A stretch of 62,928 nucleotides of DNA, the filler included, from Licmophora abbreviata (lineage: Eukaryota), in NCBI GenBank assembly GCA_900291995.1. It is 8 parts of 8 records of this genome, joined end to end, with 100 filler letters (N's around TTAATTAATTAA, not from the genome) between each part and the next. Parts side by side here need not be neighbours in the genome. Positions count along the whole stretch, not along the records: positions 34,669 to 57,188 come from OLMU01002020.1; 7 more parts are not named here. One strand, given 5' to 3'. How positions within the stretch are numbered: position 1 is the first letter of the stretch; each line of letters begins with the position of its first letter. The position numbers and the translations under genes are program-made. This document shows positions 1 to 62,928 of this stretch, piece after piece. Below the pieces are notes generated by a model. It was not told where the DNA came from and did no database searches. It worked only from the letters and a program-made list of their open reading frames with translations.

Positions 1-32
1 GGCGTGTCCTTTTTGACGCGCGGGGTACCTTC

Positions 33-150
33 GTGAGTCACGAGTCATTCAATCTTGGATAAAATGAGTCGAGTCAGTCGAGTCAGTCAGTCCTCAGTCA
101 GTCAACAAGTCCGACTGAATGAATCGAATCGAATCAATCAAATCGAATGA
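33..150. repeat. Degenerate AGTC and GAATC short repeats including GTGAGTCAC, upstream of the methyltransferase
   Basis: Direct reading: gagtcagtcgagtcagtcagtc… followed by gaatcgaatcgaatc. Confidence 0.6.
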
Positions 151-174
151 ATCTTTCTCAATACATGAACGACC

Positions 175-1227
175 ATGACGGAACACCCCGCTGCAAAAAC
201 CAAATCCGCCAGTCGCTCATCTGTCGCCACCGCGACCACCATGGCCGAGGATGAACGAGAATTATCCTCCTCCACTGCTCCACTTCTCTTCTTTCAAGAT
301 GCTGTACAACTGGACCAAAATTTGAACGACCAAGAGCTTTCCTTGGCCTTTTTCGAACTGGCCAATGTAAAGCAAGTCGGATATCGACTGAGCAGCAGTA
401 GATGTAGCGATGCTGCTACTACTACTACTACAACTAATACTATAGCTGCTGAAACTAAGACAAAGGGACGAAAACAATTGCTCATTACGGTACAGCAAGA
501 TGCCTCTGCTTGCAACCAACATACAGGAGGCATCGTGTGGGAAACTTCCTATTTGTTACTCAATTACTTACTTCATCGACACCATCATCAACAACATGAT
601 GAAGAACGACAATCCAAAAGATCCCTTGGTCGCATACTAGAGGTTGGTGCTGGCTGTGGTTTGCTCGGACAGGTTTTGGGGAAAAGTAAAGCGGCCAAGC
701 GACCGGTCGTCTTGACGGAAGCTCCAGAAGCCATGAAGAACTTGGAACGAAATGTCACGTCAAACCTGGACACGTCGTCCAAGAGACCACACGCCATTGT
801 CCGACAACTCGATTGGATGCATCCGGAACGTGACTCTGCACAGTTTCCAAGCAAATTACAACAGTTTGATACCATCCTTGGGACTGATGTTGTCTTTACT
901 CCAGAACTGGTAGAGCCTCTTTTGGCAACATTGAGATACGTGTCCAAGGACAGTACGGTTGTATATCTGTGTCTGCAGGTTCGATGTGCTGATTCGCACC
1001 AACTGTTACTGGACAAGGCACCTTCCTATGGGTGGAAGTTGCAAGATATCTCTGACCAGCTTGTATCGATACCAACATGTGCATGGGGCTTACAAATGGA
1101 GTGTCGATTGTTGCAGCTATTGAGATCGCCCATTGGAAAGAATGAAGAGACGGAGAACAAGAAACGAAAGAAGAACGCTGATGATACAGCAAGCAGCAGA
1201 CGAAAAAGAAAATCGCCCAAGCGATGA
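175..1227 (+). CDS. SAM-dependent protein-lysine methyltransferase (Methyltransf_16 / METTL21-like)
   Basis: 350-aa ORF with GGIVWETS, motif I ILEVGAGCGLLG, VVLTE, LDW and motif II FDTILGTDVVF. Basic, NLS-like C-terminus. Confidence 0.88.
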   Translation: MTEHPAAKTKSASRSSVATATTMAEDERELSSSTAPLLFFQDAVQLDQNLNDQELSLAFFELANVKQVGYRLSSSRCSDAATTTTTTNTIAAETKTKGRKQLLITVQQDASACNQHTGGIVWETSYLLLNYLLHRHHHQQHDEERQSKRSLGRILEVGAGCGLLGQVLGKSKAAKRPVVLTEAPEAMKNLERNVTSNLDTSSKRPHAIVRQLDWMHPERDSAQFPSKLQQFDTILGTDVVFTPELVEPLLATLRYVSKDSTVVYLCLQVRCADSHQLLLDKAPSYGWKLQDISDQLVSIPTCAWGLQMECRLLQLLRSPIGKNEETENKKRKKNADDTASSRRKRKSPKR

Positions 1228-1368
1228 TAATGAAGTGTAACAGTGAACCTATTCAAAACTCCATTGTGCGTTGTAATTGTCAACGTGCTTCGTTTCTTTG
1301 CAATCGAGTAGCATCTTCATCCCCTTCAACACAACACATGTATTCTCCCTTCGCACCACAAACTGATT

Positions 1369-3028
1369 TTACAACTCAATGCCCTCATCGTAGTTGGAAG
1401 CATCCATTAAGGCTTGGAGTTCGTTTGTACGGCGCTTGAGTTCCTCCCTCATCGATGTCCGTTCCTTTTCCAACACCCTCAGCATGGCATCCTTCATTTT
1501 TGTGAGTTCCGCCTTGGCCTTGCTCCGCTCGGCACGAATTGTTCGTTCCATGGCTTGTTCATTGTCACGAAGCTGTGCTTTCAGGTATCGGGTCGTCGTG
1601 GACAATGTTGCCAACTCTGCCTGTGTCTCTTGTAGCTTCAGGATGACAGAAAGAGACGAGGAACACAAAGCATTGAGACTTTTTGACAGTATAGTTTCGA
1701 CATGTCTTTTAGTCACACATACCTGGCGACTGGCTGATTCATATTCACGCTCCGTGGCCTCACGCTCCTTCTCAAAGGCTTTGACATCCAGCCTGAGTTC
1801 TTCAAGCTCCCTGCGCATGGCCCGACGACCGACGCCCGTTGGACCTGAAAGTCGCTTGATCCACCGAAACAAGCCCTTGGGTGCTGTTGTAAACATTGGC
1901 AAAGGTTGCTCATCCAACTCCTCCTCAGCATACTCATCATCGTCTACTTCTTCTTCTGCAACATCNNNNNNNNNNNNNNNNNNNNNNNNNNNNNNNNNNN
2001 NNNNNNNNNTTAATTAATTAANNNNNNNNNNNNNNNNNNNNNNNNNNNNNNNNNNNNNNNNNNNNCAAAGGTTGCTCATCCAACTCCTCCTCAGCATACT
2101 CATCATCGTCTACTTCTTCTTCTGCAACATCCGTGTATGCAATTTCCCCTTCCGCATCGTCCGCATACTCCATGTCGTCAGATACTTCGTCGTCCGCAAC
2201 AGTGTTCTTGTGAACAGTGTGCTTTCGCTTCTCAACCTGTGCCAAGACTGACCCCACCGCCAGTCGGACGAAGACCGCCGCCACCAACACTTTGACAACA
2301 GGAGTACTTTCCAACACGGACTGAAACTGCGTAAGCGACGTTGCCAGAGGTGCGGTCAAGGAAGTCCCCCTCGAACGAGATTGGTTGGACGCCCGGACAA
2401 CACCCCACTTGCTTCGGTCGGGGCTCTTGTTCTTTTTGCGATCGTTCTTGGATTTCTTCTTCTTCTTTCGTTTCTTTTGCGATTCTACTTTGGGCTTGCC
2501 GACGAGAGCAAAGTCTACATTTTCCTCCAGCATCATGAATTCGTCCTCTTCCATGGCATCATTGTTCTGATGAGCCGTCGATTCCGTGGTGATGTTGGCT
2601 TCCATCACAGAGTCCATGCCAGATGAATCGTTTTCTTCTTCTTCACCGTCGTCAAATCGCTGTCGTTTCGGTCTGGCAAAGCGGGAACCCATAATCCGCG
2701 AGCGAATCGGGGTTCGAGCTACTACTGCTGATGCTGAATTCTTCATCGAATGTTCTTCATCATCATCATCAAACATTGCCAAAGGATCCTTCCACCAATC
2801 TTCCTTTGACTTGTAATCTTCTTCTTCTTCCTCATCCAGGTATGCATCCCCGCCAGCACGAAGAAGTCGGGTTGCAACGTGGAAGGGTCTGGAAGGACGA
2901 TGCAGCAACAAACACGAGCTTGTCCTTCTCGACGCGATCGTCGCGGACGCTACTGCTACTTCACCCGCCGCTTTGGTCGACAACAAAGCAACAAGGAGGA
3001 CCACACTGCGAAGCGACAGCATTGTCAT
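1369..3028 (-). CDS. Signal-peptide protein with acidic low-complexity region and C-terminal coiled coil (~497 aa after closing the false gap)
   Basis: ORFs 2018-3070 and 1369-1917 join in frame (…EEELDEQPL|PMF…) once the spacer and the duplicated 66 bp (1900-1965 = 2066-2131) are collapsed. Hydrophobic leader starts at ATG 3028. Confidence 0.75.
1966..2065. other. Artificial scaffold spacer; false gap
   Basis: 44 N + TTAATTAATTAA + 44 N. Flanks share an identical 66 bp. Confidence 0.97.
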
Positions 3029-3563
3029 TTTTTCTGAATCCTGCTTCACAACACAGTGATGTCGTGCCAACGCGAGTCAGAGTCTGTCCGATACAACCAA
3101 CAAAAGAGACCCGTCGTTTCTTGTGTTGGTACAAGCCTCGTACAAGGCCAGCAAAAAATCAAATTTCAGTTCATGTGGATCGCGCGCGTTTACCATGGGG
3201 GGCGGCATTCGACCAATCAACGCCACGCAAATCGCCGGCAGACAACGAGCCCCTTTCCCATCTCACCCAAGCGCGCAATTTGAAGTTTGCGCTCTTCCAG
3301 TTGGAGGAGAGAAGTTTTGCGCGCGCCGCATTATATATGTATTCAGACACGTATTGAGAGGGTACATAGAAATGGCGGGAAACCTTTTCCAAATAGCTAA
3401 TAAGATCGCATCTCGTTTTAGAAAATATCCGCGCACGTTCGTCACTTCAATTTGCCACTGGTCTCACAATTTGGGCCACGCACTTGGATTTCTTCGCTTT
3501 GGAGACACACACAGCCCCCACTGCGCTCACAATTCTTCTTGCTGGTGCTCGTCTCACAGCAGG

Positions 3564-3663
3564 NNNNNNNNNNNNNNNNNNNNNNNNNNNNNNNNNNNNN
3601 NNNNNNNTTAATTAATTAANNNNNNNNNNNNNNNNNNNNNNNNNNNNNNNNNNNNNNNNNNNN
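3564..3663. other. Artificial scaffold spacer
   Basis: 44 N + TTAATTAATTAA + 44 N. Confidence 0.97.
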
Positions 3664-3698
3664 ATTCTATATCTACTTGCACAGCTACAGTTATAACG

Positions 3699-5406
3699 AT
3701 GAATCAAGTGTCTAGCATATTAAAATTGGCACTCCTGCATCTGCTGTGCCAGCCGGCATCAGCCTTTCATCAATCGCCCTTCTTGACGACGACGCATCAT
3801 GCCAAGATGTCCGTCATCACTGATAGACGATCGAGAACAGCCCCTCTATCGGCAGTATCGGTTCAACCTGAAAGTTCGACTCTTTCCTCTCTCAAAACTG
3901 GCGCAGGAAACAACAAGAAAGACGACGAAAACATGGGAGTCATGCCCGATTTGACGGGCATTGTCTTTTCGGTGCGTGTCGTCCAAAGAAAGCCCTGTTC
4001 AGCGCTGTCTTTCTTTCTGCTGTACTGCATTGATCTCACCACTCTTGTCAATTCATGTCTACTCCCTATCATTGTATATATATGTAGGGCCTCAAGGGCC
4101 AGGCACTCTCGTGGCGCGACGAGGACTTTCCGCAGTCTCGCGAACTTCGCGCCGTCATTCCAGAAGACTGCTTTGAACCCAACACGTGGACGTCACTCTC
4201 CTATTTGTCCATGTCCTTGGTGTCCACCGCAGCATGCGTAGCGCTGGGTGTGTCGTGCTTGGACAGTCTGCCTCCCGATCAGATTTGGACGTTGCCGTTT
4301 TGGAGTATATATTCGGCAGTCACAGGAACAGTTGCCATGGGACTGTGGGTATTGGCCCATGAGTGTGGTCACGGCGCCTTTTCGAAAAACAAGGCTTTGC
4401 AAGATGCCGTAGGATACACGCTTCATTCGTCCATGCTCGTGCCGTACTTTTCGTGGCAGCGATCGCATGCAGTGCATCATCGATACACCAACAATATGGA
4501 ATTGGGAGAAACGCATGTTCCTGAAACCAAAGTGGAGGGAGAGGAAGGATCGTTCGAACGTCGTGAGGCGTTCCTGAAACTGTTTGGTAAAGAGAATGGG
4601 ATCAAAGTGTGGGGAGCCTATCAGGGCTTCCTCCATCTCGTCGTGGGATGGCCAGCCTACCTATTGATTGGTGCCACAGGAGGACAGGCTCGTGGCGTGA
4701 CGAATCATTTCTACCCCAACCCACTCAGTACGCCGGACCAACCCAAGAAGGAGCTATTTCCTGGAAATTGGAAAGAAAAGGTGTACCAGAGCGATATTGG
4801 AATCGCAGCTGTCGTTGCCGGACTCCTAACATGGGGAGCAATCAACGGGCTGGCACAAGTCGCTGCTATCTACGGTGGACCGCTACTAGTTATCAATGCA
4901 TGGTTGGTCCTTTACACCTGGTATGTATGGTGATGGGAATGCACTTTCGAGTGTGTGATAAAATCACATGTCATTCTCTCTCGTTTTGTACTGAATCTCT
5001 TACGTTTGCTTTTCTCCATTCACATTCTACTATATTTCTTCAAAATAGGCTTCAACACACCGACACGGACGTTCCTCACTTTGCAGATGCAAATCACAAC
5101 TTTGTAAAGGGAGCCTTGCACACGATCGACCGCCCCTACGACAAGCTTGATCCGTTCGGGTTGATTGACTTCTTGCATCACAAGATTGGCACGACACACG
5201 TGGCACATCATTTCGACTCGACCATTCCGCACTACAAGGCCGATGTAGCGACGGAAGCCATCAAAGAGAATTTTCCTGACATGTACTTGCATGATCCGAC
5301 CCCGATTCCTCAAGCTTTCTGGAGAGTGTCTCGAGGGTGTACAGCGGCTGGAAAGAGGGGAGAGCGGTGGATTTGGAACAATGAAGGGCTGGAAGATCTT
5401 CTCTAG
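3699..5406 (+). CDS. Membrane fatty acid desaturase (delta-12/omega-6 or omega-3, FAD2-like) with plastid presequence; 3 exons, ~487 aa
   Basis: Exons 3699-3971, 4088-4920, 5049-5406 (GT-AG, frame-consistent). His boxes HECGH, HAVHH, HVAHH, plus IPEDCF and WLQHTD. Signal peptide followed by ASAF. Confidence 0.92.
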
Positions 5407-5464
5407 CAAAAGTAAAATTCATAGACCTTTCGAATCTTCTCAAAGTTTCCCTTCACCGGTATCT

Positions 5465-6130
5465 CTACCTCGGAGCATGGTCTACCGTTCTGTTTCTGTT
5501 TTGTTCACTCTTACTATCTTGTTCAAGTCGTTTCTGTCGATTCTCGAGCGCGAGTCGAATCTCCCGAGGTATCGACATGGCCAGCCCCAATATCCCGATC
5601 GCGCTTAGACTCCACCACCAGAAGGATCGAACCGTCGATCTCTTGGTTTCACCGATGCCCGACGCCACTCTCTCCATCGACTCGTTCACTACGGCCTTCC
5701 CTGCATCCACACCACTAGTGGCTACATCCGCAATGGACTGCCTGGCCGAGGACACGGTATCCACAGTCGTCTGCTTGGCCGATTCGACGTGTCGATGGGC
5801 ATACTCTTTGGTCGCCGACAGGCTGCGCTGCACCCGTCGCTTTGCCGATTCTTGTAGTCCAAGGACAAACGACGCCGCAGCCTCTTGTGCTCGCTGGGAA
5901 GCACTATGAGCTGCCTGTCGGCCACGGTCCTGTACGGCTCTGGAAGTTCTCTTGGTCCACTCTCTCGCACGCTCCCAAACTTCGTGCGTGTTGAGGTGTC
6001 GACGACACTGCGTATTTCTATAATGATGACAATGCAACATGGAGGACTTGGAGGGACTCTGGCGGGAAAACTGTGCCACCACGGGCGGGGATCGACGGCC
6101 TATCATCCTCTTACATGTCGTCGTCGTCAT
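5465..6130 (-). CDS. Hypothetical protein with basic mitochondrial-like N-terminus, helical middle and one C-terminal TM helix
   Basis: ORF from ATG 6130. R/S-rich leader (…CRRHLNT). TM segment FWWWSLSAIGILGLAMSIP. Confidence 0.6.
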   Translation of the reverse strand: MTTTTCKRMIGRRSPPVVAQFSRQSPSKSSMLHCHHYRNTQCRRHLNTHEVWERAREWTKRTSRAVQDRGRQAAHSASQRAQEAAASFVLGLQESAKRRVQRSLSATKEYAHRHVESAKQTTVDTVSSARQSIADVATSGVDAGKAVVNESMERVASGIGETKRSTVRSFWWWSLSAIGILGLAMSIPREIRLALENRQKRLEQDSKSEQNRNRTVDHAPR

Positions 6131-6454
6131 GGTTGCGATGATGATGAGACTGTGGGCGAACTTCTTGCTACTCTCGTGACTCAACTTATCTCGTGACTGA
6201 CTCGTTGCAACGCCGGATGCGACGAGCGCTCGACGCCTTTTTGTCTAATCTCGATCACCACAGGTACCCTACCTGGGAACCAAGAAAGGGACCATGAGCA
6301 TGATTTTTTGGACTTCACAAGAAGACTCCCGCGGGATGGAAACTAGGAAGAGGGGCTACGAGTACACGAGGAGAGAGGACGTGCATATCCCAATATGTAT
6401 CATTACTATCATACTCCTACTGATGCAGCACTCCAGTGTTTCTCCTTGCTTTTT

Positions 6455-7735
6455 TTAAAACACTGTAATTAGCACAAAGGCCGAATAGAGGAGTGCAATG
6501 GGGTAGGCAATCAGATAGCGCTGAGACCGCATACCGCATCCCTGTTCCATCAATCGCGTCGATGCCACGGTACACCAGGCAATCGTCAACAATCCCAAGA
6601 TGCGATTCAACGTTTCCAGCTTGCCGAGACTCAAAAAGAGTTTGAGAAAGGCCAGGAGGTTGACGGGCAAGAGGGCGTAGCCCAGTATGCTCGTGACGGT
6701 CCAGAAGGAAATGGCAGTCTCGTTGGGGTCCGCGTTGGGCTGTTTCATGAGAGTCAATACCAAGGTCATACTGAGACAACCAAACATGCCAAAGCCATAA
6801 ATGTATCCAAACTGCAGTTTGCCCATGAGTAACATTTCGCCGCCCAACAGTAATGCAAAGACCAATGGACCGATCATGTCGGCCGTCTGCATGAGTTCCT
6901 GAACAGCCTCCCCATCACTACTACCATGAATGAGGTTCGGTTCCACATGTCCAAGACGACGAAAGGGTAAAACGACAGCACGCGTCTTGATGAAAATGTG
7001 ATCCACATGAACGCCAAGTTCTTCTAAAAGAGGCAATTCATTGTCATAGTCTTCTACCTTTGTCGTGTTGTTGTTGTTGTTGAGATCGGATGGCGCACGA
7101 GGAATAAAGGTGGACGGAGCCGAGGAGGATGACAGTGATGGAGCAGATGACGACGACGACGACGACATGGGACCCGACAGCATGCCATCCATGGATCCAA
7201 TCATTTGTCCCGAGGTGGGAGCAGCAGGAGTCATGGGTGTGGGAATAGTGGTGGACTGTCCGTGTGAGGATGAGGGCATCCTGTAAGACGCAGAAGTCAT
7301 GGCTGGCTGCTGCTGTGCTTGAGTCGTAGTTGAAGAAGAGGGCCCAGTGTACCAGCCGTCGGTGGTACCGGTAGAGCCGGGGGCATAGTACGGAGTGTGA
7401 CTCGAACCTGCATTGGTCGGAGCCGAAGAAGAGGCAGCAAAGGTCGCAGGTGCTCCAGTACCATAGTAGGAGGTAGGAGGAGCCGCAGTAGTCGGCCGTG
7501 TTGGTGCAGCAGCAGGAGGAGCCGCAGCATAGGCACTCGATTTTGACGACGCCCCATAGTACGAGGACGTAGCACTGCTACTCGTCGTCGGTCTTGTGCC
7601 GGCTCTCGGAGCAGGAGGACGAGCACGGCGAGCTGCTGTCCCGGTCGTCATGGCTGGGGGAGGAGGAGGCTGTCGGGTGCTGTTGGCCGGCGGCGCATTG
7701 AAAAAGTCGTTGGAGGATGAATTTTGGCCCTGCAT
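6455..7735 (-). CDS. YIP1: Yip1-domain Golgi/ER membrane protein (YIPF5/Yip1-like)
   Basis: DYDNELPLLEELG, ADMIGPLVF, KLQFGYIYG, SILGYALLP and LIAYPIALLY motifs. Long P/S/T-rich N-terminus. Confidence 0.9.
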   Translation of the reverse strand: MQGQNSSSNDFFNAPPANSTRQPPPPPAMTTGTAARRARPPAPRAGTRPTTSSSATSSYYGASSKSSAYAAAPPAAAPTRPTTAAPPTSYYGTGAPATFAASSSAPTNAGSSHTPYYAPGSTGTTDGWYTGPSSSTTTQAQQQPAMTSASYRMPSSSHGQSTTIPTPMTPAAPTSGQMIGSMDGMLSGPMSSSSSSSAPSLSSSSAPSTFIPRAPSDLNNNNNTTKVEDYDNELPLLEELGVHVDHIFIKTRAVVLPFRRLGHVEPNLIHGSSDGEAVQELMQTADMIGPLVFALLLGGEMLLMGKLQFGYIYGFGMFGCLSMTLVLTLMKQPNADPNETAISFWTVTSILGYALLPVNLLAFLKLFLSLGKLETLNRILGLLTIAWCTVASTRLMEQGCGMRSQRYLIAYPIALLYSAFVLITVF

Positions 7736-8337
7736 TTTATTTCTCTTTTATCAATCCACGAACGTACTTCTCTGTCGTATCCACAACACCGTGGCGAAGA
7801 GGAATAGGAACGAAAGGGCAGAGAGAGAGAGAGACGGGTCCTCTTTCGACTGAATCACACACCACTGCGGTCATTTTTACATTTTTAGTATTCCGGTGAA
7901 CTTTGAAACCCCCTACGCCGTACAGACTGCATTGATGCGGTTGGCGCGCTCTCGCGCCTGCCCTCATCGCGCGTGTCTATGTTCCAGAAATGATCGCTCA
8001 AAAAGAACACACACACAAAAAACAAAATTGAGTGTTGCTGTTTCATAGTTCAGTCACAATCACCACGGTCACTGTCCCAGAGATCGGCTCTTTTGTGGTC
8101 CACATGTGATAGGACGGACACAGATACCACAGTGACAGCTCAGCAGAAACACTAGGAGTGAAACCTTGGAACAGTACGTCCAAAACACCACCAGATTCCC
8201 CATCTGTATCTTCTAAATTTGAAAATGCCAGTGTCAAACACACAAGACGGACTTCTCTCCGTTCCAAAGTATCCTTCCTTCACACTCACGCCTTGTCATC
8301 TCCTCCTATCCTGCTCTGTGTTCCTCTAGAAATAATA

Positions 8338-9813
8338 ATGTCTTCTTTTCGAAAGCTCAACAAACAGCTGCTGGACGCCATGGACTGTCCGTGCTCGGCC
8401 CTCTCCATCAACTGCTGTCAGCTCGGTTGCTTCATTCACGACGAACCATTGGTGGACTACAGTGCATCCAACGAAGACTGGATGCAACAGGTCATGCAGG
8501 CCAATCCCAACGTCACGCTCCGCTCCTTGGTCATCCCAGCCTCTCACGATTCCGCCACCTCTACCATTGCCAAGAAGCAACTCTTCAGTGCCGTGGGCAA
8601 GTGTCAGAATGCGACTGTTGCCAATCAGCTCGAACGAGGATGTCGCTATTTGGATCTACGTGTGGCTGGATCTGGTGATGCCCACTCTATCTCTATTTGC
8701 CATGGCTTCTTGCAGGGAGGTAGCTTTCAGTCAGTCCTGAAGGAAATTCATTCGTTTTTGCAGTCGCACAAGAAGGAGTTTGTTGTCTTGGAACTTGTGA
8801 AAGAGCATGGACGTCCCATGACCCCGGAACAGGCCAAGCATGCACTGGATCTTGTCCAAACTACCTTTGATGGTATGCTCTACCGAGAGAAGGGCCTCTT
8901 TGCACTCCTGTCGGACAAGCCTTTGAAGGAACACGTGGACGCCGGCGTACAAGTTGCCGTATTGGTCCACCCCCGCATTTACAATGGCTTCACTGTCCAG
9001 GGACAAGACTACGACGAAAAATACATTGTCGACACCTATCGCTACTATCATTCCGGTCGTTGGATGCGGTCGCAATGGCACAACACGCGAGACACTGCGC
9101 AGCTCTTGGAATGGAACTTGGATCAAGTGCACAAATGGGGTGACAACGAAGGTGTGCTCCTCAACAATCAGTTCGTCTTGACGCCCGGTGTCGGCGGCAT
9201 GGGGGATGTCTTGCAACTGCTCGTGGGCAAGATTAGCTTGCGTCCCGTCTCCCTTGCCACCTCCTTGTATCAACAGGATGTGTTGGATGAGTTTATGAGA
9301 GAGCATGCGGACGAGCCGTGGAACATGGTCATGCTCGATTTTGTCGATCTGGCTCCGGCCTTGCTCAGTTTCTTGATTGGACTCAACTTTCCTCTCAGAG
9401 TCAAGGTGCTGGCGGCCGCCGTCAGTCCTGGTGGTGGTAGCGGCAGCAGCAGTAGTAGTAGTACGGATGTCACAACCAAAGTGCAGTCGTTCGTCAAGCG
9501 TGGGAAAGTCTTGTACTTGACCAACGTTCGAAAGGATCTTGGCTTGGACTACGACGAAGGATCCTTGACACTTGCATATCAGCTCGGTACGGATGGCGAT
9601 CGTCAGATTCTCCATTTGGACTTTGATCCCTCTACGGAAATCGTAGTCTCTCAATACAGTCACAACGAAGGAGTATTTGTCCACGTGGACCCCAAGGCGG
9701 AAGGCGTCTTTCATCGGGGACGCATCCTGCGTAGGGATGAATACGAAAGTATCGCTACAAAGGAAGGTACTGCGGTGGCGATTCGGTCGGGGGCCTTTTC
9801 CATTGTGAATTAG
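8338..9813 (+). CDS. PI-PLC X domain-containing protein (bacterial-type PI-PLC / PLCXD family)
   Basis: IPASHDS, CQN…QLERGCRYLDLRV, ICHG, FLQSHKKEFVVL and NMVMLDFV motifs. ATG at 8338. Confidence 0.88.
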   Translation: MSSFRKLNKQLLDAMDCPCSALSINCCQLGCFIHDEPLVDYSASNEDWMQQVMQANPNVTLRSLVIPASHDSATSTIAKKQLFSAVGKCQNATVANQLERGCRYLDLRVAGSGDAHSISICHGFLQGGSFQSVLKEIHSFLQSHKKEFVVLELVKEHGRPMTPEQAKHALDLVQTTFDGMLYREKGLFALLSDKPLKEHVDAGVQVAVLVHPRIYNGFTVQGQDYDEKYIVDTYRYYHSGRWMRSQWHNTRDTAQLLEWNLDQVHKWGDNEGVLLNNQFVLTPGVGGMGDVLQLLVGKISLRPVSLATSLYQQDVLDEFMREHADEPWNMVMLDFVDLAPALLSFLIGLNFPLRVKVLAAAVSPGGGSGSSSSSSTDVTTKVQSFVKRGKVLYLTNVRKDLGLDYDEGSLTLAYQLGTDGDRQILHLDFDPSTEIVVSQYSHNEGVFVHVDPKAEGVFHRGRILRRDEYESIATKEGTAVAIRSGAFSIVN

Positions 9814-10152
9814 GTGTAGTAAGTTATGCTAATTGTACTTACACATCTAGTAGGAGTTATTTATGCCGAGAGAGTCAATTTGAAGTAGTGTTGGTAGTTT
9901 GCGTTCCGCAGGTTTGTCCAAAGCAGCACGCAGCAGAGTTCCAGTCGGAGATGGACTGTGCTCGCAGTCGCTGCGAACAGGGAGAGCGACAATGATCACA
10001 GTTTAAACCCCACGACATGCGTATAGACGAAACTTCCTCTTAGATGAATGGATGCAGCCAAACACACCGCCTCCTCTTTGGACTTCAAACACATCTTAAT
10101 AATGTACACTCAGAAAACCTTGTGTCCATAAGACTACCGTACAGCAGTATTC

Positions 10153-10638
10153 TCATCCATGTCCCAAGTTCTGGTAGAGTGAACATCGTATCCAGTGCGC
10201 CAGTAGCGTCACGACACTCCATAATATTCCCAAGAGGCCGAGGGTCGTGACCCAGCTGACTTGCTTCAGAAACCAAAGAGACGTGCACCCCATAACAATT
10301 ATGGGCAAGAGGGCCTCCAAGCAGAATAGACTTAGCAATGCAGTCGCCAACAACCACTCTTGCTGTTGCGTGGGATAGGCTGCGACCATTAGAATCAGAA
10401 GCATGCCGGACACCATGATGAGGACACCCAACCACCAGGCTGTTGTGTTTAGGAGTGGAAAGGAGGATGGCGAGGATGCTGATGTCAGTGCTACTGTTGT
10501 GGGCCATGCCAATGATGGAGGGAAGGTTCCGTCGTTGTCTTTTTCTGCTTGTAAAAGTAACGCTTGCTGATGCAGAATGTGGTGTTCCAGGCAGAGATCG
10601 ACGTGATGCAAGAGTACGAGCACAGTGGAAGTTCGCAA
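10153..10638 (-). CDS. Possible 3' end of a small multi-pass membrane protein whose 5' part is lost in the gap
   Basis: Open frame with about 3 hydrophobic segments. No recognisable motif and no clear start. Confidence 0.3.
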   Translation of the reverse strand: MRTSTVLVLLHHVDLCLEHHILHQQALLLQAEKDNDGTFPPSLAWPTTVALTSASSPSSFPLLNTTAWWLGVLIMVSGMLLILMVAAYPTQQQEWLLATALLSLFCLEALLPIIVMGCTSLWFLKQVSWVTTLGLLGILWSVVTLLAHWIRCSLYQNLGHG

Positions 10639-10709
10639 CAGTCCAATACCGGCAAACGGGGGTTCCGAGAGTATACTCCACCATATACTCCAGCATATAC
10701 AAGCTCGAG

Positions 10710-10809
10710 NNNNNNNNNNNNNNNNNNNNNNNNNNNNNNNNNNNNNNNNNNNNTTAATTAATTAANNNNNNNNNNNNNNNNNNNNNNNNNNNNNNNNNNN
10801 NNNNNNNNN
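10710..10809. other. Artificial scaffold spacer
   Basis: 44 N + TTAATTAATTAA + 44 N. Confidence 0.97.
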
Positions 10810-11309
10810 AGACAAGGAAATGGTCGTCGGCGGGCGTCGCGAGGATGACGTGCGGGGAGGAATCTCGCTATTCATCATGATTCTGTTTCGTTTTCTTTAT
10901 AAGAAAGCTCTAAATTCAACAAAACTTCAAAGGCAGCTGCAGGATAGTGATTCTAGAGACATATCTCTACAAGACAGCGAGAAACAAGGACAGAGGTATG
11001 AAACAGCCGTCTGTTCTGTTCCGCCATGGTCCTCTTTTAGTTTGCGCCCCTCTTCGCTGAAATACTACGCAGAAACCCGGAACTTTTCGGAAGGTTGTGT
11101 CAGAGTTCGGCAGTTGTGGTTGGAGTTCGCAGAATACGTCATGTCCCAGCACCAACAAATTGGACGGTGCATATTCAAAGTAATCAATCACTTTCTTTTT
11201 CCGACCATGGCAGGCAAGAGACGGGGCAGACTGGATTTGTTGAGAAGGAGCCTGTTTTTCCACTGAATATTCGCAGATTGCGCATTCATTACTGAGAGAA
11301 ACCGACAAG

Positions 11310-14300
11310 ATGCGACGACGTCTCTTTTCCATGCCGAGGATTCATCGAAAAGGCGGGCACGTCGTGCGACGTTCTGTTCCAAATTCATCTCCCACCGAAA
11401 TAACAACTCGGGCGCCTATCACTATCAGGGATCGACTTCCAATGATCCAGAAGTCGCTCATTCCACATGCACGCTGCTTCTCCACGTCATCCGTATCGGA
11501 CTCGACTGTGCTCTCCTCTTCCCAAGATGCTCCCTCTGTTTCCACGCATGACATTTGGCGCAAGAAAACTCAAACCATCGTTCAAGTCTCCTCGCTCGGA
11601 AAATGGAACCCTCGCGACTGGCACGAGATCTCGACTGCCTACTTTCAATTCTGGACGACTCTTCATCCTTCCAGTCGAGAAACTGTAGCCATGTGTTGGA
11701 AAATATTGCGTCGAGTCGTCAAGGAACTGTCCACTACTACTTCTACTGGCTCGACTCTTCCCAGTGACGTAATCCAACAAGATTGGTTGAATCGAGCGGT
11801 CGATGTTTGGAGGCTCACTCCGAGCAGCAAACTGACGACACGACAAGTCTTAAAGAAAGTCGAGGAGTACTCGAGTATATTCCCCCCGGACTGTCGCACA
11901 TTCACAATGATTCTACAAGCATGTCTCGAACGGACCGATGAGAGAATGACTCCTGCCGACAAGGCTGCTTTGGCAGAGCGATTTTTGAAAAAAGTGCAAG
12001 AGCAGCACATGAAACTGGACTCTTTGTTCTTGTTGAAAGTCATGCATGTGTGGTCGAGTAGTGGATTGCCAGAAGGTCCGGACAAAGTGAAAGCTCTGTT
12101 GGAGTACATGCACGATTCGAACTTGACTCCGGAGACTGCTCATTACAACAATCTATTGAATGCGTACGCCAAATCAAACCGGGCCGAAGAAGCCGAGAAG
12201 CTGTTAAGAAGCATGGAAGATCTGGAAATTAACGTCATGATTCAACCCGACGAACAGAGCTACAACATAGTGCTGTCGGGCTATGCAAATGAACGAAAAC
12301 CGCTGCAGGCGGACGCTATACTCAGAAGACTCACGAAACGTGCCAAGAGGGACCCATCGGTGCAACCCAGTGTGGTCAGCTTTAGCTCCCTGATACATGC
12401 CTGGGCTGGAGCGGGAGAACCTGAACGGGCCGGATCTGTTCTCAAGTGGATGGAGCACGTTGCTACGAGTACTGGGCGGACTGAGCTGCTTCCCGGGAAG
12501 ATCGCTTACAATACTGTACTGAACGGTTATGCGAAAAGCTCCCGTCCGGATGCTCCCCAACAAGCCGAGAGGATTCTAGATTACATGCTGAGCGCACAAG
12601 ATGACAAGATCAAGCCCGATAAGGTTTCGTTTACCACGGTGTTGGAGTGCTGGGCGGAGTCGGGCGATCCATCGGCTGCCGAACGGACCGAGGCCATTAT
12701 GGAACGCATGCTGGACTTGGCAGCTCAGACGGGTACCATGTCACTGCTTCCCGATGCAATGTCATTCTCGCCCTTGCTCAAAGCGTGGAGCAGAAGCCGT
12801 GATCCCTCCGCACCTCAGCGAGTCGAACGGATTCTCAAACAAATGCAGGAGATGCACGAGGCAGGCGTAAGGAATATACAACCCAACGCAGTGTCGTTCT
12901 TGATGGCATTGGACTGTGTGGCGAATAGCCCGCAATCGGGATTCGCCGAACGAGCAGAAGGCATGCTGCAATGGATGCATGAATTGTACCGTAAGAGCGG
13001 AGGTAACGACGATCTGAGGCCGAATGTCTTCAATTACAATGCTGTACTGAAGGCGTGGTCTCGCAGCAAAAGCCCCAATGCACCGGAACGAGCTGAAGCA
13101 GTCTTCCAAAGGATGCGAAAGGAGGGACTCTTTCCAAGTGCTCGATCTTATACTTCTTTGATGCTCACATGGGCGCGGAGTCGAAGACGGGACGCTCCAC
13201 AGAAGGCCGAGGAACTGTTCAGGAAGATGACACTTTTTGCTGAGAAAGGGAAATCAGAGTTGAAGCCAACATCGTTTGTCTACAATACTCTCATTGATAC
13301 GTATGCCAAGGCAGGAAACAGCAACGCAGCGGAGAATTTGTTGCGTGCAATGAAAGAGGAGTTTCAAAATGGAGACGTCAACTGCAAACCGGATAGTGTC
13401 TCCTACAATTGCGTTCTGACTGCTCTGTCGAAGAGTCGCACCACAGATGCACCTGCCAAAGTCGAAGCGCTGCTCCGTGAAATGCTTGAGCTGTACCAGA
13501 AAGGCGATAGGGATATTATGCCGAATGCCAAGACGTTTACGGCGGTCATAGCTTCGGTGGGAAAATCGAACAAGCCCGACAGTGGAATCCAGGCAGAAGC
13601 GTACTTGAAGCTTATGCGGACGCTCTATGCTTCTGGTCACAAACCTTGCAAACCAAACACGATCACGTATTCCGCTGTCATCAATGCATGGGCGAATTCG
13701 TCTCATCCGGACGCAGCAGATCGAGCTTTTGCGTTGCTTGCAGAAATGCGGGAGTCAAAGGACGTATACCTTAGGCCCAATGCTGTGTGCTGCAATTGCA
13801 TCCTTAAGCTCTATTCGAGAAATGGGACTCCTGACGTCGCAGAAGAAATCATCTCTTACATGAACGAAGAATACCAGTCTGGGAATCTACACATCAAGCC
13901 TAACGCTGTTTCGTATACGACCTTGCTTCAGGCTTGGGCCAACAGCGACAGATCAGATGCGATAGCTGGCGCCGAGTCGGTCTTGCGGCGCATGCAAGCT
14001 CTGGGCACGGCTGGCGATACAAGCGCCGCTCCCAACCATGTGACGTACACGACGCTGCTCTCGGCGATTTGCCGATCGAAAGATCCCGAAAAGGGTGTGC
14101 TCGCCGAAAAGTACCTGAACGAGATGAAAGAGCAGTATGCGGCCGGCCAGCAAGAGTGCAAACCCAAAACGATTGCATATTCGATGGTGATGCGTGCATG
14201 GGCTACGAGTCACCATCCCAAGGCAATGGACCGAACGTGGGCACTATTGGAAGAAATGAAAGCATTGGGGGATCGAGACGTTGCCCCGGACGAGCACGTG

Positions 14301-14408
14301 TACAGAGCTGTGTCGCGGGCTATCGAGACAAGTCACCAGCCTGACAAGGAAATGCAATATGAACAGCTTCGACAAGAAATGAAGAGCCAAATCCGGTCAG
14401 TGCCATGA
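11310..14408 (+). CDS. Pentatricopeptide repeat (PPR) protein, probably mitochondrial
   Basis: 1032-aa intronless ORF with many repeats of the form P(D/N)xxS(Y/F)xxLLxAW(A/S)xS…AExLLxxM. Basic leader ending ARCFSTSS. Confidence 0.93.
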   Translation: MRRRLFSMPRIHRKGGHVVRRSVPNSSPTEITTRAPITIRDRLPMIQKSLIPHARCFSTSSVSDSTVLSSSQDAPSVSTHDIWRKKTQTIVQVSSLGKWNPRDWHEISTAYFQFWTTLHPSSRETVAMCWKILRRVVKELSTTTSTGSTLPSDVIQQDWLNRAVDVWRLTPSSKLTTRQVLKKVEEYSSIFPPDCRTFTMILQACLERTDERMTPADKAALAERFLKKVQEQHMKLDSLFLLKVMHVWSSSGLPEGPDKVKALLEYMHDSNLTPETAHYNNLLNAYAKSNRAEEAEKLLRSMEDLEINVMIQPDEQSYNIVLSGYANERKPLQADAILRRLTKRAKRDPSVQPSVVSFSSLIHAWAGAGEPERAGSVLKWMEHVATSTGRTELLPGKIAYNTVLNGYAKSSRPDAPQQAERILDYMLSAQDDKIKPDKVSFTTVLECWAESGDPSAAERTEAIMERMLDLAAQTGTMSLLPDAMSFSPLLKAWSRSRDPSAPQRVERILKQMQEMHEAGVRNIQPNAVSFLMALDCVANSPQSGFAERAEGMLQWMHELYRKSGGNDDLRPNVFNYNAVLKAWSRSKSPNAPERAEAVFQRMRKEGLFPSARSYTSLMLTWARSRRRDAPQKAEELFRKMTLFAEKGKSELKPTSFVYNTLIDTYAKAGNSNAAENLLRAMKEEFQNGDVNCKPDSVSYNCVLTALSKSRTTDAPAKVEALLREMLELYQKGDRDIMPNAKTFTAVIASVGKSNKPDSGIQAEAYLKLMRTLYASGHKPCKPNTITYSAVINAWANSSHPDAADRAFALLAEMRESKDVYLRPNAVCCNCILKLYSRNGTPDVAEEIISYMNEEYQSGNLHIKPNAVSYTTLLQAWANSDRSDAIAGAESVLRRMQALGTAGDTSAAPNHVTYTTLLSAICRSKDPEKGVLAEKYLNEMKEQYAAGQQECKPKTIAYSMVMRAWATSHHPKAMDRTWALLEEMKALGDRDVAPDEHVYRAVSRAIETSHQPDKEMQYEQLRQEMKSQIRSVP

Positions 14409-14499
14409 TGTCCTCCCTCTATGTACTCTAGAGCTACAGAAGCCGTACACGTAGTCCTAGCGTCAAATATTCGCGTCTTTTCTCTCTCTTCTGCGATTA

Positions 14500-15309
14500 C
14501 TAGTCTTCAAAGACATCTTCAAAGCCCCTTCCACTCTGTAGGCCGTAGAAAGACTTGAGCTGTCCCAGTGGACCAGACCCATTGTCGCCTTGGTAGCTAT
14601 CAGCCGTCATGAGCCCTTCTCCCATGACTCCAAAGACACCACACCGTTTCCGTATACTATCGAGTCGACTCTTGTTTGCACCAAAGTCCGAAATGGACGG
14701 CTCCCCCGTTTCTGACGACCGAAATGTCACTACCTGATCCGCATCGTTCACCAAGAACTCAATTTCATCCACAACGACTACATTCCGTGTTGCCTTGACT
14801 TTGAGATAATGATAGCCGGAGGATTCTTCTTCCTCTATCGCTTCCAATGTACTGTCCGTCTCCACAACACCCTTTAGCCGTGCCATGGCTTCATCTCCTG
14901 AAACTTGAAAGGTCCACGGAGGGGCATAGTTGTCAACCTGTTTGATACTAGCTGTTGCTGCACAATTGCTGAAACCTTTTGCGGGTGCTCTACTACAGCC
15001 TTCCAACGACGAGCGACGAGACGGCTCGTCTGATGCCAGGACCACCGAAGGGGCGAAAAGGCCACTTCCGACTACCAGGGAAACGCCAGACTTGATAAGA
15101 ATACGAGACAAGAACTGAGATCGGGACGTGGCAAAACGCTCGGCGTCGTTCCGAGGTGATGATGGCGATGCACACTGCAGAGCGACTCTGCCAATCCTTG
15201 CTCCGCTCCGACGGCTCAACGCCAAGGTCGACACTCTACTAAAGCCATCCGTATGTACCGCGGCATGAAGGACCACCAGAATGACAGCAAGAAACAACGT
15301 TGTGTTCAT
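14500..15309 (-). CDS. DUF1499-family plastid (probably thylakoid lumen) protein
   Basis: Signal peptide then DGF, a SRSQFL…VLA lumenal-type transfer peptide, and APWTF, VDEIEFL, VTFRSS, SDFGANKSRL. Confidence 0.8.
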   Translation of the reverse strand: MNTTLFLAVILVVLHAAVHTDGFSRVSTLALSRRSGARIGRVALQCASPSSPRNDAERFATSRSQFLSRILIKSGVSLVVGSGLFAPSVVLASDEPSRRSSLEGCSRAPAKGFSNCAATASIKQVDNYAPPWTFQVSGDEAMARLKGVVETDSTLEAIEEEESSGYHYLKVKATRNVVVVDEIEFLVNDADQVVTFRSSETGEPSISDFGANKSRLDSIRKRCGVFGVMGEGLMTADSYQGDNGSGPLGQLKSFYGLQSGRGFEDVFED

Positions 15310-15471
15310 TTTGGGGCGTCACAACGAAACACTTGCAGTCGGTATGTAACTTGTGGCCATGGTCGCTCGACAGCGCCATCAGTTTTTCAATTTTCAATTT
15401 CGAGAGACTTCATTGTTCCGGGTTCCACCAACTTTGCTGCCAAGATTTCGAAATCATCCAACTTCAACTTC

Positions 15472-15485
15472 TTTGGCGCGCCAAA
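15472..15485. promoter_or_regulatory. 14-bp perfect palindrome TTTGGCGCGCCAAA (overlapping E2F-type sites) in a divergent promoter
   Basis: Seen directly between the ATGs at 15309 (-) and 15516 (+). Matches TTTSSCGC on both strands. Confidence 0.4.
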
Positions 15486-15515
15486 ACATTGAACATAGCA
15501 CATAGGACCATAACC

Positions 15516-16893
15516 ATGACTCCCCTGTTCTTCTTACCACTACTAGTCCTCCTCCAGGGCTCTACCGCCTTTTGTCCAAGCCCCAAGAAGAAGAACGTTG
15601 GTGCAGATCAGTCATCAAGACTATATCTTCGGACGACCGACTCGAATCGCCTGTTTTCTCCCAAAGTCTACGACACGATATTGTCCGGACGCATTGCCGT
15701 CATTCCTGATTTTTTGAAACCAGAACAAGTCTTGGCACTTCGCACCGATGCTCAAGACATACACAACGCTAACCAGTTTTCCACAGATGCACTCTCGTCC
15801 TATGGGTCTTCTGGAAAGAAGTTCGATCCCTCCAAAGACCGAGCCGTCTTGCGTCTGAATCAATGGAAGGATATTAGTATTGGAACTTGGGACTCGAGAC
15901 GCCGTTTTGGACAACAAATGGCAGACATTCGAGCGGACTTGGCCCACAACTTGAATCGCCCTCATTTGAATCAGGGACAAGCAACGAGTTCTACAAAGTA
16001 TGGCAATGGCTCGACGGAAATCTCGTACACACGCTTTGGTCCCGGTGCCTTTTTGAAACGACATGTCGATGAACATCACGAAGAGCTCAAGGGACGAGCC
16101 GGGTGGTCTCAACCGACGAGACGTAGTGTTAGTTGGTTGATCTATTTGAATGACAGTGACTGGAACAGTCGACTGGATGGGGGTCAGTTAAGGACGTTTG
16201 CAAGAACCGATCCTCCCGGCCACCAGGCCGTTGGGGCCCGGCCGAATGGCGACTTGCAGATTGGATGGTTGCGAGCGACACGTAACGATCCCATGGAGCG
16301 ACCGGTCTTTTTGGATGGGCGTCAAGAGGATGCTGGCAAGTGTGCCATGTACATGGTGCGACAAGAGGGAAATGATGACTCGAGCATCGAATACATCACC
16401 CCCACCTTTGATGCCAATCCGATACTCTACATGGCGGGCGGAGAGTCACTCGTCAAGAGAGCTTTGTTGAAGGATCGTCGTGACCTGGCAGAACGGTTTC
16501 GTTTCATTGAGGCACCGAAATCCGTAGTGGGAGAGCCTTTGACTGGTGGCAATAGCTANNNNNNNNNNNNNNNNNNNNNNNNNNNNNNNNNNNNNNNNNN
16601 NNTTAATTAATTAANNNNNNNNNNNNNNNNNNNNNNNNNNNNNNNNNNNNNNNNNNNNGAAATCCGTAGTGGGAGAGCTTTTGACTGGTGGCAATAGCTA
16701 TGCTGGAACTGGACTAGACGCCGACTCGGATGAAGTGATTGATGATGTGGATCCAATTGGAGGGACCCTAGTTCTGTTCGACTCGGTGTCACTACCACAT
16801 GAGGTTCTAGCTACGAGAGCTAGAGAACGATGGGCAGCGAGTGGATGGTTCCATGAAGATCAGCAACCGATAGAGGGTATTAGAAACGGGTAG
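15516..16893 (+). CDS. 2-oxoglutarate/Fe(II)-dependent oxygenase (prolyl-hydroxylase-like), plastid-targeted; ~411 aa across false gap
   Basis: Signal peptide plus STAFCP. HVD, SWLIYLN, GGQLR, then after the gap GGTLVLFDS…PHEV…RWAASGWF. Frame restored by collapsing the 42-bp duplication. Confidence 0.87.
16559..16658. other. Artificial scaffold spacer; false gap
   Basis: Flanks 16517-16558 and 16659-16700 are identical except for one base. Confidence 0.95.
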
Positions 16894-17182
16894 TGGAGAT
16901 GCAAAGGAATAATAGACTACTAAAATAGAGCACCTTTCTCAATGCAGACGATTCTGTCACCGCGCTGTTATCGGGTGGCGGACAGGCGAACCTGAGTCGA
17001 GTGAGTCGAACAACACACCACATCGCGCGCTTTTAGTGTGTTCGTGTGTTCACTGATGATGTGGATGACGACGATCGGACTGACGATGTGATGGCCGGCA
17101 TGAACCATCACACTTTTACCTCGTCACGTTGCTATTGTCATACTTTCTTCGGTCGCTCTCTCTCTCTTGATAAAAGAACGAC

Positions 17183-17816
17183 ATGTTTTCGCCCCGCAGC
17201 TCCCTACTGACCTGCCACTGGATCGCTGGTGTTCTTGTCTTGCTGACGATTCAGTCAACGCTAGTACCACGAGTAGAGGCCTTTGTTGGTATCGCTCCGT
17301 ACACGAAGACGAAGACGATGAGCCACGCGCACGTTCCATCCTCATCCCTGGCGCCGTTGCAAATGATGGATGCTTCGATAGTGCAGGATGCAGTGACCTC
17401 TTTTTCTTCGAGTCCTATGCTCTTGGCAGAAACGGAAGAATGGGTTCAGCCCTTGGCGTCGGTACTGGACCCATTTCTAAATCTCCTCTCGTTTGCCATG
17501 GTACGCGATGACGATGACTGACACCTGAACGATCGTTCGAACTCATCTCATGCTTTTTTCTTCACACTGATGTTTACGTGCACAGCTGTGTCGCGTTGTC
17601 TTGTCGTGGTACCCCACGACGAACTTGAACGAACTGCCATTTAGTTTGGTATCGTGGCCCACCGAGCCATTGCTGCGAGCGATTCGCGGTGCCGTTCCGC
17701 CGGCCTTTGGCGTCGACATTACGCCCATTGTCTGGCTGGGTGTCTTTACTTTTTTTCATGAAATCTTGTTGGGACAGCAGGGACTGCTGACTATGAAAAT
17801 CAAATATGGAATGTAG
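17183..17816 (+). CDS. CCB3: CCB3 (YGGT family) cytochrome b6 heme ci assembly factor; 2 exons
   Basis: Exons 17183-17500 and 17586-17816. RVVLSWYP…PTEPLL…PPAFGVDITPIVW…EILLGQQGLL. Presequence with VEAF. Confidence 0.85.
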
Positions 17817-17930
17817 TGCAAAAGTAAGAGTGGAAACGAGTTATAGTAGGTTATAATAGCAACATTGCATCTTGTGCTGCGTAACACATTGCTTAAAATT
17901 AAGCTTAATCCCTTGTGTTATGCACGAGTC

Positions 17931-19649
17931 CTACGCTGCCGCAGCACATGGATGTTGCAGTCGGTCCACGATCAGGGGTGCTTGTCTACCTCCCGTCACC
18001 TCGGACGCTTGACGGTAGAACTCATTCACGGCTTCTACATTCGACATGTCCAGACTGAGATTTCCCATTGTCGTAAAAATACGACTCATATACCTTGTAC
18101 TGAACCTCCGCCCCTTGCGTTGAAGTTGCGTGAGTGCTTTCGCCGCCTTCTCGTAGGACTGTAGAGCTGCATCCAAATTGCCCAAAGAGTGCTGGGCTTG
18201 TCCGAGGCCCATTAAGACTTCCACCAGATGTGATTCGCCTTCGGGTGCAAGGGCGCGAAGAATCGACAATGCTTCGGCGTGAAGCTTCAGGGAGTCGTTG
18301 TACTCTCCACGGTCTTGATGAATACGACCAATGTGCTGCAAGGAGGAGGCAACTTCCGAGTGGCAGCAGCCATAGGCATTGCGGCGGATGCGGAGGGATT
18401 CCAAAAAACAGTCGAGACTGCTTGTGGCTTGGCCGTCTTCCAACAAAAGAACAGCAATATTATGAAGAGTTGAAGCCACAGCAGCATGATCCTTGCCCAG
18501 TACTTCTCTTCTTAGTCCGAGACAAAGACGAAACGACTGCAGTGCCTTGGTGCGACGCAGCTGCGCACTTCCGGAACCATGTGAAGACTGGATCATACCA
18601 ATGTTGTAGAGGACGGCCGAAAAGACGGTCTTGAGCTGGTCGCTTTCTTTTTGAATGGAATTGCCTTTGAGACGAAGGGCTCTTCGAAAGAAGTGCATTG
18701 CCTCCTCGTGTTGGTCCGAGATCTGGAGGCAGTGTCCGAGCTCAGTTAGAGTCAAGAACATGTCGTTGTCGAGAACGTGTAGACTCTTCTGTGCTCGAAT
18801 AGCTTCTTTCAAGTAGGGTACAGCTTCCTTGTGTCGCCTCTGTTTCATGTAGAAGGTCCCTACGTTGCTGAGAGTCTTCGCAACTGTCGCGTGCTCATAT
18901 CCCAGGGTTGCTCTCTCACTGATCAGAGTGCAGAGCAGCTCCCGTTCCTCAACGTGAGCCGCGTTGTCTGGGTGTTCTGGCGAAAAGACAAAGAGCAGTG
19001 CCTTGACGCTTACAATGTTTCTTTCTCGATCGCCGAGACTACCACAAGAAACAGGAAGACTTTCAAGAATATGAAGAGATCGTTTCAAAGCGCAATGGGC
19101 CTCTGTGGGTCCGCACTTGAGGAGACAAAGAAGGTGTCCAAAGTTAAACCAGAGCGATGCCGCGAAGAGGTCGTCGCTTCCTTTGTGATGATGAAGAGCT
19201 TCAATAGAAGATGTCAGGGCTTGGTCGAGGTCTCCTCGGATAAAGTGAAGATGCCCCATGTTGCTGAGAAGAGTGGAGAGGAATCTCTGACTGTCGACAT
19301 CGATCTGACCACATTGCTGCGCTTGACTGATTCTGTCTAGTGAGCGGCGAAGCGCCATGAACGACTCATCTGTCCGACCCTGTGCATACAGATGCTGAGC
19401 CATGTTGTTGTGCACACACAGTTGGTTGGCGAGACAAGGAATTTCTCGCTTCTCCTTTGGTCGAAGCTGTGCATCTTCCTCTTCTGCGTTGCTACACATA
19501 TTGTCAATCAACATAGCGCAATCATCCCTTTCTCCAGCCCTGACTCCCTCGGACGAGTGCTCAAGCTGCTCTCTATGCTCCTCAGATGATGGAAAAAGCG
19601 GTGTCAGGCAGCGGAGGCCTTCATCGCAAGGTCCCCGTGCGTACATCAT
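17931..19649 (-). CDS. TPR-repeat protein (kinesin-light-chain/nephrocystin-3-like repeats)
   Basis: Repeats such as HATVAKTLSNVG, HAAVASTLHNIA and HSEVASSLQHIG. Ends in PCAAAA. ATG at 19649. Confidence 0.85.
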   Translation of the reverse strand: MMYARGPCDEGLRCLTPLFPSSEEHREQLEHSSEGVRAGERDDCAMLIDNMCSNAEEEDAQLRPKEKREIPCLANQLCVHNNMAQHLYAQGRTDESFMALRRSLDRISQAQQCGQIDVDSQRFLSTLLSNMGHLHFIRGDLDQALTSSIEALHHHKGSDDLFAASLWFNFGHLLCLLKCGPTEAHCALKRSLHILESLPVSCGSLGDRERNIVSVKALLFVFSPEHPDNAAHVEERELLCTLISERATLGYEHATVAKTLSNVGTFYMKQRRHKEAVPYLKEAIRAQKSLHVLDNDMFLTLTELGHCLQISDQHEEAMHFFRRALRLKGNSIQKESDQLKTVFSAVLYNIGMIQSSHGSGSAQLRRTKALQSFRLCLGLRREVLGKDHAAVASTLHNIAVLLLEDGQATSSLDCFLESLRIRRNAYGCCHSEVASSLQHIGRIHQDRGEYNDSLKLHAEALSILRALAPEGESHLVEVLMGLGQAQHSLGNLDAALQSYEKAAKALTQLQRKGRRFSTRYMSRIFTTMGNLSLDMSNVEAVNEFYRQASEVTGGRQAPLIVDRLQHPCAAAA

Positions 19650-20589
19650 GGTTGTTGATTTCGTCGACAAAAAATGTGTGAGCAAAATTATGGCGGGAAA
19701 GGTTGTACTCGTGACTCACTAATCTTAAGATTTATGGGTCAATCACTCCTTGTCGGAGTGATTGGCCGTGGGCCTAAGCATCGTTTCCAAGGGGATTTAA
19801 CATGGTCATTAATCAGAATGTCATGATAAAACTTACTGTAGGCTACTTTGGCGTTTGTGTATATTTTTGAGCTTGGAGAAATATCAATGGTCATGATGAC
19901 CCCGAGAGTGGTGAGTCACGGATGAGGATTTTGATAGACGTTTTTTACCCTCCGACTTGGATCTTTTGCAGCTTTGTGTAACTGGAGAGCATAAATGAAA
20001 CCATGCCCGGCACTCCAGGGCATCCGAGGTCATTCAATGCCCACCCAAAGTGAGAGAAGTTGTGATTGAAAGCAAGACCAAGGAATTGAGAGGAGCCTTT
20101 CACGCCACTTCTGCTGGTGACGTTTTCGATCGTGAAGAATGCATGCTTCTTCACTACTACGAGTACCAGCAGAGAGCTATACCTCCCCTACGCGATAACA
20201 GTCTCGTCCAATCTTAGAAAGATCCTTTGGTAGAGTTCGATGGATTTCATTGTTGACTTTACCTTAGACGTTCGACGAGGAATTAATTGACACGCCTGGT
20301 CATCGAAATAATATTCCCGTAGTCTACGTGTGTTGACTGATCCATCTCTCGTTGTGCTAGGCATGCTTCTACAAGGTCACAGTTTTGTTTCTGTTTTGCC
20401 GTGTGGCATGACGTGAGTGTGTGGTAAGGAAAGTGGACAGCTTCTTCTACCTGTATAAGAAGGAGAGCGTACACACTCTCTTCGTCGCATGTCCATTAAT
20501 GAAAAAACAATCCACTAGGTTACTCGGTTATTTACACTTACGATCTTTTGTTTGCAGTTCGACTCGTCCCTCCACTCTCATTCACACGA

Positions 20590-21276
20590 CTAGTACAGAT
20601 TTGGGAGCTTGACTGCCATGTTGCGCACCGAATTTCCCGAGCTAAGGTTGGCACGCTCGTCGACCACTGCGTACAGATTGATCCACGGACGGCTGCTCAC
20701 TACTCCAGTCCCCATGTCCTTGGGTTTGATGTCGGCACGACGATACAGCCCATAGCCAGCGGTGCTCCTAAGGGTAGAATGAACATTGCCGTTGGTCACA
20801 AAAAGATTGATTTCGATGGGGTGACTCGATTTCTTGGCATTGTCGACAGGCATGAGCATCAAGTCAGAGCTACCCACCACCGTGTTCAACTTGAAGAAGG
20901 AATCGGTCCGGGTTGTACTGGGGGCAGCGTGAATCACAATCCTCTCGTACAGCATGGACGGGTTTGTAGAGACTCCCTTGAGCTCACAGAGATTGAAACA
21001 CAAGTCTTCCAGAGTGCGCAAGAACTCCTTCGTGGAATGAAATGCTACGCCGTTCAACACAATATGCTCGTCCGCAAGTTCTTCTTCGAGCTGACGGAAG
21101 CTAGCGCCTCCCGCCTTACTCTCTTCATCAACTGAATCCATAGGAATGCAGCTGAGAAACTTGACAGTCTTGAGAGCCCTCAATACCATGCGGCGATCGT
21201 TTGAGCGCGTGTAGCGACTCAAGGATCCTTGCATCTTCGTAAAGGCATCGTTCATTTTTACTGATGCGGTCGCCAT
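20590..21276 (-). CDS. Hypothetical protein, 228 aa
   Basis: ATG-initiated ORF with globular composition. No motif recognised. Confidence 0.65.
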   Translation of the reverse strand: MATASVKMNDAFTKMQGSLSRYTRSNDRRMVLRALKTVKFLSCIPMDSVDEESKAGGASFRQLEEELADEHIVLNGVAFHSTKEFLRTLEDLCFNLCELKGVSTNPSMLYERIVIHAAPSTTRTDSFFKLNTVVGSSDLMLMPVDNAKKSSHPIEINLFVTNGNVHSTLRSTAGYGLYRRADIKPKDMGTGVVSSRPWINLYAVVDERANLSSGNSVRNMAVKLPNLY

Positions 21277-22015
21277 ATTGATAGCTTGGACAGTGCCGAT
21301 TCAGGGAGGGCTGGGTTGAGCGGCAGATGATAGAAAAAGCGAGCCTCTGATTCTTGTGGCACAGGTTGATGACAGTGGAGTTTAAGTTGTTGTCGATCGT
21401 GATGAGCGATGATTCGACGATCGCCAGACGAGCCATCTTTCAATACGAATCGAGTCCCGCAACGGTGCTGTCTTGGAGCTAGATCATTTTTTCTTTATAT
21501 AGTCTTGAATAAATATATACATATATGCTTTTCCACGACTTCTCGTCTGGGACAAACCGGAAGAACTTGTACTGTTGTCCTGTGCCAATGAATGGGATGG
21601 GATGAGGCTCCACATATGGGTGCATCAAACAAAACGACGAAAAAGTCGGACCGTAGTTCTAGTTCGCCAATCTAGGATATGAGCTGGGTAGCAGGTATGC
21701 AGCAGGCCATGGTGGCGTCTTTCCAAACGGCGTAGGAGCTTGTTTTGAGGCCAAGGCCTACTACCGCTCGTAGGAAGGGACTGCATTGCGTTCTAAACGA
21801 CTGGTGAGAAGTACACAGTCGTCCCTTGGGCGCTGCGCATGGTTGGACAACCGTCGATCAAAACAGAATATGCTCAACATTTGATAAATCACTAGCAGTA
21901 TTATGGTACCCCGCCAACGCATTGCTCGAATTCATTCATTCACAATAGTACCGACAGAGTAAACAAACCCATCGACGACAACGAAGGCTCCCCCGCTTCC
22001 ATCCTCTGGTAAAGA

Positions 22016-23472
22016 TTACCGCCCACCCAAAAAGTCGGGAACGTCAGATCTGCTCGTCGTGCTACTCCCTCCAAATTGCGCAGAACCACCACCTTGACTG
22101 AATCCAGTAGCTAGAACTGTAATTGAGACCTCGTCCTGGATATCATCGTCTACAAGGGCGCCAAAGATAACGTTGGCGTCTTCGTGTACATTGTCGTAGA
22201 TGACCCTTGCCGCCCGATTCACTTCTTGAAGGGACAGACTTCGCGGGCCCAGGATATTGAACACGACGCCAGTAGCATCCTGAACGGGCTCGTCGAGTAG
22301 AGGACTTGAAATGGCTGCAATCGCAGCATCTTCTGCACTTGTCTTTCCAACTCCTGTACCGATGCCCATCAGTGCAGTTCCAGCATCCTTCATAATGGAC
22401 CGCACATCTGCAAAATCGACATTGATGAGACCCGGTCGAATGATAATTTCCGAAATACCAACAACACCTTGACGAAGAATATCATCTGCCACACGAAATG
22501 CCGCCGTCACTGGTGTGTCTTCTGGAATAATCTCAAGCAACTTGTTGTTAGACACAACAATGACCGTATCTACATGCTCCTTTAGTTTGGCAATCGCATC
22601 GACTGCCTGTCTCATTCGTCGTCGTCCCTCAAAGGCAAATGGCTTTGTCACGATCCCTACAGTCAGCGCTCCGCTCTCCTTGGCAATTTCAGAAACCACT
22701 GGCGCTGCACCAGAACCAGTGCCTCCACCCATACCACTCGTTACAAAGCACAAGTCTGTGCCCTCAATCATCGCGGCAATGTCCTCTCGTGACTCCTCCG
22801 CGGCCAGTCGTCCGACTTCAGGATCTCCACCAGCGCCCAAGCCACGCGTCACCGAGGTGCCAATGTTGAGTGCCTTGGCACCGAGCGCCTTGGATCGTCC
22901 CAAGGCCTGTGCATCTGTATTGATGGCCCAATACTCGACTCCGCCCACCACGGTCTCCAACATGCGATCAACCTGAGTCGAAAAGGAGAAGAAGGATGAA
23001 ATGAGGAACAATAGCAGGGTGAGAGATTTGGTCATGATCGCCTAGTGCAAGAAGACGAGTTGCACGCAGACGCCAAAAAAGCTGCATAGACACTCACCGC
23101 ATTGCATCCACCACCGCCCACTCCAAGTACGCGGATGACACAGGGACTGAGCCCTCCTTCCGGCATGAGCGGTTGTACCGTCGAGTCCAGCTTGAATCCG
23201 GGGATATCCTTAGCATCACGGAATCCCAGAAAAGTGCCTCTCCCGTTTTTCAGTTTCTGCGGTTTTCGTGACGTGATGAGTGGCTGTAGATTCTCGTTGT
23301 TGCTGCTGCCGCTGGGAAGCTTCATGGACAACTGAGATCCAGACCTTCCACCGTACTGTCTCGATCTCGTCGTGAAGGCGGCAGCCGATTCAAGTACGGC
23401 AACTTGCCATAGCAGCAAGCCAAGTGCTACTGCAGTACAGAGGAGGGGTGACTTTTGGAACGCTGCTCTCAT
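22016..23472 (-). CDS. ftsZ: Plastid division protein FtsZ; 2 exons, ~443 aa
   Basis: Exons 23472-23098 and 22972-22016. IRVLGVGGGGCNA|VDRM, NTDAQAL, GMGGGTGSG, INVDFADV, C-terminal DVPDFL. Signal peptide plus AAAF. Confidence 0.97.
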
Positions 23473-24242
23473 GGTATATCTGCCTCAATATTTGTGTTCT
23501 GCGGTCGAAAGGAAGGGCCCATGCCGATAGACTAAAACAAATTGAATGGGTTTCTCGATCGTAAGAACACCGTAGCAAGCTAAAAATAGACTTCTTCAAT
23601 GATTCGAGCGGTAGAACTCCTCTTCACAATGATCTCTCCAGTTCAATTCGTCTAGATTCTGTTGGCTTGTGGGGTTTCCTACAGAAGAGAGGAGTTTGTA
23701 ATGACGTGACAATCGCCTGCGTCGTTGGATATGGTGGATGTCGTCGTTGATGCCAAAATCAAAGGACCTTGCGTGGCCCGAGTTCCCGCCCAACTCTACG
23801 CAATTTCTGTACGGAGTTCTACGTTGGCGATTGAGGTACGTTGGGTGCTCCGGGTTACCATATCATGTTATCGTGGGAGCGACGGTCCGACTCCTGCTTC
23901 CACCTGGAAGTCGGTCCGTTGACCGTCATCGACAGAACGGCGGCGGTATCTTTTGTCTGACGTCACTGCGCGTCAAAGGTTCAAAGTTCATCGAACGAGT
24001 TTGTGCGTGTTGGGTCTTCTCTGCTCATCCCCACAACATGGAATCGGCAGGAGCTGCAAGGCATCCACACAACCAAACGTGTGTTTTTACCGTCGTCTTC
24101 ACTGTCTAGCCAAAAAGGCGCTTTTCAGTGAAACTTCCAGTCAAGCTGGAGCGAGATCGAAAGTAGTTTTTAAGCGAGCGACACACACTAAATCTGAAAA
24201 CTCAAATTTGAGGCTTCATTTCTCCATCAGCAGAAGAAGACG

Positions 24243-25018
24243 ATGAGGTCATTTCTACTGCTTCTATCCCCGTCAGTCTTGATCGGCATGACTGCTACTA
24301 CTACTAAGGCATGGGTACCACTACCACAGGTCCACCGCCATCGTGGCAGTCCGCTCATCCTCAGTGATGACCACTACTACTCTATGAAATACCACTTGTT
24401 GTACACGTCCACAACAAGTCTCAGCATGACAGACGAAGCGTCCAATACGCCCACGACATTCAGAGAGGCCGAAGTCATGGGACTACGTTATATGCAAGAA
24501 GGAAGTTACAAGGACGCCTTGGAGACCTTCCAAAAGGGCATGAAGCTACCTGGATCGCGTCCCGATGTCATTCGAACGAAAATGTGGAACGGACCGTCGC
24601 CGGTGGGCGGGGCGTCGGGTGGGACGGAAAGTCAAGCTATCTTGTCGTTGGATGAGTTTGAATTGCAAGCAGCCCATTATAATATGGCATGTGCTCATGC
24701 GCAACTGCGAAATGCAGCAGAGGTGAGAGCACTGCTTGTGGCTGTTGTTAGGATCTCGGTATATGCAAGTATTGTGCGTTGGTTGGATATTTCGTTGGAC
24801 TCAAGTCGGGATGCAATCCTCTGTCTTTCTTTTTTTGTGCACACACACAGTCCGTTGCCAACTTGAAATCAGCCTTTGACAATGGATTTGACAATTACGC
24901 GACGGTGAGAGCGGATCCGGACCTGGCGGCTATTCAAGATACGGAAGATTTCCAAGACTTGATGGAAGCATACGATCCTACTAGCAAAGGCTTTAATCCT
25001 TTTGGTATGTTTAAATAA
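24243..25018 (+). CDS. Plastid TPR protein resembling the C-terminal TPR region of MET1/ZKT; 2 exons
   Basis: Exons 24243-24722 and 24851-25018. AHYNMACAHAQL…AFDNGFDNYATVRADPDL. Presequence with TKAW. Confidence 0.72.
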
Positions 25019-25355
25019 TATAAGCAAAAGACTCACTGTGATGAATGTCGGAGAAAATGAGGGAGAATTGTGACGAATGTGCCTTCCTGTGTATCTTTGT
25101 GAAAGGCATACCACTTTCGGTGGTAGCAAGTTATAGTGGCTAGCCTAGCTTGTAGCTATTGTTTCGAGGATGACGCAGACCTGCGTCATGTGATATAGTT
25201 AGTACACTATGCATCGACCACTTTATCAGTCAAACAAATATGGTCGCCTGCATTGGATTGTTGCGTCGCAAGCAAGGATCGACGACGAGTTTACGAAGAA
25301 CCGATGTGGCGAGGTTATCAAATAGCAGTAGTTTTGCCACCAGTACAGCTGAAGC

Positions 25356-26595
25356 TCATGAAGGCAGAACAAGCTGTTTCGTCTCCGTCCCGCCACTATC
25401 CTTGCGGTAGCAGTACTTGACTTGGAAAATTCTCGGCGCAGTGTTGCTAAACAGATAGACGCTGCACAGAATCATACATGCGCCCAAAGTGAACTGCCTC
25501 GTTAAGGGTGTTCCAAACAAGACCATACTGCACAGTGTCGCCACCACGACACTCACGCCCACTGCTAGTCCCTTCAAGACATTATCTGCATATTTAATCA
25601 CGGCAGCAATCAGCATACCACCGCCTGCCTGAATGCATACCAGAACCCATACCCAGCCGTGAAAGCCGTGAAGATAGGGACGATCGTCGTCGGGCTTGGT
25701 CATTAGAAGGCCTTGTAAGAACGCAATGAGTAAACTGAAAAAGGCAAGTTGGATGTTGCGCATCCAAAGAGACACAGGAGCAGCATCCTGCTTCTTGAGT
25801 ACCTTTTCGAAGTAGACTCCCGCTAGAGCACTGCACAGGCACACAATTGTAACTGCTGTCACTCCGAGTGTGAGGGACTGATCATCACGATCGGTCTCTT
25901 GCGTCTTGTTCTCGCCCAAGACGACAATTGCGACACCGCAAGACAAGACCAATAAACATAGCCACTGCTTCAGACTGTACTTCCGTTGCAGCATGAGGAC
26001 GCTGAAAACGGCAGTTACAACGAGTTTTCCTTGGTAGGTAACTTGGAAGAAGGGTGCACTGAGGTTGGATAGAGCGGTGTACAAGAGTGAATTCTGAACA
26101 AGGTAAAGCAAGGCTGGAACCATGACTTTTAGAGCATCGGAGGGATTGCGAAAGATGTGTTCTTGTATTGACGTATACAGCTGACCCTTGGTGGTCATGT
26201 ACTCCAGACCGCACGCGAGAATGAGCTGACCGGAATCCAAACGAGCATAAGTTAGTGGGGTGACATAGTCCGTACATTCAACGCACTCTTCAGCGCAATA
26301 CCAGTTCAGTATGACTCACTTTGGTAAACTCAGTCACAAGAACAAAGTGATTCACTACATAGAGTTCCTCCGCGGGGACGCTGGAACGGGTGTGGCGTCC
26401 AACAAGCACCGCCGAGGAATTTTGAAATACCATCAAGGCCAACAGCATCAGAGAGGACACCTTGGACGGTGGACTGGGGAGAGCGGATTTCACATCATCT
26501 CTGGAAGGTTCTGAAGGTATTGTTGCACCTGAGCTGCCAGGACTTCGCAAATCCACGATGAATGGTGACTGTGTCTTGTCCTCTCTGGTCGACAT
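25356..26595 (-). CDS. Nucleotide-sugar transporter (SLC35A, UDP-galactose/CMP-sialic acid type); 2 exons
   Basis: Intron 26319-26226. VPALLYLVQN, FQVTYQGK, AGVYFEKVLK, SLWMRNIQL, VIKYADNVLKG. Confidence 0.93.
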
Positions 26596-27093
26596 TGTGT
26601 TGGCCTCCCGTCCTGTATCGACGGACTTGAAGAGCTCTCGAGATTTTCTACAGTTTCACTTGTAACGCTTATTTGCCGATCGAAAAGGCGTAGCACGCGA
26701 ATCACTGTGATTTGCTGACGATGCTTACACGCTTTCGTTACATGAAGGCAAAGAGTGCATGCATGTATGGTTGAATTACCATCGCCGATTTTCGAAATGG
26801 GGACAAATTCGTCGGTGTGTGTGAATGAGATTCGATTCAAGATTACGAGTAGGCGCGAATGAAATCTAGTCGAAGTAGTCGAAACCTAATTCCGAGAGCC
26901 GGGCGACCTCGAATCTTCGATAGAATCTTCACGACTTCTTTCTCGTTTGTGAAGTTGTACCGGTATGGGTACCACTGAGAGCCTCACACAAGCCTTACAT
27001 GTATTACGATCATTCTGTCAACGTGCTGTGTTATTCCATTCTCGTGAAAAGTATTGGTGATAATACCATCAACGAGCCACCAACGTGGACGCG

Positions 27094-28803
27094 ATGATGA
27101 CGGCCGCTCCGGTTCTATTGGCGCCGACGGTGGAAGCATGCGAGAACAAGTCATATGACGTCCCTTCAGCTACTTTGGGTACTCCTCTTCCTACCTATAT
27201 TCTCTATCAAAAGCGTTGGTTCGTGCTTTCCGCCTTTTCCTTACTAACTCTCACATCAGCATGGATCTGGATCACGTGGTCGCCACTTTCCAATAAAATG
27301 GCGCACTTTTGGAACGTATCAGAGGCATTCGTCGATGCCTTACCCGGTATCTACTTATATATCTACTTGCCCTGCAGTTTTGTAGCGCTTTGGTTTGTGA
27401 ATTCGTTCGGATTGAGATTTGGTTTGGTCGTCGGGGCGACTTTCAACGCTGTGGGCGCATGTATACGATGGTATGGACTATGGACATACTCGCATGTCTA
27501 TTTCGGAACCGTCCTCTGTGCCATGGCGCAGACCTTTACGTTGGCAGCCCCACCGTTGATTGCGGGGAACTGGTTTGGAGCTCATGAGCGAGCGACGGCC
27601 ACTGCCATTGGTGTATTGATGAATCTGGGTGGGGTCGCGGTGGGGTTGGGTGTAACGATCATCATTGAGTTTGGTGGTATGACTAATACGATTGATGGAT
27701 TGGACTGCGCCGGGGAGACGAGCGATACCAACAGCCGCGTCACAACGTTACGCGGCGGGAAGGGACATCTGAATACATCGCTTCTGCAGACCTATGTTGG
27801 CAGTCAAGCGCTGTTTTCGCTGGTAGCTTGGTTGCTGGTNNNNNNNNNNNNNNNNNNNNNNNNNNNNNNNNNNNNNNNNNNNNTTAATTAATTAANNNNN
27901 NNNNNNNNNNNNNNNNNNNNNNNNNNNNNNNNNNNNNNNCTGGTAGCTTGGTTGCTGGTGGCAACCATTGTGTCGTCCGATCGTCCACCGACACCACCGA
28001 GTGCGGCTGCAGACAATAGCACCTACACGAAGGAGACAAATGCCCAAGGTGACGCTGTGATTGTTTCAAGTGAATCAACGTCCTTGATCCATGAGGACAG
28101 TTATGCTGGTACATTTTATTTGAAAGAGGATCCGGAACAACAGCAGAATCCATGTAGTATACCCAGCACCATGAACTATCGGGAATCCGTGGAGGCGACA
28201 TTATGCACACGCGCCGCTGCCTTTGTCCCTGTTTTTGGACTGGCCATTGGCGTATACTATACAATACCTGCCTTTCTGAGTCAATTGACACCTCTCAGCT
28301 GGTCGGCACGTACCAATGGATGGTTGGGACTGACATACGTACTGAGTGGATTGGTGGGGACGTTCGCCATGGGACGTGTCCTCGACCGTCATCCGACTCA
28401 ACACCGGCAAATCTATCAGCGGCTGCTTGTCGGCGCGCTACTATCGTGGTTGGTCGTAGCCAGCGTTACGACAGAGGTTGAACTAGATGCCAATCCTCAA
28501 CTGGTGCCGTTGCAAGATATCAGTATCTTTGTCGCTACTACTATCACCGGCTTCTGCCTGGCCGCCATGATTTCTGTTGGCATGGAATATGCGACGACCA
28601 TGACTTATCCAGCTGACCCAGCCGCAACAGCAGGAATACTGGAGTGTGCTGCCGAGGGGGTGGGATACGCATTGGTTAGGGTCGGTGCTTGGATTTTGCC
28701 AAATGAGGGGGAGTTTCACGCAGTCTTGTTGGGAATGCTTGCACTATCACTTCTGTGGTTCTCTGTACTGGCGCGCAATGATTCCAGCAAGCGACCTTCA
28801 TGA
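27094..28803 (+). CDS. MFS transporter, FLVCR/SLC49-like; ~529 aa across false gap
   Basis: YQKRWFVL, NWFGAHERATATAIG, GRVLDR, EYATTMTYP and about 12 TM segments. Frame restored by collapsing the 20-bp duplication (27820-27839 = 27940-27959). Confidence 0.88.
27840..27939. other. Artificial scaffold spacer; false gap
   Basis: Spacer with 20-bp duplicated flanks. Confidence 0.93.
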
Positions 28804-29089
28804 CAGCATGTTGACTACAAGCGCGTACACAAGTAAAAGAGGCACAGGTGATTGACACGACCATTTTTCTTAAGGACTGCGCCACGCCATAGACAACGTA
28901 GCAACACGATCTTGACATGGCAAATTCTAAGCATAGAATTGGAAAGCTGCCAAGAGGACAATATTTCTCATTCTACATCCCCACCACCGCTTTTCGTGGA
29001 ATGAGATGGACGAATGGGCAGACCGACTGAGGTTTTTCTCCTCCCCTCCGAGAGCATTTTAGGCTCACCATGCCTCCCGTGACCCAAAT

Positions 29090-32000
29090 TCACGGAAGTT
29101 CTTGGTGTTGGAGTGTCCTCGGAGTGCGGGGCAGGGTGACGAGAGACTCGACGAAATTCGCTGGGTTGCGCTCAGCGGCTAGAGCTCGCGGTGGGGGTGC
29201 CAGACTGTCACTTTCGTCTTCCATTGGCAAGTTTGCGGCTTGCAGGCCATCCAGCTGCTCCTGTAAGTGTCTGACTTCCAGTCGAAGTAACGCCTCTCGT
29301 TCCGCGCTCTCCTGCTTCTGCACTCTCAACTTCCAGCGTAGAGCATCTGCGTCGGTGGGTCCTCCGCCACCAACCATGCTCTGACGACCAAACATCAAAG
29401 CACCGAGTGTTGACTGTCGAGTCAAACTTGGGGCAGCTCCACCCCCCGGTTGTTCTCCGTCTACACCTCCAGATTCGAATTCCTCGGGAAGTAGTAGGTC
29501 GGGTCGAGCAGCCTTTCGATACTTCCAAAGCCACGGCATCAAAGTGAAGACAAACAAGAGTCGCCAAGCTGACCCAACAGCAGTGCCAAACGACTCCCCA
29601 TGCTTCAGTTTCATCATGTACATGACGCCGAGGGTCTCAATGTACTGGTGAAAGCCAAGAAGGATCGGCGTGTTAGTATAATGGCAGTCCCGGTCGCCTG
29701 TGCAGCTGTTACACTCGAATCATCACTTACCGGATGGCGATGGGCTTCATGCTGCAGCATGTCCATGAGGAAAACGTATGGTATGCCATCCAGCCTGTAC
29801 CCCGAACATTCTAGTTCGCCGACGCCGTCGGCAAGAAATGGGGTGTCGATGCGGCCCAAGTAAAGAAACGCCGTAAAAATAAGCTTTCCGGCTCGGATAA
29901 CGACAAATCCGACCGTAAGAGCAAAGAAAGCACACTCTCGTAAGAGAAGCACGATGTTGGCACGAGCAGGCTTCTGTCGATAGTAAGCCGTTGAAGTAGA
30001 CGAACGGCATGACCTAACGATCAGCCAGTGAATCAAGATGACAAGCAGCACTCCTATCGAAGTGGTGAAACGGCGATATGACGTGAGTCAATCAAAGGCG
30101 AAAAATCGCATGCGTATCAGGCGACAAGGAACTTACCGCAAAAAGTCGCAAGGATGTGGAATGCCACGTGATATGTCACCTGGATGATCCATGTTGAGCA
30201 GCAAATTTGTTAGATGTTTGACATGCTAGAACGATTAGATTGCACAAAGCAGACTTTGACCAACCTGCCACAAGAAGATAAAGATCAGACCGCCGACTAC
30301 GGCAGCGAAAAGAAGACTGCTAAGCAAAATACCCCAAAATGCACTGCCTTGAAGATAAGCCACCTTTTGAAAGGAATAACAAGAGCCTGTGAGTTGTCCG
30401 AAAATTGCCTCTCGATCGCACTGTCCATACCACTTACCTGGTCCGGAGCGATCCTCATAGTGCGAACCTTCGGATCACGAAGAAATGGAATCAAGCCGGC
30501 GCGGAGCTTCAAAACACTTGTTGTTGCACTCGGAAGTATGGTAACAGCATGCGACCAGGCAGCGACGAAAGCCGCAAGAGTTCCGAACAGCAAAGGGAGG
30601 AAGATCCTATGACAACAGCAAATATGGTGAGTAATTTAGTGTTACATAGCCTCCCAAATCAGCAATTGACTCACATGTACTTTTCTTGTGGATAAAGGTC
30701 GTCGACGGGCTGGGTGACAGCGTCATTGAGGGCCTGTTCCGCCTCATCAAGCAACTCGGTCACGTCAACCCCAACCTCCTCCAACAAAAGACCTTGTACG
30801 ATGTGGTCAGGGTCTGTTTGAGATCGGGTGTGCTGAGTGTTGTACTGGAAAAGTGTGCACAAAGGATCGTCGCCAACCACACATCCTGCAACGAACGCTT
30901 CTCTATTATTCAAAGCGATCCCGACCTCCAAGGCTTCATCGCAATTCTGCGCGACGTTAACACTGTCGAACATCGGACAGCTAGCTGCAATGAGACCCAG
31001 CTCATTCGCAAGGAAAAATCCTGTCACCTTGTCCAAGAGGTCTTCAGTATACCTCGCGAGAATATCTGGATTCACGGCGAGATCAAAGATATCGTTGATA
31101 ACCTCATCGGCCTGTCCACTATTTGCATCATACTCATTCACAATCAAGACAGTGATCACGAGGCCAACAAGAAGGACAAAGATGGCAACAATGAATTGCG
31201 TCACATTGATGGAAAGAAGACGACCCGAGTACCAGACCCCCTCTTCTTTGAACAATTTGTGCGTGAATATGTTCCGCCAGGTATAATGGAATCCGTCAAT
31301 TTTCTCTGTCATATCTCCGGCCTCGGAGAAGTTGAAAAGCGCTTGGCCGCAATAGGTGTCAATGATAGCGTCATTCCTCCGTTTGTTCTGAATTTCTCGC
31401 GCATTGTCAATTAGACGGCCAACCTTGTGAGATGCAGCGTGTTTCACCGAGTTTTCGGCCCGGACACCCTGGGGAGTGAAGAAGTCCTTCCACCACTGCT
31501 TCTTCCGTAGGAATCTTGGGGCGGCTAGATCGACAAAATGAATGGTGTTCATTATGATGACAAGACATCCAAGAAACACTGAGACGTATTTGAGGAACTG
31601 CGTGGGGACTGCATCGCTCAAGTTTTCAAACAGGAATGCTGGAAGGGCAGTTAAGAGAACCGCGACGAAAAACCCAATCAGAGGCAGAAGTGGATTTCTG
31701 TTTTCGATATTGTTCCCGATACCGGCCAAACCAAAGTAGACAAGTCCATAGATGCTGAAAAGATGGACGGGCGTGAGGAATGCGCGTGTGAGTCGAATTG
31801 CCATTTCTACCGAATGACAGCGATCCCTACAGCGTCATCGACTCACCCCATCGTAATCATAATGTAAATCCATCGAAGAATGCTCCATCCAAGGCGACAG
31901 AAGAAGACTCCTTTCTGATCCCACAATCTGACTTGAAATTCAAAGCTGTCACATTTCGGGAGGGCACTGTCCTGCCAGTTCCACCCGAAATAGTAGGTAA

Positions 32001-32942
32001 AGTACGATATGGCGAACGAGGTCCAGAGAGCCACAACGAGAAATCCAGACCGAAAGGTATCTGCTTGCAAATCCAAACAGTTTACGACAGGGCTGATTGG
32101 TATCATGACTTCCTCGTCGTGGTCTGTCCCTTCTGTCGACGGCGTTCGTCACGATCCCCAGTCGTAAAGTACTTGGGGGGAGTAATCGGTGCCATCATCT
32201 TTTGCCTTTTCTTTCTACGACGACCACCAACAGCAACATCCTCCTCTTCGCCATCCATGTCGTCACCGTCGGAAGCAAAGTACTGAATCCGAAGAGGCTG
32301 ATTCGCTTTGCGTCCCATATCCTTGTGGGTCACCTTGAAGACATCGTCAAAGTTCGTGGAAAGTCTCGACTCGTTTTTCAAATCGTAGAGTTGAAGATCG
32401 TCCGTCAGTAGCTTGGTAAAGACGGCAGCGTCAAGCTTGGGAGTACGTCGAGGTGGAGCTTCGACCGCTTCATCTTCTACGCTAATAGTCGTTTGCGGGT
32501 CGCTTTCCGTGACTTGATCAATCATATCTTGGATCAACTGGTCGTCGTCGGCAAGTTCCGACTCGCCATAAAGCATAAAGAGCTCCTTGATAAAGGTGGG
32601 GGTGAGCTCCACTGGATTCTCCTCGCCCGTAGTGTCGTGCAGCAGCGTATTGAGCACGTAGGAAATGAGCGATGGAGGGCTGTTCTCGGCGTTTTTCGAT
32701 TCGGAAGAAGCAGTAGATTCCGATTCTTCTTGCTGAGTTGCCTGCTCTCGGCGGAGCTTGGGAATGAGCAAGAGGGAAACAATCTGGACTAGATCGAGAC
32801 ATGATTCCGCCTTCTCGCCTCCGCCCCTACCAAAGGATCGGAGAATCTGCTCTGCTACTTGGTCTTGGGTCATGCGAATCCCATAGCGAGACATGAGAAA
32901 GAGTGAAATATCCTTGTCTGGGTGATTTGTACGTGAATTCAT
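29090..32942 (-). CDS. Large multi-pass membrane protein, STRA6-like C-terminal half; ~8 exons, ~1094 aa
   Basis: Exons 32942-32173 (first intron uncertain), 32092-31847, 31754-30675, 30606-30438, 30363-30265, 30179-30137, 30053-29731, 29644-29090 give one continuous frame. Motifs YLGRIDTPFL, LQHEAHRHPYIE, AWRLLFVFTLMPWLWKYRK. Confidence 0.75.
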
Positions 32943-33680
32943 AAATTATGGTAGCGGAAAGAAGGGGTGTCGAGCAGGGATGAGTTCATCAAGTCCGTGT
33001 CAAGTCGAGGCTGTATCAATGCATAGATCTCCAGTTTGTGCAGTCATCAAAAACACACGAGAGTTGTCCCTCCCCCGCCTCAACAAGGAAGTTCATCACC
33101 AGAACTCACCTGTGACGGAACAGTCCTCTCGAATGTTCTGCACATCGGTTTGGTGCAAGCCAGAGACGTATTCCAGCTCCGCTACGTCCGCAGGAGCACC
33201 CACTGGTCTTTCGAATGTAAGAGTCATGGTTCCAAGGTAGTTTGAAGTTTGTGTGCCTTCTAGAAGAAGACGCCTACTGAAGACAAGACAAGACTAGACT
33301 ACCTCGAGTACGCGCCACGCATGCTTCGTCGCTTCGATCGGAAACTCAGCGGTTTGTAATTATCTGGTGCTAGTAAAATCAAAAATATGTCGATTTTATA
33401 TACGGTCGGGTATAAGGTTTGAGTGTTTCGTGAGCGTCATGAGTTCGATGTACGCGAACTCAATCGAAATTTGTACTGCTGCAACGGTATTTCTACGCGA
33501 AAGATCCAACTTCTGAATTTCACAGATCCGCGCGTCTCATCACCATCCGCTCCACAATGGGACAAGACGAGAAAAAAGTATATACCTGGTACTCTCTTCT
33601 GTCTAGAGGAACCTTTGCACCATAGCGAAAAGCACCGTAGCTAGTGATCCTCTTTGTTTGAATTGTTAAAGTGCATCAGC

Positions 33681-35448
33681 ATGCTTCGTCGCCCTTCCAA
33701 GGAGCCACAACAACAGACGTCACCGAAACGTCAGGTTCAATTTCGAGCTGACGGTACCTTCGGCAAGGACCGACCGCCACAACAACATCCGCCCCGACGC
33801 ATGAGCATGGAAGAACAAGCGCATGCGGCAGATCGACTGTCGATGCGTCTTTTGGAAATCGATAGTGATGACGAAGATCAAGCTGAGGAGGAGATATTTA
33901 GAGAATCGGAAGCCCTGTTTGGAGGAGAATCGGCGGAGGACGACTTTGAGCGAATGTCGATGCGAAAAGAATCGGACGAGCAGGCATTGCGGAATGTGTA
34001 CTCCATGATTGTCCTGGCGTGCGTGTCGATTGTACTACTCGCTGCGCTTTCCTTAATGGGGGCGAGGTACTTCATTGGACCTCCCCGACAGCCTGTTGGA
34101 CCGTACACGCTGATTGAGCGACAAGTACGTAGATACACAGGAAGAGAGCGAGAGGGAAATCAGCATTCGGCAGTGCACTGTTTGGATCTCGATCCTTGTG
34201 ATCCTAATCCTCTTTTTTATTGTCTTGTTTCGTCTTGGCCATTCCAAACAGGAAGGCATGGATTTCTTTGACTTTTACAGCTTTTACGAGGGCCTCGATT
34301 CGGCTGGCTCGGCTGGTTACTTGACGTATGTCAACGAGGAGACAGCGTTGCGGTTAGGCATTGTCAATGTCACGTTCGAAAATGATCCCATGAAGGCTAA
34401 TGTGACGTCGCAGAGGGATACTGAAACTACAGACAATGAGACAGCATCCTCGTCTTCTTTCAACATGACCGAACCGTTCGTGTACATGATGTCGTCCCCG
34501 ACCCCGGACGGACCTCGAAATTCAATTCGATTGGAAGGCAAACGTCGTTTTCATCGGGGACTCTTCATNNNNNNNNNNNNNNNNNNNNNNNNNNNNNNNN
34601 NNNNNNNNNNNNTTAATTAATTAANNNNNNNNNNNNNNNNNNNNNNNNNNNNNNNNNNNNNNNNNNNNATTCTACCGAGGGCTGTAGCATGGACGATATT
34701 CCTCAGGGCACGAAAACAGGAACGTGGGACACCGCCGTTGGAATCCCCGACAAAAAGACAGGGATTCCTGACATGACGATGCGATATGCGACCAACTGTT
34801 TCGTGTACGACCCGCATCAGTGGCTCAATCAAGGGTGTGTCGCAGTCGATAAGGAAGGAGGGACATTGGGAGGACCCTTGAATGAAAAGGGGGAGGAGTC
34901 TATGTATTGGAGTGGGATCCCATCAATCGCCATATTCGAACGTGGGTCTTTTCGCCGCATACAAAGGTACCGGATAACTTGCGGGATAGTATCGAAACGG
35001 CGAATCTCGAGCACAAAGGTGACCGAATCATGCCTGATCCAGAAGAGTGGCCGTTGCCGTATGGATATTTCGCGATAGGTACGCGTTGGGGAGATATGGG
35101 GGAATGCCCGTGTGATACATCGTCCCCATTATCCGATTTCACTTTTGTCGATGGTTGCTTTTTTTTATTTTCTCATCAGGCGAGGGAACCAATTGTCAGG
35201 CGAACCACTTCAAGAATATGCGTTTGGTATTCAATATGGCATTCTGCGGGAGCGTCGCTGGCAATCGGTATCACATGGACTGCCCGAAACAGGCAAAGAA
35301 ATTCAAGACGTGCAACGACTGGATCAAGAGTCAGCCGGAAGAACTCGACGAAGCCTACTGGAAGATTCGTGGTGTCTATGTATACGAACGAGAATGGCAG
35401 AATTCATGGGTGTACCCAAATCAGATCGTGGATCGTAGAGAACCTTGA
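33681..35448 (+). CDS. Membrane-anchored GH16 beta-1,3-glucanase/transglycosylase (fungal Lam16A-like), interrupted by a gap and a 1-nt frameshift
   Basis: Introns 34125-34251 and 35079-35179. TM anchor, then RNSIRLE, NQGC, GVYVLEW, FNMAFCGSVAG, EAYWKIRGVYVY. The expected catalytic ExDxxE region falls in the gap. Confidence 0.85.
34569..34668. other. Artificial scaffold spacer (real missing sequence inside the GH16 gene)
   Basis: Spacer with no flank duplication. Confidence 0.95.
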
Positions 35449-35620
35449 CTATGGGTATTGCTTGAGTGAGAACGATGACTAGTTGTCTCTGGCATGAGTG
35501 CAGCATGTACTTATCCGAGGAGAGATTGTGATACTATTTATATCATATTTTGTAGTCTCGTGATTCATGCGCAGCATGCAAGTAAGAACAGCGTTCGTAA
35601 ATTGCCTCACGACCCCCGCT

Positions 35621-37072
35621 TCATGGCAGCTCATCACCTGCCAGCACGTCCACGTCCTTGGTCGCCGTCAAGAGCGCATCCAACACGCCCACATAGACGA
35701 CAATACCTTCAAGAAAAGTCGATTCTGGTATGTACTCATCATTTTCGTGTAGCATAATTTCCGTATTGCGCATTGGACTGAATCCCAACGCTCGAATGCC
35801 CAAGGCACGCAAAAAGCGACTGTCGGTGGCAGCGGGGAAGACTTGGGGGCAAATCTCAAGTCCCATCTTGGTCATGGCATCGCAAAAGACGCCATACCAC
35901 GGATTGATATTTCGGTCTGTCGGGGTGGTGGAGTGTTTCTGCAAGTCATTGCCCGTTTCCTCAATGAAATTCCATGTGACTTGATTTCCATTCTCTGCAT
36001 CCTCACTACTGCATTCCTGACACCACATGTCCAGCATATTTCCAATCGAGCTAGGCTCGACATGAGGCGAAATGCGAATGTCTAGACTGCACGTTGCCGT
36101 GGGTGGCACCACATTGTAAGCATACGTATCTGCCACACGGACCCCTGCTTGCAATGTCGTAATGTTGAGCGTCGTTACATCACCCAGCGACTTTTTCTTC
36201 TTGGCCGCAACGGCATGGGAGCAATTCGCATGAGTCGCATCGTCCTCGCCGTGCAGTATCTTTCGCTGTCCCTCACGAAACTCCAACGCCTTATTGGCAA
36301 GTTCCACCATTTGCTCCACTGCCGTACTCTCAATGAACCGACTTCCATGTCCCGTATTTCCGGTCGCCTTGACTTCAATCCACCAGGGCAGACGCTCACC
36401 GTAGAATACACTAAAGGTGTCCTCCGTACTGGCAAGTCCTTCATCGAGCGCCAAGGCGATACCAGGAAGACTCTTGTAAAGCTTACTACTCAAGAAGGCC
36501 GCCATGCCCCCTCCGCCCATTTCTTCATCCGGGACGAAGGTCAAGTATACGCTGCGTTCGGGACGAAAGTCGTCTTCACCAGCAGTCTGCCTCAAGGCAT
36601 ACAGCTTTCTCAAGGCACAAATATACTGTATACACACACACTTCATGTCTTGCGTGCCTCGTCCGTAGATATGTCCATCCTTTCGCAGTCCCTCAAAGGG
36701 CGGTACCGTCCAGTCCTCAGGAATGGCCGGTACAACGTCGTAGTGCGAATTCAACAAGAGAACCGGCAAAGTCTCAGTCGCATCCCGACCCTTCCAACAC
36801 GCCACCACCACGGGTGAATGCTCTGGACTTTCATCCAAGATGAATATTTCATCGAGAAAGCCCAAACTCTGCAGTTCTTCCATGAGATAGTTGGCGCAGT
36901 CGACGTAGGCACCGCTCTCGCTGGCGACGGCCGAGACGGTGGGAAATTGGACAAATTTTTGCAAGGAATGAATCGCATGTTCCGACTCCAGAGTCGACAA
37001 TTCTACTAAAGTTACATCCAGGGGTGAAACGGCGCAGTCTGAAGGCGAGCGGTCCTTGGGAACAGGCGTCAT
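35621..37072 (-). CDS. ACY1: Aminoacylase-1 (peptidase M20)
   Basis: LLNSHYDVVP, IYGRGTQDMKC, FVPDEEMGG, ALDEG, GHGS, FPAATDSRF, GFSPM, LHENDEY. Confidence 0.95.
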   Translation of the reverse strand: MTPVPKDRSPSDCAVSPLDVTLVELSTLESEHAIHSLQKFVQFPTVSAVASESGAYVDCANYLMEELQSLGFLDEIFILDESPEHSPVVVACWKGRDATETLPVLLLNSHYDVVPAIPEDWTVPPFEGLRKDGHIYGRGTQDMKCVCIQYICALRKLYALRQTAGEDDFRPERSVYLTFVPDEEMGGGGMAAFLSSKLYKSLPGIALALDEGLASTEDTFSVFYGERLPWWIEVKATGNTGHGSRFIESTAVEQMVELANKALEFREGQRKILHGEDDATHANCSHAVAAKKKKSLGDVTTLNITTLQAGVRVADTYAYNVVPPTATCSLDIRISPHVEPSSIGNMLDMWCQECSSEDAENGNQVTWNFIEETGNDLQKHSTTPTDRNINPWYGVFCDAMTKMGLEICPQVFPAATDSRFLRALGIRALGFSPMRNTEIMLHENDEYIPESTFLEGIVVYVGVLDALLTATKDVDVLAGDELP

Positions 37073-37650
37073 GGTGGTGCTGTTACTATGATGCTAAAAC
37101 ATGTTTGTATGAGCAAAGTTTTTCAAGATCGACGACCGGAGAGTGAAACACACGTCGCGCGAAGCGTCGATGGATAACCGTGTCGTCGGAATTCGGAATT
37201 CAAGTCAGGGAGCTTGCGTATTCGGAGAAGTGAGCGATGACTCATGTTTCCGACAATCTGACAGAACGTATTTATCCTTCGGACTTAATTTACTACATAC
37301 TCAGACATCACAAACGCGGAGTTGACAAATACGTCACCACGCACCTCTTCCAAGACACGATGGATGGTCGTCGTCACTCTTCCAAATTTGAACCGCAACA
37401 TTCTCACCAGCGGTTTGAAGTTTCAGATCGGCGTTGACGTCGCCACCGGCAAAAGAATCATCTGAGACGTTCTTACCATCAACAGCAACATAACGTAGCA
37501 CAACGCCCGAACCCCTCACTGGCAATCGAACCTTGGTTCAGTCGATCGTCAGGCAGCAGGTACCTCATCGGCTCTTTTACTTTTGAGCCTGCCTTGACCC
37601 TCAGTTCAGTCGTTCTGAATTGACCAGAATCAAATTTCAGTTTCAGCACC

Positions 37651-39221
37651 ATGTCGACATGCACTGCAGCTCGGCTCGTCCTGTCAAGACGTATCTTGAG
37701 CTGCCAGCGTTCTTCTTCTCAGAAACCGAAGGCTATTTTGAGAACGACGTCTCGAAGAACCATTGCTGCCAAGACAAACTCACGTCTGGCACCTCAGGCA
37801 CTGTCCAGTAGCACGACTATACCGTCCAGCTCATCCCCCCCTCCTCGGATGGTCTCTCCGAACCAGCTTTTATTCGACGGAAGCTTTCGTCTGGTACACA
37901 GGTCATCATGATGACAGAAAGCGCGACCAACGATGCTGTTCATGGCGCTTCTTCGTCGTCGTCTTCCACTACTTCTTTAAATTCTCCAGACATGATTGTG
38001 GACATGGTGGCCTTGCAGGCACTTGCCTCGCAGTCGCCCACACCCCTTCGTTTGGCGGACATGTACAAGTATGCTGTCGAGACGAACAATTTTGATCAAC
38101 GACTGCGCAATGCACAGTATCTATATAGGGAACTTCCCATTCGCATGGCCCAACGTGCCATGGATCTACTAACACTACCTCATGGTCTCAACGAGTCCCC
38201 TGCCATTCGCAATGTCGCGCATGTCTACTGTCGGTACCTCGAACAGTTTCAGGGACTGCCCGAACCCACTTCGGCAGAGGAGGAAGCGCTGTTTACGGAT
38301 ACGCTGGAACGCATCATTCTAGATCGAACCAGTATTCCCACCATGATCGCCCGAGGCATTGCGCGATGGGCCGATGATACCGCTGTCGATATTCAGGACG
38401 ATCAGTGGCATGAAATGGAAGATGCCTTGTATCGATTCTTTACTGCACGTGTGGGATTGCGGTTGTTGACGGAACATCATATATTGAGTAGTCAGAAGCG
38501 AGATGCGCAGGAGGAGATTGTTCAAGGCAAGGAGGATTTTTCAGGTTGCATTCAGTTACACTGTGATCCAGTGCACGAAGTCAAGAAAGTTGCCGACGAA
38601 GTGACGAAGCAGATATTGCAGCAGTACGGCATGTCTCCGGAAATTCATGTGGTAGACAGCACGTACGAGAGTGACAAGAAATCCGCATTCACCTACGTCC
38701 CACATCATTTGCAATACATGGCGGCGGAACTGTTGAAAAACTCATGTCGCGCCACTGTATCGCACTACAAAAACTCTACAAGCGAAGCCGAATTGCCTCC
38801 CGTCAAGGTGGTCATTGTGAAGGGTGCCGAAGATGTCAGCATCAAGATTGCTGATCAGGGAGGTGGAGCACCGCGCAGTACCATGGAAAAGATTTGGGAT
38901 TTTGCGCACAGCACCACCAAGGCTGATACGCAACAGCAAAACGTATCCGAGTTCTCTGCCCGTGGGTTCGGACTGCCACTGGCTCGCATCTACGCGCGAT
39001 ACTTTGGCGGGGAGCTCACATTAAGGAGCATGGAAGGATACGGTGTCGATGCATATTTATACTTGCCGCGATTGGGACATGCATGTGAAAAGTTGCCCGC
39101 GTCGGTCGTTGCGAGTCCCGGTGAACAAGATAGCAATGTTGTAGCAGCTTTGAATGGTGGATTACTTTCAAGGAGTCGACCGATCGTCGTGTCGCGCGTC
39201 AACGGTGATGGTGCGTCGTAG
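37651..39221 (+). CDS. Mitochondrial alpha-ketoacid dehydrogenase kinase (PDK/BCKDK family)
   Basis: ELPIRMAQR, YVPHHLQYM, ELLKNSCRA (N box), DQGGG (G1), GFGLPLARIYARYFGGEL, SMEGYG. The mitochondrial-type leader from ATG 37651 is in a different frame and needs a 50-bp intron or an indel to join the 37908 ORF. Confidence 0.88.
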
Positions 39222-39492
39222 ATGGAAGAGGAGGGGGCTTTTCCCATGACAACGAAAGCCAGCCTTTTAGGCGCGGCACAACAGCAACTTCTTTTTGCAA
39301 TCCACATGAAATCACTTCCATACTAGTAAGAAGAATAGAGACTAACGGAAACAAAACGCGGATTCAAGAAACTACTTTTACTTCTGGTCAATTTCGACGA
39401 GCTATGTACTCTGATGGTTATTTGCTTGTGCGTCATAGAAGAACAATAGAATGGAACACGAAAGTGTTGAAAGACCGCATTGCACCACAACA

Positions 39493-40947
39493 CTAGCGGG
39501 TTGAAGAGAAAGAGTTCACAGTTCGGGTCTTGGAGCTGCCACCATAGGTATTTCCACTCGCTCGTGGGGTCGCGTCAACACAACGCTGCACTGAATGCGA
39601 GTAGAGAGCGTTCACCACGCGGTGACCGCCATACTGGCGATAGTCTTCGTGAGATGCCAGTCCAAGCTTGACGGTGCCGAGGTCTTCAATCAGCTGTGCC
39701 ACCAATGGGTCAGACTGCACCTGGGGTTCAGCACGAATGCCATTGATAGCGTTTTCAATCGTGGCGCGGGCGATATCCAACTTTCCCTCTCTGGACTGCT
39801 TGTCAGCGGCAGCAAGGTGCTCCGCCGTCTTGATGCGGAGCCACTGTACAACCAAATGCGTATCGGCCTCGGAAACCTCGCCACCGGTAGGGCGAGCAAT
39901 CGAGCACAGAGCTGGACCTTGACGTGAGGGGCATTTGAGCAGCGTATCCGAGTACGTTAGTAAAACTGCCACATGCGGCAAAGGCGAGGTACTCATCCTT
40001 GAGGATAGATTGACGTCGAAGAGAACATCGCGACTCTCTTCAGCGTAAAAATCGCCAATGGAAACGGTGCAAGAACCATCCGCGTTCATGACTTTCTTGT
40101 CATGATGTACTTGCACAATGTCCACACCCCCTTCCTTCGCTTCTGCGGGGATCGAAAGATGGAGCATCGCGCCCTGAGCGACGACAGAGAGGACTCCGCC
40201 CAGCGCATCTCCAATCGCAGTCATCACACTGGAGTCTGTCTCGACAAAGTAGTATGTGCCACCCTCCGAGCACTGCGCCATGTCTTGGAGGAGTCTCGAG
40301 TCGTGGTTGGATCCGTAACCAAAACAATGCATCGTAATGGGAGGACAGCCTTTCGACGTCGATAGCGATCCATGCAGCAATTTCTGTGTGTGCTCAATGA
40401 GCTCAGGGCGACGGCTAATGCCCATATTGGCGAGGCCGTCAGTAAGCAAGAACACTGTCCTCACCTCGCTCGGCGATTCCACCATCTGCAGAACGGGTGC
40501 CACGATTCCGACGGCCGCCGAGATATTTGTACATCCATTCGCCTCGAGTTGTTTGATCTTGGCAAGGGCATTCTTCTTATGCACTTTAGAGAGCTTCGCG
40601 AGAGGGATCTCGAGAGCAGCTTCATCGGAAAAACCAACAAGTCCAAATCGGTCGTGCGGCATGAGCTGACGGAGCAACAGCTCTAGACTGCTTTTGCAGA
40701 GGGCCAGTTTGTCGCCATGCATAGAGGAAGAGAGGTCTATCGCAACCATGATATCGACCGGCGCACGCATGTTCTCATCTACAAGTTCCCTCGCATTGAC
40801 TGTCACGCATGACTGACCCATCTTCATGCCATTGGCGACCCCGACAGTTTGGAATTTCGGACGAACCGACAAGGTCAATGCTGGGGTCTGCTGTTCCTCC
40901 GAACCAACCATGTCCCAATCTTCGTTGCCACAATTCGAAAGAACCAT
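39493..40947 (-). CDS. von Willebrand factor A domain protein
   Basis: MIDAS motif DLSSSM, GCTNIS, FLLTDGLAN, FGYGSNHD, GGTYYFV. Helical C-terminal region. Confidence 0.9.
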   Translation of the reverse strand: MVLSNCGNEDWDMVGSEEQQTPALTLSVRPKFQTVGVANGMKMGQSCVTVNARELVDENMRAPVDIMVAIDLSSSMHGDKLALCKSSLELLLRQLMPHDRFGLVGFSDEAALEIPLAKLSKVHKKNALAKIKQLEANGCTNISAAVGIVAPVLQMVESPSEVRTVFLLTDGLANMGISRRPELIEHTQKLLHGSLSTSKGCPPITMHCFGYGSNHDSRLLQDMAQCSEGGTYYFVETDSSVMTAIGDALGGVLSVVAQGAMLHLSIPAEAKEGGVDIVQVHHDKKVMNADGSCTVSIGDFYAEESRDVLFDVNLSSRMSTSPLPHVAVLLTYSDTLLKCPSRQGPALCSIARPTGGEVSEADTHLVVQWLRIKTAEHLAAADKQSREGKLDIARATIENAINGIRAEPQVQSDPLVAQLIEDLGTVKLGLASHEDYRQYGGHRVVNALYSHSVQRCVDATPRASGNTYGGSSKTRTVNSFSSTR

Positions 40948-41150
40948 TCTTGATCAACCAATGCGCTTTGTTCGTTGTAAAAAATGATCGAGAAATGAGG
41001 AATCAGTGCACATTGACACGACCGGCACCGGAACCAGAATTCATTCCCAAATTTCGAAACGTGGATCTCTCAGTACAAAGCTACGTTGAACTCTACGGGG
41101 ACACCGCGGTTTGATTTGAGTCATGACTTTCTCTACACAAACTCCAACTT

Positions 41151-42902
41151 CTAAGAAGCTCCAGTTGACTCGGGATGGTAAGGCATACCGGTATCTGAAC
41201 TGGTAAGCATACCCGTAAAGCGTAATAGCGACAGCAAGACTTGCTTGAAGGTGGACCAGAGTGCCACAGCATTGCCTATGCGTAGTGCCGGCGCCAGTTT
41301 TCTCCTCGTTTTGTCGGCTGAGAAGACAGCGTCATCGTCGATCGTCGACATGAGCCATTCGACACCTGAAGCCACAGTCGCCCGAGCAGTTGCATTCCGA
41401 GCCTCCGCTTGGAAAACGGCAGGCACGTCGAGGACGGAGGTAGGGCTTGAGGCACCACTGTTGCTGCCTCTCGCTTTTGTGGACGACGCGACCCATGACG
41501 CCAAAGCCCACGACGGTGGGGCTTTGAATATAGACACGAATTCTGCCTTTCTCAGATAAGAGGACTGTGCTCCATCTTGTTCGCGGTACCTCTCTGCAAG
41601 GAGTAACAAGGATCGTGGAGGGTACCGTCGCCTTTGGAGTTAGAGCGGAACGAAACGGGTTAGGCTCTGCTGAATTCGTAACCCTTCATCATCTCCTCCT
41701 TTGCCATATTCTACTCACAACATTGTTAGAGCGGCGTCAATCAGTTCCTGCACAGTGAGAAAATCATTCCTTGTTTGCTTCTCCATTTGCGTCCAGTCAG
41801 GTTTGACTTTCGACAGCAAATGCTGTATCGTCATGCATACCATCCCCGCGTCACATTCTGTTTCAAAAACATCGTACCGACAGCATGGATGCACAAGAAG
41901 CGCGAGGGCAACGTATCTGTAAATAGACAAAATACCAGAATATAAATGAATTTCATGATTGAAACAGGCATGTTTCGAATCTCCAGGTCTGACCTCACAC
42001 TACGTACAAGGGAAATAGAGGGTGCGACGAGAGGAATGCATCGAAGAATCGACTTGCGATTTGGCTGGATGTGTTGTGAGAAAACCACGTAATGAGCCAC
42101 GGCATGACGACACTGGAAAGTTCCACTTCACAGTACACCAAAAAATCATGCATCTCGACATCCACTGCCTGCACCAGAGGCAACAGGAACGCATCCAGTA
42201 GCCACAAGAGCTGCGAGAAGTCTTTTCGAAGTGCATCACGCAAATGGGATGAGCAGATTTTTCGTAGCGCCGCACAGGCTAGCGACGGGTCGGATAGGTT
42301 GAACAGGAAGACACCGGCTATATCATGGAGGCCCTGATAGTAATGAATCTTGCCATGTCGAGGTGTCAGGGGTCTTGACACCGTTGTTTCCAATACTGTT
42401 GATAGCTGAGCCTCTTGATCATGTGACGCGCCGCGGTCTTGGGAAACAGGCGCCGGGGGTAAAGTATCATCACCCTCTCGCAGGTACCGAAACAAGACAG
42501 AGCGTCCAGCTTCGCGACGAATCAAGTCGATCTCTTTTGCGTCCTGTATCGTGTCATTCCTTCGCTCAAAAATAGACGAGTTCATGTCATCAATCCAGTT
42601 GTCCCCGGACAGTCCCACAAGTAGCGGCCAGGATCGTTGCCTTGTCGCCGCTTAGAACACACGAGCAGAATTAGAAGAAGACAGACATGAAGGTGAGATC
42701 AGGGAACTAGACCCAAAAGGTTTCAATTGATAGACATCCATCGACCATCGCTCCATCTCAACATACCATCCAAGAGGCCGCCGGTCGTCAGAGCCAGCTC
42801 TCGTAGTGCCCACAGGTCGACCCTTCCCGACTCATGGTCCAAACAAGCTTCAATTCGTCTCCTCTTATCTTCAACTAACTTCACTGGCACCTCCGTGTTC
42901 AT
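41151..42902 (-). CDS. Rab-GAP TBC domain protein (TBC1D20/Gyp8-like); 4 exons, ~485 aa
   Basis: Exons 42902-42767, 42650-42008, 41916-41719, 41631-41151. DLWALRELA…GGLL, RQRSWPLLVG, HYYQGLHDIA, PWLITWFSH, RFFDAFLSSHPLFPLY. Confidence 0.88.
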
Positions 42903-43320
42903 CTTGTTCCCTCTGACTTCGCTACGGCTGCCTTTTACATCAAGGTGTTGTCATTGTGGTTGTCGACGAAAAATCGAAAAATCAACTTGAAATTTCGAAG
43001 ATGGCGCGCTTGCCAGTTCGACTTTTTCAGGGAGTATTCATTATCTACAAGACTGTATGCTATTTAACCAGTAGGAGATGATCAAAGATTTGAATGGTCT
43101 CTGACAGACTGGCGGACAGTACTAGTCTTGAGTATAGTTCTACATACATCGCGTAAATTCCGTACACAGTTTGCCGTTCGTAGAATCCCTATTGACTCTT
43201 ACGGGAAGGAATCCGGCGTGTGGAATGAGTGGGATCCCCGTAGAACCACTACGTGAAGGCTCACTCCCCAGGCGACTTCGTTGCTGCTGGCGCTGTCATT
43301 TGCAGTTCGAGGGTTTGATC

Positions 43321-45169
43321 ATGTCGGAAATGGATCACGATGAGATGGATGTCGAAGGTTCTGGTGGTTTCTTCGACCATGAACCGAGTAAAGCCGAAAA
43401 ACAAGCGGTGAGTTGACTTGACAACAGTAGGATTCCCTCTTGCCGCTGAAGGGGTCAGGTCGTCCAAGAGCCGTCCCTGGTACAAATCCACGTAGGGTTG
43501 TACGTTGGCGACGGGATCCTGGGATGCGAACCTGCGAAAAGTCCGGTTGTCTTCGTCTGATTGGCGGATTCCACACTCGAACGATTCCTCATTCCCGCGC
43601 TTCTGACAGTCGGGCGGGAAACGTTGTTTGAAAAAGCCTTTGGGATGGTACATACTCACACGCGCTTCTTGTGACTACAGATGAGAAAGGCGAGCAAGAT
43701 GCCTTCCGAGTGGCTCAAGCTGCTATGCAGCGAATGGGCCGACGAAAACGCGGAGATCGTTGACGGAACAGACGCGAAGTTTCTCGAGTACAAGGCCTTC
43801 CTCAAGGGCATTCTCAGCTCGCAGTTGCTCTGCCGCCTTTCCATCCCTCCCGCGAAAGAGAATTCGAGTCTGGAACCATCTCAGCCGCTCGTCGACTTTT
43901 GGGGGATTCTAGGGGTTGAGGATGAATTCGATAAAGCCTACATTGTTGCACAGGTGGAACGCTTTGCTTCCTTGTACAGTATCCGCGCTGGTCCGCTTGA
44001 CGACGTCGATGGCATGTTTACCGACAATTTGGATGCGACGACGGCGGCAGCGGCCGCTGCGGCTGGTATCACCGTCTCTCCTTCGGGAGGAATTGTGACT
44101 CTTCCGTCCTACATGGGCCTAGACTCGAGTGCTGCCGCCGCGGCAGCAGCTGCCGCTGCAGCTGGTGAGTTAGGGTCGATCCATGGATGTTACCCGATGG
44201 GTCTTGCTCTCACTATCGTCTAACTCCCTGATGTGATCTCCTTTCTACTCATTTTCAGCCGCGGCTGGCGATGTATCGCCGGGCAAGTCGCTCTCCAAGA
44301 AGCAAGTTTCGGAAGTCAGTAAGGCCCACCAGATGGCCAAGAATGCCGAACGTGCGTTGGAGAACGAGCGACGTCAGACAATGAAAAAGGAGCAGCGCCG
44401 CGTGACGCAAGAACGCAAGGACCAGAAGGCTCGCGAACGCGAGCAGATGGCCATCAAGCGGGCCGCAGAGCGTGCTGCCCGCGATGCGACACGGGAAGAG
44501 CGCCGAAGCAAGAAGGCAGAGTTGCGCGCTCAACGCGAAAAGTTTGCCGAAGAGCAGAAAGCAGCAGCAATGAAGCGTGCTGCCGAGCTGGTGGCGTCGA
44601 ACCGCGTTCCGATTGAACTGACTCGTGGCGTGGCGATCAAGGCCATGAATACTGGCGGTGCTGCGTCGGACGATCCGCCTGTCCGGAAGCGTCGTTCCGC
44701 AATTGTCGTCACGACGGCGGCTGACTTGGACCAGATTGTCGCTCACTCCAAGAATCTGTGGAAGAAGTACAATGCCATCGCCAAGGAACATAACCAGAAG
44801 GTCAATTGGATCACCGTCTCTCGCGAGCTCGGAATTCATGTTAAAGTTCGCGAGAAGTACTCTCGTATGCATGCTCGAGCTGTGCAGCGGGGCTTTGACT
44901 TCCAGAAGTTTGGGCACTACAAGATCAAGGATCACCCGGAAATTTTTGTGGAACCAACTGAACGCGAACAAAAGTCGAAAGTCCTTCCTCCTCAGGATCC
45001 GTCGACGACTGTCTTGATCGACGGCAAGGGCGACGACGACGTCGTGGCCGCTGCGGCTGCCGTGGTTGACCATTCGGTTGTTCCCACTTCGGAAGAGCAA
45101 ACGGCTGCGGCGGTACAAGCAGCAACCATGGTGGCAGACCCGACGGCGGGTCTTGTCGAAGGTGTGTGA
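43321..45169 (+). CDS. Hypothetical nuclear protein with poly-Ala, charged coiled coil and possible HTH/Myb-like domain; 3 exons, ~493 aa
   Basis: Exons 43321-43407, 43681-44164, 44259-45169 (GTGAGT donors, frame-consistent). NLS-like RKRR and VNWITVSRELG. Confidence 0.75.
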
Positions 45170-45397
45170 GTCCAGAACGACTGGATGATAGGGAGTTATC
45201 GTGATATCGTCAATCGCTTGAGTTGGGGTGAGCTCTTGGGGCGTGATGTTTATGTGTCACGAGATACGATATGGTAGAAAAAGGAAGCGTCTATAGTGAA
45301 TGATTGTGAGCGACGTGGTCTTGTCGTGTGTTCACCTGTAGCACTCTAGGGCGATAGCAAGCAGCGTGGAGACTTTAACTCCATGTGCTCAAGTGAA

Positions 45398-45832
45398 TCA
45401 CTCTGGCGGCTTTGCTTGATCTGTTTTCTGCTGTTTCCGCCTCTTCTTGCGTTGTTCCCGAAAGAAGGCTTCGAGCATAATCTTATTTTGCTGCTGAGTC
45501 TTCTCGTCGCTCACTGCCAGATGGACGCCTCCCAGCTTGCCACCAGCCCCCACTTTCTCCAACACTCCACCGTCGACCACTCGCTTGTCCCCGAGTCCCT
45601 GCACTTGCTTGACTTCTAGCTTTTCTCCCCTCTCTCCTATACTTTCATGTGATCTCGAAATAGCCCATTGCATGACACTGTATCCACCAACAACAGGAAT
45701 GCTGAAGTAGATGCATCCCATCACGGCCCGGCCCCAACGTGGCAGTGGGTACCGCCATGCGGTGTGGACATGAGTTTTGAGAGACTCGTGGCGTTCGTGG
45801 AAGGTTCGCGCCGCTGACACAAACCAGTCCAT
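45398..45832 (-). CDS. Small single-TM hypothetical protein, 144 aa
   Basis: ATG ORF with TM segment AVMGCIYFSIPVVGGYSVMQW and a basic C-terminus. Confidence 0.7.
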   Translation of the reverse strand: MDWFVSAARTFHERHESLKTHVHTAWRYPLPRWGRAVMGCIYFSIPVVGGYSVMQWAISRSHESIGERGEKLEVKQVQGLGDKRVVDGGVLEKVGAGGKLGGVHLAVSDEKTQQQNKIMLEAFFREQRKKRRKQQKTDQAKPPE

Positions 45833-46241
45833 GATCGGTGTGAGTAACAGGCGAGCAGAAAGCTATTCAACAGCTGCAATTGGCGGGACAGGGGAATGAG
45901 GTGTTGAACACTTCATCCACCATCATGGTTCGGCTCTCGCGGTCGGCGTCAGGCGTCGTCAGTCACAGCGAAAAGTGAAAAGTCGGGGATGAAGAGCTCG
46001 AAGGAATGACGAGCTCGTGAGCCTAGCGATGCAGGCAGGATGCAGGAATAATGTTCTTGTCGGTGTATCATTGAGGTGATGTAGACATGAACGACGATAG
46101 ACTATACATTGGACATGGAGACGTAATAGCGAGATACTGACAAAACTACTGCTACTTTCTTCTTCAGTCGACCGGGCTGAACGAAGAGAGTGAACCCTGA
46201 ACCACCACCAACTACTACTGCTTCCAAACAGGGGCATCCTC

Positions 46242-47234
46242 CTAGCAACACAAGCAGCCACGGCCACTACTGGAGGCTACTTCAGGAAACGTGACACCGC
46301 ATAGGCGACGGGTGTCTTTCACCGCTGGAGCAGTTCCCGTAATTGCAGCCCTCCGTGGTAGGTCGTATGAGTCCGCAGCGCTCAAATCGACCTGGTATCC
46401 CAAGTCAATCAAACTCGCAATCGTCTGAGAATAGACAGGTTAGTGAGACGGGTCGACTCGCAGTCATACCAACAATGGCAATTGCACTTACCATTCGACT
46501 CATGGGCATGTCTGTGCGTTCGGCGAGGCCTGTCATGAGCTCTTCGTCAAAGACGGCTTCACGCCAATGTCCCTCACGAGTACCCGGACCACCCGTGTTG
46601 GCAACGGGAATGCGTTTGAGTCCAGACTCGCCCAACAGAGTCGCATACTCTTTCATGGCGTTTTCTCCCGTGAACTCTGGATTGTTGGTACCGGCACCCG
46701 CCAGGAGGCCCTTTGTCTTCCATAGTGTTCCAACTCCCAGCACGTGGCCCTGCAACAACAACAAGAAAGAGGTGCGAAACGCAGAATGAGATCCTTCACT
46801 CTGAAGCTGTACATCCAGCCTATAAATTACCACACCATTTCATGAAGAATCACATCGTCCAGGGTACCGTTGCGTTGCAAAGAGGCCAGATCGGCAGTGT
46901 CAAACTCCATGATCCCCGAATAGGGTATGCCGTTGGAAGGACGCACCGCCGTCGGTCCAGCTCGTCCCAGCACAGATCCAGTTCCGTCGATACGAATTCC
47001 CGATGCTTGAATCCTCAATCCCTCAATACGAGTACCATTCGGTAGATTGACCGGAGCGATGTTGTCCGCACGAATCACGCGCCCCCAACGGGCCGCCGCC
47101 GCAGTGAAGATCTTCTTTTGTTCTTCCGAAAGACCAGAGTACTCCAACTCAATCTTGAAGTCTCCGCTACCCGACGGAGTTTCCTCCTCTTGTCCTCCTG
47201 CTCCACCGCCCATTCCGATACAAAAGTTGCCCAT
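46242..47234 (-). CDS. Leishmanolysin-related (M8-like) zinc metallopeptidase; 3 exons, 279 aa
   Basis: Exons 47234-46836, 46749-46492, 46424-46242. VLGRAGP, HEM|GHVLG (HExxH), GHWRE, ELMTG (Met-turn), TIASLIDLGY. Starts MGNFC and ends GCLCC. Confidence 0.9.
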
Positions 47235-47839
47235 TGTCAGTCAATAGTGGCGTTGTGTAGCTTTGATGAGAAGCTTACTGTGATGCGCGTAGTTTGACTC
47301 GTGGTGGGGAAGTCTTGGAAAAGAAAAGAGACGACCGTCCCGTCGACGAGATGGCGCGCCAAACTTGAGCTTAGCGCGCTCAATTCCAAGCGGTCACCAC
47401 CCCGATGTTTTGTGGCTCGGATAAATAACACATTGATCATACCAGGTATGTCATACCAGGTAGCGAGGGGGAGTGCGCCGACCAGACGTTTCGAATCGTT
47501 CGAATCGTACCCATCGCGCTGACGGGCGGCGTCTGAAAAGGGAGCCTTGCTTCTAACCTTCTCAGCACAACCCAAAACACGACGCTGAAAGCAGACAATG
47601 AATGTTACAGTACCAGGTAGAGTGATTGAACTAGCTAATACTGATAAAAGAGTAGCTATCATAGGTACCCTGCAATCGCGAGTAGTTTGAGTTGTTTAAC
47701 TCGCTCTAGCTACTACTAGTAGTTTTGGCTCTGCAATATAATATGTAGTAGGAAACCATGTAACATGAGCATGTACGCCAGAGCGCCAGTACCGGAGGAG
47801 CTGTCGGCCCTTGGCTATCTGAGGATACCACTTCCTCTG

Positions 47840-48280
47840 CTACTTAGGTGGAGGCCCAATGCGACATCCACGCCTGTGGTTGCAGCTTGCGCATGCGAGT
47901 CGAAGATTCTCAGTCTTGTTGGACCCGCCCAATCCAAGAGGCAACATATGTTCGATCGTGAGGAGTTCGAAAGCAAACGCCTTGTGGCACCAATGACAAC
48001 ATGTACCGTACTGCCTCAAGAGCGTCCGTTTCTTGCTCGCTTTCTGTTTCGAGCCCATCCTACTGACACGCTTGGATCTTTTGTTGCAGTTGTCACCATA
48101 CGGAACAAGATCAGATGGCATCAATTGCCCCATCAAATGAGCAGAGAGCGCATCAAATTTTCCACGCACTTTACCCTTCCCACTGAACTCACCTCGCATA
48201 GTACGTGGCAGGGCCAATACTCGTTTCATCCAGTTCATGACGTGTGTTCTGTCTTGTGATCTCTCTGGATTCCGGGACAT
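47840..48280 (-). CDS. HNH endonuclease (McrA-like, Zn-binding), 146 aa
   Basis: CHWC…LTIEHMLPLGLGGSNKTENLRLACASCNHRRG. Basic N-terminus, no intron. Confidence 0.85.
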   Translation of the reverse strand: MSRNPERSQDRTHVMNWMKRVLALPRTMRGEFSGKGKVRGKFDALSAHLMGQLMPSDLVPYGDNCNKRSKRVSRMGSKQKASKKRTLLRQYGTCCHWCHKAFAFELLTIEHMLPLGLGGSNKTENLRLACASCNHRRGCRIGPPPK

Positions 48281-48672
48281 GGCGATACGAGCCGGCGTGT
48301 CTAGTTAAAACCGCTTCAACAAGGCCCATCCATAACTCGCGCAAGACTACGAGCACATCCAAGTCGCCGCCGGAAGCAGCCGACCACACCTCCCCACTTC
48401 CTCCATGACACTCCCCGGGTTTTGTTTTGCTGTACCATCTGACGATGTAACGATACACACTGTAACATTACGGTACGCCAGTCAAGACCAAGTGTCAAAT
48501 TTCAAACCAACGGCGTGGCATCCGTACCGCGCTTTGCGGACGCAGCACTGACTGTCGCGCCCACGGAAAAAGTTGTCGGTGATGTAGCGCGGCGGCGGCG
48601 CGGACCATGATATCAGCAGGATGTGACACATTCGTCGGTCTTCCATTTGAGACCTTCATCACTGTCGCCACC

Positions 48673-49785
48673 ATGCTGGTAGTAGGACGCCTCCGACTCG
48701 CTTCATGTAGAAGAGTGATCATCACGGGTGTCAGGATTGCGCAAACGAATAAGAAGATTGACGTTGCAAACGCGCAACGGCGGCAGTGGACAAGCCAAAG
48801 CATAGCAAGGTCGTCCTCGCCCACCGCCACAAGCTGTCCCATCATCCTCAGTGAACGACCCTTCCAAACTGCCATCGGTGTGGTGCTGTTCTCTTCGTCA
48901 GCGATAGCTATTGCTACAATAGCAGCAACGCCCACGACCTCGACGTGTCAGTCGGGACAACGGAAGGGCGCCGTTACGAAACCACCGCGATTCGGTAGAT
49001 CTGTGCGATACCTTTCTCGGAACGCGAGTGAAACTGATGCAAGCGTCCACAAGGATGCCGAAGACAAAACTTCATCGGTCCCACAACAACCACACGAGAG
49101 TGACGACCGCGAACACTGTCCCCTCTGTCAGAAGTACAGTCAAGGTCCGTGTGGGGACCTCTTTGTCCAGTGGCTGGATTGTACGGACGCTCATCCGGGT
49201 GTGAACCCCAAGACCAAGGTCGAATTCCACTTGGAACACTGTCAGCATCTGGGGGAACCACTCGCAGAATGTTTGCGTCAGCACGAGACATACTACCAAA
49301 ATGCGAGTAGGATATCATTGCAGGAGGACGATACCGAGGTTGGTGAAGAGGAAGCTACCAATACTAGTGGGAACGAGTCCGACGACGACTCACTGTTGCG
49401 AGACGACTGGGAGGATGCCATTCAAAAGATAGAGGCGTCCAAGTCCAAGCGTCCCTTTCCTTCTGCAATCACTCCACATTCCGAACTGCGGCCCAGTACT
49501 AGTACGGGCATGGTCGCCTTTTCCTACGAACACGAGGGACGGCCCTTAATGCTAGCCTATGTCAAGGACGATGCTGCCGCAGACACTTTGCTGGCGGCTG
49601 GGTCCTATCAAGACTTGTGGGAGTGGAAGGACAATCTTGGTATTCTGCGATTGCAAGTGTCGCCCGAAACAACCACCTCTCTGTCAATGTATGCCTTGTA
49701 TGAAGCAGAACAGGAAGAGGACGAAGTCATATTTGTACACAGTGAGCGTGTACCCACGACGAGCGGGGTTGCAGCAGGACGATGA
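48673..49785 (+). CDS. GCK-domain (Cys-rich) protein, probably mitochondrial
   Basis: CPLCQKYSQGPCGDLFVQWLDC…HCQHLGEPLAECLRQHETYY. Basic leader followed by a TM segment. Confidence 0.72.
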   Translation: MLVVGRLRLASCRRVIITGVRIAQTNKKIDVANAQRRQWTSQSIARSSSPTATSCPIILSERPFQTAIGVVLFSSSAIAIATIAATPTTSTCQSGQRKGAVTKPPRFGRSVRYLSRNASETDASVHKDAEDKTSSVPQQPHESDDREHCPLCQKYSQGPCGDLFVQWLDCTDAHPGVNPKTKVEFHLEHCQHLGEPLAECLRQHETYYQNASRISLQEDDTEVGEEEATNTSGNESDDDSLLRDDWEDAIQKIEASKSKRPFPSAITPHSELRPSTSTGMVAFSYEHEGRPLMLAYVKDDAAADTLLAAGSYQDLWEWKDNLGILRLQVSPETTTSLSMYALYEAEQEEDEVIFVHSERVPTTSGVAAGR

Positions 49786-49867
49786 GACGACACAAAAACA
49801 TGGAAACTACTGAGTCTGGCATATTACTACTAGTCGTGAAAGGTCCGTCAACGTAGATAGACGGACT

Positions 49868-51990
49868 TTACTCTAGTCGACGACGTTTAGCTCGGGGATG
49901 CTCCACCTCCACTTCCTCTAACATCGTCTGCACACTGCGCTTACGATAAAGCATGTCCATGACCGCAGTCGTCAATCGTGTCGTCCAACTCATCGTGTCC
50001 TTTGCCTTTTCAGCCTGCTTGATATTGCTGAAGCGCTCCTCGACCGAAACGATGGTCGAACCTGCAAATTTCGTCTCGAGCGCTCGACGAATCAACCGTC
50101 CGTGATTGCGAGTAGTCTCCGCGTCGTATCGTTCCTTGTTGCACAGGAGGAACGTCGTGTCGTCCACCCAAATGATGGACGTCTGAATGGGATGGGGGTC
50201 GTTTGGAGAGGTCAAGCTTGCTACACTCAGTACAATGTCTCTCGTATTGACCGATGAATTGATGCCAGAAATGTGGAATGAAGAGGTCGGCGACATGTTG
50301 CTGCTCAAGGGATCCGAATCCGGATCCTCCAGATCAATCGTATAAATGGTTTGCATCAAATGGAGCTGTGAAGAAAGCAAACGAGAAAGAGGGCGTGTCA
50401 GTGAATGATTTCCAGAACATCCGATCATGTCCAGTCGAGCACAACCGCAATGCATGATCACTCACCATGTTCCTTCCGTACAGCGACTTGGCCTCTGTAT
50501 TTTCTAGCGGTTCTAGCAAGGGCGGAAGACCAACCACGTCGTCCAGTCCGGTTATCTCTTTAGAATCAGATTCATTTCCTTCACTGATTTGCCGAATCAT
50601 CCCAACGAACACGCAGCCAGTCATGAAGGCATCGTAGGAAGCTTCGTGATCTTGCTCGAATTCGTCCCCGCCTCCACTGACAAGATAGCGGGACAAAGCA
50701 TTCGAGGGGTTTTGGGTTACTAGCTTCGGGTAGAGATTGGAGAGTGTACTCCGCTCAGCTGCCATTGCCGGTCCGCAAAACTCGGTCGCGAGCGACTTGG
50801 TGTCGTACACTACGGGAAAATGGTGAGCTACCATTGCCTTCATTTGGTCGTAGGACTCCGGCAGTTTGTGCTTGTAAAAGTGCGTCATGAGAAATAACAA
50901 ATCCATGTAACCATTGTGAACGACAATAGGCACATTCCGGCGAAGCCTCTCGAGACGCGGCTTGGCATCGAGGTCCACCTGATCCGCGTTCTCCGCTAGC
51001 ACCAAGGAGTCCACCTCCCGGTATCCTCGACAAGCATTGCTGATTGCGCGAAAGACTCTCCAGAGCCCCACCTGCTTGATGAGCGCCTCCCATCCTTCCT
51101 CTCGGAGTCTGATCGCACGGATTTCCCGTTCTTCGGCATCCATCCGTAGCACCTGAAGCTGATCCTTTCCCACCTTCTCCACGACAAGCGCCGGGTACTC
51201 CAACTCAATACTCTCGTACAACGCCCGCCGCAGAAACGAATTACAAGAAGGTAGAAGAAGTGCCGATCCTTCGTCACTATGTATCGCGCTATCGCGTCTT
51301 TGATTTCGTGCTGAATCCAACCACTCGCGAACGGACGCCATAGTTCGAGCCACAAAGTTGATGTCTTCGCGCTTGGTCAGTTCTACCCTGCGTCGATGCG
51401 GATTGTGCGGCTTGATGACATTTTCTTCTGCCTCTTTGCGACGATCCTCTCTGTACTTTTCAACCAGCCCTTCAACTTTTTCCGTCGTGACATACGAAAC
51501 GCCCTGCTTGGCCCAGAGGTTGAAACTCATGTTATGTTCAGCAAGGAAGGCGACAGTAGATGGATTCATTGTCACTTCCCGCGTCAAACGACCGTCACTT
51601 GGTGGAAAGCCGTAAAAGTTATACCGCCGCACCAAGAAATCAGGACCTACATCAGAGTTTGGATCATAGTCAGGATGCCTGTGAAACAAGACGACGCCCA
51701 GTTGAACAATCGAGTAACGTTCGGGTACCGCTTTGTTGCTCTGATAGCGCTGCGACGGGGTGTGGTGCTGGGGCGGCCTCTTTTGCCTTGGAAGCTGGAT
51801 TCCAGTCATTTCTTCGTCGATCGCGACAAAGGCAGCCGTCGGGAGGTGCTGGAGCAAGTCATTGCTTTGCTGTTGGGGCGTGGGTATGACATAGCGACTT
51901 TGGTGAGAGTGATGTCAACACACAAAAGTATATTCACAAAACTGGCGACGATCGTACCTCGATAAAATTAGACTTTGTCACATTCACCAT
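49868..51990 (-). CDS. PARN: Poly(A)-specific ribonuclease (CAF1/DEDD family); 3 exons, ~644 aa
   Basis: Exons 51990-51958 (MVNVTKSNFIE), 51869-50466, 50365-49868. FVAIDEEMTGI, VHNGYMDL, YDTK, HEASYDAFMTG, R3H-like CNSFLRRALY, RRM-like WVDDT. Confidence 0.92.
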
Positions 51991-52492
51991 TTTCGATTCA
52001 ATGGAGGGTCAGGGAGACGAAAGGGATGGAGATCGGGAGCGAAGCGATCTCTTGTCGCGGCAAAGTAAGTGTGAGCCTCACATTTATTTCACATTCGCGC
52101 TCATCTCATCACTCAGCCAACAAAATCCTCTCCAAGCGCATACTCGTACGATACGATTGGCGGATGGCGAAGTCTTGAAATTTTCAGGCCTCGTACTTCG
52201 CACACCGTTCCCCCAAACATCGTGGGATGCTTCCTCGTGTGCGAGGATCCATCCAATGCTCTCAGTCGTGGGAAGCTATATTGATCAACAGCTATGAGGG
52301 TCGTGTTCTACTCACATTTTGCGAGTCGGACGAGGGAACACTCCAAAACAGAGTGGAGTATCATCTCAACCCGTCAAAGCTGTCGCGCTTCGTAAAATAA
52401 CTATCTGAATTTAGTCATACATCGAGTCGCAATCACCTTTGTGGGAAACAAGAGCGTTCTGTTGGATGGTGGCTCTTCCCGTAGAGAAGACG

Positions 52493-53830
52493 ATGAACGA
52501 CGCGCTGCCGAAGTTCGAAACGCACCTCGACCGATCGCACGCAAGCGATCATCTGTCACCCATGGTGTCGCCCCTCAGCGGTCTTTCCACAAACGACAGC
52601 AACCCGCAATCGACGACGTTATCACCATCGAGCGGTAAAGAGGAAATCGAAGCCGCAGTTGTACTCATAAGCCTCCCATCCACCAAACTGTGTCGTATGC
52701 AGGCACCCCCATTCATCCCAGACATCTTAGCCGATGTACCCCTATGCATTGCGATGGATCCAGGCAACGAAGAATCTCGACCAACAAGTCCCTTGTCACC
52801 TCGTCACAGTAGTCGAGCGGCTTCCATCCCCGCTTTCGTCGGCGCAAATGATCGGCCCACCCAAACAAACAGTAGAAACACCTCGCTGTATCTTCCTGAA
52901 GACCACGATTCGCTATCGCAACTTCATTGCTTCATGCGACGCTACTGTGTCGAGGCTTTCAGTGCCACCGAGAAAGATGTTGCGATTCCTCGCTACGGCA
53001 AGGCTCACGGAGTCAAGGTCGTCGTTGGGCAGGTGGGTATCCGCTGCCTTCACTGTCGTCATCTTTCACCACTGCTCCAACCGGAACGGTCCGTCAGCTA
53101 CCCATCGACGCTTCGAAACATTTATCATTCGATTGAAACGTGGCAAAGGCGCCATTCCCCTCGATGCATGCACATTCCAGGTTGGATCAAAAGAGAGCTG
53201 GTGGATCTGCTTCAGCTTTCCAGAACCGGGGCCGGAGGCCGCCGGCAGTACTGGGAAGACTCAGCCAGGAGGCTTGGACTCGTCGACACTCCGCATGGAA
53301 TTCGCTTCTCCTGCGATCCCGCCACGGAGATGAGAATGATGTCTGCGCAAGTAAGACCGCCACAAGTACGGGAAATCCACCCGGTCCCGTCCGTGCTGGT
53401 ACAAGAAGCCGACAAGTCACTTGTCAGTGACTTTCTGTACTTGCTCATACTTCAGATGGAGCGGTGCGTCTTTACGGAAGAGGATCGTGCCGGAGGAAGA
53501 AGTAAGGTCAAGGACTGTGCTGTAGGGTTCTCAGGAATGCAGTGTATGCACTGTCAAGGCAAGGCTGGGTATGGCCGTTACTTCCCATCATCGCTCGAGG
53601 CACTCGCACTTGCCAACTCTGATCGCAACATTTACAATCACATTCGAAAGTGTCGCAGGTGTCCGAGTTCCGTACGACAGAAGCTCGAGACCCATCATCG
53701 CGAGCACGCCGACCGTACCTCCAAGCATAAGCGAGGCTCCCGCAAGCTCTTTTTCTCGCGAGTCTGGCAGCGCATTCACGCATGCGATGAGAATGACGGG
53801 AGCGATAGTGGAAACCTAGACTATGCATAG
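52493..53830 (+). CDS. Protein with two Cys/His putative Zn-binding repeats (diatom-type)
   Basis: Repeat 1: GQVGIRCLHC…YPS…HSPRC. Repeat 2: GFSGMQCMHC…YFPS…HIRKCRRCP. Start uncertain. Confidence 0.75.
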   Translation: MNDALPKFETHLDRSHASDHLSPMVSPLSGLSTNDSNPQSTTLSPSSGKEEIEAAVVLISLPSTKLCRMQAPPFIPDILADVPLCIAMDPGNEESRPTSPLSPRHSSRAASIPAFVGANDRPTQTNSRNTSLYLPEDHDSLSQLHCFMRRYCVEAFSATEKDVAIPRYGKAHGVKVVVGQVGIRCLHCRHLSPLLQPERSVSYPSTLRNIYHSIETWQRRHSPRCMHIPGWIKRELVDLLQLSRTGAGGRRQYWEDSARRLGLVDTPHGIRFSCDPATEMRMMSAQVRPPQVREIHPVPSVLVQEADKSLVSDFLYLLILQMERCVFTEEDRAGGRSKVKDCAVGFSGMQCMHCQGKAGYGRYFPSSLEALALANSDRNIYNHIRKCRRCPSSVRQKLETHHREHADRTSKHKRGSRKLFFSRVWQRIHACDENDGSDSGNLDYA

Positions 53831-53849
53831 CAAACTGTAGCTCGCACTT

Positions 53850-54896
53850 TTACAAGTTCTTGGGCATAAATCCTGTATCTTTCGACTTGTTCTTTTTGCG
53901 TCGTTTCGCCAGAGCCTTTGCGACGGCCTTGTCGCCACCTCGTTTTCGAAGCTCTTCAAACTTGGCCTCAAGCTCGAGTCGCTTCTGTTCCCTTCTCTTC
54001 AAATAGTACACGCCACTCTTCCCAGTAGCCACATCGTCTCTTATTTTGCGTTTGACCGCCTGCTTCGCTGCTCGCTCGACCTGAGATCGCTCATAGCTGG
54101 CCTTTTCTTGCTGCAGTCGTTTCAGTTCGGCCTGATCATGCTCTAAGCTTCCAGATTCCGTCAGCCCCAATTTCCGTCGAAGTTTCTGCCCCTTTCTTCC
54201 AGCAGTCTTTCGCGCCGCGATGTGTCGCTTCAATGTGTCCATTTCTTTTTCGCGTACAGTCTGCAGAAAGGCATAATTGTGGTCAAACTGATCTTGTTGC
54301 AAGTGACCGCTCATGCTGGACAGGCGTGGATCTCGCGGTTTGTACCGATGTGCATTAATTTCGACACCAACACCCGAAGAATTGATTGACTGTGCCTTTC
54401 GATGTGCAGACCGTCGCGAGGACACTTCGGTAGGAGCATGTTTGGATTTTCGCTTTTCATCGGTGGGTATTTGCGTTTCGTCTTTTGTCTTTTGCTTGTA
54501 GGTGGCGAGGCGTTCCGATGCTACCTTGAGGGCCAGCTTCTTGCGTTCGCGGGCATCCCGACGAGCCTTGTGCGACCGACCGGCGTCACGCTGGCGTTGC
54601 CGAAGCTCCTCCAGTGGCAAGTCGTCTTGCTCCTCCTCGCGTGACTCTTCGCCGTCGCTACTATCGCTGTCATTTCGAGCCACATCGGCTACCTCGTCAC
54701 CATCGCTCGTATCCGAGCTACTGCCATCGTCAGTGTCGCTGTCACTGTCGCAACTTTCGTCCAGCGAAACACTGTCGTCAGTCGGAAGGTCCATCATGCC
54801 ATGTTCATCGCCTTCTTGTTCGGAGGGCGTCGACGAATCATCGTCTGACGCGATGTCGCGGCTTTTTCCTCGGTCTTCACCGCCGGTCGCCATCAT
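53850..54896 (-). CDS. RRP36: rRNA biogenesis protein RRP36
   Basis: Acidic N-terminus, KHAPTEVSSRR, RDPRLSSMSG, FDHNYAFL, YYLKR and a K-rich end. Confidence 0.88.
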   Translation of the reverse strand: MMATGGEDRGKSRDIASDDDSSTPSEQEGDEHGMMDLPTDDSVSLDESCDSDSDTDDGSSSDTSDGDEVADVARNDSDSSDGEESREEEQDDLPLEELRQRQRDAGRSHKARRDARERKKLALKVASERLATYKQKTKDETQIPTDEKRKSKHAPTEVSSRRSAHRKAQSINSSGVGVEINAHRYKPRDPRLSSMSGHLQQDQFDHNYAFLQTVREKEMDTLKRHIAARKTAGRKGQKLRRKLGLTESGSLEHDQAELKRLQQEKASYERSQVERAAKQAVKRKIRDDVATGKSGVYYLKRREQKRLELEAKFEELRKRGGDKAVAKALAKRRKKNKSKDTGFMPKNL

Positions 54897-55310
54897 CGTC
54901 GCTCGTCGTCTTGAATTCGAAAACTTGGAAAGCTCGAAAAGCATAAGAGCCGCAGCTCAAACGATTGGGTGGCTGCGAAGGGATGTGGCTAGGAATTTGG
55001 AACTTTGCTAAAAGTGCGCGCCCAAACTACAATTTTTGTTTCGCGGGCGTTGGGATTTATTTTTTTTATCACGTAACGTAGTAAGTAGTCCCACTTGGAG
55101 TACCACAGCGCGCGTCGTTGAATGCTACGTAATGATATTTTCTGCCTCTTTTTTTGAGTTTGTTTCTGTCCCGCCAAAAGATACACAAATCACGCAACGC
55201 TCACTCATCTGTCATTCTTTACACGCGATTGAGGAGAAGTGAACCTTCTTTGCACCTCTTGCCCACTCTTTGCCCCTCCTTTGATCCAACTAAAACATAA
55301 ACACACAAGG

Positions 55311-57453
55311 ATGATGACTGCCATGTCTGTTCGTTCGGTGCGAAAGCCCAAAGACGACCCTACGACGTCCGACGGCGTCATGAGCGACCTTGATCTCGAT
55401 CAAGACACAAACATTCACGATCAGTTGCCTCACCCTGACACAGTAAAGGGACGCGGTTCCGGAACCGCTCCCAAATTCTGGAGGCGCGTCATGATCATTG
55501 GACTTGTTTTGCTGCTTGTCCTCACTGTCGTCCTGATCCCCCTTGGCATCAAGGCCTCCAACTCCAAGAAAAGCCGCGGTGGCCAACAAGCACGCATGAA
55601 CGAAATCGAGACCTTCCTCTCGGACTATGTCAGCCAGGATGCCTTGACCGACGCCTCTTCCCCTCAGTTCAAGGCAGCCAACTGGATGGCGCATGAGGAC
55701 CTGATGCAGGTGCCCATCAGTCGTGGCGGAGAACGCTTCTTGCAGCGCTATTCGTTGGCGGTCCTCTATTTTGCCACACAAGGCGACGACTGGGCATATA
55801 CGGTCAACTTCTTGACTCAGCGCCACGAGTGCAACTGGCATCAGACGTTGTTGCGGGAGGACAACCAAGATGCGATCAACATGGGTGTCTACTGTGATGA
55901 AAATGAAAATGTCGAGACTATCCGACTTCGTAAGTGAAAAGTGTTGTGCAGATTTGATCGTCACATGCGTTGAGTCGGAAAACTCAACAGTGTTCTTCTT
56001 CTCGTATGTTAGAGGCACTTGGGCTTAGTGGTACTCTGCCTCCGCAGATCGCTTACTTCCATAAGCTGGAGACGCTCGCCTTGGATGGCAACAACCTCGT
56101 TGGTACCATTCCTCGTCTCAACGGACTGAACAAGCTTACGTCCCTCACGCTGACCCACAACGATCTCGGCGAGGCCCTCCCCAACTGGATGAGCACATTG
56201 TCATCGCTTCGCGTCTTGGCACTCTCTGACAATGGCTTCCACGGCACCATCCCTCAGTTGTGGTCTTCTCTCACCAAACTCCGTGAATTGGGTCTCGACA
56301 GCAACGAACTTCACGGACATCTCTTCCCTCTCATGTCTCTCACCTCTTTGGAGAAGATCTACCTCGAGGACAATGAGTTCACTGGATATGTTGGATCTGA
56401 AACCTTCATGCAAAAGATGCGAGCTTTGCAGATTCTTGACATTTCCAACAACAAAATGCAGGGAAGCGTGCCTGATCATCTATTGCGCTTGCCCAATTTG
56501 GAGATTCTGGATCTTTCACGCAACCAGTTGGTTGGCATTGAGCCCACAATTGCAAAAGGAACGTCCTTGAGGTTCTTGTCGTTGCATTCGAACTTGATTG
56601 AAGGCGCGATTCCGTCCAACATTCAAAAGTTGGAGAATCTCGAACATCTCGACTTGTCTTCGAATGACATGAGGGGAGTTATTCCTTCGACGATTGGAAA
56701 CTTGAAGAACATGACGTACTTGTTCTTGGCGGACAACACGAGATTCGAAGCTGGACCTGTGCCGAATTTCATTCGTGGAATGACCAATTTGCGAGAGCTG
56801 TCGTTGAAATTGACCGACCGAACTGGGCAGATTCCCGCGTGGTTGGGAGAATTGGAGCACTTGTTTTTGCTCGATCTCGACAACAATAACTTCCATGGCA
56901 AGATTCCGAAGGAGCTGAGCAGTCTGAAGAAACTCAATTTTCTGCTGCTTAACCGCAACGGACTCACCGGTGCTCTACCCGCGGAAATGGGCGACTTCTC
57001 CCAGCTGAGTAAGTTTTGCAATATGTTCCTGTGTGGGCGTATCCATGATGGGCTTCAGTCAGAAAGCTAACTTTCTCTTCCCTTTCTTGACCCTCAGAAA
57101 TGCTCATGATCAACAACAACACCATCACTGGAAACGCCGACGCCGTGTGTAAAAGTACAACAGACCAGGAGATTCAGGTCTTCGTGTCNNNNNNNNNNNN
57201 NNNNNNNNNNNNNNNNNNNNNNNNNNNNNNNNTTAATTAATTAANNNNNNNNNNNNNNNNNNNNNNNNNNNNNNNNNNNNNNNNNNNNCCAGAAATGACA
57301 TGCGAGTGTTGCAGCGAGTGTTGCCAAGACAGTGAGAAGTGCCGCGACGAAAAGCTGCTCGCGCACTTTGATGCTTCGTGGCAGAATGGATACGTCCGAG
57401 ACGATTTTTACTTTGCTGCCGACGTGACCTTTAGCAAAGTGAGGGGCTCGTGA
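55311..57453 (+). CDS. Type II membrane leucine-rich-repeat protein (diatom-type LRR family); 3 or more exons, spans a gap
   Basis: Introns 55930-56012 and 57009-57097. N-terminal TM, SPQFKAANW…LQRYSLAVLYFAT…HECNW, plant-type LxxLxLxxNxLxGxIP repeats. After the gap CECCSECC, stop at 57451-57453. Confidence 0.9.
57189..57288. other. Artificial scaffold spacer
   Basis: 44 N + TTAATTAATTAA + 44 N. Confidence 0.97.
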
Positions 57454-57985
57454 GCAAGTTCCATTGCCGCCGAGAAGACGCTGCATTCTCGTAGATATAT
57501 ATATTCTGTAGCACGAACAGTTTGATTTGATAGCCATGAATATGTCATCTGTACCGCTATGTGGACTTTGCTCGTCTTTATCTCTTACGGCAGTCGCCCG
57601 CGATGCTCACAACTCACAACCGACGTCGAGAGAGGGATGTGCGAGAGCCACGCTACGAGTGCAGTCCTAGTGCTGCGCGCGAGCCAATGTTCAAAATTGC
57701 TCTTACCGCATCCCCGTACCGAAGCTGTCGCATGTTGGTTTCAGTACTAATTGTACATGACAAGACATCCGTTGGATTCAAATCGCGGCTCGCTCGCTCA
57801 ATCACAAAAATCGTTTGTGAAGCCGACAAAGACATTGACGAAACGACGGCACGTCGACGCCTTTTCTCTCTTGCTTGTTGCGTCCTTCTCGTCCTATCTG
57901 GACTATTGCCTGTGTTGTTGCGGTGTAGAGGTGGCTTAGGAAAAAGGAACGAGGTCCGGAAACGCCGAAACGAACGAAAACGACG

Positions 57986-58890
57986 ATGCTGTCGCACCGC
58001 TCTGGTGTTCCGACACCTCGTCGTGGCCTTGTCGAGCGAAGCAACAACGAAAATGCCCAGGCAAAGTCCCTAGCCCCAGTAAACGATACATCTCACAAGA
58101 CTCCGGCGCGTAGTGTCGGGAAGCGACGTGCTTTTGGAGATATTTCGAATCGCAAGCAGCAGTCGACTCAGCCGCATCACGATGGCTCACGCAAGCCGAG
58201 TACTACTGCTACCAAGAAGACGGTTTCCTTTCAGACTCCTCATCGCTCCTCTGTCAACCCTTCGAAAAAGCCAGTGATGTTCCCTCGCAGTGTCGCGTTC
58301 AAGACGGAGAATCCGTTCGCCGAAAAGAATGTTGATTTCATACTGCCTCGGCCGACTCCAGCCAATCGTTCCAAGTCCACGGCTCCTGATACCGAGCTCG
58401 AGTCGTCTGCCGCTGTCTTTCTGGACGACGAAGAGATTGACGATGTTGAGATGCCGGCAGGACGTCTTTGGAAAGACCAGCACAATGACGACTTTGACGA
58501 CGAAACTACCATTTCCATCGAGGGCCTGCAGTCCTACCCTGAAATTCTTCAAAAGCGCTGGGAGTACGAAGAACGCGCTCGTCAGCGACAGGTGGACATG
58601 GCCGAAGAGAAGCTCGAGCAAGAAATTCAAGCCATGTGGAAACAAGAGGATGAAGACCTGGCAGCAGACATGTGGAGGCCACAGGACGGAGGTATGTCAA
58701 TAGATTGTGTAGTGCACCGTCGACGGATGTGTTCCAGTGATCGCTTTCTAACACGGGATTGTCGATCGCTACAGGCTTTGAGAACAGCATGAACGATCTG
58801 CTAGATACGATGGAAGGCTTTGAATTGTCGCTGAAGAACAACTTAGGTGATCGGGCTTCTTGTGGACTGGACGACGACATTTCAATCTAG
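57986..58890 (+). CDS. Disordered D-box protein, candidate securin; 2 exons, 273 aa
   Basis: Exons 57986-58691 and 58775-58890. RRAFGDISN D-box, basic N-half, acidic C-half with IDDVEMPA. Confidence 0.7.
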
Positions 58891-59057
58891 AGATTGTCTT
58901 TTCTACGGTCCTCTTTCCTATTCCGGGAGGTGTAGACTTGCCCGTGCGAAGAAGGTGCTTGCAGTGGCGGTTGGATGCAGGCAGGCTTCAATGTATAGTT
59001 ACTTACAGGCAATCGCGACATTATAGATTAGTAATGTTGAGATTGCAAAACAAAACG

Positions 59058-61187
59058 CTACGTCGTTGTTTGCTTCGGTCGCTCGCCCTCGACGGGGAAT
59101 GTGTAGGGAACTCGCTTCGCATTCCATTGCATCGTCCTTGCGCATTGACGCAGCGCCGCCGGTCCCGTGTAAACAACACCCCCAAGTTCGGTCAGTAGCT
59201 GCTTGACGTCCACTTTCGACACATCCTTTTGACTGACAGCAGTAGTTGTAGTACTTTGTCGTGCCGATTGCTCTTCCTGTTCTGCCATGTGCACCGAGAC
59301 GGATGTTCCTGACAGTTGAAGCAAGAGTTCGCCATCTGGTAATCTGCTAGTCGCATGCAACAACTCCGCCATAGCCTCCAAGTGATCCAGTGGGCCCGTC
59401 TCCTTGTGGTCAACCCACGTCTCTTGCTCACCCGCCAGTGCATGTGCCACGCCCGTCTCTTGATAGCGGATCAGCTGGAACCGTGTTGGGTCCACATGCG
59501 CCACCAGTACTCGAGACGACGGCTGCAAGACTTTTTCCAGAATCCAGAGGGCCTTGTCGTAAGATGTAAATCGTTCATTCCAGGCATGGTCGCTAACGAA
59601 GTATTCGAGTTGAGGAAGAATACAGATGGGATGACGTTCGCCCTTTGGGTTCGTTTCTACAAGACGATTGCGACACCTCACCAATACCCGACCTGAAAAG
59701 TGATGCTTCGCCTGAGTGTTGCTGTGTGGCAAGGTCATGAGTGAGTACGTGTACTCTACTTTCGTAGATGACGACGACGACAGCAACGACTGATATAGTG
59801 CTTCCTGAATTCCACTGGATAGACACTGCCGCGGATTGGAAGGGCCAGGAAGTGGTAGATCTAATATGACCAGCCCCTTCATTTCCTTTCTCACAATAGC
59901 AGGTATCCGCCACTGCGATCCTCCGTCCCCCGGCAGTTGCAGCAAGGCGTGGAGAGTTTCAGCAGTTGTCAGTATATCCGCATTGTGCTCTTGCGCCAGC
60001 TCCAGTGCGAGCTTGTCGCTCCTGAGAAACTGCAGCGGTGGGATCTTTGGAGGCGACGGCGGCACAATGGAAGCGCCATTGACCAGACGATCCGTTGTTG
60101 TCGCAACATTCCCAACTGTTTTCGGCACACTTTCATCATTGTCTTGCTCTGACAAAATAATCTGCGCCGAGAATTCATCCACAGATCGCCGTTTCGTTGA
60201 TTCTTTGGCAGCAGAATGCTGCAACAGTCGTATATCCTTGGATACGTGGAGTAGCGACACGACCTGACGACACTTGCCGTATTGGAGCGGCATCATCTCG
60301 TTCTGCTGTTGGTACATGCGGGACACGTGTCCATTGACTTGAGCAAATGTAGATGGTATGCCCACCCTGAAACGGTCCTGATGAGAGACAAAGAACTCTT
60401 CCAACGCGGCCCTATATAGGCCCTGTTCCTGCTGAACGAGCTTGCGCAAGGTTCGAAATTCCTTGCGCCGTGCTAATGTCCAAGAAACGGTAGAAGACGA
60501 CGTGCGGTCGCCCGTCCTGTTATGATGATGTTCGTGCTGAAGCTGGAGATACCTCTTGTGCTGACCCCGTGTGAGCGTGGAGGACTTTGGATTGTTGATC
60601 ATGAGGATGTCGTTGTGGGGATTGTCGGGTGGGGTGGGTTTCGCTGAGGTTGTAGTTTCCTGATTCTGTCGAGCTTCAGTACCACCATCATCCTCACCAC
60701 CACTACCAATGGAATTTCCTTCGGTCAGTAGCATTGTTGGGATCGGTGTGCTGTTTGCGACAAAGAGGTGTTGTAGCGGCTTAAGAAGAGGCATGGCAAG
60801 TCCCCGACGATGATTATGGATACTGAGAGTATTCCTGCCATCCTTAGCAATTGCTTCAGCGCCATTCGTCCTTCCGCCTGTAGATTTGGATTGCTGGTTC
60901 TGCATGGCGACTAGAGCACTGCTAGAAGGTAGCGGACGAGGTATGCTTGTCGCGTTGTCTCCCTGACGATAATGATGTGGAAATACTGCCGTCCAATCCG
61001 CGCCACCATGGTATGCCGAATCTTGAGTTTGGCAAATTTTGTTCCAGGAAGTTTCGTCAAAGGGAACTTTGAGGCGTTGCGGACGTCGATTGAAACTTTT
61101 GAAACGTGCATAGAAATCGGGGTGTATACTATGGAACTCATGCGCTTCCCCGCTCGATGTCTCGGCCGATCGTCGGCGCTTCATCAT
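59058..61187 (-). CDS. ~709-aa protein with probable NARG2_C/ICE2-like C-terminal domain
   Basis: Long intronless ORF with QWRIPAIV, VILDLPLP, YSLMTL…VLVRC and ILPQLEY…ERFTSYDKALW…LVAHVDP. Confidence 0.7.
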   Translation of the reverse strand: MMKRRRSAETSSGEAHEFHSIHPDFYARFKSFNRRPQRLKVPFDETSWNKICQTQDSAYHGGADWTAVFPHHYRQGDNATSIPRPLPSSSALVAMQNQQSKSTGGRTNGAEAIAKDGRNTLSIHNHRRGLAMPLLKPLQHLFVANSTPIPTMLLTEGNSIGSGGEDDGGTEARQNQETTTSAKPTPPDNPHNDILMINNPKSSTLTRGQHKRYLQLQHEHHHNRTGDRTSSSTVSWTLARRKEFRTLRKLVQQEQGLYRAALEEFFVSHQDRFRVGIPSTFAQVNGHVSRMYQQQNEMMPLQYGKCRQVVSLLHVSKDIRLLQHSAAKESTKRRSVDEFSAQIILSEQDNDESVPKTVGNVATTTDRLVNGASIVPPSPPKIPPLQFLRSDKLALELAQEHNADILTTAETLHALLQLPGDGGSQWRIPAIVRKEMKGLVILDLPLPGPSNPRQCLSSGIQEALYQSLLSSSSSTKVEYTYSLMTLPHSNTQAKHHFSGRVLVRCRNRLVETNPKGERHPICILPQLEYFVSDHAWNERFTSYDKALWILEKVLQPSSRVLVAHVDPTRFQLIRYQETGVAHALAGEQETWVDHKETGPLDHLEAMAELLHATSRLPDGELLLQLSGTSVSVHMAEQEEQSARQSTTTTAVSQKDVSKVDVKQLLTELGGVVYTGPAALRQCARTMQWNAKRVPYTFPVEGERPKQTTT

Positions 61188-61586
61188 CACAATGTGGCGT
61201 GTGCATCATGGTCGAATTTTCTTTGCGCGGACTACGTATGATATCGATTTGCTTCGCTCCATACACAATTTTATGTTTAACATACAGCGTTTCATGTATT
61301 TGTATATTCAGTCGTGTAATGACGTCTTCAACGCTTGACGTTTCAATTATTCAGTCTTGTCGTGCACGCGCAAGGCGCGCTCGCCCACGGTGTGGAGGTT
61401 AGTTCGCCAAGACACGGTACTATACTACTATATGATACCGCACACACACCCTACGAAAAGAACGGCGTGTGTGTGACTGCACATTACGCGAGATTGACAG
61501 AGAGAGGCAGCAAGAGAGAGAGAGAGTGTTTGTGGCCGCATTGCCACCAGTCCTTTCTCTTGTAGACGTTTTCACCCAGGAAACGA

Positions 61587-62928
61587 ATGGTGGTAGTTCT
61601 TGCAGCGGTGTGTGCCTACCGCTATCATTGCCAGCTGCAGCAAGACGAAGAAGAAGAAGACGAGCAGCTACATCCGCAAGAAGGCACCCCTACTGCTACT
61701 TCCAGTAGTACTAGTACTAGCTTGACACCCGCGTCGTTGAACCAGACTTTAGCAGCTCACTGGCAAAGCACCGAGACTGTGAGAAGGACTTCCTCGGATC
61801 TGGTGAGAACGGCACTCTCGTGTCAGGTGGCGGCACCCGAAGACGAGCAGCTTGCCGACGACGAGGACAAGCTCGAGTACAAGTGGACTGCTACGCGCAG
61901 TACGAGTGGAACTACGAGTCGTTCCAGAAGAAGGCGGAGAAGACGGCGGCGCACGACCAATCCTCATTCTTCCTTGACGAGTACATCTCCTCGAAACATG
62001 GCTCATGCGAGTCAGGTGTTCCGAGAAGACGTACGGCAGCGATGGATTGATGCAGTCTTTGGGTCGGACTTTTATGCGACGCCAGACTATGTGGCACCTA
62101 AGCAGGGTACTGGTGAGGCTGGGATTGAATCCTTCGTCGCCTACACTGCCACGATTCCTGTCGGGGGAGACTCCAAACTGGGTTTGACCCTCTCCAAGCT
62201 TGCCTTGGGCCTCTATGTACGTCATGTCGCACCACATTCCGAAGCGCAGAGTGCCGGAGTTCACAAAGGCTCCATTCTCGTCTCGATCAACGACCAAATG
62301 AGAATGCTCGGTGAACCTTCCAGACAAGCTCTGGAACGCATGTGGCAGTATGAAGGTTTGCTGGAAAGCGGGGCAGGAGCGTCCAAGAAACCAGAGCCCG
62401 TGTCGTTGACCTTTTATCACCCGGACGGTCATTTATATTCCGTCGTTCTTTTTACGACTCCCTTTGGCATCAGCTGGGCTCCCTGTGGACACTTTGCCTT
62501 GGTGCAGCGCTCTTACGCCGCAGCTGCGAATGCAGGAGTACGCCGGGGGTCGCTGATTGCATCCATCATGGGTTACAACGAATATTCGCTGCGGCAGCTC
62601 AAGGATCACGTCGACTGGGGCATGCGATTGCAGGAACAAAAGTCGGGAGAAATGGGCGTTGCGTTTTGCTATGCGCCGACGGCGTCTCGACCCGGACAGT
62701 ATGAACGAGAAATGAGTGAAGAGAAAAATGGCGTGACCAAAAAGGGGCATTTGGCAGGTACGAGAACCGAAGATGGCATCGAAGTGCGTGTCCATCCGTT
62801 GGAGTACAGTATTCGTAGTTTATGGAACAGTCCGACCAGGGGTGGAAGGAGTCCGAAGAAAGAAGAGATTGTCCAGGAAGGCGCAAACAGCATTACAAAC
62901 CTAGCTCGAGAGGTCGTCGTTGGGCAGG
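61587..62928 (+). CDS. Partial ORF running off the window end, with two PDZ-like segments
   Basis: Manually translated stop-free frame from ATG 61587 to the end, absent from the supplied ORF track. KLGLTLSKLALGLYVRHVAPHSEAQSAGVHKGSILVSIN and PFGISW…AANAGVRRGSLIASI. Confidence 0.75.
   Translation, partial: MVVVLAAVCAYRYHCQLQQDEEEEDEQLHPQEGTPTATSSSTSTSLTPASLNQTLAAHWQSTETVRRTSSDLVRTALSCQVAAPEDEQLADDEDKLEYKWTATRSTSGTTSRSRRRRRRRRRTTNPHSSLTSTSPRNMAHASQVFREDVRQRWIDAVFGSDFYATPDYVAPKQGTGEAGIESFVAYTATIPVGGDSKLGLTLSKLALGLYVRHVAPHSEAQSAGVHKGSILVSINDQMRMLGEPSRQALERMWQYEGLLESGAGASKKPEPVSLTFYHPDGHLYSVVLFTTPFGISWAPCGHFALVQRSYAAAANAGVRRGSLIASIMGYNEYSLRQLKDHVDWGMRLQEQKSGEMGVAFCYAPTASRPGQYEREMSEEKNGVTKKGHLAGTRTEDGIEVRVHPLEYSIRSLWNSPTRGGRSPKKEEIVQEGANSITNLAREVVVGQ

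What the first reader, a model, noticed from the sequence alone, without database searches (positions are those of the whole stretch)
46242..47234. Compact bacterial-type leishmanolysin-like peptidase with introns and lipidation motifs at both ends
Seen: splicing rebuilds a 279-aa metzincin. One intron splits the HEM|GH zinc motif. The protein has no signal peptide, begins MGNFC and ends GRGCLCC. Known: eukaryotic M8 enzymes (leishmanolysin/GP63, invadolysin) are larger and Cys-rich, and GP63 is GPI-anchored on the cell surface. MGxxC fits N-myristoylation plus S-acylation, and terminal CxCC/CC fits prenylation. Inference: the short IDGxGxVLGxAGP…GIMEFD…GHWRE…DLGY form looks like bacterial homologs. 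This would be a horizontally acquired protease retargeted to the cytosolic face of a membrane.
Basis: partly seen in the sequence, partly recalled or inferred. Interest (0 to 1): 0.78.

Follow-up and report, generated by a model that had tools for sequence, protein, structure and literature searches.

The report
Lipid-tagged bacterial-type protease gene in diatom
A diatom nuclear gene with two introns encodes a small zinc protease of a mostly bacterial family, and the cysteine tags at its ends suggest that the cell pins it to the inner face of a membrane.

Summary
On the minus strand, 47234..46242, three exons joined across two GT..AG introns (86 and 67 nt) give a 279-aa protein. It starts MGNFC and ends CLCC. 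Intron 1 splits the HEM|GH zinc motif.

The protein is a compact leishmanolysin-like (M8, PF01457-type) metzincin. HExxH, the third His and the Met-turn are all intact. The catalytic core holds no Cys, and there is no signal peptide or membrane helix.

Its neighbours are ordinary eukaryotic genes, and their best named relatives are diatom proteins. Its closest relatives form a clade of 11 rows (100/95). Two of those rows carry eukaryote labels (MMETSP, Attheya). The clade sits inside a bacterial group of P-domain+M8 proteins (97/95). Transfer from bacteria is therefore well supported. It is old, and it is shared with other algae rather than private to this genome.

In 9 of the 11 clade rows the C-terminus carries a Cys cluster with Cys at -4. 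Only 3 of 296 other family rows do. This supports lipid anchoring. The N-terminal myristoylation signal is weaker, because Ile sits at position 6.

No RNA or lipidation experiment was available. I rate this a new variant of a known kind, of moderate interest.

The parts
46242..47234 (-). Whole coding region, from ATG to stop, of the 279-aa peptidase gene (three exons, two introns)
   Evidence: Splice model and translation. tblastn of the spliced product finds only this locus in the window.
46836..47234 (-). Exon 1 coding part, aa 1-133 (MGNFC ... VILHEM)
   Evidence: As a query it finds 58 M8-family proteins at E<=0.001 among 900 candidates.
46750..46835 (-). Intron 1: 86 nt, GT..AG, lies between codons, splits HEM|GH, has an in-frame TAA at its third codon
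   Evidence: The junction is unbroken in relatives. Intron GC is 0.44 against 0.557 for the CDS.
46492..46749 (-). Exon 2, aa 134-219 (GHVLGVGTLW ... PMSRM)
   Evidence: On its own it gives a weak PF01457 match (E 0.014, 14.6 bits, below the cut-off of 21).
46425..46491 (-). Intron 2: 67 nt, GTAAGT ... CTAAC ... CAG, lies between codons
   Evidence: The junction MSRM|TIASL is unbroken in relatives.
46242..46424 (-). Exon 3, aa 220-279 (TIASLIDLGY ... GRGCLCC), plus the stop TAG at 46242..46244
47220..47234 (-). N-terminal MGNFC: a candidate myristoyl-Gly2 and acyl-Cys5 signal. It is followed by a Gly-rich acidic linker, aa 6-25, that has no counterpart in relatives.
   Evidence: Homology to relatives begins at about aa 26. 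An MGx(0-3)C start occurs in only 2 of 324 family rows, the window protein and P0106.
46744..46844 (-). Zinc motif HEMGH (aa 131-135): HEM at 46844..46836 and GH at 46749..46744, with intron 1 between them
   Evidence: It aligns to HEMAH of solved leishmanolysin through the stand-in P0001.
46558..46572 (-). GHWRE (aa 193-197), holding the predicted third zinc-binding His
   Evidence: In P0001 the same His aligns with the GSH His of 1LML. This His is invariant in 66 of 66 rows of alignment A2.
46528..46542 (-). ELMTG (aa 203-207), the Met-turn
   Evidence: It aligns with ELM of 1LML. The Met is at least 90% conserved in A2.
46284..46301 (-). Conserved tail element C261-x4-P266 (CGVTFP)
   Evidence: A basic residue followed by Cys is present in 20 of 20 rows of the clade plus its bacterial sister group. 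In 18 of those 20 a Pro follows within 3-10 residues of the Cys.
46245..46256 (-). C-terminal CLCC (aa 276-279): a Cys cluster with Cys at -4, the candidate prenyl/S-acyl anchor
   Evidence: Cys at -4 occurs in 9 of 11 clade rows against 3 of 296 other rows.
47241..47243 (-). In-frame TGA 9 nt upstream of the ATG, which fixes the first possible start codon of this exon

Best explanation
This is an intact nuclear gene of a diatom. After removal of two spliceosomal introns it encodes a 279-aa zinc endopeptidase of the compact 'leishmanolysin-related' type. That type consists of the N-terminal and central parts of the GP63 fold and lacks GP63's signal peptide, propeptide, Cys-rich C-terminal domain and GPI signal.

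The gene descends from a bacterial P-domain+M8 protein that an ancestor of several diatom or algal lineages took up long ago. Since then it has lost the P-domain, gained introns and adopted the host's codon use. It has also gained short terminal extensions that look like signals for cytosolic lipidation.

The catalytic residues are intact (HEMGH, the His of GHWRE, the Met-turn ELMTG), so the product should be an active protease. It would be made on free ribosomes and stay in the cytosol. The core has no signal peptide, no membrane helix and no Cys.

It is most likely held on the cytosolic face of a membrane by S-acylation of the C-terminal CLCC cluster, possibly after CaaX-type prenylation of the Cys at -4. 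The N-terminal Gly2/Cys5 may add a second, weaker anchor. There it would cut membrane-proximal cytosolic substrates.

Shown here: the gene model, the family and fold, the intact active site, the eukaryotic setting, the phylogenetic position and the conservation of the terminal Cys motif. Inferred: the direction and age of the transfer, lipidation, membrane location, activity and substrates.
For: Gene model: junctions match uninterrupted relatives exactly, and both introns would break the frame if retained.

Family and fold:
- Seven full-length relatives (four of them clade members) pass PF01457 with 28.7-43.6 bits against a cut-off of 21, on profile positions about 180-333 of 529.
- The AlphaFold model of P0001 (64% identical to the window protein) has pLDDT 90.3. 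Foldseek gives 1LML at E 1.2e-9, the only hit at E<=0.001. VIA-align gives Z 21.5, rmsd 3.0 A over 232 residues; the next hits are MMPs at Z about 10.
- Zinc ligands and Met-turn align to 1LML.

Eukaryotic setting:
- Neighbours are PPR, CAF1, RRP36, PI-PLC and PDK genes.
- The PDK neighbour's named hits are all diatoms at 47-59% identity.
- GC3 is 0.548, within the neighbours' 0.529-0.617. The RSCU correlation is 0.61, within their 0.51-0.75.

Phylogeny:
- Careful IQ-TREE, 59 catalytic cores: a clade of 11 (window protein, 8 unnamed rows, an MMETSP transcript and Attheya sp.) at 100/95. It lies inside a 19-row group at 97/95 with P-domain+M8 proteins, including a Polyangiaceae MAG.
- The same picture appears in FastTree on 307 rows and in the quick tree.
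- The family is broadly bacterial. In the bacterial species-genome scan, 412 of 604 candidate stretches encode a relative, and the 80 kept span many phyla. The nearest large Atlas clusters are 100% Bacteria.

Lipidation:
- Cys at -4 occurs in 12 of 307 rows, and 9 of these are clade members: CLCC, CFCC, CCCC, CGCC (three rows), CFKC, CFKS and CCML. Seven of the nine follow a polybasic run.
- The bacterial sister proteins end about 10 residues after the conserved tail Cys and have no such extension.
- Cys is a usual X residue for farnesyltransferase, and Leu for GGTase-I. Cys-rich C-termini can be S-acylated, as in type II ROPs and MUB2 (PMC3927097, passages).
- The linker before CLCC (PEVASSSGRG) is small and hydrophilic, as prenylation linkers are (PMC1175975, passages).
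- All 5 Cys of the protein lie at positions 5, 261, 276, 278 and 279.
Against: - No transcript evidence. The only run that holds the locus is DNA-like, so the introns, the start codon and the last exon are predictions.
- No lipidation predictor or experiment was available.
- The 'a2' position of CLCC is Cys, whereas that position is the most strongly aliphatic one in known CaaX substrates (PMC1175975).
- Ile at position 6 breaks the recalled myristoylation pattern.
- P0106 and P0120, inside the clade, lack a terminal Cys cluster. The five nearest relatives lack the MGxxC start.
- Clade members are related, so 9 rows are fewer than 9 independent events. The motif takes three C-terminal forms (CxCC, C-F-K-C/S and CCML).
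- Compact bacterial members also lack signal peptides. Absence of a signal peptide is therefore inherited, not a sign of retargeting.
- Canonical eukaryotic M8 sequences could not be put in the tree, so the root rests on distant bacterial multi-domain forms.
- The bootstrap had not fully settled (correlation 0.980).
- The window's own spliced protein could not be scanned against Pfam. Its exons alone do not reach the cut-off.
Confidence: 0.6

Rival explanations
1. Soluble enzyme; the terminal cysteines are not lipid anchors. The protein is a cytosolic (or unconventionally exported) protease. Its C-terminal Cys cluster would instead bind metal, sense redox state, or belong to an inhibitory tail. 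MGNFC would be a chance start.
For: Cys at a2 and Ile at position 6 depart from the usual prenylation and myristoylation patterns (PROSITE pattern recalled). The tail already holds a conserved Cys of unknown role, inherited from bacteria. P0106 and P0120 lack the terminal cluster.
Against: The cluster sits at the very C-terminus with Cys at -4 in 9 of 9 rows that have it. In 7 of these 9 it follows a polybasic run, and one ends in CCML, a standard geranylgeranylation box. The extension is absent from the bacterial sister group. The one subclade without it has a canonical MGGLCS start in P0106, as if one membrane signal substitutes for the other.
Confidence: 0.27
2. The gene model is wrong at one end. 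Translation would start at Met8 (MGGGAGG...) or in an unseen upstream exon spliced into the 5' part of exon 1, or an alternative last exon would replace the CLCC end.
For: There are no RNA data. Residues 1-25 have no homologous counterpart. A second ATG at 47213..47211 also gives an MG start, and that one fits the recalled myristoylation pattern.
Against: The first ATG has A at -3 and G at +4, and it is preceded by an in-frame stop with no AG between them. P0106, from a transcript, has the same layout: MGxxC, a Gly-rich linker, then the catalytic domain. The C-terminal exon continues the homology through the conserved C-x4-P element into a Cys cluster like that of relatives whose ORFs are uninterrupted.
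Confidence: 0.1
3. It is a vertically inherited eukaryotic M8 peptidase (a GP63/invadolysin relative) that merely became short.
For: It does belong to the PF01457/M8 fold family.
Against: Solved GP63 matches the stand-in P0001 at only E 0.0013 and 18% structural identity. Bacterial proteins are 45-58% identical to the window protein. The clade is nested among bacterial P-domain+M8 proteins. Among the best 120 hits to P0001 the named ones are bacterial, apart from one MMETSP and one Attheya entry.
Confidence: 0.02
4. It is bacterial contamination or an assembly artefact rather than a diatom gene.
For: The family is overwhelmingly bacterial.
Against: The gene has two spliceosomal introns that are needed for the reading frame. 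It lies between eukaryotic genes on one contig. Its GC3 and codon use resemble its neighbours'.
Confidence: 0.01

Closest known systems
Bacterial 'leishmanolysin-related zinc metalloendopeptidase' proteins, in compact form and with an N-terminal proprotein-convertase P-domain (PF01483+PF01457). Examples are those of Leptolyngbyaceae, Kitasatospora and Euzebya, and a Polyangiaceae MAG.
   Same: They share the catalytic domain at 45-58% identity, with the same length and motifs: IDG.G..LG.AGP, GIMEFD, HEMGHVLG.GT, GHWRE, ELMTG and DLGY. They also lack a signal peptide and carry the same tail Cys.
   Different: The window gene is eukaryotic, with two introns. It has no P-domain. It has an added N-terminal MGNFC plus Gly-rich linker and an added C-terminal Cys cluster that the bacterial sister proteins lack. 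No member of this bacterial family turned up as characterised in my paper searches.
Leishmanolysin / GP63 (MEROPS M8, PDB 1LML) and invadolysin
   Same: They share the metzincin fold with the M8-specific insertion that carries the third zinc His (Z 21.5 over 232 residues for the stand-in P0001). HExxH and the Met-turn align.
   Different: GP63 has a signal peptide, an N-terminal Cys-switch propeptide, a large disulfide-rich C-terminal domain and a GPI anchor on the outer surface (recalled knowledge). Here the protein has 279 aa, no secretory signal, no Cys in the core and candidate cytosolic lipid anchors. Sequence similarity is marginal (E 0.0013).
Proteins anchored by a polybasic or Cys-rich C-terminus: CaaX-prenylated and S-acylated small GTPases, type II ROPs, MUB2, and fungal casein kinase I
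   Same: They have a flexible hydrophilic linker, then a terminal Cys cluster with Cys at -4. Relatives add a polybasic run (PMC3927097 and PMC1175975 passages).
   Different: Those are signalling proteins, not proteases. Here a2 is Cys, and no lipid has been shown. In my three paper searches that touched on this I found no description of a lipid-anchored, cytosol-facing M8 or other metzincin.

Membership tests
Peptidase M8 / Pfam PF01457 (leishmanolysin) | HExxH zinc-binding and catalytic motif | tested here: met
   HEMGH at aa 131-135, split by intron 1. It aligns with HEMAH of 1LML through P0001.
Peptidase M8 / Pfam PF01457 (leishmanolysin) | Third zinc ligand His about 60 residues downstream, within an insertion, followed by a Met-turn | tested here: met
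   His194 in GHWRE and Met205 in ELMTG. The equivalent residues of P0001 align with GSH and ELM of 1LML. The His is invariant in 66 of 66 rows of A2.
Peptidase M8 / Pfam PF01457 (leishmanolysin) | Score above Pfam's gathering threshold (21 bits) | tested here: inconclusive
   The window's exons scanned singly: exon 2 scores 14.6 bits (below the cut-off), and exons 1 and 3 find nothing. The joined protein could not be submitted. Relatives 52-64% identical to it (P0001, P0061, P0071, P0106, P0304) pass at 34-40 bits.
Peptidase M8 / Pfam PF01457 (leishmanolysin) | GP63 fold (N-terminal and central domains) | tested here: met
   Tested on the stand-in P0001, not on the window protein itself. Foldseek gives 1LML at E 1.2e-9. 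VIA-align gives Z 21.5, rmsd 3.0 A and 232 aligned residues; the next hits have Z about 10.
Canonical eukaryotic GP63/invadolysin architecture | Signal peptide, Cys-rich C-terminal domain and overall size of about 500-600 aa | tested here: not met
   The protein has 279 aa, with no hydrophobic N-terminus or membrane helix and only 5 Cys, all terminal. The Pfam match of relatives covers only profile positions about 180-333 of 529.
Bacterial compact leishmanolysin-related metalloendopeptidases | Best sequence matches and tree position lie among these proteins | tested here: met
   It is 45-58% identical to named bacterial members. The clade is nested in a bacterial P-domain+M8 group at 97/95.
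CaaX prenylation substrates | Cys exactly four residues from the C-terminus | tested here: met
   The protein ends CLCC. The feature is conserved in 9 of 11 clade rows.
CaaX prenylation substrates | Aliphatic a2 residue and an accepted X residue | tested here: inconclusive
   X = Cys is among the usual farnesyltransferase residues (PMC3927097). a2 = Cys is not aliphatic, although a2 is the most constrained position (PMC1175975). No predictor was available.
Rab-type CC/CXC geranylgeranylation | Rab GTPase fold recognised by the Rab escort protein | tested here: not met
   The protein is a metzincin, not a Rab. GGT2 is known to act only on Rab-REP complexes (PMC1175975).
N-myristoylated proteins | Gly at position 2 | tested here: met
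   The protein starts MGNFC. An N-terminal Gly is the absolute requirement (PMC3927097).
N-myristoylated proteins | Small uncharged residue at position 6 (PROSITE PS00008, recalled) | tested here: not met
   Position 6 is Ile. The relative P0106 (MGGLCS) does meet this feature. NMT specificity differs between species (PMC3927097).
Cysteine-switch metzincin zymogens | A conserved Cys in a removable segment that caps the catalytic zinc | tested here: inconclusive
   The tail Cys is present in 20 of 20 rows of the clade plus sister group, and in 111 of 208 short-tailed family rows. Its position relative to the zinc could not be examined.

The most novel reading that the evidence does not exclude
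Diatoms and related algae turned a bacterial GP63-like protease into a lipid-anchored enzyme that faces the cytosol, a deployment I did not find described for any metzincin. Its activity would be gated by the inherited C-terminal tail. The invariant Cys (C261) just ahead of the lipid anchor would cap the zinc as a C-terminal cysteine switch, and membrane insertion of the neighbouring lipidated cluster would pull the tail out. The protease would then be active only at the membrane.
Probability: 0.2. Interest if true: 0.65.

Novelty: new variant of a known kind. Interest (0 to 1): 0.45.

Why it matters
If the lipid anchoring is real, this is a clear case of how a horizontally acquired bacterial enzyme is domesticated. 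Introns are inserted, one of them inside the zinc motif. An accessory domain is dropped. Short terminal tags are added that send the enzyme to a new place, the cytosolic leaflet of a membrane. Metzincins normally act outside the cell or in the secretory pathway.

It would also point to an unknown intracellular proteolytic step in diatoms. And it would give a tractable handle on the large bacterial 'leishmanolysin-related' family, for which my paper searches found no characterised member.

If the tags are not lipidated, what remains is an ordinary ancient bacterial-to-diatom gene transfer. Many of those are already known.

Tried and rejected
- RNA evidence: no RNA holder was listed. One run of uncertain kind held 21% of the sampled words. 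Its three short contigs carry library adapters, and one runs straight through intron 1, so it behaves like DNA. It says nothing on splicing or expression.
- No whole genome is held for this window.
- Earlier findings of this scan: nothing by place, by sequence or by words.
- The metagenome scan with P0061 gave only two distant loci (38-41% identity), and I did not pursue them.
- Cluster look-up gave no organism names for the nearest relatives.
- NCBIfam gave only a sub-threshold NF038122 match, 17-21 bits against a cut-off of 80.
- Bacterial gene neighbourhoods: I scanned 37 of the 79 ORFs found in 14 of the 80 loci. No shared context emerged that would suggest a function.
- The sigma-70 promoter and terminator scan does not apply to a eukaryote and gave nothing above the shuffles.
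- The careful tree on the first 52-row set did not finish in 491 s. Only its quick version was seen, and the 59-row careful tree replaced it.
- Docking of the P0001 tail (residues 223-261) onto its catalytic domain with zinc: verdict 'no answer', score 0.01 against a mark of 0.34, and the alignment was not used. Eleven earlier hand-ins were not accepted because the queue was full.
- Canonical eukaryotic M8 sequences could not be added to the trees. No tool returned them as usable records.
- Paper searches found no description of a compact or lipidated diatom M8. One diatom paper (PMC9054022, one passage read) lists leishmanolysin among enriched secreted proteins of Nitzschia putrida without further detail. 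PMC8035641 (passages read) surveys stramenopile metalloproteases, and nothing specific on this form appeared in the passages shown. I did not open the supplements of either paper; they may list such genes.
Full report
**1. What is in the sequence**

The gene lies on the minus strand.
- An ORF starting at ATG 47234 reads MGNFC...VILHEM and then meets GTGTGGTAA.
- 86 nt further on, after TTGCAG, the frame resumes with GHVLGVGTLW...PMSRM.
- It is followed by GTAAGT. After 67 nt containing CTAAC and ending CAG, it resumes with TIASLIDLGY...GRGCLCC and the stop TAG at 46244..46242.

Both introns lie between codons. Their lengths are not multiples of three, and intron 1 carries an in-frame stop at once. 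The protein therefore depends on splicing.

The junctions are not arbitrary. Relatives with uninterrupted ORFs read straight through both: HEMGHVLGIGTLW and PMSRMTIASL. The window protein aligns to them without a gap at either site. Identity is 60-64% over 258-260 columns to the five cluster representatives P0001, P0002, P0059, P0060 and P0061, and the same range holds for six further members of two of those clusters.

An in-frame TGA lies 9 nt before the ATG with no AG between, so no upstream exon can join ahead of this start. The window holds a single copy.

**2. What kind of protein it is**

Scanned singly, the exons barely register. Exon 2 gives PF01457 at E 0.014 and 14.6 bits, below the cut-off of 21. 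I could not submit the joined protein to the remote tools.

Seven full-length relatives, four of them clade members, pass PF01457 with 28.7-43.6 bits on profile positions about 180-333 of 529. P0304 scores 39.5 bits.

Against solved structures, P0001 finds only leishmanolysin 1LML by sequence (E 0.0013). The alignment pairs HEMGH with HEMAH, the His of GHW with the third zinc ligand, and ELM with the Met-turn.

An AlphaFold model of P0001 was built on 66 sequences and has pLDDT 90.3 and pTM 0.88.
- By Foldseek it matches 1LML at E 1.2e-9, the only hit at E<=0.001.
- By VIA-align it matches at Z 21.5, rmsd 3.0 A over 232 residues. The next hits are matrix metalloproteinases at Z about 10.

The window protein keeps HEMGH (131-135), GHWRE (193-197) and ELMTG (203-207).
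- It is therefore a compact M8-like metzincin with an intact active site.
- It lacks everything that makes GP63 a surface glycoprotein: there is no hydrophobic N-terminus or membrane helix.
- It has only five Cys, at positions 5, 261, 276, 278 and 279.

**3. Where it sits**

The window is gene-dense eukaryotic nuclear DNA. It holds PPR, TPR, PI-PLC, CAF1 ribonuclease, RRP36, M20 peptidase, a VWA protein and a PDK/BCKDK kinase.

The kinase's named relatives are all diatoms: Fragilaria, Seminavis, Nitzschia, Fragilariopsis, Pseudo-nitzschia and Cyclotella, at 47-59% identity. The best hit, 73%, is unnamed. The host is therefore a diatom without a close named relative in that database.

The peptidase gene's GC3 (0.548) and codon use (RSCU correlation 0.61) fall within the range of ten neighbouring genes (0.529-0.617 and 0.51-0.75). 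Its introns are more AT-rich than its exons. Contamination is excluded.

**4. Origin**

Search results:
- With exon 1 as query, 58 proteins passed E<=0.001 among 900 candidates.
- With P0001 as query, 2692 passed among 3435 candidates.
- A profile of nine clade members found 8248 cluster representatives at E<=0.001.

Named hits are bacterial: Cyanobacteria, Actinomycetota, Acidobacteriota, Planctomycetota, Gemmatimonadota and others. The exceptions are one MMETSP transcript (P0106) and one Attheya sp. protein (P0120).

The 80 kept span many phyla.

Trees:
- FastTree on 177 rows gave a clade of 10 (window protein plus 9) at 99.
- FastTree on 307 catalytic cores, with the tails left out so the trait under study could not shape the tree, gave the clade, now 11 rows with P0304, inside a 20-row group at 97.
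- For the final tree I used the window protein, the 10 clade relatives, 15 unnamed rows and 33 of the 80 named bacterial loci, chosen to span phyla.
  - The careful IQ-TREE run (LG+C20+F+G4) gave the clade of 11 at 100/95 and the window protein with the P0001 group at 100/96.
  - The clade lay inside a 19-row group at 97/95. That group's other members are P-domain+M8 proteins, including one from a Polyangiaceae MAG.
  - The bootstrap had not fully settled (correlation 0.980).

Rooted on distant multi-domain bacterial forms, the eukaryote-containing clade is nested in bacteria.

I could not add canonical eukaryotic M8 as an outgroup. They are very distant, however: E 0.0013 for P0001 against GP63, compared with about 1e-75 for P0001 against bacterial proteins.

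The simplest reading is one old transfer from a bacterium with a P-domain+M8 gene into an ancestor of several diatom or algal lineages. Loss of the P-domain, intron gain and adoption of host codon use followed. The donor lineage is not resolved.

**5. The termini**

In the bacterial sister group the protein ends about ten residues after a conserved basic-Cys...Pro element. That element is kept in all 11 clade rows. In the window protein it reads RRLCGVTFP, with Cys261.

Nine of the 11 clade rows then continue with an extension that ends in a Cys cluster with Cys at -4:
- CLCC (window)
- CFCC
- CCCC
- CGCC (three rows)
- CCCCFKC
- CFCCFKS
- CRCCML

Seven of the nine follow a polybasic run, KKSRR or KKKR.

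Of 307 family rows with recognisable anchors, 12 have Cys at -4. Nine of these are clade members; the other three are longer proteins elsewhere in the family.

When three residues are appended (FKC, FKS) or the ending changes (CCML), a Cys still sits at -4. CCML is a standard geranylgeranylation box. Cys is a usual X residue for farnesyltransferase and Leu for GGTase-I (PMC3927097, passages).

Points against:
- The a2 position is Cys in most of these endings, whereas a2 is the most strongly aliphatic position in known substrates.
- CC/CXC prenylation is known only for Rab-REP complexes.
- A fungal casein kinase with a C-terminal Cys pair proved to be palmitoylated, not prenylated (PMC1175975, passages).

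My reading is therefore S-acylation of the cluster, possibly primed by prenylation of the -4 Cys.

The remaining two clade rows (P0106, P0120) have no terminal cluster. P0106 starts MGGLCS, a canonical myristoylation plus acylation signal, followed by a Gly-rich linker.

The window protein has both kinds of end: MGNFC with a Gly-rich acidic linker (aa 1-25, without a homologue) and CLCC. Its N-terminal signal is imperfect. Ile at position 6 breaks the recalled PROSITE pattern, although NMT specificity varies between species (PMC3927097). An MGx(0-3)C start occurs in 2 of 324 family rows.

Different membrane-type signals appear in different sub-lineages of one small clade and are absent in the bacterial sisters. 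That is the main argument that selection favoured membrane attachment on the cytosolic side.

The clade rows are related, so these are few independent events. Nothing here is experimental.

**6. Mechanism proposed**

Shown: an intact metzincin active site, no secretory signal, a Cys-free core and conserved terminal Cys motifs.

Inferred:
- The enzyme is made in the cytosol.
- It is lipidated at the C-terminus and perhaps at the N-terminus.
- It works at the cytosolic face of a membrane on unknown substrates.

The inherited tail Cys could act as a C-terminal cysteine switch. It is present in 20 of 20 rows of the clade plus sister group and in 111 of 208 short-tailed family rows. I could not test this idea.

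**7. Comparison and novelty**

It works like, and is a member of, the bacterial compact leishmanolysin-related family. It shares the M8 fold with GP63 but fails the canonical eukaryotic architecture.

My paper searches found nothing on a compact or lipid-tagged diatom M8, and no paper that uses NCBI's name for the bacterial family.

Bacterial genes in diatom genomes are commonplace. The new element is the apparent retargeting by terminal lipidation tags, together with an intron inside the zinc motif. I class it as a new variant of a known kind, with moderate interest.

Noticed in passing
window 47840..48304 (-): The next ORF upstream on the same strand (154 aa, stop to stop) carries an HNH endonuclease domain: Pfam HNH_5 at 3.6e-11, HNH at 1.7e-8, and 20 PHROG families of which 19 are annotated as HNH endonuclease or endonuclease VII. 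Its codon use fits the neighbours least well (RSCU correlation 0.31 against 0.51-0.75), although it is short. It may be a second gene of foreign origin next to the peptidase.
   Followed up: partly
window 1966..57288 (14 runs): There are seven pairs of 44-base N runs, each pair separated by 12 bases, 616 N in all. Examples are 1966-2009 with 2022-2065 and 57189-57232 with 57245-57288. They look like masked or withheld stretches, not assembly gaps of varied size.
   Followed up: no
window 47237..47695 (-): A 152-aa stop-to-stop frame lies directly upstream of the peptidase start codon, in another frame. It contains a Met followed by a hydrophobic stretch. It is probably a chance frame in the promoter or 5' UTR, but without RNA data an upstream ORF cannot be excluded.
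   Followed up: no
L058 3766..4242 and L053 3765..4253 (+): In the Ruegeria and Cohaesibacter loci the compact M8 gene is followed directly, on the same strand, by a 159-163 aa ORF with no Pfam family; in the Cohaesibacter locus the ORF overlaps the M8 stop codon. This is a possible partner, such as an inhibitor or chaperone, in these two bacteria only.
   Followed up: partly
proteins P0005, P0067, P0318, P0344 and other bacterial relatives: The bacterial compact and P-domain forms also lack an obvious signal peptide. Many end in a conserved Cys...Pro...(V)LP tail. The family appears uncharacterised, and its cellular location in bacteria is itself an open question.
   Followed up: partly
window 39493..40953 (-): A VWA-domain protein with a C-terminal Vwaint (VWA/Hedgehog intein-like) region, Pfam 1.2e-5. 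This domain pairing is uncommon, and I only noted it.
   Followed up: no

Follow-up and report, generated by a model that had tools for sequence, protein, structure and literature searches.

An HNH nuclease gene and a leishmanolysin-related peptidase gene in tandem in the diatom Licmophora abbreviata, probably acquired independently and adjacent by chance

Closest described systems

A bacterial gene pair that was transferred together into diatoms has been described. XPK and ACK lie next to each other in the nuclear genome of pennate diatoms, are adjacent in Proteobacteria and Cyanobacteria as well, and are conserved between diatoms (10.1101/2020.01.24.918219, in the part of the paper available to us). 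The same part gives a bacterial horizontal origin for 3-5% of diatom proteomes, from which our own arithmetic suggests that about 6-10% of such genes would directly neighbour another by chance. The HNH-peptidase pair analysed here is likewise adjacent in a nuclear genome but, unlike XPK-ACK as presented in that part, was adjacent in no prokaryotic locus examined. Literature on horizontal transfer of HNH endonucleases to diatoms, diatom leishmanolysin and Phaeodactylum HNH was searched, and none of the papers listed appeared to concern the HNH-peptidase pair. Leishmanolysin is listed among the enriched secreted proteins of Nitzschia putrida (PMC9054022, in the part available).

Stand-alone HNH proteins of cyanobacteria (ORFs of 78-118 residues; Nodularia, Microcoleus, Oxynema) are 41-56% identical to residues ~66-146 of the diatom HNH and share with it a basic N-terminal helix (SKQKxxKK...L..YG), the CxxC...H...N...CxxC-N pattern and a C-terminal PP. 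The diatom protein differs from them in 74 extra N-terminal residues, and its gene in host-like GC and in having no downstream RNase III. The best solved sequence match was the Gme HNH nicking endonuclease of Geobacter metallireducens (4h9d; E 1.4e-6, residues 92-138), which was also the best fold match (Foldseek E 5.6e-5, 30-34% identity); the Geobacter enzyme is a beta-beta-alpha-metal nuclease made of one small domain, and its alignment with the diatom protein is limited to the core. Likeness to the HNH domains of Cas9 and IscB is at the domain level (NCBIfam IscB 1.2e-7, Cas9d 1.3e-5; PDB 8d2k 2.6e-6), far under the family cut-offs (31 vs 175 bits for IscB and 24 vs 375 bits for Cas9d); RuvC, bridge helix and guide-RNA parts are absent, and the protein is not a member of either family. 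The first-pass annotation called the gene McrA-type, which holds in a loose sense, as a label carried by some relatives, where 'McrA' is a generic source name. It does not extend to the E. coli type: EcoKMcrA (6ghc) ranked 15 against the HNH model (E 0.023, rmsd 19.8), residues 1-74 have no detectable relatives and are predicted to fold poorly, and an N-terminal modified-cytosine-binding domain joined to the HNH was not recognised.

Leishmanolysin/GP63 (MEROPS M8, 1lml) has HExxH, a downstream His ligand and a Met-turn in common with the diatom peptidase, which is 42-52% identical to short bacterial leishmanolysin-related members. A profile of the peptidase relatives matched 1lml (E 1.1e-10), positions 85-234 aligning to 1lml residues 134-289, the catalytic region only. 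The diatom protein does not show the complete GP63 layout, with its signal peptide, three domains and membrane anchor; it has 279 residues against 478 in the 1lml chain. Two introns and a Cys-rich C-terminus set it apart from 1lml and the bacterial members.

The locus and the HNH gene

Features of the locus are collected in Table 1; the window is the whole 62.9-kb stretch of L. abbreviata DNA that was analysed. Sequence reading confirmed the arrangement first reported, an intronless HNH gene about 600 bp upstream of the peptidase on the same strand amid eukaryotic genes: the two genes lie in tandem on the minus strand, with 605 bp from the HNH stop to the peptidase ATG. The spacer presumably holds the 3' end of the HNH gene and the promoter and 5' UTR of the peptidase; its 141-codon ORF (47237-47662) has a coding score of 0.022, near zero, and matched no Pfam family. 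Flanking genes are eukaryotic (CAF1/PARN, RRP36, GCK domain, BCKDH kinase, VWA, NARG2), and the PARN gene has its closest named relatives in diatoms (Seminavis, Mayamaea, Pseudo-nitzschia, Thalassiosira). The relatives of both genes and these neighbours agree with the earlier view of two bacterial-type genes in ordinary eukaryotic surroundings. The GCK-domain gene is divergent from the HNH gene, whose start is ~330 bp away, and apart from the gene at 47840-48280 (154.7 bits) the window contains no HNH of this profile. Repeats flanking the pair were imperfect matches of 14-27 nt, and a mobile-element boundary was ruled out as these are no larger than chance; window GC and codon scores gave no GC break or compositional island at the pair.

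Table 1. Coordinates of the two genes, their parts and the spacer between them, as positions in the window.
Feature	Position	Strand	Description
HNH gene	47840..48280	-	Intronless ORF, 146 codons + TAG, ATG at 48280 (ORF listing, sequence)
HNH N-terminal extension	48059..48280	-	74 codons, no detectable relatives; lacking in bacterial relatives
HNH catalytic core	47843..48058	-	Residues 75-146; starts at internal Met, same point as small bacterial homologues
Spacer, HNH stop to peptidase ATG	47235..47839	-	605 bp (sequence)
Zinc peptidase gene	46242..47234	-	Three exons, 279 codons, leishmanolysin-related
Peptidase exon 1	46836..47234	-	133 codons, ATG at 47234, ends in HEM of zinc motif; coding score 0.25
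Peptidase intron 1	46750..46835	-	86 nt, GT..AG, phase 0, splits zinc motif between HEM and GH
Peptidase exon 2	46492..46749	-	86 codons: GHVLG, third zinc-ligand His (GHWRE), Met-turn (ELMTG)
Peptidase intron 2	46425..46491	-	67 nt, GT..AG, phase 0; junction between ...SRM and TIASL...
Peptidase exon 3	46242..46424	-	60 codons + TAG (46244-46242), Cys-rich tail

The HNH ATG is preceded by an in-frame stop 24 nt upstream (48305-48307). Residues 95-140 matched Pfam HNH_5 (PF14279; E 2.8e-11, 43.6 bits vs cut-off 27.5) and Pfam HNH (PF01844; E 1.5e-8, 35.1 bits vs cut-off 21.4). The protein keeps all eight columns that are invariant in a 45-sequence alignment (C95, C98, T108, H111, G119, N125, C133, N134), and C130, nearly invariant in the 13- and 45-sequence alignments, is kept; the catalytic His, the conserved Asn residues and the two Cys pairs expected to form the zinc site are thereby all accounted for. 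In the AlphaFold model the core is confidently folded (pLDDT 91-98 for residue blocks 71-146), with strands 107-111 and 126-130 and helix 131-137 giving the beta-beta-alpha-metal fold, and the top Foldseek matches (4h9d and Cas9 HNH domains) were all HNH nucleases. Judged from sequence and model, the gene is intact and its product is assigned to the HNH nuclease superfamily, with Pfam scores, residues and fold in agreement. The last 72 residues would make up a complete small beta-beta-alpha-metal nuclease of the cyanobacterial subfamily, and likeness to the Gme nicking endonuclease and to the Cas9/IscB HNH domains suggests that nicking or cutting of DNA, with a divalent metal, is its most likely activity.

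The N-terminal extension is basic (16 K/R vs 6 D/E) and has pLDDT values of 51-69, with one helix predicted at residues 11-22. Two of 13 aligned proteins (P0101 and P0112) extend into these 74 residues, in a weak alignment, and no orthologue with the extension was found in the 1.84-billion-protein, metagenome and viral scans or in the word-index search. A signal-peptide-like hydrophobic stretch is absent (15-residue Kyte-Doolittle maximum 0.75). The diatom would have added this basic, largely unstructured segment itself. It has no ER-type signal peptide and may serve to target the nuclease to the nucleus or the mitochondrion.

Codon log-ratios were +0.10 in the HNH frame and -0.15 in both other frames, and for the extension taken separately +0.097 in frame vs -0.25 and -0.33 off frame. 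GC is 0.507 and GC3 0.541, which is host-like; cyanobacterial HNH genes have 0.32-0.51. The in-frame score of 0.10 is lower than the 0.155-0.316 obtained for 12 reference ORFs in the window, as a silent relic of transferred DNA, open by chance and unexpressed or unused, might show. Such a relic is nevertheless unlikely, because the catalytic and zinc-binding residues are intact despite a fully host-like composition, from which we infer purifying selection over a long residence, and the 74 codons that precede the bacterial-type start form an open stretch whose codon score indicates coding in the gene's own frame and in neither of the others. The failure to find an extension-bearing orthologue anywhere also fits a relic; that an exact look-up of five start variants of the protein found none of them in a 15-billion-protein collection says little, since an adjacent ORF of the window is missing from it as well. 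Against disuse, more than 90% of diatom genes of horizontal origin are expressed, according to the available part of 10.1101/2020.01.24.918219.

Relatives of the HNH protein were sought in a full HMMER scan of 1.84 billion proteins. Matches were confined to residues ~66-146 (best 81.4 bits, 56% identity), and the word-index search at near lengths gave no match. Twenty top-match clusters were looked up, and the four that named an organism were all cyanobacterial. With 301 genomes sampled per phylum and a threshold of E<=1e-12, the subfamily was present in 21 of 301 Cyanobacteriota and in none of the 301 Bacteroidota, 301 Pseudomonadota or 301 Actinomycetota; by these sequence matches the subfamily is cyanobacterial among named organisms. 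The metagenome scan yielded nine loci, all distant and domain-only, none of which reaches residues 1-71, and the viral scan no close relative. In the HNH tree (58 rows, 82 columns) the window protein groups with two long branches at a support of 86/83, unstarred, and the tree lacks the resolution to name a donor.

The peptidase gene

The exon model was read from sequence, and its junctions fit the uninterrupted relatives P0001 and P0002, both of which are missing intron 1. Splicing restores the HEM-GH zinc motif, and the resulting protein agrees with the family alignment at all 50 of its invariant columns, H112, E113, H116, H175 and M186 among them (P0001 numbering). Exon 2 alone fell below the cut-off of Pfam Peptidase_M8 (PF01457; E 0.014, 14.6 bits), a threshold of 21 bits that P0001 and P0002 exceeded with 36.2 and 38.3 bits. 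On its motifs, and on a family match made through these relatives, the gene is judged intact and its product a leishmanolysin-related zinc metallopeptidase. The protein has no signal peptide, hydrophobic N-terminus or transmembrane segment. Its N-terminus (MGNFC...) does not fit the PROSITE-type N-myristoylation pattern, and no such modification is claimed. The Cys-rich C-terminus is common to the peptidase, P0001 and P0002 and is absent in the four bacterial relatives aligned. The product would be a 279-residue single-domain M8-like putative zinc metallopeptidase with HExxH, third His and Met-turn, whose Cys-rich tail may be lipidated.

A search for sequencing runs containing the locus listed no RNA run. 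Sequencing run X1 (15% of words) yielded three short contigs, each of which maps to the peptidase. The contig at 46721-46865 is unspliced through intron 1 and X1 contigs carry Nextera adapter tails, so the run looks like DNA; runs X2 and X3 gave no contigs at the locus.

Exon 1 had 58 relatives at E<=0.001, with P0001 as the best (63% identity); those with names are bacterial and labelled 'leishmanolysin-related zinc metalloendopeptidase'. The only firm clade in the peptidase tree (SH-aLRT 100) consists of the window protein, P0001 and P0002, the latter two from contigs of 1.2-3.9 kb that may be eukaryotic or bacterial. The sister group of this clade is poorly supported within a broad bacterial radiation, in which Saprospiraceae are nearest by path, and some of the top identities are cyanobacterial (Leptolyngbyaceae, 59% to P0001). 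Viral matches were limited to two giant-virus bins, 32% identical, and a further match of 36% over 51 residues; a viral origin of the peptidase was rejected on these identities of just 32-36%.

Linkage in prokaryotes and origin of the pair

The first-pass annotation had suggested, as a speculation, that the two genes form an island acquired together or a defence or cell-death module, with coincidental adjacency as the alternative, and had asked whether the bacterial or viral best relatives of both are neighbours. In 80 bacterial peptidase-homologue loci (1.25 Mb, flanks up to 10 kb) the HNH was absent throughout (best 9.5 bits vs 154.7 for the window control), and the peptidase had no conserved neighbour there, any neighbour family occurring in at most 8 of the 80. 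From the other side, 22 cyanobacterial HNH loci were inspected over ~1.5-2 kb each side, contig permitting; RNase III was the usual downstream neighbour (13 of 22), RNase III or a 231-residue ORF stood downstream, and a peptidase was found in none. A peptidase homologue occurred in one of the 21 HNH-bearing cyanobacterial genomes, on a different contig, and in the five genomes with the closest peptidases HNH matches were weak (<=37 bits) and on other contigs. The best relatives of the two genes are thus linked in no prokaryotic locus examined, and the adjacency expected of a co-transferred pair or operon remnant was seen in 0/80 peptidase and 0/22 HNH loci.

A single insertion of bacterial or viral DNA that brought both genes into a diatom chromosome would account for their tandem orientation 605 bp apart, for the bacterial type of both, and for the presence of cyanobacteria among the close relatives of each. 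It is very improbable given the linkage and co-occurrence counts above, the lack of close viral relatives for the HNH and the distance of the viral peptidase matches, and the absence of both boundary repeats and a compositional island. The proposal is weakened further by the relatives themselves, cyanobacterial for the HNH and nearest by path to Saprospiraceae for the peptidase, by the conserved neighbour of the HNH in cyanobacteria being RNase III, and by PADLOC matches that are domain-level only. Unrelated donors and lack of linkage in relatives had been named at the outset as evidence against the module; this is what was found, among prokaryotic relatives. As the deep placement of both proteins is weakly supported, a single cyanobacterial donor may still have supplied both genes.

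The reading we consider probable is that of two independently acquired, domesticated genes of different bacterial-type families that are adjacent by chance; coincidence, allowed for at the start, is judged the better account. The HNH and the peptidase would be separate diatom nuclear genes, each with its own history of acquisition and domestication, and the two spliceosomal introns of the peptidase would have been gained after transfer. Host-like GC of the HNH gene, the two GT-AG introns of the peptidase and the absence of repeats or a GC break suggest that both have been in the diatom genome for a long time. No functional link between them was seen.

Same-strand adjacency would also be expected if the host had assembled a functional pair, for instance for stress, defence or cell death, with selection holding the genes together. 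We regard this as quite improbable. The HNH gene lies close to the divergent GCK-domain gene and the peptidase has an upstream region of its own, which makes separate promoters likely; the bacterial peptidase has no conserved partner; and PADLOC returned generic HNH-domain matches to PtuB alone (best 26.4 bits, E 1.2e-6) and had no match to the peptidase family. Nor does the locus correspond to a known prokaryotic defence system such as Septu (PtuA/PtuB), as the neighbours of the HNH gene are the peptidase and the GCK-domain gene, with no ATPase. A more specific form is highly improbable: an HNH captured from a cyanobacterium, where its partner was RNase III, and given a new basic targeting extension, would act with a possibly lipid-anchored M8-like protease in stress- or infection-induced self-destruction or in organelle DNA turnover.

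If independent acquisition with chance adjacency is correct, the locus follows an ordinary pattern, in which a few percent of diatom genes are of bacterial type and some of them become neighbours by chance. It shows how linkage and co-occurrence in donor groups separate co-transferred pairs from coincidental ones. A minor point of note is that a stand-alone HNH of cyanobacterial type has stayed intact in a nuclear genome and carries an N-terminal extension that is new. As a separate observation, a literature search of titles and abstracts found no paper on the HNH-RNase III pairing of cyanobacteria, in which the small HNH gene regularly stands just upstream of RNase III.

Gene neighbourhood

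The HNH gene and the leishmanolysin-related zinc peptidase gene were found on the same strand, with the peptidase start 605 bp downstream of HNH. A stop codon was present in frame 24 nt upstream of the HNH ATG. The families identified in surrounding ORFs were eukaryotic (CAF1/PARN, RRP36, GCK, mitochondrial BCKDH kinase, VWA, M20, LRR and NARG2), and the nearest named relatives of the PARN-like flanking protein were from diatoms (36-44% identity). The first-pass annotation had placed this pair between eukaryotic genes; the ORF, domain, exon and flanking-gene evidence therefore bears out that observation, coordinates included.

Most of the gap between the two genes was occupied by a spacer ORF, which is probably not a gene because it had no Pfam family and a coding score near zero (0.022). 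On the other side, approximately 330 bp separated the HNH ATG from the divergent first ATG of a GCK-domain ORF. This arrangement may indicate a bidirectional promoter common to HNH and the GCK-domain ORF, instead of one shared with the peptidase.

Features of the window and of the compared loci
Feature	Sequence	Position	Strand	Detail
HNH ORF	window	47840-48280	minus	ATG at 48280, TAG at 47842-47840; 146 codons
Peptidase gene	window	46242-47234	minus	start 47234; exons 47234-46836, 46749-46492, 46424-46245, then TAG; read directly from sequence
Peptidase N-terminus	window	47220-47234	minus	Met-Gly, then Cys close by
Peptidase Cys-rich C-terminus	window	46245-46320	minus	
Differences in peptidase intron 1	window	46803, 46808		G>A, T>A in contig of sequencing run X1
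Spacer ORF	window	47237-47662	minus	141 codons
HNH-GCK interval	window	48281-48606		
First ATG of GCK-domain ORF	window	48607	plus	
HNH-RNase III	L103	711-1710		cyanobacterial locus
HNH-RNase III	L104	1555-2551		cyanobacterial locus
HNH-RNase III	L117	2028-2898		cyanobacterial locus
HNH-231-residue ORF	L110	2-1383		cyanobacterial locus
HNH-231-residue ORF	L111	1837-3218		cyanobacterial locus
Leishmanolysin-like domain	L090	10001-10465		giant-virus metagenome bin
Leishmanolysin-like domain	L091	2846-3310		giant-virus metagenome bin

Structure and ancestry of the peptidase gene

The peptidase gene contained two GT..AG introns of 86 and 67 nt, both in phase 0. Splicing joined HEM to GHVLG and thereby restored the HExxH zinc site. 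Both junctions fell in continuous sequence of the closest relatives, P0001 and P0002, which derive from contigs of 1.2-3.9 kb and passed the Pfam M8 cut-off. The spliced protein of 279 residues kept 50/50 invariant columns in an alignment of 13 relatives, and the family profile matched leishmanolysin (1lml).

Exon 1 alone retrieved 58 relatives at E ≤ 0.001; those with names were all bacterial and labelled ‘leishmanolysin-related zinc metalloendopeptidase’. The best 80 of 371 relatives confirmed by genome scan came from Bacteroidota, Cyanobacteriota, Actinomycetota, Planctomycetota, Pseudomonadota and others, with 44-59% identity to P0001. A tree built from 136 catalytic domains placed the window peptidase in one clade with P0001 and P0002 (SH-aLRT 100), within the bacterial radiation; the nearest rows by path were Saprospiraceae, with deeper placement not fixed.

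No signal peptide or transmembrane stretch was found in the window peptidase. Its Cys-rich C-terminus was common to P0001 and P0002 and missing in four bacterial sequences compared. Judged from sequence, this tail is a possible lipidation site, and together with the Met-Gly...Cys start it may provide lipid anchoring for an otherwise signal-less protease. The X1 contigs, which covered only the peptidase, carried Nextera adapter tails and retained intron 1, and were therefore taken as DNA representing either a closely related strain or an allele; apart from the two intron differences, the contig in which these occurred was identical to the window in the covered parts.

The HNH gene and its cyanobacterial relatives

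Pfam HNH_5 (E = 2.8e-11) and HNH (1.5e-8) matched residues 95-140 above curated cut-offs, and no second such domain was present in the window. When 1.84 billion representatives were scanned exhaustively with HMMER, 7965 matches had E ≤ 0.001 and 60 of them E ≤ 1e-10; no match reached E ≤ 1e-30 (top match 81.4 bits, 56% identity). Among the 150 matches listed, nearly all spanned only about residues 66-146, and most of the matched proteins were 70-120 residues long. Small relatives began exactly at the internal Met at residue 75; the diatom protein therefore consists of a complete small HNH and, ahead of it, a 74-residue N-terminal extension that has no relatives.

The core was predicted with high confidence (pLDDT 91-98). 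Among solved structures the Gme HNH nicking endonuclease (4h9d) matched it best, and Cas9 HNH domains ranked next. Matches in NCBIfam (IscB, Cas9d), PHROGs (26 HNH families) and PADLOC (PtuB) were at domain level only, with scores far under the family cut-offs. The extension was basic (16 K/R, 6 D/E), had no signal-peptide-like hydrophobic stretch, and was predicted at low confidence with a single helix (residues 11-22). It was open, with a codon score that was coding in frame only (+0.097 versus -0.25 and -0.33); that HNH is a silent relic is unlikely. GC (0.507) and GC3 (0.541) resembled those of the window's genes (cyanobacterial counterparts, GC 0.32-0.51), and this composition fits long residence in the host.

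Matches at E ≤ 1e-12 occurred in 21/301 sampled cyanobacterial genomes and in none of 301 each of Bacteroidota, Pseudomonadota and Actinomycetota. The best cyanobacterial match (80.5 bits) equalled the best global match in quality. Four of 20 top-hit clusters looked up carried an organism name, all cyanobacterial (Nodularia, Microcoleus, Oxynema and a cyanobacterial MAG). Because a tree of 82 alignable columns did not fix the window branch, HNH is classed here as ‘cyanobacterial-type’, with no donor named.

The closest cyanobacterial relatives were ORFs of 78-118 residues at 22 loci. An RNase III gene (Ribonucleas_3_3 and dsrm) lay downstream on the same strand at 62-199 bp in 11 loci and at about 1.4 kb in two more. 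HNH-rnc looks like a conserved pair in cyanobacteria; a literature search, judged by title and abstract, returned no paper on it. In five loci (L110, L111, L114, L119, L124) the downstream gene was a conserved 231-residue ORF without Pfam family, followed by DUF1822 in L110 and L111, the two loci whose next ORF was scanned with Pfam. Neither gene was found in the remaining four, and the window held no RNase III.

Linkage of the two genes

An HNH subfamily profile was run over 1.25 Mb of bacterial sequence, comprising the 80 peptidase loci with up to 10 kb on either side. No locus matched at E ≤ 1e-3; with filters off the best score was 9.5 bits, versus 154.7 bits for the window control. No conserved peptidase neighbour emerged (commonest family, 8/80). 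HNH matches in the five genomes with the closest peptidases were weak (≤37 bits) and on contigs without the peptidase, and reached at most 33.8 bits in five more peptidase-bearing genomes. A peptidase homologue was present in one of the 21 cyanobacterial genomes with a close HNH, inside a 902-residue ORF on a different contig, and none of the 22 cyanobacterial HNH loci contained a peptidase. As far as prokaryotes are concerned, the donors appear unrelated and the genes are unlinked in relatives, the pattern named beforehand as contradicting a module. The foreign ancestry proposed for each gene is supported, by the cyanobacterial-type HNH and the bacterial placement of the peptidase clade; the proposed co-acquired or functional module is not.

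Genes of bacterial horizontal origin are stated to make up 3-5% of diatom proteomes, to be expressed in >90% of cases and to gain introns after integration (10.1101/2020.01.24.918219). By our own arithmetic, at this density roughly 6-10% of such genes would have another as direct neighbour by chance. The same source gives XPK-ACK as a case of genuine co-transfer; in contrast to HNH-peptidase, this pair is adjacent in bacteria too. Given the missing prokaryotic linkage, the apparently separate donors, this chance rate and the XPK-ACK contrast, the pair probably represents two independent, domesticated genes. Same-strand adjacency would also be expected of an island acquired as one piece, which is highly improbable; neither repeats at the pair boundaries nor a compositional break around the pair was found. 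A functional pair assembled in the host, likewise compatible with adjacency, is very unlikely.

As to whether bacterial or viral relatives of the two genes are neighbours, they were not in the prokaryotic loci examined, and viral relatives were not close: HNH had no close viral relative, and viral matches to the peptidase reached just 32-36% identity. Two giant-virus metagenome bins contained leishmanolysin-like peptidase domains, distant from the diatom gene at 32% identity.
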